From Eledone cirrhosa (lineage: Eukaryota): 64,000 bases of DNA. The translations under genes were made by a program, and so were the position numbers. Where the stretch lies: NCBI GenBank assembly GCA_964016885.1, contig OZ024740.1, forward strand, positions 293,942,001-294,006,000, given 5' to 3'. Under the pieces are notes generated by a model, which worked only from the letters and a program-made list of their open reading frames with translations, was not told the origin of the DNA and did no database searches. Positions 1 to 64,000 of the stretch are shown here, one piece after another (the stretch's first letter is position 1; each line of letters begins with the position of its first letter).

Positions 1-3000
1 GTGCCCGTATTTTATTGGGGGTGTCAGTTTTTTATTTGTGTGCCCTGTTCTTTATTTGGGTGCCCCGTTTGTTATTTGGGTGCCCCGATTTTTATGGGGG
101 GCCCTTTTTTTATTTGGGTGCCCCGTTCGTTATGAGGTGGTCCATATTTTATTTGGGTGCTCCGTTATTTTATTTGGGATCCGTTTTTTATTAGGGTGTC
201 CTGTTTTTTAATGGGGCGGACCATTTTCTATTTGGATGACCGTTTATTTATTTGGGTACCCGGTTTTTTATTTGGGTGCACCATTTTTTTATGGCGGTCG
301 TCCGTGTTTTATTTGGATGCCCCATTTTTTAATGGGGGCTCCGTTTTTTATTTGGGTGCACCGTTTTTTTATGGGGAGTCCGTTTTTTACTTGCGTGCCC
401 GTTTTTTTATGGAGGGTTCGTTTTTTAATTGGGTTTTTTATGGGGAGGTCAGTTTTTTATTCGGTTGTCCCGGGTTTTTATGGGAGGGGTCCGTTTTTTA
501 TTTGGGTGCCCCGTTTTTTATGGGGGGTCCGTTTTTTATTTGGGTGACCCGTTTTTTATGGGGGGGGTCCGTTTATAAATTGGGTGCCCCGTTTTATTAT
601 GGGGGTCTGTTTTTTATTAGGGTGTCCCGTTTTTTAATGGGGCGGTCCGTTTTTTATTTGGGTGACCCGTTCTTTATGGGGTGGACGTTTTTCATTTGGG
701 TGCCCCGTTTTTTTATGGGGTGGGGTCTGTTTTTTATGGGGGATCCGTTTTTTATTTGGGTGTCCCGTTTTTTATTTGGGTGCCCCGTTTTCTTATGGGT
801 AGGTACGGTTTTTATTTGGGTGCCCGTTTTTTATTTGGGTGCCCCGTTATTTTATTTGGGTGCCCCGTTTTTTATTTGGGTGCCCCGTTTTATATTTGGT
901 TGCCCCGTTTTTTTATTTGGGTGTCCCGTTTTTTTATTTGGTTGCCCCGTTTTTATTGGGGGGTCCGTTTTTTATTTGGGTGCCCCGATTTTTATTTGGG
1001 TGCCCCGTTTTTTATTTGGGTGTCCGTTTTTTATTTGTGTGCCCCGTTCTTCACTTGGGTGTCCCGTTTTTTAATGGGGGTTCCGTTTTTTATTTGGGTG
1101 CCCCGTTATTTTATTTGGGTGCCCCGTTTTTTATTTGGGTGCCCCGTTTGTTATTTAGGTGCCCCGTTTTTTATGGAGGGTCCTTTTTTATTTGGGTGCC
1201 CCGTTCTTTATGAGGGGGTCCGTTTTATATTTGTGTGCGCCGTTATTTTATGGGGGGTCCGTTTTTTATTAGGGTGTCCCGTTTTGAATGGGGCGGACCT
1301 TTTTTTATTTGCGTGACCCGTTTATTTATTTGGGTACCCGGTTTTTTATTTGGGTGCACTGTTTTTATATGGCGGTGGTCCGTGTTTTATTTGGATGCCC
1401 CGTTTCTTAATGGGGGTCCGTTTTTATTTGGGTTCTCAGTTATTTATTTGGGTGCCCCGTTTTTTATTTGGGTGCCCCGTTTTTTTATTTGGATGCCCGT
1501 TTTTTATTGGGGGACTGTTTTCTATTTGGGTGTACCGTTTTTTATTTGGATGCACCGTTTTTTTTATGGGGGAGGTCCGTTTTTTATGTGGATGCCCGGT
1601 TTTTTAATAGGGGGTGCGTTTGTTATTTGTGTGCCCCGTTTATTTATGGGGGTCCGTTTTTTATTAGGGTGCCCCGTTTTTTTATGGGAGGACTGTTTTT
1701 TATTTGGGTGCCCCGTTTTTTTATTTGGGTGCCCGGTTTTTTTATTTGGGTGCACCATTTTTTTTGGGGGGGGTGCCCGTATTTTATTCGGGGTCCGCTT
1801 TTTATTTGAGTGCCCCGTTTTTTATTTGGGTGCCCCGTTTTATTATTTGGGTGCCCGTTTTTTATTGGGGGCCGTTTTTTATTTGGGTGCCCCGTTTTAT
1901 TATGGGGGCTCCTTTTTTTATTTGGGTGCCCCGTTTTTATTATTTGAGTGCCCCGTTTTTTAATTTGGGTGCCCCGTTTTTTTATTTTGGTGGCCCGTCT
2001 TGGGGGTTGGTCCGTTTTTTATTTGGGTGCCCCGTTTTTTTTATTTGGGTGCTCCGTTTTTTTATTTGGGTGCCCGTATTTTATGGGAGGTCTGTTTTTT
2101 TTTTGGTTACCCCGTTTTTTGTGTGGGGGGTCCGTTTTTTTATGGGAAGTCCGTTTTTTATTTGCGTGCCCCGTTTTTTATTTGGGTGCCCCGTTGTTTT
2201 ATGGGGAGGTCCTTTTTTTATTTGAGTGCCCCGTTTTTTATGGGGAGGTCCGTTTTTTATTTGAGTGCCCAGTTTTTTTATGGGGTGTCCGTTTTTTTAG
2301 TTGGGTTCCCGTTTTTTAATGGGGAGGTTCTTTTTTTATTTGGGTGTCCCGTATTTTATGGGGGGTCCGTTTTTTATTTGGGTGCCCCGTTTTTTATGGG
2401 GGGGTCCGTTTTTTATTAGGGTGTCCCGTTTTTTAATGGGGCGGTTCGTTTTTATTTGGGTGATCCGTTTTTTTATGGGTGGTCCGTTTTTTATTTGGGT
2501 GCCCCGTTTTTTATTTGGGTGCCCCGGTTTTTTATGGGGCGGTCCGTTTTTTATTTGGGTTTCCCGTTTTTTTAAGGGGGGTCCGTTTTTTATTAGGGTG
2601 TCCCGTTTTTTAATGGGGGTTCCGTTTTTTATTTCGGTGCACCCGTTTTTTATTTGGGTGCCCCGTTTTTTTATTTGAGTACCCCATTTTTTATGGGGGC
2701 CGTTTTCTTTATTTGGATTTTTTATTTGATTGCCCCGTTTTCTTTATTTGGGTTTTTTATTTGATTGCCCCGTTTTTTATTTGATTGCCCCGTTTATTTA
2801 TATGGGTTCCCCGTTTTTTGTTTGGGTGTCCCATTTTTTATTGGGGGGGGTCCGTTTTTTATTTGGGTGCCCCGTTATTTAATTGGGGAGGTCCGTTTTT
2901 TGTTTGGGTCCCCGTTTTTTATTGGTGGGGATCCGTTTTTCATTTGGGTGCCCCGTTTTTTTTATTTGGGTGCCCGTTTTTTATTTGGGTGCCCCGTTTT

Positions 3001-6000
3001 TTATTTGGGTGCCCCGTTTTTTATGGGGGGGTGCGTTTTTTATTAGGGTGTCCCGTTTTTTATTTGGATGCCCCGTTTGTTTATGGGTGCCCCTTTTTTA
3101 TGGGGTGTCCGTTTTCTATGGGGTTCCGTCTATTATTTGGGTGTGCCGTTTTTATTTGGGTTTTTTTACGGGGAGGGTCCATTTATTATTTGGAGGCCCG
3201 TTTTCTTATTTGGGTGCCCCCTTTTTTATTTGGTTGCACGTATTTTTATTTGGGTGCCCCGTTTTTTGGGGGGGGATGCTCGTATTTTATTCGGGCGTCC
3301 GCTTTTTATTTGAGTGCCCCGTTTTTTATTTGGGTGCCCAGTTTTATTATTTGGGTGCCCTTTTTTATTGGGGGTCCGTTTTTTATTTGGGTGTCCTGTT
3401 TTTTTATTTGGGTGCCCCGTTTATTTATATGGATTCCCCGTTTTTTATTGGCTGCCCCGTTTTTTATTGGGGGGATGCCGTTTTTTATTTGGGTGCCTCG
3501 TTTTTTTTTCTATTGCGTGCCGCGTTTTTTATTTGGGTGCCCCGTTTTTTATTGGGGCGGATACGTTTTTCATTTGGTTGCCCCTTTTTTTATTTGGTTG
3601 CCCCGTTTTTTATTTAGGTGCCCCGTTTTTTTATTGGGTGGGAGGGGTCCGTTTTTTAATTAGGTGCCCCGTTATTTATTTGGGTGTCTCGTTTTTTAAT
3701 TGGGGGGTCCGTTTTTTGTTTGGGTCCCCGTTTTTTTTATTTCGGTGCCCCGTTTTTTATATGGGTGCCCCGTTTTTTATTTGGGTGCTCTGTTTTTTGG
3801 GGGATGCCCTTTTTTATTGGGGGGGGGTCCGTTTTTGATTTGGGTTCCCCGTTCTTGACTTGGGTGCCCCGTTTTTTATTTGGGTGCCCCGTTTTTTTAT
3901 TTGGATGCCCGTTTTTTATTGGGGGACCGTTTTCTATTTGGGTGTACCGTTATTTATTTGGATGCCCCGTTTTTTTATGGGGGGGTTCGTTTTTTATGGG
4001 GGGGCGTCCGTTTTTTATTTGGGTGCCCGGTTTTTTAATGAGGGGGGATCCGTTTGTTATTTGTGTGCCCCATTTATTTATGGGGGGTCCGTTTTTATTA
4101 GGGTGCCCCTTTTTTTACGGGAGGTCTGTTTTTTATTTGGGTGCCCCGTTTTTTTATTTGAGTGCCCCGTTTTTTATTTGGGTGCCCCGTTTTATTATTT
4201 GGGTGCCCGTTTTTTATTGGGGCAGTTTTTATTTGGGTGTCCCATTTTTTAATGGGGGTTCCGATTTTTATTTGGGTGCCCCGTTTTTTTATGGGTGGTC
4301 CTTTTTTTATTTGGGTGCCCCGTTTTTATTATTTGAGTGCCCCGTTTTTTAATTTGGGTGCCCTGTTTTTTTATTTTGGTGCCCCGTCTTGGGTGTTGGT
4401 CCGTTTTTTATTTGGGTGCCCCGTTTTTTTTATTTGGGTGCCACGTTTTTTTATTTGGGTGTCCGTTTTTTATTGGGGGTGTCAGTTTTTTATTTGTGTG
4501 CCCCGTTCTTTATTTGGGTGCCCCGTTTTTTATGGGGGGTCCGTTTTTTAATTGGGTGCCCCGTTTTTTTACGGGGAGGTCCGTTTTTTATTTGGGTGTC
4601 CCTTTCTTTTATGGGTGGTCCGTTTTTTATTTGGGTGCCCCGTTTTTTATTTGGGTGCCGCGTTTTTTTATGGGGGGTCCTTTTTTATTTGGGTGCCCCG
4701 TTCTTTATGAGGGGGCCGTTTTTTATTGGGGTGATCCGTTTTTTTATGGGGGTCCGTTTTTTATTAGGGTGTGCATTATTTTAATGGGGCGGGCCATTTT
4801 TTATTTGGGTGCACCGGTTTTATGTGGGGGTCCATTTTTTATGGGGGAGGTCCGTTTTTTATTTGGGTCCACCGTTTTTTATGGCGGTGGTCCGTGTTTT
4901 ATTTGGATGCCCCGTTTTTTAATGGGGGCTCCGTTTTGTATTTGGGTACCCCGTTTTTATTTGGGTGCCCCGTTTTTTATTTGGGTGCTCCGTTATTTTA
5001 TGGGGGATGGGTTTTTTATTCGGATGTCCCGTTTTTTAATGGGGCGGACCATTTATTTGGGTGACCCGTTTATTTATTTGGGTACCCGGTTTTTCATTTG
5101 GGTGCACCATTTTTTTATGGCGGTGGTCCGTGTTTTATTTGGATGGTCCGTTTTTTAATGGGGGCTCCGTTTATTATTTGGGTGCACCGTTTTTTATGGG
5201 GAGTCCGTTTTTTATTTGTGTGCCCCGTTTTTTTATGGGGGGTTCGTGTTTTAGTTGGGTGCCCCGTTTTTTTATGGGGAGGTCAGTTTTTTATTCGGTT
5301 GTCCGGTTTTTTTATTTGGGTGCCTGGTTTTTTTATTTGGGTGCCCCGTTTTTATTGGGGGGTCCGTTTTTTATTTGGGTGCCCCGTTCTTTATGAGGGG
5401 GTCCGTTTTATATTTGGGTGCGCCGTTATTTTATGGGGTGTCCGTTTTTTATTAGGGTGTCCCGTTTTTAATGGGGCGGACCATTTTTTTATTTGGGTGA
5501 CCCGTTTATTTATTTGGGTACCCGGTTTTTTATTTGGGTGCACCGTTTTTATTTGGGTTCTCAGTTATTTATTTGGGTGCCCCGTTTTTTATTTGGGTGC
5601 CCCGTTTTTTTATTTGGATGCCCGTTTTTTATTGGGGGACTGTTTTCTATTTGGGTGTACCGTTTTTTATTTGGATGCACCGTTTTTTTTATGGGGGAGG
5701 TCCGTTTTTTATGTGGATGCCCGGTTTTTTAATAGGGGGTGCGTTTGTTATTTGTGTGCCCCGTTTATTTATGGGGGTCCGTTTTTTATTAGGGTGCCCC
5801 GTTTTTTTATGGGAGGACTGTTTTTTATTTGGGTGCCCCGTTTTTTTATTTGGGTGCCCGGTTTTTTTATTTGGGTGCACCATTTTTTGGGGGGGGGTGC
5901 CCGTATTTTATTCGGGGTCCGCTTTTTATTTGAGTGCCCCGTTTTTTATTTGGGTGCCCCGTTTTATTATTTGGGTGCCCGTTTTTTATTGGGGGCCGTT

Positions 6001-9000
6001 TTTTATTTGGGTGCCCCGTTTTATTATGGGGGCTCCTTTTTTTATTTGGGTGCCCCGTTTTTATTATTTGAGTGCCCCGTTTTTTAATTTGGGTGCCCCG
6101 TTTTTTTATTTTGGTGGCCCGTCTTGGGGGTTGGTCCGTTTTTTATTTGGGTGCCCCGTTTTTTTTATTTGGGTGCTCCGTTTTTTTATTTGGGTGCCCG
6201 TATTTTATTGGGGGTGTCAGTTTTTTATTTGTGTGCCCTGTTCTTTATTTGGGTGCCCCGTTTGTTATTTGGGTGCCCCGATTTTTATGGGGGGCCCTTT
6301 TTTTATTTGGGTGCCCCGTTCTTTATGAGGTGGTCTGTTTTTTATTTGGGTGCTCCGTTATTTTATGGGGGGTCCGTTTTTTATTAGGGTGTCCCGTTTT
6401 TTAATGGGGCGGACTATTTTTTATTTGGGTGACCCGTTTATTTATTTGGGTACCCGGTTTTTCATTTGGGTGCACCATTTTTATATGGCGGTGGTCCGTG
6501 TTTTATTTGGATGCCCAGTTTTTTAATGGGGGTTCCGTTTATTATTTGGGTGCACCGTTTTTTTATGGGGTGTCCGTTATTTATTTGCGTGCACCGTTTA
6601 TTTATGGGGTTCGTTTTTTAATTGGGTGCCCCGTTTTTTTATGGGGAGGTCAGTTTTTTATGGGAGGCGGCCGTTTTTTGTTTGGGTGCCCCGTTTTTTA
6701 TGGGGAGGTCCGTTTATAAATTGGGTGGCCCGTTTTTTTATGGGGGTCTGTTTTTTATTAGGGTGTCCCGTTTTTTAACGGGGCGGTCCGTTCTTTATTT
6801 GGGTGCCCCGTTTTTTTAAGGGGTGGGGTCCGTTTTTTATGGGGGGTCCGTTTTTTATTTGGGTGTCCCGTTTGTGATTTGGGTGCCCCGTTTTTTTATG
6901 GGGTGGTACGGTTTTTATTTGGGTGCCCCGTTTTTTATTTGGGTGGTCCGTTATTTTATTTGGGTGCCCGTTTATTATTGGGGGGTGTCCGTTTTTTATT
7001 TGTGTGCGCCGTTCTTCACTTGGGTGCACCGTTTTTTTATGGCCCGTCCGTTTTTTAATTGGGTGCCCCGTTTTTTTATGGGGGGGTCCGTTTTTTATTT
7101 GGGTGCGCCGTTATTTTATGGGGGGTCCGTTTTTTATGGGGGTCCGTTTTTTATGGGGGTCCGTTTTTTATTTGTGTGCCCCGTTCTACACTTGGGTACC
7201 CCATTTTTTTATGGGGGTCCGTTTTTTAATTGGATGACCCGTTTTTTTATGGGGAGGCCCGTTTTTTATTAGGTTGTCCCGTTTTTTAATGGGGGTTCCC
7301 ATTTTTATTTGGGTGCCCCGTTTTATTATGAAGGTTCCTTTTTTTATTTGGGTGCCCCGTTCTTTATGAGGGGGTCTGTTTTATATTTGGGTGCGCCGTT
7401 ATTTATTTGGGTGTCCAGTTTTTAATGGGGCGGACCATTTTTATTTGGGTGCCCCGTTTTATATTTGGTTGCTCCGTTTTTTTATTTGGGTGCCCCGTTT
7501 TTTTATTTGGGTGCCCCGTTTTTATTGGGGGGTCCGTTTTTTATTTGGGTGCCCCGTTTTTTTATTTGGGTGCCCCGTTTTTATTGGGGGGTCCGTTTTT
7601 TATTTGGGTGCCCCGATTTTTATGGGGTGGGGTCCGTTTTTATGGGGGGTCCTTTTTATTTGGGTGTCCCATTTTTTATTTGGCTGCCCCGTTTTTTTAT
7701 GGGGTGGTCCGTTTTTTATTTGGGTGTCTCGTTCTTTATTTGGGTGCCCCGGTTTTTTATGGGACAGTCTGTTTTTTATTTGGGTGTCCCGTTTTTTTAA
7801 GGGGCGTCCGTTTTTTATTAGGGTGTCCCGTTTTTTAATGGGGGTTCCGTTTTTTATTTGGGTGCCCCCTTATTTTATGGCGGTGGTCCGTGTTTTATTT
7901 GGATGCCCCGTTTTTTAATGCGGGCTCCGTTTTTTATTTGGGTGCTTCGTTTTTTTATGGGGGGTCCGTTTTTTATTTGGGTACCCCGTTTTTCATTTGG
8001 GTTCCCCGTTTTTTTTATGGGGGGGTTCCATTTTTATGGCGGTCTTTTTTTATTTGGGTGCTCCGTTTTTTATGGTGGGTCCGTTTTTTAATTAGGTCCC
8101 TCTTTTTTTATAGGGAGGTCCATTTTTTATTCCGGTATCCCGGTATTTTTATGGGGGGGGGGGGGCGTTTTTTATTAGGGTGTCCCGTCCTTTAATGGGG
8201 GTTCCGTTTTTTATTTGGGTGCCCCGTTTTTTATTTGGGTGCTCCGTTTTTTTATGGGGGGTCCGTTTTTCATGAGGGCGTCCGTTTTTTATTTGGGTGC
8301 TGCGTTTTTTTCATGTCGTGGTCCGTTTTATTAGGTTGTCCCATTTTTTAATGGGGTTTCCGGTTTCTATTTGGGTTCCCCAGTTTTTTTTATGGGGGGT
8401 CGGTTTTTTATTTGGGTGCCCCGTTTTTTTATAGGGGTCCGTTCTTTATTTGGGTGCCCCGTTTTTTTATGGGGGGTCTTTTTTTTATTTGGGTGCCCCG
8501 TTTTTTATGGGTGATCCTTTTTTTATTTGGGTGCCCCGTTTTTTATGAGGGGGTCCGTTTTTTATTTGGGTGCCACAATTTTTTTATGAGGGGTTCGGTT
8601 TTTTATGGGGAGGTCCTTTTCTTATTTGGGTCCCCGTTTATTTATTTGGGTACCCGGTTTTTCATTTGGGTGCACCGTTTTTTTATGGTATGATCCGTTT
8701 TTTATTTGGGTGCCCCGTTTTTTATTTGGGTGCCCCGTTCTTTTATGTGGGGTCCGATTTTTATTCGGGTGTCCCGGTTTATTTTTATGGGGGGCGTTTT
8801 TAATTAGGGTGTCCCGTTTTTTAATGGGGGTTCCGTTTTTTATTTGGCTGACCCGTTTTTTTATGGGGGGACCTTTTTTTAATTGGGTGCCCCGTTTTAT
8901 TATGGGGGTCCTTTCTTATTTGGGTGCCCCGTTCTTTATGAGGACGTTCGTTTTTTATTTGGGTGCTCCGTTTTTTTATGTCGGGGTCCGTTTTTTATTA

Positions 9001-12000
9001 GGTTGTCCCGTTTTTTAATGGGGGTTCCGTTTTTTATTTGGGTTCCCCAGTTTTTTTATGGGGGGGTCGGTTTTTTATTTGGGTGCCCCGTTTTTTATAG
9101 TGGTCCGTTCTTTATTTGGGTGCCCCGTTTTTTTATGGGGGTCTTTTTTTATTTGGGTGCCCCGTTATTTATGGGTGGTCTTTTTTTATTTGGGTGCCCC
9201 GTTTTTATGAGGGGTCCGTTTTTTATTTAGGTTCCACAATTTTTTTATGAGAGGGTCGGTTTTTTATGGGGAGGTCTTTTTTTATTTGGGTCCCCGTTTA
9301 TTTATTTGGGTACCCGCTTTTTCATTTGGGTGCACCGTTTTTTTATGGTATGGTCCTTTTTTTGTTTGGGTGCTCCGTTTTTTTATGGGGGGTCCGTTTT
9401 TTAATTGGCTCCCTCTTTTTTTATAGGGAAGTCCGTTTTTTATTCCGGTGTCCCGGTTTTTTTATGGGGGGGTGTTTTTTATTAGGGTGTCCCGTTCTTT
9501 AATGGGTGTTCCGTTTTTATTTGGGTGCCCCGTTTTTTTATGGGGGTCCGTTTTTCATGAGGGCGTCCATTTTTATTTGGGTGCTGCGTTTTTTTTATTT
9601 CGGGGTCCGTCTTTTATTAGGTTGTCCCATTTTTTAATGGGGGTTCCGGTTTCTATTTGGGTTCCCCAGTTTTTTTATGGGGGGGTCGGTTTTTTATTTG
9701 GGTGCCCCGTTTTTTTATAGGGGTCCGTTCTTTATTTGGGTGCCCCGTTTTTTATGGGTGGCCTTTTTTGGGGGGTGCCCCGTTTTTTATGGGTGGTCCT
9801 TTTTTTATTTGGGTGCCCCGTTTTTTATGAGGGTTCCGTTTTTTATTTGGGTGCCACAATTTTTTTATGAGGGGTTCGGTTTTTTATGGGGAGGTCCTTT
9901 TTTTATTTGGATCCCCGTTTATTTATTTGGGTACCCGGTTTTTCATTTGGGTGCACCGTTTTTTTATGGTATGGTCCGTTTTTTATTTGGGTGCCCCGTT
10001 TTTTATTTGGGTGCCCCGTTCTTTTATGGGGGGTCCGTTTTTTATTCGGGTGTCCCGGTTTTTTTATGGGGGGCGTTTTTAATTAGGGTGTCCCGTTTTT
10101 TAATGGGGGTTCCGTTTTTTATTTGGGTACCCCGTTTTTTATTTGGGTGACCCGTTTTTTTATGGGGGGACCTTTTTTAATTGGGTGCCCCGTTTTATTA
10201 TGGGGGGTCCTTTCTTATTTGGGTGACCCGTTCTTTATGAGGACGTCCGTTTTTTATTTGGGTGCTCCGTTTTTTTATGTTAGGGTCCGTTTTTTATTAG
10301 GTTGTCCCGTTTTTTAATGGGGGTTCCGTTTTTTATTTGGGTTCCACAGTTTTTTTATGGGGAGGTCGGTTTTTTATTTGGGTGCCCCGTTTTTTATAGC
10401 GGTCCATTCTTTATTTGGGTGCCCCGTTTTTTTATGGGGGGTCTTTTATTTGGGTGCCCCGTTTTTTATGGGTGGTCCTTTTTTTATTTGGGTGCCCCGT
10501 TTTTTATGAGGGGGTCCGTTTTTTATTTGGGTGCCACCATTTTTTATGAGGGGGTCGGTTTTTTATGGGGAGGTCCTTTTTTTATTTGGGTCCCCGTTTA
10601 TTTATTTGGATACCCGGTTTTTCATTTGGGTGCACCGTTTTTTTATGGGGTGGTCCGTTTTTTATTTGGGGTCCCCGTTTTTTATTTGGGTGCTCCGTTC
10701 CTTTATGGGGGTCCGTTTTTTATTTGGGTGCCCCGTTATTTTATTTGGGTGCCCCGTTTTTTTATGGGGGTCCGTTCTTTATTTGGGTGCCCCGTTTTTT
10801 ATTTGAGTCCCCGTTTTTTATGGGGAGGTCCGTTTTTTATTTGAGTGCCCAGTTTTTTTTATGAGGGGAGGGGCATTTTTTATTAGGGTGCCCCGTTTTT
10901 TTATTTGGGTGCCCCGTTTTTTTATTTGGGTGCCCCGTTTTTTTATGGGGGTCCGTTCTTTATTTGGGTGCCCCGTTTTTTATTTGAGTCCCCGTTTTTT
11001 ATGGGGAGGTCCGTTTTTTATTTGAGTGCCCAGTTTTTTTTATGAGGGGAGGGGCATTTTTTATTAGGGTGCCCCGTTTTTTTATTTGGGTGCTCCGTTT
11101 TTTTATTTGGGTGCCCCGTTTTCATTGGGGAGCCGTTTTTTATTTGGGTGCCCCGATTTTTATTTGGGTGCCCCGTTTTTTATTTGGTCGCCCGTTTTTT
11201 TATGGCGGTGGTCCGTGTTTTATTTGGATGCCCTGTTTTTTAATGGGGGCTCCGTTTTTTATTTGGGTGCATCATTTTTTTATGGGTGTATCGTTTTTTT
11301 TATGGGGGTCCGTTTTTTATTTGGGTACCCAAGTTTTTTATTTGGGTGCCCCGTTTTTTGATGGGGGGTCCGTTTTTCATAGGGAGGTCCGTCTTTTATT
11401 CGGGTGTCCCGGTTTTTTTATGGGGGCGGGGGCGTTTTTTATTAGGGTGTCCCGTTTTTTAATGGGTGTTCCGTATTTTATTTGGGTGTCCCGTTTTTTA
11501 TTTGTGTGCCCCGTTTTTTTATGGGATTTCCTTTTTTATTTGGGTGTCCCGTTTTATTATCGGGGTCCTTTCTTATTTGGGTGCCCCGTTCTTTATGAGG
11601 ACGTCCGTTTTTTATTTGGGTGCTCCGTTTTTTTATGTCGGGTCCGTTTTTTATTAGGTTGTCCCGTTTTTTAATGGGGGTTCCGTTTTTTTTTTGGGTT
11701 CCACAGATTTTTTATAGGGGGTCGGTTTTTTATTTGGGTGCCCCGTTTTTTTATAGGGGTCCGTTCTTTATTTAGGTGCCCCGTTTTTTTATGGGGCGTC
11801 TTTTTTATTTGGATACCCCGTTTTTTATGGGTGGTCCTTTTTTTATTTGGGTGCCCCGTTTTTTATGAGGTGGTCCGTTTTTATTTGGGTGCCACAATTT
11901 TTTTATGAGGCTGTCGGTTTTTTATGGGGAGGTTCTTTTTTTATTCGGGTCCCCGTTTATTTATTTGGGTACCCGGTTTTTCATTTGGGTGCACCGTTTT

Positions 12001-14690
12001 TTTATGGGGTGGTCCGTTTTTTATTTGGGGTCCCCGTTTTTTATTTGGGTGCCCCGTTCTTTTATGGGGGGTCCGTTTTTTATTTGGGTGCACCGTTATT
12101 TTATTTGGGTGCCCCGTTTTTTATGGGGAGGTCCGTTCTTTATTTGGGTGCCCCGTTTTTTATTTGAGTGCCCCGTTTTTTTATGGGGAGGTCCGTTTTT
12201 TATTTGAGTGCCCAGTTTTTTCTTATGAGGGGAGGGGCGTTTTTTATTAGGGTGCCCCGTTCTTTATTTGGGTGCCCCGTTTTATATTTGGTTGCCCCGT
12301 TTTTTTATTTGGGTGCCCCGTTTTTTTATTTGGGTGCCCCGTTTTTTTATTTGGGGCCCCGTTTTTATTGGGGGGTCCGTTTTTTATTTGGGTGCCCCGA
12401 TTTTTATTTGGGTGCCCCGTTTTTATATGGCGGTGGTCCGTGTTTTATTTGGATGCCCCGTTTTTTAATGGGGGCTCCGTTTTTTATTTGGGTGCATCGT
12501 TTTTTTATGGGGGTCCGTTTTTTATTTGTGTACCCAGTTTTTTATTTGGGTGCCCCGTTTTTTATGGGGGGGTCCGTTTTTTATGGCGGTCCGTTTTTTA
12601 TAGGGAGGTCCGTGTTTTATCTGGTGTCCCGGTTTTTTAGGGGGGGGGGCGTTTTTTATTAGGGTGTCACGTTTTTTAATGGGGGTTCCGTTTTTTATTT
12701 GGGTGCCCCGTTTTTTATTTGGTTGCCCCGTTATTTTATGGGGGGTCCTTTTTTTATATGGGTGCCCCGTTTTATTATGGGGGTCCTTTCTTATTTGGAT
12801 GCACCGTTCTTTATGAGGGCGTCCGTTTTTTATTTGGGTGCTCCGTTTTTTTATGTCGTGGTCCGTTTTTTATTAGGTTGTCCCGTTTTTTAATGGGGGT
12901 TCCGTTTTTTATTTGGGTGCCCCGTTTTTTTATGGGGGGGTCGTTTTTTTATTTGGGTGCCCCGTTTTTTTATGGGGGTCCGTTCTTTATTTGGTGCCCC
13001 GTTTTTTTATGGGGGGTCTTTTTTTATTTGGGTGCCCCGTTTTTTATGGGTGGTCCTTTTTTTATTTGGGTGTCCCGTTTTTTATGAGGGGGTCCGTTTT
13101 TATTTGGGTGCCACAATATTTTATGAGGGGTCGGGTTTTTATGTGGGAGGTCCGTTTTTTATTTGGGTCCCCGGCTTCTTATTTGGGTGCACCGTTTTTT
13201 TATGGGGTGGTCCGTTTTTTATTTGGGTGCCCCGTTTTTTATTTGGGTGCCCCGTTCTTTTATGGGGGGGTCCGTTTTTTATTTGGGTGCCCCGTTATTT
13301 TATTTGGGTGCCCCGTTTTTTATGGGGGTCCGTTCTTTATTTGGGTGCCCCGTTTTTTATTTGAGTGCCCAGTTTTTTTATGAGGGGGGGGCGTTTTTTA
13401 TTAGGGTGTCCCGTTTTTTAATGGGGCGGTCCGTTTTTATTTGGGTGACCCGTTTTTTTATGGGGGAGACGTTTTTTATTTGGGTGCCCCATTTTTTATG
13501 GGGTGGGGTCCGTTTTTTATGGGGGGTCCGTTTTTTATTTGGGTGTCCCGTTTTTTATTTGGGTGCGCCGTTTTATATTTGGTTGCCCCGTTCTTTATTT
13601 GGGTGCCCCGTTTTTTTAAGGGGGGGTCTTTTTTTATTTGGGTGCCCCGTTTTTTATGAGGGTGTCCGTTTTTTATTTGGGTGCCACAATTTTTTATGAG
13701 GGGGGTCGGTTTTTTATGGGGGAGGTCCGTTTTTTATTTGGGTCCCTGTTTATTTATTTGGGCACCCGGTTTTTTATTTGGGTGCACCGTTTATTTATGG
13801 GGGTCCGTTTTTTATTTGGGTGCCCTGTTTTTTATTTGGGTGCCCCGTTCTTCACTTGGGTGCCCCGTTTTTTTATGGCCGGTCCGTTTTTTAATTGGGT
13901 GCCCCGTTTTTTATGGGAAGGTCCATTTTTTATTTGGGTGTCCTGGTTTTTGATGGGGGGGTCCGTTTTTTATTTGGGTACCCCGTCATTTTATTTGGGG
14001 TCCGTTTTTTATGGGAGTCCGTTTTTTATTTGGGTATCCCGTTTTTTTATGGGGAGTCCGTTTTTTAATTGGATGACCCGTTTTTTTATGGGGAGGTCCG
14101 TTTTTTATTAGGATGTCCCGTTTTTTAATGGTGGTTCCGTTTTTTATTTGGGTGCCCCGTTATTTTATTTGGGTGCCCCCTTTTTTAATGGGGGTCGGTT
14201 TTTTATTTGGGTGCTCCGTTTTTTTATGGGGTTCCGTTCTTTATTTGGGTGTCCCGTTTTTTATTTGGGTGCCCCGTTATTTATTTGTGTGCCCCGTTTT
14301 TTATTGGGGGGTTCTGTTTTTTTTTGGGAGCCCAGTTTTTTATTTGAGTGCACCTTTTTTAATTTGGGTGCCCCGTTCTTTTATTTGGGTGCCAGCTTTT
14401 TATTTGGGGGAGGTCCGTTTTATTTCGGTGCCCTGTTTTTTATTTGAGTGCCCCGTTTTTTATTTGGGTGCACCGTTTTTTTATTGGGGTGCCCCGTTGT
14501 TTAATTGGGTGCCCGTTTTTATTGGGGGTCCGGTTTTTATTTGGGTGCTCCGTTTTTTATTTGGGTGCCCCGTTTTTTTTATTTGGGTGCCCCGTTTTTT
14601 TATTTGAGTGCCCGTTTTTTATTGGGGGCGTCCGTGTTTTATTTGGGTGCCCCGTTTTTTTATTTGGGTGCCCCGTTTTTTAATTGGGGG
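1..14690. repeat. Satellite domain A, ~19-20 bp monomer, consensus about TTTTTTATTTGGGTGCCCCG, with variants TTTATGGGGGGTCCG and TTATTAGGGTGTCCCG; continues beyond the left edge
   Basis: Uninterrupted head-to-tail monomers, e.g. tttatttgggtgccccg repeated at 830-900; + strand T/G-rich throughout with no unique sequence. Confidence 0.97.
1421..6209. repeat. Dispersed ~660-bp near-identical duplication in domain A (1421-2084 and 5546-6209); window start 1-~430 also recurs from 6194
   Basis: Identical minus-strand ORF translations at 1564..1758 and 5689..5883 (offset 4125); rare word ggttctcagtt at 1431 and 5556. Confidence 0.9.
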
Positions 14691-15579
14691 CTCCGTTTTT
14701 TATTTGGGGGGATCCGTATTTTATTTGGGTGTCCATTTTTTATTTGGGGGTTCCGTTTTTTATTTGGATGTCCGTTTTTTATTTGGGGATCCATTTTTTA
14801 TTTGGGTGTCGTTTTTTATTTGGGGATCCATTTTACTTGGGTATACGTTTTTTATTTGGGGGATACGTTTTTCATTTGGTGGGGGTTCGTTTTTTATTTT
14901 GGCGTTTATTTTTTATTTGGGGATCCGTTTTACTTGGGTGTCCGTTTTTTATTTTGGGGGATCCGTTTTTATTTGGGTGTCCGTTTTTTATTTGGAGATT
15001 TGTTTTCTATTTGGGGAGATCCGTTTTGTATTTGGGTGTCCTTTTTTTATTTGGGGATCCGTTTTTTATTTGGGTGTACATTTTTTATTTCGGGGGGGGG
15101 GCGTTTTTTATTTGGGGGATCGGTTTTGTATTTGGGGGGTCCGTTTTTTATTTGGGGATTCGTTTTTTATTTGGGGTGGGGGGTCCGTTTTTTATTTGGG
15201 GGCGTCCGTTTTTTATTTGGGTGTACGTTTTTTATTTGGGGATCCTTTTTACATTTGGGCGGGGTCCGTTTTTATTTGGTAGTCCGTATTTTTATTTTGG
15301 AGGCTCCTTTTTTTATTTGGGGGATCCATTTTTTATTTGGGGGTCCGTTTTTTATTTGGGGGTCAGTTTTTTATTTGGGGATCCTTTTTTTTATTTGAAG
15401 GTCCATTTTTATTTGGGGTCATTTTTTATTTGGGGGGATCCGTTTTTTATTTGGGGGGGGCGTTTTTTATTTGAGTGTCCGTTTTATATTTGGGGGTCCG
15501 TTTTTTTATTTGAGGGTCCATTTTTTATTTGGGGTCATTTTTTATTTGGGGGGATCCGTTTTTTATTTGGGGGGCCGTT

Positions 15580-18500
15580 TTTTATTTGGGTGTCCGTTTT
15601 ATATTTGGGGGTCCGTTTTTTATTTTGGGGAGGTGGTCCGTTTCTTATTTGGGGGTCCGTTTTTTATTTGGGTGTCCGTTTTTTATTTGGGGTTGGGAGT
15701 CAGTTTTTTATTTGGGGGTCCATTTTTTATTTGGGGACCCGTTTTTTATTTGCGGGGGGCCGTTTTTTATTTGGGTGTATTTGTTTTTTATTTGGGGTCC
15801 GTTTTTCATTTGGTGTCAGTTTTTTATTTGGGTGTCCGTTTTTTATGTGGGGATCCGTTTTTTATTTGGCAATTCGTTTTTTAATTGGGGTGAGGGGCGT
15901 TTTTATTTGGGGTGGGGGGCCGTTTTTATTTGGGGGTGGTCCGTTTTTTATTTGGGGATCCAGTTTTTATTTGGGTGTCCGTTTTTTATTTGATTCACTT
16001 TTATTTGGGTGTCCGATTTTTATTTGGAAGAGGGGTCCGTTTTTTATTTGGGGGGATCCGTTTTTTATTTGGAGATTCGTTTTTTATTTGGGGTGGGGGC
16101 CGTTTTTTATTTGGCGGTGGTCCGTTTTTTATTTTGGTATCCGTTTTTGATTTGGGTGTCCGTTGTTTATTTGGAGATTTGTTTTCTATTTGGGGAGATC
16201 CGTTTTGTATTTGGGTGTCCTTTTTTTATTTGGGGATCCGTTTTTTATTTGGGTGTACATTTTTTATTTGGGGGGGGGGGGCGTTTTTTATTTGGGGGAT
16301 CGGTTTTGTATTTGGGGGGTCCGTTTTTTATTTGGGGATTCGCTTTTTATTTGGGGTGGGGGTCCGTTTTTTATTTGGGGGCGTCCGTTTTTTATTTGGG
16401 TGTACGTGTTTTATTTGGGGATCCTTTTTACATTTGGGCGGGGTCCGTTTTTTATTTGGTAGTCCGTATTTTTATTTTGGAGGCTCCTTTTTTTATTTGG
16501 GGGATCCATTTTTATTTCGGGGGTCCGTTTTGGGGGGGGGTCAGTTTTTTATTTGGGGATCCTTTTTTTTATTTGGGGTCATTTTTTATTTGGGGGGATC
16601 CGTTTTTTATTGGGGGGGGCGTTTTTTATTTGTGTGTCCGTTTTATATTTGGGGATCCGTTTTTTATTTTGCGGAGGTGGTCCGTTTCTTATTTGGGAGT
16701 CCGTTTTTTATTTGGGTGTCCGTTTTTTATTTGGGGTTGGGGGTCAGTTTTTTATTTGGGGGTGCATTTTTTTATTTGGGGACCCGTTTTTTATTTGCGG
16801 GGGGCCGTTTTTTATTTGGGTGGATCCGTTTTTTATTTGGGGTCCGTTTTTCATTTGGGGTTGGGGGTCAGTTTCTTTTGGGGTGTCCGTTTTTTATTTG
16901 GGGATCCGTTTTTTATTTGGAGGGATCCGTTTTTCATTTGTGTAAACGTTTTTTATTGGGGGGTGTCCGTTTTTTATTTGGGGATCCGTTTTTTATTTGT
17001 GTAAACGTTTTTTATTGGGGGTGTCCGTTTTTTATTTGTCGGCTGATCCGTTTTTTATTTGGAGTCCATTTTTTATCTGGGGGGGTCCGTTTTTTATTTG
17101 GGTGTCCATTTTTTATTCAGGGCGATCTGTTTTTTATTTGGAGATCCATTTTTTATTTGGGGATCCGTTTTTTATTTGGGCGATACGTTTTTCATTTGGG
17201 GGGTCCGTTTTTTTATTTGGGTGTCCATTTTTTATTTTGGAGGGGGTCCGTTTTTTATTTTGAGATTTGTCTTTTATTTGGGTAGATCCGTTTTTTATTT
17301 GGGTGTCCGTTTTTTATTTGGGTGTAGCTTTTTATTTGGTTATACATTTTTTGGTGGGTGTCCGTTTTTTATTTGGAAGAGGGGCGCGTTTTTTATTTGG
17401 GGGATCCGTTTTTTATTTGGCAATTCGTTTTTTAATTGGGGTGGGGGGCGTTTTTTATTTGGGGTGGGGGGGGGGCATTTTTATTTGGGATCCAGTTTTT
17501 ATTTGGGTGTAGTTTTTTATTTGATCCATTTTTATTTGGGTGTCCGATTTTTATTTGGCGGTGGTCCGTTTTTTATTTTGGCATCCGTTTTTGATTTGGG
17601 GGGATCCGTTTTTTATTTGTGTGTCCGTTGTTTATTTGGGGTTCGATTTTTTATTTGGGTGTCCTGTTTTTATTTGGGGATCCTTTATTTATTTGGGGTG
17701 GGGGATCCGTTTTTTATTTGGCGTGGGGGGTCATTTTTTCATTTGGGCTGATCCGTTTTTTATTTGGGCTCCATTTTTTATTTGGGGTCCGTTTTTTATT
17801 TGAGGGTCCATTTTTTATTTGGGGTCAGTTTTTTATTTGGTGGAGTGCGTTTTTTATTTGGGGGCTGATCCGTTTTTTATTTGGAGTCCATGTTTTAATT
17901 GGGGGTCCGTTTTTTATTTGGGGGAGAGTCCGTTTTTTGTATGGGGATCCGTCTTTTATTTGGGGGGGTCCGTTTTTTATTTGGGTGTCCGTTTTATATT
18001 TGGGGATCCGTTTTTTATTTGGGGGAAGGGGTCCGTTTTTTATTTGGGTGTCGGTTTTTTTATTTGGGGTTGGGGGTCAGTTTTTTATTTAGGTGTCCAT
18101 TTTTTATTTGGGCACCCGTTTTTTATTTGCGGGGGGCCGTTTTTTATTTGGGTGGATCCGTTTTTTATTTGGGGACCCGTTTTTATTTGGAGGGGTCCGT
18201 TTTTTATTTGGGGATCCGTTTTTTTATTTGAGGGTCAGTTTTTTATTTGTGGGGGTTTGTTTTTTATTTGGGTGTCCATTTTCTATTTGGGCACCCGTTT
18301 TTTATTTGCGGGGAGCCGTTTTTTATTTGGGTGGATCCGTTTTTTTATTTGGGGGTCCGTTTTTTATTTGGGGTTGGGAGGTCAGTTTTTTATTTGGGTG
18401 TCCGTTTTTTATTTGGGGATCCGTTTTTTATTTGGGGGGATCCGTTTTTTATTTGGTGGGGGTCCGTTTTTTATTTGGGAGTTTGTTTTTTTATTTTGGA

Positions 18501-21500
18501 AGCTCCTTTCTTTATTTGGGAGATCCTTTTTTGGGGGGGGCCGTTTTTATTTGGGGATCCGTTTTTTTATTTGAGGGTCAGTTTTTTATTTGGGGGGGGT
18601 CCGTTTTTTATTTGGAGTCCATTTTTTAATTGGGGGTCCGTTTTTTTATTTGGGGGGTCCGTTTTTTATTTGGGGGGATACGTTTTTTATATGGATGTCC
18701 AATTTTTATTTGGGGATCCATTTTTTATTTGGGTGTCGTTTTTTATTTGGAGATCCATTTTATTTGAGTATCCGTTTTTTATTTGGGGTATACGTTTTTC
18801 ATTTGGGGGGTCCGTTCTTTATTTGGGTGTCCATTTTTTATTTAAGAGGGGGTCCGTTTTTTATTTGGGGGGTACGTATTTTATTTTGGGGGATCCGTTT
18901 TTTATTTGGGTGTCCGTTGTTTTATTTGGAGATTTGTTTTTTATTTGGGGAGATCCGTTTTTATTTGGGTGTCTTCTTTTTGTTTGGGGATCCGTTTTTT
19001 ATTTGGAGGGGTCCGTTTTTTATTTGGGGATCCTTCTTTTTATTTGCGGGTCAGTTTTTTATTTGTGGGTATCCGTTTTCTATTTGTCGGCTGATCCGTT
19101 TTTTATTTGGAGTCCATTTTTTAATTGGGGTCCGTTTTTTATTTGGATGTCCATTTTTTATTTGGGGGGATCCGTTTTTTATTTGGATGTCCATTTTTTA
19201 TTTGGGGATCCATTTTTTGGGGGGGATACGTTTTTCATTTCGGGCGTCCGTTTTTTATTTGGGTGTCCATTTTTAATTTTGGAGGGGGTCCGTTTTTTAT
19301 TTGGGGGTCCGTATTTTATTTTGTGGGATCCGTTTTTTATTTGGATGTCCGTTTTTTATTTGAAGATTTGTTCTTTATTTGGGGAGATCCGTTTTTATTT
19401 GGGTGTCCTCTTTTTATTTGGGGATCCGTTTTTTATTTGGCAATTCGTTTTTTAATTGGGGTGGGGGCGTTTTTTATTTGGGGTGGGGGGGCGTTTTTAT
19501 TTGGGGGTGGTCCGTTTTTTATTTGGGATCCATTTTTTATTTGGGTGTAGTTTTTTATTTGATCCATTTTTATTTGGAGGAGTGGTCCGTTTTTTATTTG
19601 GGGGGATCCGTTTTTTATTTGTCGGCTGATCCGTTTTTAATTTGGAGTCCATTTTTTAATTGGGGGTCCGTTTTTTATTTGGTTATCCGTTTTTTATTTG
19701 GGGGGATCCGTTTTTTATTTGGTGTCCATTTTTTATTTGGGGATCCATTTTTTATTTGGGTGTAGTTTTTTATTTGGATGTCCGTTTTTTATTTGGGGGA
19801 GGGGGGCGTTTTTATTTGGATGTCCGTTTTTTATTTGGGGGATCCCTTTTTTATTTGGGGATCCATTTTTTATTTGGGTGTAGTTTTTTATTTGGGGATC
19901 CATTTTTATTTGGGTGTCCGTTTTATATTTGGGGGTCCGTTTTTTATTTTGGGGAGGTGGTCCGTTTCTTATTTGGGGGTCCGTTTTTTATTTGGGTGTC
20001 CGTTTTTTATTTGGGGTTGGGAGTCAGTTTTTTATTTGGGGGTCCATTTTTTATTTGGGGACCCGTTTTTTATTTGCGGGGGGCCGTTTTTTATTTGGGT
20101 GTATTTGTTTTTTATTTGGGGTCCGTTTTTCATTTGGGGTTGGGTGTCAGTTTTTTATTTGGGTGTCCGTTTTTTATGTGGGGATCCGTTTTTTATTTGG
20201 CAATTCGTTTTTTAATTGGGGTGAGGGGCGTTTTTATTTGGGGTGGGGGGCCGTTTTTATTTGGGGGTGGTCCGTTTTTTATTTGGGGATCCAGTTTTTA
20301 TTTGGGTGTAGTTTTTTATTTGATTCACTTTTATTTGGGTGTCCGATTTTTATTTGGAAGAGGGGTCCGTTTTTTATTTGGGGGGATCCGTTTTTTATTT
20401 GGAGATTCGTTTTTTATTTGGGGTGGGGGCCGTTTTTTATTTGGCGGTGGTCCGTTTTTTATTTTGGTATCCGTTTTTGATTTGGGTGTCCGTTGTTTAT
20501 TTGGAGATTTGTTTTCTATTTGGGGAGATCCGTTTTGTATTTGGGTGTCCTTTTTTTATTTGGGGATCCGTTTTTTATTTGGGTGTACATTTTTTATTTG
20601 GGGGGGGCGTTTTTTATTTGGGGGATCGGTTTTGTATTTGGGGGGTCCGTTTTTTATTTGGGGATTCGCTTTTTATTTGGGGTGGGGGTCCGTTTTTTAT
20701 TTGGGGGCGTCCGTTTTTTATTTGGGTGTACGTGTTTTATTTGGGGATCCTTTTTACATTTGGGCGGGGTCCGTTTTTTATTTGGTAGTCCGTATTTTTA
20801 TTTTGGAGGCTCCTTTTTTTATTTGGGGCATCCATTTTTATTTCGGGGGTCCGTTTTGGGGGGGGTTAGTTTTTTATTTGGGGATCCTTTTTTTATTTGG
20901 GGGGATCCGTTTTTTATTGGGGGGGGGCGTTTTTTATTTGTGTGTCCGTTTTATATTTGGGGATCCGTTTTTTATTTTGCGGAGGTGGTCCGTTTCTTAT
21001 TTGGGAGTCCGTTTTTTATTTGGGTGTCCGTTTTTTATTTGGGGTTGGGGGTCAGTTTTTTATTTGGGGGTGCATTTTTTTATTTGGGGACCCGTTTTTT
21101 ATTTGCGGGGGGCCGTTTTTTATTTGGGTGGATCCGTTTTTTATTTGGGGTCCGTTTTTCATTTGGGGTTGGGGGTCAGTTTTTTTTGGGGTGTCCGTTT
21201 TTTATTTGGGGATCCGTTTTTTATTTGGAGGGATCCGTTTTTCATTTGTGTAAACGTTTTTTATTTGTGTAAACGTTTTTTATTGGGGGGTGTCCGTTTT
21301 TTATTTGGGGATCCGTTTTTTATTTGTGTAAACGTTTTTTATTGGGGGGGTCCGTTTTTTATTTGGGGATCCGTTTTTTTATTTGAGGGTTAGTTTTTTA
21401 TTTGGGGGTGTCCGTTTTTTATTTTTCGGCTGATCCGTTTTTTATTTGGAGTCCATTTTTTATCTGGGGGGGTCCGTTTTTTATTTGGGTGTCCATTTTT

Positions 21501-24345
21501 TATTCAGGGCAATCTGTTTTTTATTTGGAGATCCATTTTTTATTTGGGGATCCGTTTTTTATTTGGGCGATACGTTTTTCATTTGGGGGGTCCGTTTTTT
21601 TATTTGGGTGTCCATTTTTTATTTTGGAGGGGGTCCGTTTTTTATTTTGAGATTTGTTTTTTATTTGGGTAGATCCGTTTTTTATTTGGGTGTCCGTTTT
21701 TTATTTGGGTGTAGCTTTTTATTTGGTTATACATTTTTTGGTGGGTGTCCGTTTTTTATTTGGAAGAGGGGCGCGTTTTTTATTTGGGGGATCCGTTTTT
21801 TATTTGGCAATTCGTTTTTTAATTGGGGTGGGGGGCGTTTTTTATTTGGGGTGGGGGGGGCATTTTTATTTGGGATCCAGTTTTTATTTGGGTGTAGTTT
21901 TTTATTTGATCCATTTTTATTTGGGTGTCCGATTTTTATTTGGCGGTGGTCCGTTTTTTATTTTGGCATCCGTTTTTGATTTGGGGGGATCCGTTTTTTA
22001 TTTGTGTGTCCGTTGTTTATTTGGGGTTCGATTTTTTATTTGGGTGTCCTGTTTTTATTTGGGGATCCTTTATTTATTTGGGGTGGGGGATCCGTTTTTT
22101 ATTTGGCGTGGGGGGTCATTTTTTCATTTGGGCTGATCCGTTTTTTATTTGGGCTCCATTTTTTATTTGGGGTCCGTTTTTTATTTGAGGGTCCATTTTT
22201 TATTTGGGGTCAGTTTTTTATTTGGTGGAGTGCGTTTTTTATTTGGGGGCTGATCCGTTTTTTATTTGGAGTCCATGTTTTAATTGGGGGTCCGTTTTTT
22301 ATTTGGGGGAGAGTCCGTTTTTTGTATGGGGATCCGTCTTTTATTTGGGGGGGTCCGTTTTTTATTTGGGTGTCCGTTTTATATTTGGGGATCCGTTTTT
22401 TATTTGGGGGAAGGGGTCCGTTTTTTATTTGGGTGTCGGTTTTTTTATTTGGGGTTGGGGGTCAGTTTTTTATTTAGGTGTCCATTTTTTATTTGGGCAC
22501 CCGTTTTTTATTTGCGGGGGGCCGTTTTTTATTTGGGTGGATCCGTTTTTTATTTGGGGACCCGTTTTTATTTGGAGGGGTCCGTTTTTTATTTGGGGAT
22601 CCGTTTTTTTATTTGAGGGTCAGTTTTTTATTTGTGGGGGTTTGTTTTTTATTTGGGTGTCCATTTTCTATTTGGGCACCCGTTTTTTATTTGCGGGGAG
22701 CCGTTTTTTATTTGGGTGGATCCGTTTTTTTATTTGGGGGTCCGTTTTTTATTTGGGGTTGGGAGGTCAGTTTTTTATTTGGGTGTCCGTTTTTTATTTG
22801 GGGATCCGTTTTTTATTTGGGGGGATCCGTTTTTTATTTGGTGGGGGTCCGTTTTTTATTTGGGAGTTTGTTTTTTTATTTTGGAAGCTCCTTTCTTTAT
22901 TTGGGAGATCCTTTTTTTGGGGGGGCCGTTTTTATTTGGGGATCCGTTTTTTTATTTGAGGGTCAGTTTTTTATTTGGGGGGGTCCGTTTTTTATTTGGA
23001 GTCCATTTTTTAATTGGGGGTCCGTTTTTTATTTGGGGGGTCCGTTTTTTATTTGAGGGGATACGTTTTTTATATGGATGTCCAATTTTTATTTGGGGAT
23101 CCATTTTTTATTTGGGTGTCGTTTTTTATTTGGGGATCCATTTTATTTGAGTATCCGTTTTTTATTTGGGGTATACGTTTTTCATTTGGGGGGTCCGTTC
23201 TTTATTTGGGTGTCCATTTTTTATTTAAGAGGGGGTCCGTTTTTTATTTGGGGGGTACGTATTTTATTTTGGGGGATCCGTTTTTTATTTGGGTGTCCGT
23301 TGTTTTATTTGGAGATTTGTTTTTTATTTGGGGAGATCCGTTTTTATTTGGGTGTCTTCTTTTTGTTTGGGGATCCGTTTTTTATTTGGAGGGGTCCGTT
23401 TTTTATTTGGGGATCCTTCTTTTTATTTGCGGGTCAGTTTTTTATTTGTGGGTATCCGTTTTCTATTTGTCGGCTGATCCGTTTTTTATTTGGAGTCCAT
23501 TTTTTAATTGGGGTCCGTTTTTTATTTGGATGTCCATTTTTTATTTGGGGGGATCCGTTTTTTATTTGGATGTCCATTTTTTATTTGGGGATCCATTTTT
23601 TGGGGGGGATACGTTTTTCATTTCGGGCGTCCGTTTTTTATTTGGGTGTCCATTTTTAATTTTGGAGGGGGTCCGTTTTTTATTTGGGGGTCCGTATTTT
23701 ATTTTGTGGGATCCGTTTTTTATTTGGATGTCCGTTTTTTATTTGAAGATTTGTTCTTTATTTGGAGAGATCCGTTTTTATTTGGGTGTCCTCTTTTTAT
23801 TTGGGGATCCGTTTTTTATTTGGAGGGGTCCGTTTTTTATTTGGGGATCCGTTTTTTATTTGGCAATTCGTTTTTTAATTGGGGTGGGGGCGTTTTTTAT
23901 TTGGGGTGGGGGGGGGCGTTTTTATTTGGGGGTGGTCCGTTTTTTATTTGGGATCCATTTTTTATTTGGGTGTAGTTTTTTATTTGATCCATTTTTATTT
24001 GGAGGAGTGGTCCGTTTTTTATTTGGGGGGATCCGTTTTTTATTTGTCGGCTGATCCGTTTTTAATTTGGAGTCCATTTTTTAATTGGGTGTCCGTTTTT
24101 TATTTGGTTATCCGTTTTTTATTTGGGGGGATCCGTTTTTTATTTGGTGTCCATTTTTTATTTGGGGATCCATTTTTTATTTGGGTGTAGTTTTTTATTT
24201 GGATGTCCGTTTTTTATTTGGGGGAGGGGGACGTTTTTATTTGGATGTCCGTTTTTTATTTGGGGGATCCCTTTTTTATTTGGGGATCCATTTTTTATTT
24301 GGGTGTAGTTTTTTATTTGGGGATCCATTTTTATTTGGGTGTCCG
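15580..24345. repeat. Tandem ~4.3-4.4 kb higher-order duplication (about 15580-19903 and 19904-24345)
   Basis: Matching ORF translations: 17540/21925 and 17619/22004 (offset 4385), 18906/23289 (4383), 16009/20339 (4330), 19698/24123 (4425). Confidence 0.92.
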
Positions 24346-27300
24346 TTTTTTATTTGGAGGAGGGGGCCGTTTTTTATTTGGGGGTCCGTTTTTTATTTGG
24401 GGGCATCCGTTTTTTATTTGGAGATTCGTTTTTTATTTGGGGTGGGGGGCCGTTTTTTATTTTGGTATCCGTTTTTTATTTGTGTGTCCGTTTTTTATTT
24501 GGGGTTCGATTTTTTATTTGGGTGTCCGTTTTTTATTTGGGGATCCATTTTTATTTGTGTATCCGTTATTCATTTGGGGTGGGGGTCCGTTTTTTATTTG
24601 GGGTCCATTTTTTATTTGGGTGTCCGTTTTTTATTTGGGGATCCATTTTTTATTTGGGGATCCGTTTTTTATTTGGGGATTGGGGATCCGTTTTTTATTT
24701 GGCGTGGGGGGGTCATTTTTTTATTTGGGGTGATCCGTTTTTTATTTGGGGTCCATTTTTTATTGGGGGTCCGTTTATTTATTTGTGGGTCCACTTTTTC
24801 TTTGGGGTCAGTTTTTTATTTTGGGATTCATTTTTTATTTGGGGATCCGTTTTTTATTTCGGGATCGGGGATTCGTTTTTATTTGGCATGGGGGGGGTCA
24901 TTTTTTTATTTGGGGTGATCCGTTTTTTATTTGGGGTCCATTTTTTATTTGTGGGTCTGTTTATTTATTTGAGGGTCATTTTTTTATTTGGGGTCAGTTT
25001 TTTATTTGGGGATCCGTTTTTTATTTGGGGGAGAGTCCCTTTTTTGTATGGGGATCCGTCTTTTATTTGGGGGGGTCCGTTTTTTATATGGGTGTCCGTT
25101 TTATATTTGGGGATCCGTTTTTTATTTGGGGCAGGGTGTCCGTTTTTTATTTTGGTGTCGGTTTTTTTATTTGGGGTTGGGGGTCAGTTTTTTATCTGGG
25201 TGTCCATTATTTATTTGGGCACCCGCTTTTTATTTGGGGGGGGGCAGTTTTTTATTTGGGTGGATCCGTTTTTTATTTGGGGGTCCGGTTTTTTATTTGG
25301 GGTTGGGGGTTAGTTTTTATTTGGGTGCCCGTTTTTTATTTGGGCATCCGTTTTTTATTTGGGGGGATCTGTTTTTTATTTGGGTGTACGTTTTTTATTT
25401 GGGGGGGGGTCCGTTTTTAATTTGGGATTCCGTGTTTTTATTTTGGAGGCTCCATTTTTTATTTGGGAGATCCTTTTTTTATTTGGGGATCAGTTTTTTA
25501 TTTGGGGATTCATTTTTTATTTGAGGATCCGTTTTTTATTTGGGGATCGGGGATCCGTTTTTATTTGGCGTGGGGGGGGGGTCATTTTTTTATTTGGGGT
25601 GATCCGTTTTTTATTTGGGGTCCATTTTTTATTTGGGGCTCAGTTTATTTATTTGAGGGTCCATTTTTATTTGGGGTCAGTTTTTTATTTGGGGATCCGT
25701 TTTTTATTTGGGGGAGAGTCCGTTTTTTGTATGGGGTTCCGTCTTTTATTTGGGGGGTCCGTTTTTTATTTGGGTGTCCGTTTTATATTTGGGGATCCGT
25801 TTTTTATTTGGGGGAGGGGGTCCGTTTTTTATTTGGGTGTCGGTTTTTTATTTGGGGTTGTGTGTCAGTTTTTTATTTGGGTGTCCATTTTCTATTTGGG
25901 CACCCGCTTTTTATTTCCGGGAGCCATTTTTTATTTGGGTGGATCCGTTTTTTATTTGGCGGTCCGTTTTTTATTTGGGTGTCCGTTTTTTATTTGGGCA
26001 TCCGTTTTTTATTTGGGGGGATCTGTTTTTTATTTGGGAGTCCGTCTTTTTATTTTGGAGGCTCCTTTTTTTATTTGGGAGATCCTTTTTTTATTTGGGG
26101 ATCCGTTTTTTATTTGAGGGTCAGTTTTTTATTTGTCGGCTGATCCGTTTTTTATTTGGAGTCCATTTTTATTTGGGGGGTTCGTTTTTTATTTGGGAGG
26201 ATCCTTTTTTTATTTGGGTGTCCATTTTTTATTTGGGGGGATCCGTTTTTTATTTGGATGTCCAATTTTTATTTGGGGATCCATTTTTTATTTGGGTGTC
26301 GTTTTTTATTTGGGGATCCATTTTATTTGAGTATCCGTTTTTTATTTGGGGTATACGTTTTTCATTTGGGGGGTCCGTTCTTTATTTGGGTGTCCATTTT
26401 TTATTTAAGAGGGGGTCCGTTTTTTATTTGGGGGGTACGTATTTTATTTTGGGGGATCCGTTTTTTATTTGGGTGTCCGTTGTTTTATTTGGAGATTTGT
26501 TTTTTATTTGGGGAGATCCGTTTTTATTTGGGTGTCTTCTTTTTGTTTGGGGATCCGTTTTTTATTTGGAGGGGTCCGTTTTTTATTTGGGGATCCTTCT
26601 TTTTATTTGCGGGTCAGTTTTTTATTTGTGGGTATCCGTTTTCTATTTGTCGGCTGATCCGTTTTTTATTTGGAGTCCATTTTTTAATTGGGGTCCGTTT
26701 TTTATTTGGATGTCCATTTTTTATTTGGGGGGATCCGTTTTTTATTTGGATGTCCATTTTTTATTTGGGGATCCATTTTTGGGGGGGGATACGTTTTTCA
26801 TTTCGGGCGTCCGTTTTTTATTTGGGTGTCCATTTTTAATTTTGGAGGGGGTCCGTTTTTTATTTGGGGGTCCGTATTTTATTTTGTGGGATCCGTTTTT
26901 TATTTGGATGTCCGTTTTTTATTTGAAGATTTGTTCTTTATTTGGAGAGATCCGTTTTTATTTGGGTGTCCTCTTTTTATTTGGGGATCCGTTTTTTATT
27001 TGGAGGGGTCCGTTTTTTATTTGGGGATCCGTTTTTTATTTGGCAATTCGTTTTTTAATTGGGGTGGGGGCGTTTTTTATTTGGGGTGGGGGGGGGGCGT
27101 TTTTATTTGGGGGTGGTCCGTTTTTTATTTGGGATCCATTTTTTATTTGGGTGTAGTTTTTTATTTGATCCATTTTTATTTGGAGGAGTGGTCCGTTTTT
27201 TATTTGGGGGGATCCGTTTTTTATTTGTCGGCTGATCCGTTTTTAATTTGGAGTCCATTTTTTAATTGGGGGTCCGTTTTTTATTTGGTTATCCGTTTTT

Positions 27301-29505
27301 TATTTGGGGGGATCCGTTTTTTATTTGGTGTCCATTTTTTATTTGGGGATCCATTTTTTATTTGGGTGTAGTTTTTTATTTGGATGTCCGTTTTTTATTT
27401 GGGGGAGGGGGACGTTTTTATTTGGATGTCCGTTTTTTATTTGGGGGATCCCTTTTTTATTTGGGGATCCATTTTTTATTTGGGTGTAGTTTTTTATTTG
27501 GGGATCCATTTTTATTTGGGTGTCCGTTTTTTATTTGGAGGAGGGGGCCGTTTTTTATTTGGGGGTCCGTTTTTTATTTGGGGGCATCCGTTTTTTATTT
27601 GGAGATTCGTTTTTTATTTGGGGTGGGGGGCCGTTTTTTATTTTGGTATCCGTTTTTTATTTGTGTGTCCGTTTTTTATTTGGGGTTCGATTTTTTATTT
27701 GGGTGTCCGTTTTTTATTTGGGGATCCATTTTTATTTGTGTATCCGTTATTCATTTGGGGTGGGGTCCGTTTTTTATTTGGGGTCCATTTTTTATTTGGG
27801 TGTCCGTTTTTTATTTGGGGATCCATTTTTTATTTGGGGATCCGTTTTTTATTTGGGGATTGGGGATCCGTTTTTTATTTGGCGTGGGGGGTCATTTTTT
27901 TATTTGGGGTGATCCGTTTTTTATTTGGGGTCCATTTTTTATTGGGGGTCCGTTTATTTATTTGTGGGTCCACTTTTTCTTTGGGGTCAGTTTTTTATTT
28001 TGGGATTCATTTTTTATTTGGGGATCCGTTTTTTATTTCGGGATCGGGGATTCGTTTTTATTTGGCATGGGGGGGGTCATTTTTTTATTTGGGGTGATCC
28101 GTTTTTTATTTGGGGTCCATTTTTTATTTGTGGGTCTGTTTATTTATTTGAGGGTCATTTTTTTATTTGGGGTCAGTTTTTTATTTGGGGATCCGTTTTT
28201 TATTTGGGGGAGAGTCCCTTTTTTGTATGGGGATCCGTCTTTTATTTGGGGGGGTCCGTTTTTTATATGGGTGTCCGTTTTATATTTGGGGATCCGTTTT
28301 TTATTTGGGGCAGGGTGTCCGTTTTTTATTTTGGTGTCGGTTTTTTTATTTGGGGTTGGGGGTCAGTTTTTTATCTGGGTGTCCATTATTTATTTGGGCA
28401 CCCGCTTTTTATTTGGGGGGGGGGGCAGTTTTTTATTTGGGTGGATCCGTTTTTTATTTGGGGGTCCGGTTTTTTATTTGGGGTTGGGGGTTAGTTTTTA
28501 TTTGGGTGCCCGTTTTTTATTTGGGCATCCGTTTTTTATTTGGGGGGATCTGTTTTTTATTTGGGTGTACGTTTTTTATTTGGGGGGGGGTCCGTTTTTA
28601 ATTTGGGATTCCGTGTTTTTATTTTGGAGGCTCCATTTTTTATTTGGGAGATCCTTTTTTTATTTGGGGATCAGTTTTTTATTTGGGGATTCATTTTTTA
28701 TTTGAGGATCCGTTTTTTATTTGGGGATCGGGGATCCGTTTTTATTTGGCGTGGGGGGGGGGGTCATTTTTTTATTTGGGGTGATCCGTTTTTTATTTGG
28801 GGTCCATTTTTTATTTGGGGCTCAGTTTATTTATTTGAGGGTCCATTTTTATTTGGGGTCAGTTTTTTATTTGGGGATCCGTTTTTTATTTGGGGGAGAG
28901 TCCGTTTTTTGTATGGGGTTCCGTCTTTTATTTGGGGGGTCCGTTTTTTATTTGGGTGTCCGTTTTATATTTGGGGATCCGTTTTTTATTTGGGGGAGGG
29001 GGTCCGTTTTTTATTTGGGTGTCGGTTTTTTATTTGGGGTTGTGTGTCAGTTTTTTATTTGGGTGTCCATTTTCTATTTGGGCACCCGCTTTTTATTTCC
29101 GGGAGCCATTTTTTATTTGGGTGGATCCGTTTTTTATTTGGCGGTCCGTTTTTTATTTGGGTGTCCGTTTTTTATTTGGGCATCCGTTTTTTATTTGGGG
29201 GGATCTGTTTTTTATTTGGGAGTCCGTCTTTTTATTTTGGAGGCTCCTTTTTTTATTTGGGAGATCCTTTTTTTATTTGGGGATCCGTTTTTTATTTGAG
29301 GGTCAGTTTTTTATTTGTCGGCTGATCCGTTTTTTATTTGGAGTCCATTTTTATTTGGGGGGTTCGTTTTTTATTTGGGAGGATCCTTTTTTTATTTGGG
29401 TGTCCATTTTTTATTTGGGGGGATCCGTTTTTTATTTGGATGTCCAATTTTTATTTGGGGATCCATTTTTTATTTGGGTGTCGTTTTTTATTTGGGGATC
29501 CATTT
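23076..29505. repeat. Tandem 3.18 kb higher-order duplication (about 23076-26255 and 26256-29437 plus partial third copy)
   Basis: Matching ORF translations at offsets 3179-3182: 23289/26469, 24123/27304, 24746/27925, 25708/28890, 26133/29315. Confidence 0.93.
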
Positions 29506-30225
29506 TATTTGGGTATCCGTTTTTTATTTGGGGGATACGTTTTTCATTTGGGGGGTCCGTTTTTTATTTGGGTGTCCATTTTTTATTTTGGAGGGGGTCC
29601 GTTTTTTTTATTTAGGGGGTACGTATTTTATTTTGGGGGATCCGCTTTTTATTTGGGTGTCCGTTGTTTTATTTGGAGATTTCTTTTTTATTTGGGGAGA
29701 TCCGTTTTTTATTTGGGGATCCGTTTTTTATTTGGAGGGGTCCGTTTTTTATTGGGGGATCGGTTTTTTATTTGTCGGCTGATCCGTTTTTTATTTGGAG
29801 TCCATTTTTATTTGGGGGGTTCGTTTTTTATTTGGGAGGATCCTTTTTTTATTTGGGTGTCCATTTTTTATTTGGGGGGATCCGTTTTTTATTTGGATGT
29901 CCAATTTTTATTTGGGGATCCATTTTTTATTTGGGTGTCGTTTTTTATTTGGGGATCCATTTTATTTGGGTATCCGTTTTTTATTTGGGGGATACGTTTT
30001 TCATTTGGGGGGTCCGTTTTTTATTTGGGTGTCCATTTTTTATTTTGGAGAGGGTCCGTTTTTTTTATTTAGGGGGTACGTATTTTATTTTGGGGGATCC
30101 GCTTTTTATTTGGGTGTCCGTTGTTTTATTTGGAGATTTCTTTTTTATTTGGGGAGATCCGTTTTTTATTTGGGGATCCGTTTTTTATTTGGAGGGGTCC
30201 GTTTTTTATTGGGGGATCGGTTTTT
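29310..30225. repeat. Tandem 457-bp duplication within domain B
   Basis: ORF pairs 29338/29795 and 29664/30121 both offset by 457. Confidence 0.88.
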
Positions 30226-31989
30226 TTATTTGAGGGTCAGTTTTTTATTTGTGGGGGTCCGTTTTTTATTTGTCGGCTGATCCATTTTTTATTTGGAGTC
30301 CATTTTTTAATTGGGGGTCCGTTTTTTTAATTGGGGGGTCCGTTTTTTATTTTGGGGGGATCTGTTTTTTATTTGGGTGTCCATTTTTTATCTGGGGGGA
30401 TCCGTTTTTTATTTGGATGTCCATTTTTTATTTGGGGATCCATTTTTATTTGGGGGATACGTTTTTCATTTGGATGGTCTGTTTTTTATTTGGGTGTCCA
30501 TTTTTTATTTTGGACGGGGTCCGTTTTTTATTTGGGGGGGTCCGTATTTTATTTTGGCGGATCCGTTTTTTATTTGGGTGTCCGTTTTTTATTTGGAGAT
30601 TTGTTCTTTATTTGGGGAGATCCGTTTTTTATTTGGGTGTTCTCTTTTTATTTGGGGATCCGTTTTTTATTTGGAGGGGTCCGTTTTTTATTTGGGGATC
30701 CGTTTTATTTGAGGGTTTGTTTTTTATTTGGGGGGGGGGGTCCGTTTTATATTTGTCGGCTGATCCGTTTTTTATTTGGAGTCCATTTTTTAATTGGGGG
30801 TCCGTTTTTTATTTGGGTATCCGTTTTTTATTTGGGGGGATCCGTTTTTTATTTGGGTGTCCGTTTCTTATTTGGGTGTAGTTTTTTATTTGGATGTCCG
30901 TTATTTATTGGGGGGGGGCGTTTTTATTTGGGGTCCGTTTTTTATTTGGAAATTCGTTTTTTATTTGGGGTGGGGGGCCGTTTTTATTTGGGGGTGGTCC
31001 GTTTTTTATTTGGGTGCCCGTTTTTTATTTGGGGATCCATTTTTATTTGGGTGTCCGTTTTTTATTTGGAGGAGGATGCCGTTTTTTATCTGGGGGTCCG
31101 TCTTTTATTTGGGGGCATCCGTTTTTTATTTGGGGATTCGTTTTTTATTTGGGGTAGGGGGCCGTTTTTTATTTTGATATCCGTTTTTTATTTGTGCGTC
31201 CGTTTTTTATTTGGGGTTCGATTTTTTATTTGGGGATCCATTTTTATTTGGGTATCCGGTATTTATTTGGGGTGGGGGGGTCCGTTTTTTATTTGGGGTC
31301 CATTTTTATTTGGGTGTCCGTTTTTTAATTGGGGATCCATTTTTTATTTGGGGATCCGTTTTTTATTTCGGGATCGGGGATCCGTTTTTTATTTGGCGTG
31401 GGGGGGTCATTTTTTTATTTGGGGTGATCCGTTTTTTATTTGCGGTCCATTTTTTATTTGGGGTCCGTTTATTTATTTGAGGGTCCATTTTTTATTTGGG
31501 GTCAGTTTTTTATTTGGGATCCTTTTTTTATTTGGGGGAGAGTCCGTTTTTTGTATGGGGATCCGTCTTTTATTTGGGGGGGGGTCCATTTTTTATTTGG
31601 GTGTCCGTTTTATATTTGGGGATCCGTTTTTTATTTGGGTGTCGGTTTTTTATTTGGGGTTGGGGTCAGTTTTTTATTTGGGTGTCCATTTTTTATTTGG
31701 GGATCCATTTTATTTGGGTATCCGTTTTTTATTTGGGGGATACGTTTTTTATTTGGAGGGTCCGTTTTTTATTTGGGTGTCTATTTTTTATTTAGGAGGG
31801 GTCCGTTTTTTAGTTGGGGCGTACGTATTTTATTTTGGGGGATCCGTTTTTTATTTGGGTGTCCGTTGTTTTATTTGGAGATTTGTTTTTTATTTGGGGA
31901 TATCCGTTTTTATTTGGGTGTCTTCTTTTTGTTTGGGGATCCGTTTTTTATTTGGAGGGGTCCGTTTTTTATTTGGGGATCCGTTTTTT

Positions 31990-33710
31990 TATTTGCGGGT
32001 CAGTTTTTTATTTGTGGGGATCCGTTTTCTATTTGTCGGCTGATCCGTTTTTTATTTGGAGTCCATTTTTTAATTGGGGTCCGTTTTTTTTAGTTGGCAG
32101 GGGTCCGTTTTTTATTTGGGGGGATCCGTTTTTTATTTGGATGTCCATTTTTTATTTGGGGGGATCCGTTTTTTATTTGGATGTCCAATTTTTATTTGGG
32201 GATCCATTTTTTTTGGGGGGGGGTATACGTTTTTCATTTGGGGCGTACGTTTTTTATTTGGGTGTTCATTTTTTATTTTGGAGGGGGTCCGTTTTTTATT
32301 TGGGAGTCCGTTTTTTATTTGGGTGTCCGTTTTTTATTTGGAGATTTGTTCTTTATTTGGGGAGATCCGTTTTTTATTTGGGTGTCCGTTTTTTATTTGG
32401 AGATTTGTTCTTTATTTGGGGAGATCCGTTTTTTATTTGGGTGTCCTCTTTTTATTTGGGGATCCGTTTTTTACTTGGAGGGGTCCGTTTTTTATTTGGG
32501 GATCCGTTTTATTTGAGGGTCAGTTTTTTATTTGGGGGGGGTCTGTTTTTATTTGTCGGCTGATCCATTTTTAATTTGGAGTCCCCATTTTTTTAATTGG
32601 GGGTCCGTTTTTTATTTGGGGGGATCCGTTTTTTATTTGGGTGTCCGTTTTTTATTTGGGGATCCATTTTTTATTTGGGTGTAGTTTTTTATTTGGATGT
32701 CCGTTTTTTATTTGGGGGAGGGGGACGTTTTTATTTGGGGGTCCGTTTTTTATTTGGCGATCCCTTTTCTATTTGGGGATCCATTTTTTATTTGGGTGTA
32801 GTTTTTTATTTGGGGATCCATTTTTATTTGGGTGTCCGTTTTTTATTTGGGGATCCATTTTATTTGCGGGTCAGTTTTTTATTTGTGGGGATCCGTTTTC
32901 TATTTGTCGGATGATCAGTTTTTTATTTGGAGTCCATTTTTTAATTGGGGTCCGTTTTTTTTAGTTGGCAGGGGTCCGTTTTTTATTTGGGGGGATCCGT
33001 TTTTTATTTGGATGTCCATTTTTTATTTGGAGGGATCCGTTTTTTATTTGGATGTCCAATTTTTATTTGGGGATCCATTTTGGGGGGGGCGTATACGTTT
33101 TTCATTTGGGGCGTCCGTTTTTTATTTGGGTGTCCATTTTTTATTTTGGAGGGGGTCCGTTTTTTATTTGGGGGTCCGTATTTTATTTTGGCGGATCCGT
33201 TTTTTATTTGGGTGTCCGTTTTTTATTTGGAGATTTGTTCTTTATTTGGGGAGATCCGTTTTTTATTTGGGTGTCCTCTTTTTATTTGGGGATCCGTTTT
33301 TTATTTGGAGGGGTCCGTTTTTTATTTGGGGATCCGTTTTATTTGAGGGTCAGTTTTTTATTTGGGGGGGTCTGTTTTTTATTTGTCGGCTGATCCATTT
33401 TTAATTTGGAGTCCCCATTTTTTTAATTGGGGGTCCGTTTTTTATTTGGTTATCCGTTTTTTATTTGGGGGGATCCGTTTTTTATTTGGGTGTCCGTTTT
33501 TTATTTGGGGATCCATTTTTTATTTGGGTGTAGATTTTTATTTGGATGTCCGTTTTTTATTTGGGGGAGGGGGACGTTTTTATTTGGGGGTCCGTTTTTT
33601 GTTTGGCGATCCCTTTTATATTTGGGGATCCATTTTTTATTTGGGTGTAGTTTTTTATTTGGGGATCCATTTTTATTTGGGTGTCCGTTTTTTATTTGGG
33701 GATCCATTTT
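31990..33710. repeat. Tandem ~870-bp duplication within domain B
   Basis: ORF pairs 32074/32945 and 32094/32965 offset 871; rare words tagttggcagggg and ggagtccccatt occur in both copies. Confidence 0.8.
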
Positions 33711-36700
33711 TTATTTGGGGATCCTTTTTTTATTTGGGGATCGGGGATCCGTTTTTTATTTGGCGTGGGGGTTTCATTTTTTTATTTGGGGTGATCCGTT
33801 TTTTATTTGGGGTCCATTTTTTATTTGGGGGTCCGTTTATTTATTTGTGGGTCCACTTTTTCTTTGGGGTCAGTTTTTTATTTTGGGATTCATTTTTTAT
33901 TTGGGGATCCGTTTTTTATTTCGGGATCGGGGATTCGTTTTTTATTTGGCATGCGGGGGTCATATTTTTATTTGGGGTGATCCTTTTTCTATTTGGGGTC
34001 CATTTTTTATTTGGGGGTCTGTTTATTTATTTGAGGGTCCATTTTTTATTTGGGGTCAGTTTTTTATTTGGGGATCCGTTTTTTATTTGGGGGAGAGTCC
34101 GTTTTTTGTATGGGGATCCGTCTTTTATTTGGGGGGGGTCCGTTTTTTATATGGGTGTCCGTTTCATATTTGGGGATCTGTTTTTTATTTGGGGGAGGGG
34201 GTTCGTTTTTTATTTTGGTGTCGGTTTTTTTATTTGGGGTTGGGGGTCAGTTTTTTATCTGGGTGTCCATTATTTATTTGGGCACCCGCTTTTTATTTGC
34301 GGGGGCCGTTTTTTATTTGGGTGGATCCGTTTTTTATTTGGGGGTCCGTTTTTTATTTGGGGTTGGGGGTCAGTTTTTTATTTGGGTGCCCGTTTTTTAT
34401 TTGGGCATCCGTTTTTTATTTGGGGGGATCTGTTTTTTATTTGGGTGTACGTTTTTTATTTGGGGGGGGGGTCCGTTTTTAATTTGGGAGTCCGTTTTTT
34501 TTATTTTGGAGGCTCCTTTTTTTATTTGGGAGATCCTTTTTTTATTTGGGGATCCGTTTTTTATTTGAGGGTCAGTTTTTTATTTGGGGATTCAATTTTT
34601 ATTTGGGGATCCGTTTTTTATTTGGGGATCGGGGATCCGTTTTTTATTTCGCGTGGGGGGGTCATTTTTTTATTTGGGGTGATCCGTTTTTTAATTGGGG
34701 TCTTTTTTTTATTTGGGGCTCCGTTTATTTATTTGAGGGTCCATTTTTTATTTGGGGTCAGTTTTTTATTTGGGGATCCGTTTTTTATTTGGGGGAGAGT
34801 CAGTTTCTTGTATGGGGTTCCGTCTTTTATTTGGGGGGTCCGTTTTTTATTTGGGTGTCCGTTTCATATTTGGGGATCCGTATTTTATTTGGGGGAGGGG
34901 GTCCGTTTTTTATTTGGGTGTCGGTTTTTTATTTGGGGTTGTGTGTCAGTTTTTTATTTGGGTGTCCATTTTCTACTTGGGCACCCGCTTTTTATTTGCG
35001 GGAGCCATTTTTTATTTGGGTGGATCCGTTTTTTATTTGGGGGTCCGTTTTTTATTTGGGGTCGGGGGTCAGTTTTTACTTGGGTGTCCGTTTTTATTTG
35101 GGCATCCGTTTTTTATTTGGGGGGGATCTGTTTTTTATTTGGGTGTACGTTTTTTATTTGGGGGGGTCCGTTTTTTATTTGGGAGTCCGTCTTTTTATTT
35201 TGGAGGCTCCTTTTTTTATTTGGGAGATCCTTTTTTATTTGGGGATCCGTTTTTTTATTTGAGGGTTAGTTTTTTATTTGGGGGGGTCCGTTTTTTATTT
35301 GTCGGCTGATCCGTTTTTTATTTGGAGTCCATTTTTTATTTGGGGGTCCGTTTTTTATTTGGGAGGATCCTTTTTTTTAATTGGGTGTCTATTTTTTATT
35401 TGGGGGGATCCGTTTTTTATTTGGATGTCCAATTTTTATTTGGGGATTCATTTTTTATTTGGGTGTCGTTTTTTAGGGGATAATTTTATTTGGGTATCCG
35501 TTTTTTATTTGGGGGATACGTTTTTCATTTGGGGGGGTCCGTTTTTTATTTGGGTGTCCATTTTTTATTTTGGAGGGGGTCCTTTTTTTATTTGGGGGGT
35601 ACGTATTTTATTTTGGGGATCCGCTTTTTATTTGGGTGTCCGTTGTTTTATTTGGAGATTTCTTTTTTATTTGGGGAGATCCGTTTTTTATTTGGGGATC
35701 CGTTTTTTATTTGGAGGGGTCCGTTTTTTATTTGGGGATCCGTTTTTTTATTTGAGGGTCAGTTTTTTATTTGTGGGGGTCCGCAATTTTTTTGGTCGGC
35801 TGATCCGTTTTTTATTTGGAGTCCATTTTTTAATTGGGGGTCCGTTTTTTGTATTGGGGGGTCCGTTTTTTATTTGAGGGGATCCGTTTTTTATTTGGGT
35901 GTCCATTTTTTATCTGGGGGGATCCGTTTTTTATTTGGATGTCCATTTTTATTTGGGGATCCATTTTTATTTGGGGGTTACGTTTTTCATTTGGAGGGTC
36001 TGTTTTTTATTTGGGTGTCCATTTTTTATTTTGGACGGGTCCGTTTTTTATTTGGGGGGTCCCTATTTTATTTTGGCGGATCCGTTTTTTATTTGGCGGA
36101 TCCGTTTTTTATTTGGAGATTTGTTCTTTATTTGGGGAGATCCGTTTTTTATTTGGGTGTCCTCTTTTTATTTGGGGATCCGTTTTTTATTTGGAGGGGT
36201 CCGTTTTTTATTTGGGGATCCGTTTTATTTGAGGGTTTGTTTTTTATTTGGGGGCGTTCGTTTTTTATTTGGAGTCCATTTTTTAATTGGGGGTCCGTTT
36301 TTTATTTGGGGGGATCCGTTTTTTATTTGGGTGTCCGTTTCTTATTTGGGTGTAGTTTTTTATTTGGATGTCCGTTATTTATTTGGGGAGGGGGCGTTTT
36401 TATTTGGGGGTCCGTTTTTTATTTGGGAATTCGTTTTTTATTTGGGGTGGGGGGCCGTTTTTATTTGGGGGTGGTCCGTTTTTTATTTGGGTGCCCGTTT
36501 TTTATTTGGGGATCCATTTTTTATTTGGGTGTAGTTTTTTATTTGGGGATCCATTTTTATTTGGGTGTCCGTTTTTTATTTGGAGGAGGATGCCGTTTTT
36601 TATTTGGGGGTCCGTCTTTTATTTGGGGGCATCCGTTTTTTATTTGGGGATTCGTTTTTTATTTGGGGTGGGGGGCCGTTTTTTATTTTGGTATCCGTTT

Positions 36701-39700
36701 TTTATTTGTGTGTCCGTTTTTTATTTGGGGATCCATTTTTTATTTGGGGATTCTTTTTTTATTTGGGGATCGGGGATCCGTTTTTTATTTGGCGTGGGGG
36801 AGTCATTTTTTTATTTGGGGTGATCCGTTTTTTATTTGGGGTCCATTTTTTATTTGGGGTCCGTTTATTTATTTGAGGGTCCATTTTTAATTTGGGGTCA
36901 GTTTTTTATTTGGGGATTCATTTTTCATTTGGGGATCCGTTTTTTATTTCGGGATCGGGGATTCGTTTTTTATTTGGCGTGGGGGGGTCATTTTTTTACT
37001 TGGGGTGATCCGTTTTTTATTTGGTGTCCATTTTTTATTTGGGGGTCCGTTTATCTATTTGAGGGTCCATTTTTTATTTGGGGATCCTTTTTTTATTTGG
37101 GGGAGAGTCCGTTTTTTGTATGGGGATCCGTCTTTTATTTGGGGGGGTCCATTTTTTATTTGGGTGTCCGTTTTATATTTGGGGATCCGTTTTTTATTTG
37201 GGTGAGGGGGTCCGTTTTTTATTTGGGTGTCGGTTTTTTATTTGGGGTTGGGGTCAGTTTTTTATTTGCGTGTCCATTTTTTATTTGGGGATCCATTTTA
37301 TTTGGGTATCCGTTTTTTATTTGGGGTATACCTTTTTCATTTGGGGGGTCCGTTTTTTATTTGGGTGTCCATTTTTTATTTAGGAGGGGGTCCGTTTTTT
37401 ATTTGGGGGCGTACGTATTTTATTTTGTGGGATCCGTATTTTATTTGGATGACCGTTGTTTTATTTGGAGATTTGTTTTTTATTTGGGGAGATCCGTTTT
37501 TATTTGGGTGTCTTCTTTTTGTTTGGGGATCCGTTTTTTATTTGGGGATCCGTTTTTTTATTTGCGGGTCAGTTTTTTATTTGTGGGGATCCGTTTTCTA
37601 TTTGTCGGCTGATCTGTTTTTTATTTGGAGTCCATTTTTTAATTGGGGTCCGTTTTTTTTAGTTGGCAGGGGTCCGTTTTTTATTTGGGGGATCCGTTTT
37701 TTATTTGGATGTCCATTTTTTATTTGGGGGGATCTGTTTTTTATTTGGATGACCATTTTTTATTTGGGGATCCATTTTTTGGGGCGTCCGTTTTTTATTT
37801 GGGTGTCCATTTTTTATTTTGGAGGGGGTCCGTTTTTTATTTGGGGGTCCGTATTTTATTTTGGCGGATCCGTTTTTTATTTGGGTGTCCGTTTTTTATT
37901 TGGAGATTTGTTCTTTATTTGGGGAGATCCGTTTTTTATTTGGGTGTCCTCTTTTTATTTGGGGATCCGTTTATTTATTTGAGGGTCCATTTTTAATTTG
38001 GGGTCAGTTTTTTATTTGGGGATTCATTTTTCATTTGGGGATCCGTTTTTTATTTCGAGATCGGGGATCTGTTTTTTATTTGGCGTGGGGGGGGGTCATT
38101 TTTTTATTTGGGGTGATCCGTTTTTTATTTGCGGTCCATTTTTTATTTGGGGGTCCGTTTATTTATTTGAGGGTTCATTTTTATTTGGGGTCAGTTTTTT
38201 ATTTGGGGATCCGTTTTTTATTTGGGGGAGAGTCCGTTTTTTGTATGGGGATCCGTCTTTTATTTGGGGGGGGTCCATTTTTTATTTGGGTGTCCGTTTT
38301 ATATTTGGGTGAGGGGGTCCGTTTTTTATTTGGGTGTCGGTTTTTTATTTGTGGTTGGGTCAGTTTTTTATTTGGGTGTCCATTTTTTATTTGGGGATCC
38401 ATTTTATTTGGGTATCCGTTTTTTATTTGGGGTATACCTTTTTCATTTGGGGGGTCCGTTTTTTATTTGGGTGTCCATTTTTTATTTAGGAGGGGGGTCC
38501 GTTTTTTATTTGGGGGCGTACGTATTTTATTTTGTGGGATCCGTATTTTATTTGGGTCTCCGTTGTTTTATTTGGAGATTTTTTTTTTTATTTGGGGAGA
38601 TCCGTTTTTATTTGGGTGTCTTCTTTTCGTTTGGGGATCCGTTCTTTATTTATAGGGATCCGTTTTTTATTTGGGGATCCGTTTTTTTATTTGCGGGTCA
38701 GTTTTTTTATTTGTGGGGATCCGTTTTTTATTTGTCGGCTGATCCGTTTTTTATTTGGGGTCCGTTTTTTTTAGTTGGCAGGGGTCCGTTTTTTATTTGG
38801 GGGATCCGTTTTTTATTTGGATGTCCATTTTTTATTTGGGGGGATCCGTTTTTTATTTGGATGTCCATTTTTTATTTGGGGATCCATTTTTTGGGGGGGA
38901 TACGTTTTTCATTTGGGGCGTCCGTTTTTTATTTGGGTGTCCATTTTTTATTTTGGAGGGGGTCCGTTTTTTATTTGGGGGTCCGTATTTTAGTTTGACG
39001 GATCCGTTTTTTATTTGGGGATCCGTCTTTTATTTGTTGGGGGGTCCATTTTTTATTTGGGTGTCCGTTTTATATTTGGGGATCCGTTTTTTATTTGGGT
39101 GAGGGGGTCCGTTTTTTATTTGGGTGTCGGTTTTTTATTTGGGGTTGGGGTCAGTTTTTTATTTGGGTGTCCATTTTTTATTTGGGTACCCGTTTTTTAT
39201 ATGCGGGGGCCGTTTTCTATTTGGGTGGATCCGTTTTTTATTTGGGGGTCCGTTTTTTATTTGGGGTTGGGGGGTCAGTTTTTTATTTGGGTGTCCGTTT
39301 TTTATTTGGGGATCCGTTCTCTATTTGGGGGGATCCGTTTTTTATTTGGAGTCCATTTTTTAATTGGGGGTCCGTTTTTTTAATTGGGGGGTCCGTTTTT
39401 TATTTGGGGGGATCCGTTTTTTATTTGGGTGTACATTTTTTATCTGGGGGGATCCGTTTTTTATTTGGATGTCCATTTTTTATTTGGGGGATACGTTTTT
39501 CATTTGGAGGGTCCGTTTTTTATTTGGGGGGTCCGTATTTTATTTTGGCGGATCCGTTTTTTATTTGGAGATTTGTTCTTTATTTGGGGAGATCCGTTTT
39601 TTATTTGGGTGTCCTCTTTTTATTTGGGGATCCGTTTTTTATTTGGAGGGGTCCTTTTTTTATTTGGGGATCCTTTTTATTTGAGGGTTTGTTTTTTATT

Positions 39701-42700
39701 TGGGCGGGTCCGTTTTTTATTTGTCGGCTGATCCGTTTTTTATTTGGAGTCCATTTTTTAATTGGGGGTCCGTTTTTTATTTGGGTATCCGTTTTTTATT
39801 TGGGTGTCCGTTTCTTATTTGGGTGTAGTTTTTTATTTGGATGTCCGTTATTTATTTGGGGGTGGTCCGTTTTTTATTTGGGTGCCCGTTTTTTATTTGG
39901 GGATCCATTTTTTATTTGGGTGTAGTTTTTTATTTGGGGATCCATTTTTATTTGGGTGTCCGTTTTTTATTTGGAGGAGGAGGCCGTTTTTTATTTGGGG
40001 GTCCATCTTTTATTTGGGGGCATCCGTTTTTTATTTGGGGATTCGTTTTTTATTTGGGGTGGGGGCCGTTTTTTATTTTGGTATCCGTTTTATATTTGTG
40101 TGTCCGTTTTTTATTTGGGGTTCGATTTTTTATTTGGGTGTCCGTTTTTTATTTGGGGATGCATTTTTATTTGGGTATCCGTTATTTATTTGGGGTGGGC
40201 GGTCCGTTTTTTATTTTGGGTCCATTTTTTATTTGGGTGTCCGTTTTTTATTTGGGGATCGGGGATCCGTTTTTTATTTGCCGTGGGGGGGGGGCATTTT
40301 TTATTTGGGGTGATCCGTTTTTTATTTGGGGTCCATTTTTTATTTGGGGTCCGTTTATTTATTTGAGGGTCCATTTTTTATTTGGGGTCAGTTTTTTATT
40401 TGGGGATCCGTTTTTTATTTGGAGTCCATTTTTTATTTGGGGGGTCCGTTTTTAATTTGGGGGGATCCGTTTTTTATTTGGGTGTCCATTTTTTATTTGG
40501 GGGGATCCGTTTTTTATTTGGATGTGCATTTTTTATTTGGGGATCCATTTTTTATTTGGGTGTCGTTTTTTATTTGGGGATCCGTTTTTTATTTGGAGGG
40601 GTCCGTTTTTTATTTGGGGATCCGTTTTATTTGAGGGTTTGTTTTTTATTTGGGGGGGTCCGTTTTTTATTTGTTGGCTGATCCGTTTTTTATTTGGAGT
40701 CCATTTTTTAATTGGGGGTCCGTTTTTTATTTGGGGGGGATCCGTTTTTTATTTGGGGGGATCCGTTTTTTATTTGGGTGTCCGTTTCTTATTTGGGTGT
40801 ATTTTTTTATTTGGATGTCCGTTATTTATTGGGGGGGGGGGCGTTTTTATTTGGGGGTCCGTTTTTTATTTGGGAATTCGTTTTTTATTTGGGGTGGGGG
40901 GCCGTTTTTATTTGGGGGTGGTACGTTTTTTATTTGGGTGCCCGTTTTTTATTTGGGGATCCATTTTTTATTTGGGTGTACTTTTTTATTTGGGGATCCA
41001 TTTTTATTTGGGTGTCCGTTTTTTATTTGGAGGAAGAGGCCGTTTTTTATTTGGGCGTCCGTCTTTTATTTGGGGGCATCCGTTTTTTATTTGGGGATTC
41101 GTTTTTTATTTGGGGTGGGGGGCCGTTTTTTATTTTGGTATCCGTTTTTTATTTGTGTGTCCGTTTTTTATTTGGGGTTCGATTTTTTATTTGGGTGTCG
41201 GTTTTTTATTTGGGGATGCATTTTTATTTGGGGGGATCCGTTTTTTATTTGGGTGGATCCGTTTTTTATTTGGATGTGCATTTTTTATTTGGGGATCAAT
41301 TTTTTATTTGGGTCTCGTTTTTTATTTGTGGATCCATTTTATTTGGGTATCCGTTTTTTATTTGGGGGATACGTTTTTCATTTGGTGGGTCCGTTTTTTA
41401 TTTGGGTGTCCATTTTTTATTTTGAAGGGGGTCCGTTTTTTATTTGTGGGGTACGTATTTTATTTTGGGGGATCCGTTTTTTATTTGGGTGTCCGTTGTT
41501 TTATTTGGAGTTTTGTTTTTTATTTGGGGAGATCCGTTTTTTATTTGGGTGTCCTCTTTTTATTTGGGGATCCGTTTTTTATTTGGAGGAGTCCATTTTT
41601 TATTTGCGGATCCGTTTTTTTATTTGAGGGTCAGTTTTTTTATTTGTGGGGGTCCGTTTTTTATTTGTCGGCTGATCCGTTTTTTATTTGGAGTCCATTT
41701 TTTAATTGGGGGTCCGTTTTTTTAATTGGGGGGTTCGTTTTTTATTTGGGGGATCCGTTTTATTATTTGGGTGTACATTTTTTATCTGGGGGGATCCGTT
41801 TTTTATTTGGATGTCCATTTTTTATTTGGGGATCCATTTTTTATTTGGGGGATACGTTTTTCATTTGGAGGGTCCGTTTTTTATTTGGGTGTCCATTTTT
41901 TATTTTGGAGGGGTTCCGTTTTTTATTTGGGGGGTCCGTATTTTATTTTGGCGGATCCGTTTTTTATTTGGCGGATCCGTTTTTTATTTGGACATTTGTC
42001 CTTTATTTGGGGAGATCCGTTTTTTATTTGGGTGTCCTCTTTTTATTTGGGGATCCGTTTTTTATTTGGAGGGGTCCGTTTTTTATTTGGGGATCCGTTT
42101 TATTTGAGGGTTTGTTTTTTATTTGGGGGGTCCGTTTTTTATTTGTCGGCTGATCCGTTTTTTATTTGGAGTCCATTTTTTAATTGGGGGTCCGTTTTTT
42201 ATTTGGGGGGATCCGTTTTTTATTTGGGTGTCCGTTTCTTATTTGGGTGTAGTTTTTTAGTTGGATGTCCGTTATTTATTTTTTTTGGGGGGGGTGGCGT
42301 TTTTATTTGGGGGTCCGTTTTTTATTTGGGAATTCGTTTTTTATTTGGGGTGGGGGCCGTTTTTATTTGGGGGTGGTCCGTTTTTTATTTGGATGCCCGT
42401 TTTTTATTTGGGGATCCATTTTTTATTTGGGTGTAGTTTTTTATTTGGGGATCCATTTTTATTTGGATGTCCGTTTTTCATTTGGAGGAGGAGGCCGTTT
42501 TTTATTTGGGGGTCCGTTTTTTATTTGGGGGCATCCGTTTTTTATTTGGGGATTCGTTTTTTATTTGGGGTGGGAGGTCGTTTTTTATTTTGGTATCCGT
42601 TTTTTATTTGTGTGTCCGTTTTTTATTTGGGGTTCGATTTTTTATTTGGGTGTCCGTTTTTTATTTGGGGATCCGTTTTTTATTTGGGGATCGGGGATCC

Positions 42701-43172
42701 GTTTTTTATTTGGCGTGGGGGGGTCATTTTTTATTTTGGGTGATCGGTTTTTTATTTGGGGTCCATTTTTTATTTGGGGGTCCGTTTATTTATTTGAGGG
42801 TCCATTTTTAATTTGGGGTCAGTTTTTTATTTGGGGATTCATTTTTCATTTGGGGATCCGTTTTTTATTTCGGGATCGGGGATCCGTTTTTTATTTGGCG
42901 TGGGGGGGGCATTTTTTTATTTGGGGTGATCCGTTTTTTATTTGGGGTCCATTTTTTATTTGGGGGTCCGTTTATTTATTTGAGGGGCCATTTTTTATTT
43001 GGGGTCAGTTTTTTATTTGGGGATCCGTTTTTTATTTGGGGGAGAGTCCGTTTTTTGTATGGGGATCCGTCTTTTATTTGGGGGGGTCCATTTTTTATTT
43101 GGGTGTCCGTTTTATATTTGCGGATACGTTTTTTATTTGGGTGAGGGGGTCCGTTTTTTATTTGGGTGTCGG

Positions 43173-46100
43173 TTTTTTATTTGGGTGTCCATTTTTTATT
43201 TGGGCACCCGTTTTTTATATGTGGGGGCCGTTTTCTATTTGGGGGGATCCGTTTTTTATTTGGGTGTCCATTTTTTATTTGGGGGGATCCGTTTTTTATT
43301 TGGATGTCCATTTTTTATTTGGGGATCCATTTCTTATTTGGGTGTCGTTTTTTATTTGGGGATCCATTTTATTTGGGTATCCGTTTTTTATTTGGGGGAT
43401 ACGTTTTTCATTTGGTGGGTCCGTTTTTTATTTGGGTGTCCATTTTTTATTATGGAGGGGGTCCGTTTTTTATTTGTGGGGTACGTATTTTATTTTGGGG
43501 GATCCGTTTTTTATTTGTGTGTCCGTTGTTTTATTTGGAGTTTTGTTTTTTATTTGGAGAGATCCGTTTTTTATTTGGGTGTCCTCTTTTTATTTGGGGA
43601 TCCGTTTTTTATTTGGAGGGGTCCATTTTTTATTTGGGGGTCAGTTGTTTATTTGTGGGGGTCCGTTTTTTATTTGTCGGCTGATCCGTTTTTTATTTGG
43701 AGTCAATTTTTTTATTGGTGGTCCGTTTTTTATATGGGGGGATTCGTTTTTTATTTGGAGGAGGGGGCGTTTTTATTTGGGGGTCCGTTTTTTATTTGGG
43801 GGGATCCGTTTTTTATTTGGGGTGGTGGGGCCGTTTTTATTTGGGGGTGGTCCGTTTTCTATTTGGGTGTCCGTTTTTTATTTGGGGATCCAGTTTTTAT
43901 TTGGGTGTAGCTTTTTATTTGGGGATACATTTTTATTTGGGTGTCAGTTTTTTATTTGGAAGAGGGGGGCGTTTGTTATTTGCGGGTCCGTTTTTTATTT
44001 GGGGGATCCGTTTTTTATTTGGGGGGTTATTTGGGGGTGGTCCGTTTTTTATTTGGGGATCCATTTTTTATTTGGGTGTAGTTTTTTATTTCGAGGAGGG
44101 GGCGTTTTTATTTGGGGGTCCGTTTTTTATTTGGGGGGATCCGTTTTTTATTTGGTAATTCGTTTTTTATTTGGGGTGGTGGGGCCGTTTTTATTTGGGC
44201 TGGTCCGTTTTTTATTTGGGTCTCCGTTTTTTATTTGGGGATCCAGTTTTTATTTGGGTGTAGCTTTTTATTCGGGGATACATTTTTATTTGTGTGTCCG
44301 TTTTTTATTTGGAAGAGGGGGCGTTTTTTATTTGGGGGTCCGTTTCTTATTTGGGAATTCGTTTTTTAATTGGGGTGGGGGTGGGGCCTTTTTTTTGGGG
44401 GGGGGCGTTTTTATTTGGGGTGGTCCGTGTTTTATTTGGGTGTCCGTTTTTTATTTGGAGGAGGGGTTCGTTTTTTATTTGGGGGGATCCGTTTTTTATT
44501 TGGGGTGGGGGCCGTTTTTTATTTGGCGGTGCTCCGTTTTTTATTTTGGTATCCGTTTTTGATTTGGGGGGTTCCGTTTTTTATTTGTGTCCGTTGTTTA
44601 TTTGGGGTTCGATTTTTTATTTGGGTGTCCTTTTTTTATTTGGGGATCCGTTATTTATTTGGGGTGGGGGGTCCGTTTTTTATTTGGGGTCCATTTTTTA
44701 TTTGTGTGTCCGTTGTTTATTTGGGGTTCGATTTTTTATTTGGGTGTCCGTTTTTTATTTGGGGATGCGTTATTCATTTGGGGTGGGGGTCCGTTTTTTA
44801 TTTGGGGTCCATTTTTTATTTGGGTGTCCGTTTTTTATTTGGGGATCCATTTTTATTTGGGGATCCGTTTTTTATTTGGGGATCGGGGATTCGTTTTTTA
44901 TTTGAGGTGGGGGGGGGTCATTTTTTATTTGGGGTGATCCGTTTTTTATTTGGGGTCCATTTTTATTTGGGGGTCCGTTTATTTATTTGAGGGTCCATTT
45001 TTTATTTGGGGTTTCATTTTTTATTTGGGGATCCGTTGTTTATTTGGGGATCGGGGATCCGTTTTTTATTTGGCGTGGGAGGGGTCATTTTTTTATTTGG
45101 GGTGATCCGTTTTTTATTTGGGGTCCATTTTTATTTGGGGGTCCGTTTATTTATTTGAGGGTCTATTTTTTATTTGGGGTAAGTTTTTTATTTGGGGGAG
45201 AGTCCGTTTTTTGTATGGGGATCGGTCTTTTATTTGGGTGTCCGTTTTATATTTGGGGATCCGTTTTTTATTTGGGGGAGGGGGTCCGTTTTTTATTTGG
45301 GGATCCGTTTTTTATATGGGGGGATCCGTTTTTTATTTGGGGAGGGTCCGTTTTTTATTTGGGAGTCGGTTTTTTTATTTTGGAGGCTCCTTTTTTTATT
45401 TGGGAGATCCTTTTTTTATTTGGGGGGGTCCGTTTTTTATTTGGGGAATCCATTTTTTATTTGTCGGCTGATCCGTTTTTTATTTGGGGGGTCCGTTTTT
45501 TATTTGGGGGGTCCATATTTTATTTGGGGTGATCCGTTTTTTATTTGGATGTTCAATTTTTATTTGGGGATCCATTTTTTATTTGGGGAGATCCGTTTTT
45601 TATTTGGGTGTCCTCTTTTGGGGGGGATCTGTTTTTTTATTTGAGGGTCAGTTTTTTATTTGTGGGGGTCCGTTTTTTATTTGTCGGCTGATCCGTTTTT
45701 TATTTGGAGTCCATTTTTTAATTGGGGGTCCGTTTTTTTAATTGGGGGGTCCGTTTTTTATTTGGGTGGATCCGTTTTTTATATGGGTGTCCATTTTTTA
45801 TTTGGGGGGATCCGTTTTTTATTTGGATGTCCATTTTTTATTTGGGGATCCATTTTTTATTTGGGGGATACGTTTTTCATTTGGGGGGGTCCGTTTTTTA
45901 TTTGGGTGCCCATTATTTTATTTTGGAGGGTGTCCGTTTTTTATTTGGAGATTTGTTCTTTATTTGGGGAGATCCGTTTTTTATTTGGGTGTCCTCTTTT
46001 ATTTGGGGATCCGTTTTTTATTTGGAGAGGTCCGTTTTTTATTTGGGGGTCAGTTTTTTATATGGGGGGGGTCCGTTTTTTATTTGTCGGCTGATCCGTT

Positions 46101-49100
46101 TTTAATTTGGAGTCCATTTTTTTATTGGGGGCCCGTTTTTTATTTGGGTATCCGTTTTTTATTTGGGGAGATCCGTTTTTTATTTGGGTGTCCGTTTTTT
46201 ATTTGGGGATCCATTTTTTATTTGGCCACCCGTTTTTTATTTCCGGGGGGCCGTTTTTTATTTGGGTGGATCCATTTTTTATTTGGGGGTCCGTTTTTTA
46301 TTTGGGGTTGGGTGTCAGTTTTTTATTTGGGTGTCCATTTTTTATTTGGGCACCCGTTTTTTATATGTGGGGGCCGTTTTCTATTTGGGGGGATCCGTTT
46401 TTTATTTGGGTGTCCATTTTTTATTTGGGGGGATCCGTTTTTTATTTGGATGTCCATTTTTTATTTGGGGATCCATTTCTTATTTGGGTGTCGTTTTTTA
46501 TTTGGGGATCCATTTTATTTGGGTATCCGTTTTTTATTTGGGGGATACGTTTTTCATTTGGTGGGTCCGTTTTTTATTTGGGTGTCCATTTTTTATTATG
46601 GAGGGGGTCCGTTTTTTATTTGTGGGGTACGTATTTTATTTTGGGGGATCCGTTTTTTATTTGTGTGTCCGTTGTTTTATTTGGAGTTTTGTTTTTTATT
46701 TGGAGAGATCCGTTTTTTATTTGGGTGTCCTCTTTTTATTTGGGGATCCGTTTTTTATTTGGAGGGGTCCATTTTTTATTTGGGGGTCAGTTGTTTATTT
46801 GTGGGGGTCCGTTTTTTATTTGTCGGCTGATCCGTTTTTTATTTGGAGTCAATTTTTTTATTGGTGGTCCGTTTTTTATATGGGGGGATTCGTTTTTTAT
46901 TTGGAGGAGGGGGCGTTTTTATTTGGGGGTCCGTTTTTTATTTGGGGGGATCCGTTTTTTATTTGGGGTGGTGGGGCCGTTTTTATTTGGGGGTGGTCCG
47001 TTTTCTATTTGGGTGTCCGTTTTTTATTTGGGGATCCAGTTTTTATTTGGGTGTAGCTTTTTATTTGGGGATACATTTTTATTTGGGTGTCCGTTTTTTA
47101 TTTGGAAGAGGGGGGCGTTTGTTATTTGCGGGTCCGTTTTTTATTTGGGGGATCCGTTTTTTATTTGGGGGGTTATTTGGGGGTGGTCCGTTTTTTATTT
47201 GGGGATCCATTTTTTATTTGGGTGTAGTTTTTTATTTCGAGGAGGGGGCGTTTTTATTTGGGGGTCCGTTTTTTATTTGGGGGGATCCGTTTTTTATTTG
47301 GTAATTCGTTTTTTATTTGGGGTGGTGGGGCCGTTTTTATTTGGGCTGGTCCGTTTTTTATTTGGGTCTCCGTTTTTTATTTGGGGATCCAGTTTTTATT
47401 TGGGTGTAGCTTTTTATTCGGGGATACATTTTTATTTGTGTGTCCGTTTTTTATTTGGAAGAGGGGGCGTTTTTTATTTGGGGGTCCGTTTCTTATTTGG
47501 GAATTCGTTTTTTAATTGGGGTGGGGGTGGGGCCTTTTTTTTTTGGGGGGGGGCGTTTTTATTTGGGGTGGTCCGTGTTTTATTTGGGTGTCCGTTTTTT
47601 ATTTGGAGGAGGGGTTCGTTTTTTATTTGGGGGGATCCGTTTTTTATTTGGGGTGGGGGCCGTTTTTTATTTGGCGGTGCTCCGTTTTTTATTTTGGTAT
47701 CCGTTTTTGATTTGGGGGGTTCCGTTTTTTATTTGTGTCCGTTGTTTATTTGGGGTTCGATTTTTTATTTGGGTGTCCTTTTTTTATTTGGGGATCCGTT
47801 ATTTATTTGGGGTGGGGGGTCCGTTTTTTATTTGGGGTCCATTTTTTATTTGTGTGTCCGTTGTTTATTTGGGGTTCGATTTTTTATTTGGGTGTCCGTT
47901 TTTTATTTGGGGATGCGTTATTCATTTGGGGTGGGGGGTCCGTTTTTTATTTGGGGTCCATTTTTTATTTGGGTGTCCGTTTTTTATTTGGGGATCCATT
48001 TTTATTTGGGGATCCGTTTTTTATTTGGGGATCGGGGATTCGTTTTTTATTTGAGGTGGGGGGGGGGGGTCATTTTTTATTTGGGGTGATCCGTTTTTTA
48101 TTTGGGGTCCATTTTTATTTGGGGGTCCGTTTATTTATTTGAGGGTCCATTTTTTATTTGGGGTTTCATTTTTTATTTGGGGATCCGTTGTTTATTTGGG
48201 GATCGGGGATCCGTTTTTTATTTGGCGTGGGGGGGGTCATTTTTTTATTTGGGGTGATCCGTTTTTTATTTGGGGTCCATTTTTATTTGGGGGTCCGTTT
48301 ATTTATTTGAGGGTCTATTTTTTATTTGGGGTAAGTTTTTTATTTGGGGATCCGTTTTTTATTTGGGGGAGAGTCCGTTTTTTGTATGGGGATCGGTCTT
48401 TTATTTGGGTGTCCGTTTTATATTTGGGGATCCGTTTTTTATTTGGGGGAGGGGGTCCGTTTTTTATTTGGGGATCCGTTTTTTATATGGGGGGATCCGT
48501 TTTTTATTTGGGGAGGGTCCGTTTTTTATTTGGGAGTCGGTTTTTTTATTTTGGAGGCTCCTTTTTTTATTTGGGAGATCCTTTTTTTATTTGGGGGGGT
48601 CCGTTTTTTATTTGGGGAATCCGTTTTTTATTTGTCGGCTGATCCGTTTTTTATTTGGGGGGTCCGTTTTTTATTTGGGGGGTCCATATTTTATTTGGGG
48701 TGATCCGTTTTTTATTTGGATGTTCAATTTTTATTTGGGGATCCATTTTTTATTTGGGGAGATCCGTTTTTTATTTGGGTGTCCTCTTTTGGGGGGGATC
48801 TGTTTTTTTATTTGAGGGTCAGTTTTTTATTTGTGGGGGTCCGTTTTTTATTTGTCGGCTGATCCGTTTTTTATTTGGAGTCCATTTTTTAATTGGGGGT
48901 CCGTTTTTTTAATTGGGGGGTCCGTTTTTTATTTGGGTGGATCCGTTTTTTATATGGGTGTCCATTTTTTATTTGGGGGGATCCGTTTTTTATTTGGATG
49001 TCCATTTTTTATTTGGGGATCCATTTTTTATTTGGGGGATACGTTTTTCATTTGGGGGGGTCCGTTTTTTATTTGGGTGCCCATTATTTTATTTTGGAGG

Positions 49101-49508
49101 GTGTCCGTTTTTTATTTGGAGATTTGTTCTTTATTTGGGGAGATCCGTTTTTTATTTGGGTGTCCTCTTTTATTTGGGGATCCGTTTTTTATTTGGAGAG
49201 GTCCGTTTTTTATTTGGGGGTCAGTTTTTTATATGGGGGGGGGTCCGTTTTTTATTTGTCGGCTGATCCGTTTTTAATTTGGAGTCCATTTTTTTATTGG
49301 GGGCCCGTTTTTTATTTGGGTATCCGTTTTTTATTTGGGGAGATCCGTTTTTTATTTGGGTGTCCGTTTTTTATTTGGGGATCCATTTTTTATTTGGCCA
49401 CCCGTTTTTTATTTCCGGGGGGCCGTTTTTTATTTGGGTGGATCCATTTTTTATTTGGGGGTCCGTTTTTTATTTGGGGTTGGGTGTCAGTTTTTTATTT
49501 GGGTGTCC
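43173..49508. repeat. Tandem ~3.15 kb higher-order duplication (about 43173-46318 and 46319-49508)
   Basis: ORF pairs 43697/46843 and 44112/47258 (3146), 44987/48139 (3152), 45484/48655 (3171), 46107/49279 (3172). Confidence 0.93.
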
Positions 49509-51329
49509 GTTTTTTATTTGGGATCCGTTTTTTATTTGGGGGGTCCGTTTTTTATTTGGGAGTCCGTTTTTTTATTTGGGGGGGTCCGTTTTTTATTTGG
49601 GGATCCATTTTTTTATTTGAGGGTCAATTTTTTATTTGGGGGTCCGTTTTCTATTTGTCGGCTGATCCGTTTTATATTTGGAGTCCATTTTTTATTTGGG
49701 GGGGTCCGTTTTTTATTTGGATGTCCATTTTTTATTTGGGGGTCGTTTTTTATTTGGGGATCCATTTTATTTGGGTATCCGTTTTTTATTTGGGGGATAC
49801 GTTTTTCATTTGGAGGGTCCGTTTTTTATTTGGGTGTCCATTTTTTATTTTGGAGATTTGTTTTTTATTTGGGGAGATCCGTTTATTATTTGGGTGTCCT
49901 CTTTTTATTTGGGGATCCGTTTTTTATTTGGAGGCGTCCATTTTTATTTGGGGATCCGTTTTTTTATTTGAGGGTCAGTTTTTTATTTGTGGGGGTCCGT
50001 TTTTTATTTGCGTATCCGTTTTTTATTTGGGGGATCCGTTTTTTATTTGGGGATCCATTTTTTATTTGGGTGTAGTTTTTTATTTGGAGGAGAGGGCCGT
50101 TTTTATTTGGGGGTCGGTTTTTTATTTGGGGGGATCCTTTTTTTATTTGGGAATTCGTTTTTTATTTGGGGTGGTGGGGCCGTTTTTATTTGGAGGTCGT
50201 CCGTTTTTTATTTGGGTGTCCGTTTTTTATTTGGGGATCCATTTTTTATTTGGGTGTAGCTTTTTATTTGGGGATACATTTTTATTTGGGCGTCCGTTTT
50301 TTATTTGCGGGATCCGTTTTTTATTTGGGAATTCGTTTTTAATTGGGGTGGGGGGGCCGTTTTTATTTGGGGGTGGTCCGTTTTTTATTTGAGTGTCCGT
50401 TTTTTATTTGGGGATCCAGTTTTTATTTGGGTGTTGTTTTTTATTTGAGGATCCATTTTTATTTGGGTGTCCGTATTTTATTTCGAGGAGGGGTCCGTTT
50501 TTTATTTGGGGGGATCCGTTTTTTATTTGGATGTCCAGTTTTTATTTGGGGAAACATTTTTTATTTGGGAGTCGTTTTTTATTTGGGGATCCATTTTTTA
50601 TTTGGGGATCCGTTTTTTATTTGGCGTGGGGGGTCATTTTTTCATTTGGGGTGATCCGTTTTTTATTTGGGCTCCATTTTTTATTTGGGGGTCCGTTTTT
50701 TATTTGGAGTCAGTTTTTGATTCGGGGGAGTGCGTTTTTTATTTGGGGGCTGATCCGTTTTTTATTTGGAGTCCATTTTTTTATTGGGGTCCGTTTTTTA
50801 TTTGGGGGTGTCCGTTTTTTATTTGGGGATCCGTTTTTTATTTGGGGGAGAGTCCGTTTTTTGTATGGGGATCCGTCTTTTATTGGGGGGATCCATTTTT
50901 TATTTGGGTGTCCGTTTTATATTTGGGGTTCCGTTTTTTATTTGGGTGTCGGTTTTTTTATTTGTGTTTCCGTTTTTTATTTGCGGATCCGTTTATTATT
51001 TGTGGGGATCCGTTTTTTATTTGGGGATCAGTTTTTTATTTGGGGGGTCCGTTTTTTATTTGTCGACTGATCCGTTTTTTATTTGGAGTCCATTTTTTAA
51101 TTGGGTGTCCGTTTTTTATTTGGGGGATCCGTTTTTTATTTGGATGTCCAGTTTTTATTTGGGGATCCATTTTTTATTGGTGTCGTTTTTTATTTGGGGA
51201 TCCATTTTATTTGGGTATACGTTTTTTATTTGGGGGATACGTTTTTCATTTTGGGGGTCCGTTTTTTATTTGGGTGTCCATTTTTTATCTTGGAGGGGGT
51301 CCGTTTTTTATTTGGGGGTACGTATTTTA

Positions 51330-52940
51330 TTTTGGGGGACCGTTGTTATATTTGGAGATTTGTTTTTTATTTGGGGAGATCCGTTTTTTATTTGGGTGTC
51401 CGTTTTTTATTTGGAGGGGTCCGTTTTTTATTTGGGGATCCGTTTTTTTATTTGAGGGTCAGTTTTTTATTTGTGGGGGTCCGTTTTTTATTTGTCGGCT
51501 GATCCGTTTTTTATTTGGAGTCCATTTTTTAATTGGGCGTACGTTTTTTTAATTGGAGGGGGTCCGTTTTTTATTTGGGGGGATCCGTTTTTTATTTGGG
51601 TGTCCATTTTTTATTTGGGGATCCATTTTTTATTTGGGGGATACGTTTTTCATTTGGAGGGTCCGTTTTTTATTTGGGTGTCCATTTTATTATTTTGGAG
51701 GGGGTCCGTTTTTATTTGGGGGGTCCGTATTTTATTTTGGGCGTTCCGTTTTTTATTTGGAGATTTCTTTATTTGGGGAGATCTGTTTTTTATTTGGAGT
51801 CCATTTTTTAATTGGGTGTCCGTTTTTTATTTGGGGGGTCCGTTTTTTATTTGGGGGGATCCGTTTTTTATTTGAATGTCCAGTTTTTATTTGGGGATCC
51901 ATTTTTTATATGGGTGTCGTTTTTTATTTGGGGATCCATTTTATTTGGGTATCCGTTTTTTATTTGGGTGTCCATTTTTATCTTGGAGGCGGTCCGTTTT
52001 TTATTTGGGGGGTACGAATTTTATTTTGGGGGACCGTTGTTATATTTGGAGATTTGTTTTTTATTTGGGGAGATCCGTTTTTTATTTGGGTGTCTTTTTA
52101 TTTGGGGATCCGTTTTTTATTTGGAGGGGTCCGTTTTTTATTTGGGGATCCGTTTTTTTATTTGAGGGTCAGTTTTTTATTTGTGGGGTCCGTATTTTAT
52201 TTGTCGGCTGATCCGTTTTTTATTTGGAGTCCATTTTTTAATTGGGCGTCCGTTTTTTTAATTGGAGGGGGTCCGTTTTTTATTTGGGGGGATCCGTTTT
52301 TTATTTGGGTGTCCATTTTTTATTTGGGGATCCATTTTTTATTTGGGGGATACGTTTTTCATTTGGAGGGTCCGTTTTTTATTTGGGTGTCCATTTTATT
52401 ATTTTGGAGGGGGTCCGTTTTTATTTGGGGGGTCCGTATTTTATTTTGGGGGTTCCGTTTTTTATTTGGAGATTTCTTTATTTGGGGAGATCCGTTTTTT
52501 ATTTGGAGTCCATTTTTTAATTGGGTGTCCGTTTTTTATTTGGGGGGTCCGTTTTTTATTTGGGGGGATCCGTTTTTATTTGAATGTCCAGTTTTTATTT
52601 GGGGATCCATTTTTTATATGGGTGTCGTTTTTTATTTGGGGATCCATTTTATTTGGGTATCCGTTTTTTATTTGGGGGATACGTTTTTCATTTTGGGGCT
52701 CCGTTTTTTATTTGGGTGTCCATTTTTATCTTGGAGGCGGTCCGTTTTTTATTTGGGGGGTACGTATTTTATTTTGGGGGACCGTTGTTATATTTGGAGA
52801 TTTGTTTTTTATTGGGGAGATCCGTTTTTTATTTGGGTGTCTTTTTATTTGGGGATCCGTTTTTTATTTGGAGGGGTCCGTTTTTTATTTGGGGATCCGT
52901 TTTTTATTTGAGGGTCAGTTTTTTATTTGTGGGGGTTCGT
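51330..52940. repeat. Tandem ~709-bp duplication near the array end
   Basis: ORF pairs 51533/52242 (709) and 51876/52584 (708); rare word ttgaatgtccag in both copies. Confidence 0.85.
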
Positions 52941-53851
52941 TTTTTATTTGTCGGCTGATCCGTCTATTATTTGGAGTCCATTTTTTAATTGGGGGTCCGT
53001 TTTTTTAATTGGAGGGGGTCCGTTTTTTATTTGGGGGGATCCGTTTTTTATTTGGGTGTCCATTTTTTATTTGGGCGGATCCGTTTTTTATTTGGATGTC
53101 CGTTTTTTATTTGGGTGTCCATTTTTTTATTTTGGAGGGGGTCCGTTTTTTATTTGGGGGGTCCGTATTTTATTTTGGGGGATCCGTTTTTTATTTGGGT
53201 GTCCGTTTTTTATTTGGAGATTTGTTCTTTATTTGGGGAGATCCGTTTTTTATTTGAGTGTCCTCTTTTTATTTGGGGATCCGTTTTTTATTTGGAGGGG
53301 TCCGTTTTTTATTTGGGGATCCGTTTTATTTGAGGGTTTGTTTTTTATTTGGGGGGGGGCCGTTTTTTATTTGTCGGCTGATCCGTTGTTTATTTGGGGG
53401 TTCGTTTTTTATTTGGGGATCCATTTTTTATTTGGGTTTAGTTTTTTATTTGGATGTCCGTTTTTTATTTGGAGGGGGGGGGGCGTTTTTATTTGGGGGG
53501 TCCGTTTTTTATTTGGGGGGATCCGTTTTTTATTTCGGAATTCGTTTTTTATTTGGGGTGGGGGGCCGTTTTTATTTGGGGGTGGTCCGTTTTTTATTTG
53601 GGTGTAGTTTTTTATCTGGGGATCCATTTTTATTTGGGTGTCCGTTTTTTATTTGCGGGGGGGGGTCCGTTTTTTATTTTGGAGGCTCCGCTTTTTATTT
53701 GGGGAACCGCTTTTTATTGGGGGGGTCCGTTTTTTATTAGGCGGATCCCTTTTTATTTGGGGGAGTCCGTATTTTTTTTTTTGGGGGGGGGGTCCGTTTT
53801 TTATTTGTTGAAACGACGACAGCTGTGCCGTCAATCTCCCTACACTCTCTC

Positions 53852-54107
53852 TATATATATATTTAAAAGAATTGAAGTCAGTGTTGTAGCATAAGTACAA
53901 ATTTTATTTGCATATTACAATTGTTTCGATATCGATCAGCTCAGGGTACATATAAGCTCGCATATCTGACAAGATGTAAAAAAGAGAGTCAGTCCCCGTC
54001 ACCTTGATTGTAGTCTGAGCTGATCGATATCCAAACAATTGTAATATGCCTATAAAATGTGTACATATCCAGCAACATTAACTTTGACTCTTTTAAATTT
54101 ATTTATA
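53852..54107. mobile_element. Fold-back / MITE-like element with ~95-bp imperfect terminal inverted repeats
   Basis: Left arm 53852-53950 (...gcatattacaattgtttcgatatcgatcagctcag) is the reverse complement, with scattered mismatches, of 54009-54107 (ctgagctgatcgatatccaaacaattgtaatatgc...); both ends lie in TATA, compatible with a TA target site. Confidence 0.8.
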
Positions 54108-54262
54108 CTCTGCACACTACAGCCGTAACTCTGGAATACAACCCAAACAAAACGGACCTCGTAACAGCATTGAGTGTGTAGCGCTCTCTAGACAATGGAA
54201 GTAGCTGGAGTTACTTCCCGTTGAAATTCCAGAACCTTTCTTGTAACTTCCCTCCAGGGAAC

Positions 54263-54270
54263 TATAAAAG
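54263..54270 (+). promoter_or_regulatory. TATA box (TATAAAAG) of the putative LTR
   Basis: Consensus TATAAAAG about 25-30 nt upstream of a pyrimidine-rich tctctcttttca stretch. Confidence 0.4.
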
Positions 54271-54291
54271 AGGGAGCTCAAAGCTATCTTT

Positions 54292-54788
54292 CTCTCTTTT
54301 CACCTCTAGGCCGCCTGGCCTAGTAAGGCCAAGCATGGTTTCGCCAAAAGTATACTCTCTTTTCACTTTTTGGCCGCCTGGCCTCGTAAGGCCAGGCATG
54401 GTTACGCCAAAGTTTTGGGGATCTGTTTTTTATTTGGGGGGTCCGCTTTTTATTTGGGGATGTTTTTATTTGGGGATGTTTTTATTTGGGGTGGGGGTCC
54501 GTTTTTTATTTGGGGATCCATTTTGTATTTGGGGATACGTTATTTATTTGGGGTGGGGGGGTCCGTTTTTTATTTGGAGGGGATCCGTTTTTTATTTAGG
54601 GGTATCCGTTTTTTATTTGGGGATCCGTTTTTTATTTGGGGGGTCCGTTTTTTATTGGGGGGGTTCCGTTTTTTATTGGGGGGGGTCCGTTTTTTATTTG
54701 GTTACGCCAAAAGTATACTCTCTTTTCACCTTTTGGCCGCCTGGCCTAGTAAGGCCAGGCATGGTTACGCCAAAGGTATACTCTCTTT
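54292..54788. repeat. Three copies of a 63-bp unit containing a 9-bp stem-loop GCCTGGCCT-AGTA-AGGCCAGGC; second copy interrupted by satellite
   Basis: Units in register at 54301, 54364 and 54727 (63 and 63+300 apart); hairpins at 54313-54334, 54376-54397 and 54739-54760. Confidence 0.93.
54412..54698. repeat. Orphan 287-bp block of domain-B satellite flanked by a 13-bp direct repeat TGGTTACGCCAAA
   Basis: Direct repeat at 54399-54411 and 54699-54711; deleting 300 bp restores an intact 63-bp unit. Confidence 0.92.
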
Positions 54789-55120
54789 CTGGCGGTTTCT
54801 TCTGAAGCTGACAACACCGAGCACAAGCATGCTAGCATTCTTCGAATCACACCTCATGGTTCTGGACTATATCTCATAATGCTGCCTAGACATTTGTTTA
54901 CTACACTTTTGTAATATGGACTACAAATAAATCAAGTTACTTTTGATATTCGGTTGAGAAATTGTTACACTTTAATCATTACCTTTTGTAGTAAGAGATG
55001 ACTCACACGAGACACGAATTTGTAGGAAAGTACTCCTACCCTTTTTCTTTCTTAAATTTAGTAGCTGGGATCCGGTGGTGCTTACCGGAGTAAGTAAATC
55101 TGCGACCAGCTCACTAAAAG

Positions 55121-55140
55121 TGGTGACCCGCCGACGTGAT
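55121..55140 (+). promoter_or_regulatory. Primer-binding site complementary to the tRNA-Trp 3' end, with a 2-nt insertion
   Basis: TGGTGACCC[GC]CGACGTGAT versus the established tRNA-Trp PBS TGGTGACCCCGACGTGAT. Confidence 0.75.
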
Positions 55141-55290
55141 GCGAACACACAACATGGAAAAAACACAAACAAAATCTTCTTTCGTTGCAGCAAACTCATC
55201 AACAATTTGCAACCCGAAAGAACAAAAAATAAGGAACATGCAGACATACTTTTCGTTGGGACACACTTTCTTCCACCTAACGTGGAATGC

Positions 55291-55398
55291 GGACACAAAA
55301 TTTCTCCAGCATTTTAGGACACAAAATTTTCTCCGACAAACAACAAAAAAATTCGGACACAAAATTTCTCCACTATTCTAGGACACAAAATTTTCTCC
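55291..55398. repeat. Four copies of GGACACAAAATTT(T)CTCC arranged as a duplicated 64-bp dimer
   Basis: Copies at 55291, 55317, 55355 and 55381. Confidence 0.85.
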
Positions 55399-55409
55399 GA
55401 TAAACATTG

Positions 55410-56485
55410 ACTTGGAGAAAAAGTTGAAATTCCTTTTAAAGTTTGGAAGAAAATTCGACATTCACGAATACCTGAAGCTGATTGAGAGAGTAGCAAATTA
55501 AGTGAATATGCATAACAATGAACAAACATGACGTTCGCACTAAAATCTTCTTTATTCTTGCTTGCACACCGTTCAAATGTCCAGCCATCACGCTCGCTCC
55601 ATAAGTTTGTATAATTAACTTTTTACCACAATTGAATTCATTAACAAATTTCCGAACTTCTTCTGTCAGTGATGCAGCTCTTCTATCTTTCCTAACATCG
55701 ACGTATCTTGGGGCTTTTCATTCTCATCAACAAATCGCAAAACGCGTGATAATTGAGATTTCATTCGGAAATCCGTCATCTCATCAAACATAACAGCAAC
55801 AAATAATGTCTTTTTTTTCGATCATTGCCTTAATTTCACCTCAATTGTAGCAGCTATACAAGTTAAATGTGCAATTAGCATATTTCTTCGCGAAATCTAA
55901 ATGCGATCTTAAACAATCACCGTATTCCACTACTGCTTCACATATAACCAGAAAATTACCCTTATTGATTGATTCTTCTGTTTCATCGTGTCCTCGAAAT
56001 GATAATTTTTGACAGGCCAAAATTTCCACGACTTTTCTCAACTGTTCTATTGGACAACTTAATCGAAGCTGCTTTCCAGTGATCGCTCGTTTTATCAATT
56101 CGTTGTCGACCAAAGGTTTTCAGAGCAATTACGGAATTCAGGAGGTTCTGAGAATGTTTGTGTCTTGTCAAAGCTGTACTAAAATTGTTCAAATCGCAGT
56201 AGCCGTTAGTTGTCCTTGTGTTCTTATGTTGACAAAATAACAGACATGGGAAACAAAACAATTTATTCAGAATGGGACATCCCGTCATCCACTCATACTG
56301 TTCATAATACTTGGAATCAAAATAACGATAACATCCTTGATGTCCACTTTGGTTTTGGTTTTCAGTTCAAGCTTCGGTTTCTCTCTTCCGAGAATGAGAA
56401 TATCATTTTTCTCTTCAAAGCTTCTTGTCGCAAAAGATCGAGAAACTAGAGAGGAAACTGAGCTAATTGACACTTTTGTCATCAT
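55410..56485 (-). pseudogene. Decayed hAT-superfamily transposase (TTF-type zinc finger plus DUF4371/ZMYM1-like region), frameshifted and 3'-truncated
   Basis: Collinear fragments in several frames: [57 protein letters not shown] (55725-55805), QTY-GASVMAGHLNGVQ, FVHCYAYSLNL. Confidence 0.88.
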
Positions 56486-56499
56486 ATGGGTGAATGAAA

Positions 56500-57183
56500 A
56501 TGTTCCTCGACACGCCGCTCTCAACGATATATTGAGAAGAAGCCTGTACACAGCTGGCTTTCCATCCCCACTGGAGCCAGCAGGCCTAGACCGCGGAGAT
56601 GGCAAATGTCCCGACAGAATCACTCTCTTCCCATTCGAAGGAAGTAGATCCCTCATCTGGGACGCCACCTGCTGCGACACGTTCTTCGCCTCGAGCTTAG
56701 TCGCTTCGACCCAAACGCCAGCACCGCAGCCCGCCTCGCAGAAGAACGTAAAATAAACAAATATCGGGCTTTATCCGGCCGCTCCTCTTCGTACCGGTCG
56801 CCATCGAGACCTCATGCGTACTTGGACCCCGTACTGCCGAGCTCTCCACAAAATCGGAGAGTCGGCGACCCTTCTGAAGAGGGAGCCCCGCGAGGTTGAG
56901 TGGCTGTTGCAGCGGCCATCGTCCAGGGGAATGCTTTTGCCGTCTTGTCCGCAGCACTCCTGCCGTCTTGTCCGCAGCACTCCTGCCCCCTTGCCCTAGA
57001 CCCAAAGCCCAATCACCCCCCCCCCTCACCCATTCTCTTCTGCGACACCAGAGCTCTTGTCATCTCCTCCCTTTCGCGTTCTTTCTTCTTTCTTTCCTTT
57101 TGTTTACCTCTTTTTTTCTTACTAAATAAGGTTTGTTTTTTTTTTTGCATTTTTTAAATGAATCGAGACAAAAAGAAAAAAAA
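56500..57183 (+). mobile_element. 5'-truncated non-LTR retroposon fragment encoding a restriction-like endonuclease C-terminus (CRE-like), frameshifted
   Basis: [45 protein letters not shown], then FVPVAIET..LG and EPRE..WLLQR..IVQGNA in other frames, matching the RH..ND / KRPDG / WD.T / QRGNA pattern; pyrimidine-rich 3' region ending in an A-rich run (3' end uncertain). Confidence 0.78.
56938..56987. repeat. Perfect 23-bp tandem duplication TGCCGTCTTGTCCGCAGCACTCC
   Basis: Copies at 56938-56960 and 56961-56983. Confidence 0.9.
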
Positions 57184-57510
57184 TTTTAATAGGTGCGTGT
57201 ATACTTTTTGGCGTAACTTTTTAAAAAATAATTTGATATATTTAAATTTAAAATTTAAAGCATTGGAATGAATATTTTATGAAAACTTTACCTTATTGAT
57301 CGGGAAAATTTCAACGGTTAGTCCCTAGCGTAAACTAGTCAATAAAAAATTCTGTGTACAAGCCACATGGTTCACAAATGAACCAGACAGAGATATGTTT
57401 ATTTATTTATTCTTAGATATAGACATAGAGCAAAAAAGGAAAAGAGATTTCTTGCTTTCTCTGAATAAACTCCCTTCTCCACTAATAATTCAAAAGTATC
57501 GTTTCATAAA

Positions 57511-57691
57511 ATAATTGTTTCTACTTTTGGCACAAGGCCAGCAATTATCCCAATGTATTACTGGTACTTTATTTTATCGACCCCGTAAGGATGAAAGGCA
57601 AAGCTAACCTCAGCGAATTTGAACTCAATCCGTAAAGGGACGTAACTGTGCTGCAAAGCATGGCGTCCGACCCTCTACCGATACTGCCAAT
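57511..57691 (-). mobile_element. tRNA-derived SINE, short subtype
   Basis: Reverse complement matches 60126-60300; A-box-like TGGCAGTATCGG, B-box GAGTTCAAAT, core TTTGCCTTTCATCCTTACGGGGTCGATAAAATAAAGTACCAG, tail GGCCTTGTGCCAAAAGTAGAAACAATTAT. Confidence 0.88.
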
Positions 57692-57695
57692 CATA

Positions 57696-57788
57696 AGAGA
57701 GAGAGAGAGTGAGTGAGTGAGTGAGTGACTGACTGACTGAGTGAGTGACTGAGTGTGTGTGTGTTTTTTTGTTTTTTTTTGTTTTTTT
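57696..57788. repeat. Compound microsatellite (GA)n(GAGT)n(GACT)n(GT)n plus T-tracts
   Basis: Directly visible. Confidence 0.9.
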
Positions 57789-57972
57789 CTGAATGCAGAC
57801 TGTCTATTGCATGCTTATTTATCCCAAAGCCGGGATAGATGGAACAGAAATACTAGGACGATAGGAAATGTACTGTTAGTGAGTGTATTTGTGTGTGTCG
57901 GTGAGTGTGTTTAGAAAGCAAAGAAACTATTGCATGCGTATTTATCTCAAGATAGGGAATGTAGTGTTTGTG

Positions 57973-57995
57973 AGTGTGTGTGTGTGTGTGTGTGT
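57973..57995. repeat. (GT)n microsatellite
   Basis: Directly visible. Confidence 0.9.
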
Positions 57996-58078
57996 CCTGT
58001 AACTCAAATTAAAAATTGGAGGAAAAGAGTAAAATATTTAAATATTATATACCATTCCAATTCAGCAACAAGTAATCA

Positions 58079-58291
58079 TTGGCTTGCTTACTATGAGAGC
58101 GTTGGACAACATGCTTCACAGCATAAAGTTACGGTCCTTTACATTGTGAGTTCAAATCCCTCCAAGGTTAGCTTTGCCTTTCTATCTTAAGGGGTGGGTA
58201 AATAAAGTACCAGTTACACACGGGTCAATTTAATCGACTTTCCCCTTCCCTTCAAATTGCTGGCCTTGTGCCAAAAGTAGAAACAATTATT
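58079..58291 (+). mobile_element. tRNA-derived SINE, long subtype (copy 1 of a head-to-tail trimer)
   Basis: B-box GAGTTCAAATCC at 58148; same core and tail as the other copies. Confidence 0.85.
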
Positions 58292-58504
58292 AGGGCGGTG
58301 GACTGGTAGTATCGGAAGAGCGTCGGACATGTTGAACGGCATAGAGTTATGACCCTTTACATTCTGAGTTCAAATCCCACCGAGGTTAGCTTTCCCTTTC
58401 ATCCTTACGGGGTCGATGAAATAAAGTACCAGTCACGTGCTGGGATGGATTTAATAGACTCTCCCCTCCCCCAAAATTCCTGGCCTTGTGCCTATATAAG
58501 AAAC
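58292..58504 (+). mobile_element. tRNA-derived SINE, long subtype (copy 2 of trimer)
   Basis: 5' GGCGGTGGACTGGTAGTATCGG, B-box GAGTTCAAATCC at 58366, core TTTCATCCTTACGGGGTCGATGAAATAAAGTACCAG. Confidence 0.88.
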
Positions 58505-58668
58505 CACGGACGCCATGCTTTGACACATAGAGTTACGGCCCTTGCCATTCTGAGTTCAAATCCCGCCGAGGTTAACTTTGCCTTTCATCCTTACGGGGTC
58601 GATAAAATAAAGTACCAGTAATGCACTGGGTATTGCTGGCCTTGTGCCAAATGTAGAAACAATTATTA
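58505..58668 (+). mobile_element. tRNA-derived SINE, short subtype, 5'-truncated (copy 3 of trimer)
   Basis: B-box at 58552, core and GGCCTTGTGCCAAATGTAGAAACAATTATTA tail. Confidence 0.88.
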
Positions 58669-59953
58669 GTCTTATTTTGATTGTATGCAGTCACTGCATT
58701 ACTGAGCACAGCTCAATGTACTTTGAGTATATGCAGTGCAGCTTTTGGTGTTGTTTTTATTGTATTGAATGTCCTCTTAATAATATGTGTGTAGTGCCTG
58801 GTAGTGTTGTTGTTTTGTGTACTTGTAGAAATTTGTAAGTTCCAGAGTTTTGGTTATGTGTCTGTCTGTGTGTTTTATCATTCCCAGAGCACCTATTATT
58901 ATAGGAATTATTATCATCATCATCATTATGGTAGTGGTGGTGGTGATGATGAGTGGTAAAGAGAAAAGGAAGAAAAATACTAGTATTTCATTTTTAATGG
59001 GGGTTATTTGTTGACTAGTATATCACAATGTTTATGAATAATTTACAAGTTTTAATGAAATGGTCTTTTTCAAGATATCAAACTTACTATCACAGAATCA
59101 AAACTTCTAAACATCAAAACCAAACAGTAATTAAGCATGCTTCTTGTATTTGTTTACATCAATAAGAATTTATTGATATTTGCAGAAAAAATATTCATCT
59201 TTCAAATGTTAAAAGGAATAATTTATCCACAAAATCATTTTTTAAATGTTTATCAAAATATTCAAATGCATCAGTATTAAGATTCAAAATGATTGCCTTA
59301 AAAATTTAAATATAAAAACACATTTATATATATTCTCAAACATATTTTAAAATGTAAATAGACTTAGTTGATTTTAGAAACATGAAATCGACAACATAGT
59401 CAGTCACTACAATTCAGATAACTAAAATAATAGTTGATAACCATACCTAATGATTAAATAAAATTGGGACTCATAAAAGTGGACAGAGATGCTGGCAGGG
59501 ACATCTCTATTCGCTTTTTACTTGATTCTATTCAACAATTATTTCTGATTCTCAACTATTATTATATTTATCTGTATTGTGCTGACTATATTTTCAAATA
59601 TTTTAAAATGTGTTATTAATATGGAATTGAGTAATTTAAAACAAATTTAATATATAACAAATTCTAATAAAAACACCAAAGCAAGATATTTGCTTTTAAA
59701 TTATCTGAAAAATAATATGTATCTAAGAATTTCATACCAGGCAAATGTTATTACATGGAAGAAGATATAGTATGAAAATTTGCCTGCAAACTCTAAACTC
59801 TTCTCATAATTAACTCTATTATGGCAGACAGAAATATTTTATTCTGCATTACAGATATCTTCACTGTGAATCTATGAGTTTATGCAAATGCATGAATATA
59901 ATAAACCCAAGTAATTCTTTGTATGTATATGTTTGTGTGTACATATATACATG

Positions 59954-60005
59954 CATCATCATTGTTGTTTTAACATCTGTTTTCCCTGCTAGCAAGAGTT
60001 GGATG
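59954..60005 (-). mobile_element. Short remnant of the RTE-type 3' tail
   Basis: Reverse complement catccaactcttgctagcagggaaaacagatgttaaaacaacaatgatgatg resembles the tails at 62930-62988 and 63512-63572. Confidence 0.6.
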
Positions 60006-60125
60006 AGTCTATACAGACCAAGTCAGTATATGTATGTATGCATTCGATGTTCAGAGAGTGAAATTGGCCCCGTGCAAAGCTTTTTCTCACTTAAAAAGCT
60101 TTAAGCACGAGCATTGCTTGATTGG

Positions 60126-60300
60126 ATTGGCAGTATCGGTAGAGGGTCAGACGGCATGCTTTCCAGGATAGTTACGTCCCTTAACGATCTGAGTTTAAAT
60201 CCTGCCGAGGTTGACTTTGCCTTTCATCCTTACGGTAAAATAAATTACCAGTAATGCACTGGGTAATTGCTGGCCTTGTGCCAAAAGTAGAAACAATTAT
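60126..60300 (+). mobile_element. tRNA-derived SINE, short subtype
   Basis: TGGCAGTATCGG, GAGTTTAAATCC, core TTTGCCTTTCATCCTTACGG and shared tail. Confidence 0.88.
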
Positions 60301-61485
60301 TTGTCATCTATGGTATTGCTGGCCATAGACAAGTCCCAAGCAGGACTAAAAAGCCACATCCATGATGCTCATGCTTAAGTATCAAGTGAAGGCATTACTC
60401 AAAATCAAGTTGCAACCATCATCATCATTATGTATGTATGTAGTTACATGAGTGTGATTTCATATTACAAAAGAATGAGCCCTCCATTTAATACATGGCA
60501 TTAGTAGCACATTAAAAAAACTATCAATTTCATAGACAATGTTGACAAAGGCACATATTCTCCATTATCAGAAGTTATATGTATGTCTTATCATAGCTAA
60601 TCATTGGTCTTCAGAGTGCATGTCTTTTCAATGTCTATGAAACTGATAGTTCTTGAATGTACAATTTATACCATGCATATTTATCAGTTATTCTTAGTTA
60701 AAAGAACAAAGAAGACTATATTCATTGAAGTAATAATTACATTATTAATATGTAGAATTTATATATTTATTGAAATCATTTTATGTAGAAATCACCCATT
60801 TCGATCCATGTTATGTTAATTAGCTCATTCTGATAACCTAACATGGTGTGGATTAAAATGAATGAATCGAACTGTACAACAATGCTTCCAGCTTGTGTGT
60901 TTGTGTACTTATATGCATGTGAGCATGCATATATGAAGAGAATGAAACAGATTTGGTAAATTTCTCATGAATAAATCAACCAAGAAATAGCTAGATTAAG
61001 CGATAAATCCAACTGCTTAAATTTAAAAAGTCTATATATTGATTTACTTCTTTAAAATTCTCTGTGGTGCAATGAATAATGTGATCACCTTTGAGTCTCA
61101 ACAGTGGTCTGTTCTTTTTTGTTTCAAATTGGTGCTTATGATGTTTAATGTAAGAAAGAAACTGTTTATTAAACACATTAATTTAAACTTGAAGTTCTTG
61201 TTATTTGACAAACTATATTTGCTGTTTATTCTAAATTTATAGATTTAATAACTGTTTATCAATACTGCAATTTACAAATACTGGAATATTTGCAACAGTT
61301 TTATTTCAAAAATATCTACTAAAATCTGAGCACTATAATTGGTCCCACTTTTATATTATATTCATTTTAACAAATTGATGGGAAAAATATTTTACATGAG
61401 GATATTCAGTCATATGTAAATCAATATTAAGTCAATAAGAAGCTTTTTTTTAATATTAGAAAATTATGGAATTTATATTTATATA

Positions 61486-62988
61486 AAGCCATGTATAAAG
61501 AAACGGTCAGCAAGATTAGAATTAACAACGAATATAGTGAAGAGTTTAGCATAAAAGTTGTTCATCAGGGCTCCGTCCTTAGCCTCCTCCTATTTATTAT
61601 CGCCCTCCAAGCTATAACGGAGGAGTTCAAGACCGGCTGCCCATGGGAACTTCTATATGCAGATGATCTAATGCTCATAGCTGAACCAGAGAAGAAATTC
61701 CAAACATGGAAGCATGGCCTAGTATCAAAAGGGCTTAAAGTTAACTTGTCTAAGACTAAAGTCCTAATATGTAGGAAGGAGAGTAAGGCACTGGTCCCAT
61801 CTGGGAAATGGCCATGCTCAGTGTGTAGGAAAGGAGTAGGTAGAAACTCCATTTTATCTCCCAAATGCAAGGTATGGGTGCATAAAAGATGTAGTGGGAT
61901 CACAGGTAAGCTAACTAAGAATATAGATTTTATATGTGGCCGGTGCTCAGGTGCAATAAGTAGCAGCAAGTGCCCACAGAATACTAGCTCATTCCTTTGC
62001 CCAGATGGTTCTATAGAAATAGTGGACACTTTCCGTTACCTGGGTGACAAAATCAGCAGTGGTGGAGGGTGCTCCGAAAGTACAGTAGCTTGAGTCCGAA
62101 CGGGATGGAAAAAGTTCAGAGAGCTTATACCACTATTGGCCGCTAAAGGTTTCTCTCTAAAAATAAAAGGCAGGCTGTATGATGCCTGCATACGAACAGC
62201 GATGTTACATGGCAGTGAGACATGGGCCTTGTGTGCAGAGGATATACACAGACTGGAGAGGAACGAAGCTTGCATGCTCCGTTGGATGTGTAATAGTAAT
62301 ATACGTGAACGGCAAAGCATAAATGAACTAAGTGAGAAATTAGGAATAAGAGGGATCAGACGCTGTTTACTCGAGAGAAGACTATGTTGGTATGGTCACG
62401 TGATGCGCATGAAAGATGACAGCTGTATAAAAAAGTGCGGGCGATCAAAATAGACGGTAGCTACGGAGTAGGCAGACCCAGAAAAACTTGGGACGACTTG
62501 ATAAAATCCGACCTCACACACTTACACCTCTCCAAGACAATGTCACTGGACCAAGATCTTTGGCGCTACACAGTAATACAGAAGACCCGCCTTGCCTAAG
62601 TACAAAGCAAAACCTACAGTCAGTAGGCACCTCTTAACCAAAATACACCCCCATCCCTCTACCCCCACCGCCATCTACACCACCCCTTTCGATTGTAAAG
62701 CTATGTTGGTACCACAACATCCAGTCCTAAATAAATGAGGTCGTGTAGATGTCACAACAAAAAAACACACAGTCCACGCTGTAATGTGTCCGTGTAGGTA
62801 ACACGGTAAAAACCTCCCAGTCCACACTGTAAACGTGGTTGGTGTTAGGAAGGGCATCCAGCCATAGAAAACCCGCCAGACAGTCCTGAGCAAGACAACC
62901 AATCTTGCCCCAAGTGGGACAATTCCCGTCCAGACCCATGCTAGCATGGAGGATGGACGTTAAACAATGATGATGATGATGATGATGA
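61486..62988 (+). mobile_element. 5'-truncated RTE-clade LINE: reverse transcriptase C-terminal half (disrupted), 3' region and (GAT)n tail
   Basis: HQGSVLS, LLYADDL, FRYLGD, GWKKFREL, HGSETW, MLRWMC, WYGHVMR and GRPRKTW motifs; in-frame TGA at 62091-62093 and frameshift near 62440; ORF ends TAA 62597-62599; palindrome CCATGCTAGCATGG 62936-62949 before atgatgatg tail. The 3' part may be a separate abutting non-autonomous element. Confidence 0.92.
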
Positions 62989-63164
62989 TAAAATTATATT
63001 AAAATAAAGTATCTCCTTAGAGTCGTATCAACAAAAATGCTCTATAAAGCCATCCACAGAAATATTACTGTTAGAACAAAACATTTTTAAATGGCTAATT
63101 TCATATATTTAAATGTTTAAATTATTTAATATTTCTACCTTTTAGTTTTCCAGATTTTTGTAAA

Positions 63165-63572
63165 GTAGTTGTGTAGATGTCACCACAAAAAACACCCAGT
63201 CCACACTGTAAAGTGGTCATGTAGGTGCCACAATAAAAAGCACCCAGTATACACTGTAAATGAAGTTGTGTAGGTGTCACAACAAAAAACACACAGCCCA
63301 CACTGTAAAGTGGTTATGAAAGAGTCACAACAAAAAGCACCCAGTCCACACTGTAAAGTGGTCATGTCGGTGTCATGACAAAAAAACCCAGCCCACACTA
63401 TAAATGTGGTTGGCGTTAGAAAGGGCATCCAGCCATAGAAACCAACCCCAAATCGGTTCTGTATGAGCAAGACATGGTCATATGACTTCAGTTTGCCTCA
63501 AATAGGACAACCCATCTAACCCATGCTAGCATGGAAAATAAACATTAAATGATGATGATGATTATGATGATT
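63165..63572 (+). mobile_element. Non-autonomous element sharing the RTE-type 3' end, with five ~48-bp tandem units
   Basis: cactgtaaa anchors at 63204, 63252, 63301, 63349, 63396; then GGTTGGCGTTAGAAAGGGCATCCAGCCATAGAAA, CCATGCTAGCATGG (63521-63534) and a (GAT)n tail, as at 62836-62988. Confidence 0.87.
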
Positions 63573-63939
63573 TATTGAAATATTTTAACAATTGATTAAA
63601 CAAATATGTTTGCTTTCTCATGTATTGAAACCCATTCGGCCAGAACTCTCTCACTTCTTTCTGTTCAAACTGGCTTAACTGGCCACTTATACTGATGTTA
63701 AGGTATTGTTCTCATAATAAATATCAAAATCTCATAGATGCAATATTATGAGATAATTATGTGAGATAAAGTGTTTACTGTGAAAATACAATAGTATATA
63801 GAGTAATGTGAATGCTAAAGGGTTAAGCACTATAACACAAAAGTAAATGTAATGAGAGACAAGAGGCTACAGTGTTTGGCATTCAAGCAGACAATGTACA
63901 TTTTGAGGACTCTTCAGTTTGGCCTAGCATGTGACAACC

Positions 63940-64000
63940 TCTCTAGTGCTGGAGCCATGCTAAAACATACTTAGTAAACCCTGTAAAGTATTAGTGTTGG
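63940..64000 (+). mobile_element. Possible older diverged copy of the same family running off the window edge
   Basis: gccatgctaaaacatacttagtaaaccctgtaaagtattagtgttgg loosely aligns to gccacaataaaaagcacccagtatacactgtaaa..gtggttggcgttag. Confidence 0.4.

What the first reader, a model, noticed from the sequence alone, without database searches (positions are those of the whole stretch)
54399..54711. Satellite fragment inserted with an exact 13-bp target duplication: a footprint of satellite mobility
Seen: 287 bp of pure domain-B monomers lie between two copies of TGGTTACGCCAAA exactly 300 bp apart. The neighbouring 63-bp units give the empty site, and removing 300 bp restores it. The right junction shares TGG microhomology with the linker (tatttgg). 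There is no poly(A), TIR or coding sequence, and the block has the same orientation as the main array ~600 bp away. Inference: the satellite can seed new sites through a staggered-break mechanism: target-primed reverse transcription of satellite RNA, templated insertion during end joining, or eccDNA capture. This is the best candidate here for an undescribed process.
Basis: partly seen in the sequence, partly recalled or inferred. Interest (0 to 1): 0.75.

Follow-up and report, generated by a model that had tools for sequence, protein, structure and literature searches.

The report
One-off satellite patch in an LTR
A 287-base piece of a neighbouring repeat array sits inside an old retrotransposon end between two copies of host sequence, likely pasted in once by an ordinary replication or repair slip at a DNA hairpin, while the same repeat elsewhere in the genome mostly sits inside rolling-circle transposons (Helitrons) that likely carry it.

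Summary
In detail: 287 bp of satellite lie between two TGGTTACGCCAAA copies 300 bp apart, inside an LTR. Short-read contigs bridge the left junction; no listed contig bridges the right one. Three things weaken the 'undescribed mobility' reading. (1) The 13-bp repeat is equally the end of a 76-77-bp duplication; two diagnostic substitutions fit this, so the empty site may have had two units, not three. (2) Of 88 other satellite blocks with both ends read, 75 have a non-autonomous Helitron at one or both ends. Only 10 are carrier-free, and just 2 of these have abutting repeats (12 and 7 bp), both in (TA)n. (3) Satellite pieces inserted with flanking duplications and microhomology are already described (human alpha satellite, Drosophila Rsp-like). 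No donor was found. The piece lies 605 bp from a 60-kb array in the same orientation, and the duplication starts one base beyond a 9-bp hairpin. Best reading: one local template switch. The scan has already noted Helitron-borne satellites, and a repair-seeded satellite, elsewhere in this genome.

The parts
1..53807 (+). Main G/T-rich ~20-bp satellite array (about 60 kb in all; it begins about 6.6 kb left of the window); likely donor
54177..55118 (+). Host LTR (about 518 bp in other copies, TG start; 6 of the 7 copies with both ends found, out of 12 examined, are solo LTRs with 4-bp target duplications), here lengthened by two extra 63-bp units and the satellite
54292..54354 (+). 63-bp unit 1
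54355..54411 (+). unit 2, first 57 bp; shares a derived base with unit 3
54376..54397 (.). perfect 9-bp-stem hairpin ending one base before the duplicated sequence (equivalents at 54313-54334 and 54739-54760)
   Evidence: unit 3: -16.3 kcal/mol, z -5.39, 0 of 200 shuffles
54412..54698 (+). satellite insert, about 14 monomers, with a private 16-bp internal duplication
54718..54780 (+). 63-bp unit 3, continuing into the normal LTR
55119..55406 (+). primer-binding-site-like motif (label recalled, not tested) and short internal sequence shared with one other copy (L004)

Best explanation
The block is a 287-bp satellite piece inside an LTR copy, flanked by a duplication of host sequence, and it likely arose in a single local template switch during replication or break repair. 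Shown: the anatomy, the hairpin, the uniqueness of the extra units, the lack of a donor match, and the rarity of such blocks. Inferred: a strand copying the LTR from right to left stalled at the base of the 9-bp hairpin. It annealed by its last 3 bases to a TGG in the array about 600 bp away, copied about 14 monomers, and returned behind the stall point. The return was either one unit back (76-77-bp duplication, two-unit ancestor; slightly favoured) or in the same unit (13 bp, three-unit ancestor). The donor stretch was probably overwritten later by array turnover. The satellite's usual way of moving in this genome is different: it rides in non-autonomous Helitrons and sometimes expands inside them.
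For: Proximity: 605 bp from a large array on the same strand. Landing within 1 kb of any of roughly 120 blocks by chance is about 1e-4; the block number is my rough estimate. The array's last 800 bp share more 14-mers with the insert than any other window of that array; 12 of 717 satellite windows score higher by 14-mers and 2 by 18-mers. The duplication's 5' edge is one base from a perfect hairpin, and the microhomology is at that edge. The unit variants fit a duplication across the unit boundary: at unit column 15 units 2 and 3 share a base absent from 19 of 19 family copies, and at column 58 unit 1 and the piece right of the insert share one absent from 19 of 19. Base 54412 matches the host base that follows unit 3's copy, and that letter precedes TTTTGGGG in only 25 of 499 satellite cases. 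The LTR copy had already undergone a tandem duplication found nowhere else. The satellite is switch-prone: fold-back inversions at 7 fetched loci and many deletion junctions. Similar blocks are rare: 2 of 10 carrier-free sites, both in (TA)n.
Against: No colinear donor. The best hit in the adjacent array is 273 bits (82%), inside the range of monomer-shuffled controls (254-304), whereas 30 of 30 array chunks have a partner at 347-518 bits. The array's end is not the best colinear match either (327 against 348). Two insert motifs occur nowhere else in the assembly. A Markov classifier placed the insert with Helitron-derived arrays in 8 of 8 rounds (C3:148M 7, C1:290M 1), not with the adjacent array, though by small margins. 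The best BLAST hit overall is a Helitron-borne block (L052, 322 bits, above all 40 shuffles), but the shuffles also prefer that block in 28 of 40. The hairpin coincidence was noticed after the fact; 54177-54411 holds 7 TGG sites. A 16-bp duplication with one lost A explains base 54412 too. The right junction is not read-confirmed.
Confidence: 0.58

Rival explanations
1. A staggered break in a three-unit LTR was filled in and captured a free satellite fragment (extrachromosomal circle, or single-stranded Helitron by-product) by end joining, which gave a true 13-bp target duplication.
For: The 13-bp repeat is exact. Composition leans to Helitron-borne blocks. A 12-kb carrier-free array at C2:241.6M has a 12-bp abutting repeat, above the null maximum of 9. 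Satellite circles are documented in Drosophila (PMC7403614, passages).
Against: It needs an extra, independent unit expansion and does not explain the position next to the array. The insert's end joined to its start is not a normal monomer junction (0 occurrences in the fetched satellite for the 13-bp reading, 23 for the 16-bp reading). The duplicated bases are host sequence, not shared satellite homology as in the alpha-satellite circle model (PMC7719264, section 16).
Confidence: 0.22
2. A LINE reverse transcriptase copied an internal piece of a satellite or Helitron transcript at a nick (target-primed reverse transcription), primed by the 3-base match.
For: A 13-bp duplication with 3' microhomology fits internal priming (established knowledge of non-LTR retrotransposition, recalled). 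The genome holds RT-encoding elements.
Against: No poly(A) or simple-repeat tail, and no sister retrocopies among 88 sites. Retroposition would not favour a site 605 bp from an array.
Confidence: 0.08
3. The block is a stranded end of the main array, left behind by a local rearrangement that placed about 600 bp of flank inside the array, not a new insertion.
For: Same strand; composition closest to the array's near end.
Against: The LTR reads on across the block with a duplication. The array's left end abuts unrelated RT and GIY-YIG-like sequence, with no similarity to the right flank.
Confidence: 0.07
4. Assembly or consensus artefact at the edge of a large array.
For: The right junction is not among the listed read contigs; the multi-unit state is unique to this locus.
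Against: A 198-bp short-read contig without differences spans unit 1, unit 2 and 64 bp of the insert at single-copy depth. Three overlapping contig pieces tile 54446-54577 with gaps. The three units differ by point substitutions.
Confidence: 0.05

Closest known systems
Rsp-like satellite clusters inserted into 1.688 repeats, Drosophila simulans clade (PMC7403614; 12 passages read)
   Same: A short satellite array in another repeat, with microhomology at one junction; in four clusters a 32-bp duplication of host sequence that includes the microhomology. The authors propose MMEJ, FoSTeS/MMBIR, template switching or circles.
   Different: There the junction recurs in 19 of 31 clusters; here it is a single event in an LTR next to a large array and a hairpin.
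Dispersed euchromatic alpha-satellite repeats in primates (PMC7719264; passages and section 16 read)
   Same: Unique short satellite pieces inside other repeats (Alu, L1, ERV), with duplications at most sites and no carrier element.
   Different: Those duplications are 2-10 bp and are read as homology between satellite and target. Here 13 or 76 bp of host sequence are duplicated and only 3 bp are shared with the satellite.
Cg_HINE Helentron-borne satellite arrays of the Pacific oyster (PMC7492417; 12 passages read)
   Same: Describes how this satellite family is spread overall: short arrays with fixed flanks and fixed orientation inside non-autonomous rolling-circle elements, without target duplication.
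   Different: The carriers here have canonical Helitron ends (TC...CTAG at A|T), not Helentron ends; the window block has no carrier ends.
Templated insertions and small duplications from alternative end joining (review PMC7407515; 12 passages read)
   Same: Secondary structure near a break, microhomology, templated insertion, duplication with insertion from nearby DNA.
   Different: The passages read mention donors within 200 bp; here the insert is 287 bp, the likely donor is about 600 bp away, and no donor was identified.

Membership tests
Retroposed (TPRT) insertion | Target-site duplication abutting both junctions | tested here: inconclusive
   13 bp exact, but equally 76-77 bp with 3 mismatches
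Retroposed (TPRT) insertion | 3' poly(A) or simple-repeat tail, or a LINE-like 3' end | tested here: not met
   both ends are satellite monomer sequence
Retroposed (TPRT) insertion | A transcript of the donor exists | not testable with these tools
   no RNA run was listed
Helitron-borne satellite (the window block) | Helitron flanks or ends around the array | tested here: not met
   neither flank matches carrier A or H; the flanks are LTR
Helitron (carriers A and H elsewhere in the genome) | 5' TC, 3' CTAG, insertion between A and T | tested here: met
   carrier A 3' CTAG|T in 11 of 12 ends, A|TC in 13 of 16; H-type 3' CTAG|T in 18 of 18. The probes included the end motifs with mismatches allowed; the H 5' end was not tallied
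Helitron (carriers A and H elsewhere in the genome) | 3' subterminal hairpin | tested here: inconclusive
   present in H (-4.3 kcal/mol), absent in A (-0.6)
Helitron (carriers A and H elsewhere in the genome) | Rep-helicase coding sequence | tested here: inconclusive
   H: PIF1 E=2.5e-44 and Pif1_2B E=1.3e-10, no Rep-domain hit in 2 upstream frames; A: the one frame tested had no hit
Templated insertion by template switching or alternative end joining | Microhomology at a junction | tested here: met
   3 bp at the right junction, 0-1 bp at the left
Templated insertion by template switching or alternative end joining | Identifiable nearby template | tested here: inconclusive
   the same family lies 605 bp away, but no colinear donor was found
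Templated insertion by template switching or alternative end joining | Structure-forming DNA at the breakpoint | tested here: met
   hairpin, z -5.39, one base from the junction
eccDNA reintegration | First and last partial monomers join into a whole monomer | tested here: inconclusive
   not met for the 13-bp reading, tolerable for the 16-bp reading
eccDNA reintegration | Circles of this satellite exist | not testable with these tools
   no circle-enriched data

The most novel reading that the evidence does not exclude
Besides riding Helitrons, this G-run-rich satellite seeds new carrier-free loci at structure-forming targets (hairpins, (TA)n tracts) through a duplication-leaving insertion. 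The window block, the 414-bp block at C4:3.0M and the 12-kb array at C2:241.6M would then be the seed and grown stages of one route to new arrays.
Probability: 0.15. Interest if true: 0.55.

Novelty: new member of a known kind. Interest (0 to 1): 0.27.

Why it matters
How satellites reach new sites is still open, and clean single events with readable junctions are useful. This locus keeps an unusually clear record (hairpin, microhomology, dated unit variants), and the survey gives rough proportions for one family: about 85% of sampled blocks have a Helitron end and about 11% are carrier-free. It also shows that an 'exact target duplication' inside a tandem host can be the tail of a longer duplication. 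It does not show a new process.

Tried and rejected
Donor search: the genome-wide DNA search scored only 11 of 2577 candidates, best 86%, so it is weak. An exact 25-mer and a 31-mer with up to 2 mismatches hit only the insert. BLAST against 307 kb of fetched satellite and against later blocks (best 256 bits) found no donor; the longest exact match, 52 bp, lies within the shuffled range of 37-56. Empty allele: none seen. The 'goes back 426' joint is unit 1 sequence fitting unit 3 after cropping. No RNA holder was listed. Multi-unit paralogue as a stand-in empty site: none; the two 1-mismatch hits are not multi-unit. I first read carrier A as a retroposon from its 3' coding-like fragment; that frame had no Pfam hit and the ends are Helitron-like, so I dropped it. 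The carriers are two separate elements, not one large composite. A telomerase-like origin was considered from the irregular G-runs, but nothing was tested (PMC2246262 seen only as a listing). Left out of the count of 88: tandem, fold-back or open-ended loci (C1:145.5M, 163.6M, 208.7M, 279.6M; C2:162.1M, 244.3M, 279.1M; C3:309.6M; C4:193.4M; C5:46.9M, 72.8M, 73.1M; C6:82.7M). Repeats at sites with minisatellite A on both sides were not counted as target duplications, because the target is itself tandem. Pattern sampling favours longer blocks, so short orphans are under-sampled; some hit lists were cut at 100 places. Literature: searches listed no paper on this satellite or on satellite retroposition with target duplication (titles and abstract starts only; subscription papers are not covered; no supplements were read).

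Full report
Setting. The window lies at G000:C1:293,942,001-294,006,000 of a 3.0-Gb animal assembly. Earlier scan notes call it likely an octopus; I did not test that. Bases 1 to about 53807 are a strand-biased ~20-bp satellite. The array starts about 6.6 kb left of the window, so it is about 60 kb long.

Observation. The 13-mer occurs at 54399 and 54699, with 287 bp of monomers between them. Pairings of unrelated block ends never gave a repeat of 10 bp or more (0 of 414). Short-read contigs bridge the left junction in 3 of 3 runs of one sample, once with no differences over 198 bp at depth 8.3. No listed piece bridges the right junction, the table was cut, and the sample may be the assembly's own.

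Host. The block sits in a dispersed repeat (245 candidates, 40 scored). Of 12 copies examined, 7 had both ends found, and 6 of these are solo LTR-like copies with 4-bp target duplications. All 19 of 19 copies carry one 63-bp unit and no satellite. The unit-unit junction exists only here.

The duplication is ambiguous. Units 2 and 3 share one base absent from 19 of 19 family copies, and unit 1 shares another with the piece right of the insert. So the last duplication copied the boundary between two older units. This fits a 63-bp expansion followed by an insertion with a 13-bp repeat. It also fits one event that duplicated 76 bp (54336-54411 and 54699-54774, 3 mismatches) around the satellite. 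The second reading needs one event fewer and also explains base 54412, whose letter precedes the satellite motif in only 25 of 499 cases. A 16-bp repeat with one lost base is a third option. I favour the longer duplication only slightly.

Junction chemistry. Each unit holds a 9-bp-stem hairpin (unit 3: z -5.39). The stem ends one base before the duplicated sequence begins, on the side with the TGG microhomology. A polymerase moving right to left would stall there (inference, noticed after the fact).

Donor. None was found. Two insert motifs are unique genome-wide. The best match in the adjacent array is no better than shuffled monomers, while 30 of 30 array chunks have close partners within the array. 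Composition gives mixed signals. The array's last 800 bp are its best-matching window and lie in the top 2% of 717 windows, but they are not colinear, and a Markov classifier preferred Helitron-derived arrays in 8 of 8 rounds. The position 605 bp from a large array has a chance of about 1e-4 to 1e-5 under random landing (rough block count). That is the main reason to prefer a local template, later overwritten.

How the family really spreads. Pattern searches led to 88 other blocks with both ends read (68, 19, 1). Of these, 75 have a carrier at one or both ends: 72 by BLAST and 3 by shared junctions. Three share a third flank type (L021, L110, L203; I moved L203 here by eye because its BLAST flag was a (TA)n match). 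Ten are carrier-free (C1:73.5M judged by eye). The two carriers are non-autonomous Helitrons with TC...CTAG ends at A|T. In carrier H the satellite interrupts PIF1 helicase coding sequence. Several long arrays keep carrier ends. Among the 10 carrier-free blocks, 2 have abutting repeats: 12 bp at C2:241.6M and 7 bp at L196, both in (TA)n, where unrelated ends match by 8-9 bp. L159 has a 422-bp LINE stretch on both sides at 84% identity, which may be two different copies. The other 7 show no duplication.

Comparison. Satellite pieces in other repeats with flanking duplications are described for human alpha satellite (2-10 bp; PMC7719264, section read). They are also described for Drosophila Rsp-like clusters (32-bp duplication including microhomology; PMC7403614, passages; the lead came from scan note e1-9812318). 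Helitron-type carriage of satellites is described in oyster (PMC7492417, passages). Templated insertions near structured DNA are reviewed in PMC7407515 (passages). Searches listed nothing on this particular family.

Verdict. A real and tidy example of a known class of event, most likely a single local template switch (0.58). Capture at a staggered break (0.22), retroposition (0.08), a stranded array end (0.07) and artefact (0.05) are less likely. A recurring carrier-free seeding route is not excluded (0.15) but rests on one or two low-complexity cases. Interest 0.27.

Noticed in passing
L023, L024, L091, L114 and about 15 more H-type loci: A non-autonomous Helitron in which the satellite block interrupts the PIF1 helicase coding region at fixed junctions, with further deletion derivatives extending from the block.
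   Followed up: partly
L029, L052, L104, L121 and other A-type loci: A second ~4.7-kb Helitron carries the satellite nested inside another minisatellite; 21 exact copies of the junction motif genome-wide.
   Followed up: partly
L108, L160, L197: Chimeric blocks with carrier A sequence on the left and carrier H on the right, which suggests exchange through the satellite.
   Followed up: no
G000 C3:148.2M, C4:237.8M and 238.0M, C1:290.4-290.9M, C2:314.2M, C3:221.5M: Long arrays that keep a Helitron carrier end, likely grown in place.
   Followed up: partly
L028, L102, L148, L164, L177, L189, L202: Fold-back (inverted) arrangements within satellite blocks; at C1:279.6M they alternate over about 80 kb.
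   Followed up: no
G000 C1:163.63M; C5:72.83M and 73.05M; C5:46.86M: Satellite-containing units repeated in tandem with periods of about 4.4 kb, 1.0 kb and 6.8 kb.
   Followed up: no
L171:2200-2230 and L086:4385-4410; L196:2885-3310: Carrier-free blocks inside (TA)n tracts with 12-bp and 7-bp abutting repeats; possible further duplication-leaving insertions.
   Followed up: partly
L123:1473-2909: Left of the main array, a 478-codon open frame joins a reverse-transcriptase part (Pfam RVT_1 E=3.5e-10) to a GIY-YIG-like part (E=0.004, below cut-off); possibly a junction of a LINE and a Penelope-like element.
   Followed up: partly
window 53900-54060: Inverted-repeat pair of a small high-copy element between the array and the LTR (high contig depth).
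   Followed up: no
window 56500-56900, 57500-58700, 61500-62950: Decayed non-LTR retrotransposon pieces and SINE-like repeats; labels recalled from sequence appearance, not tested.
   Followed up: no
L188:1-1242 region: An array at C2:244.3M begins directly after a run of N, so its left end is unresolved.
   Followed up: no
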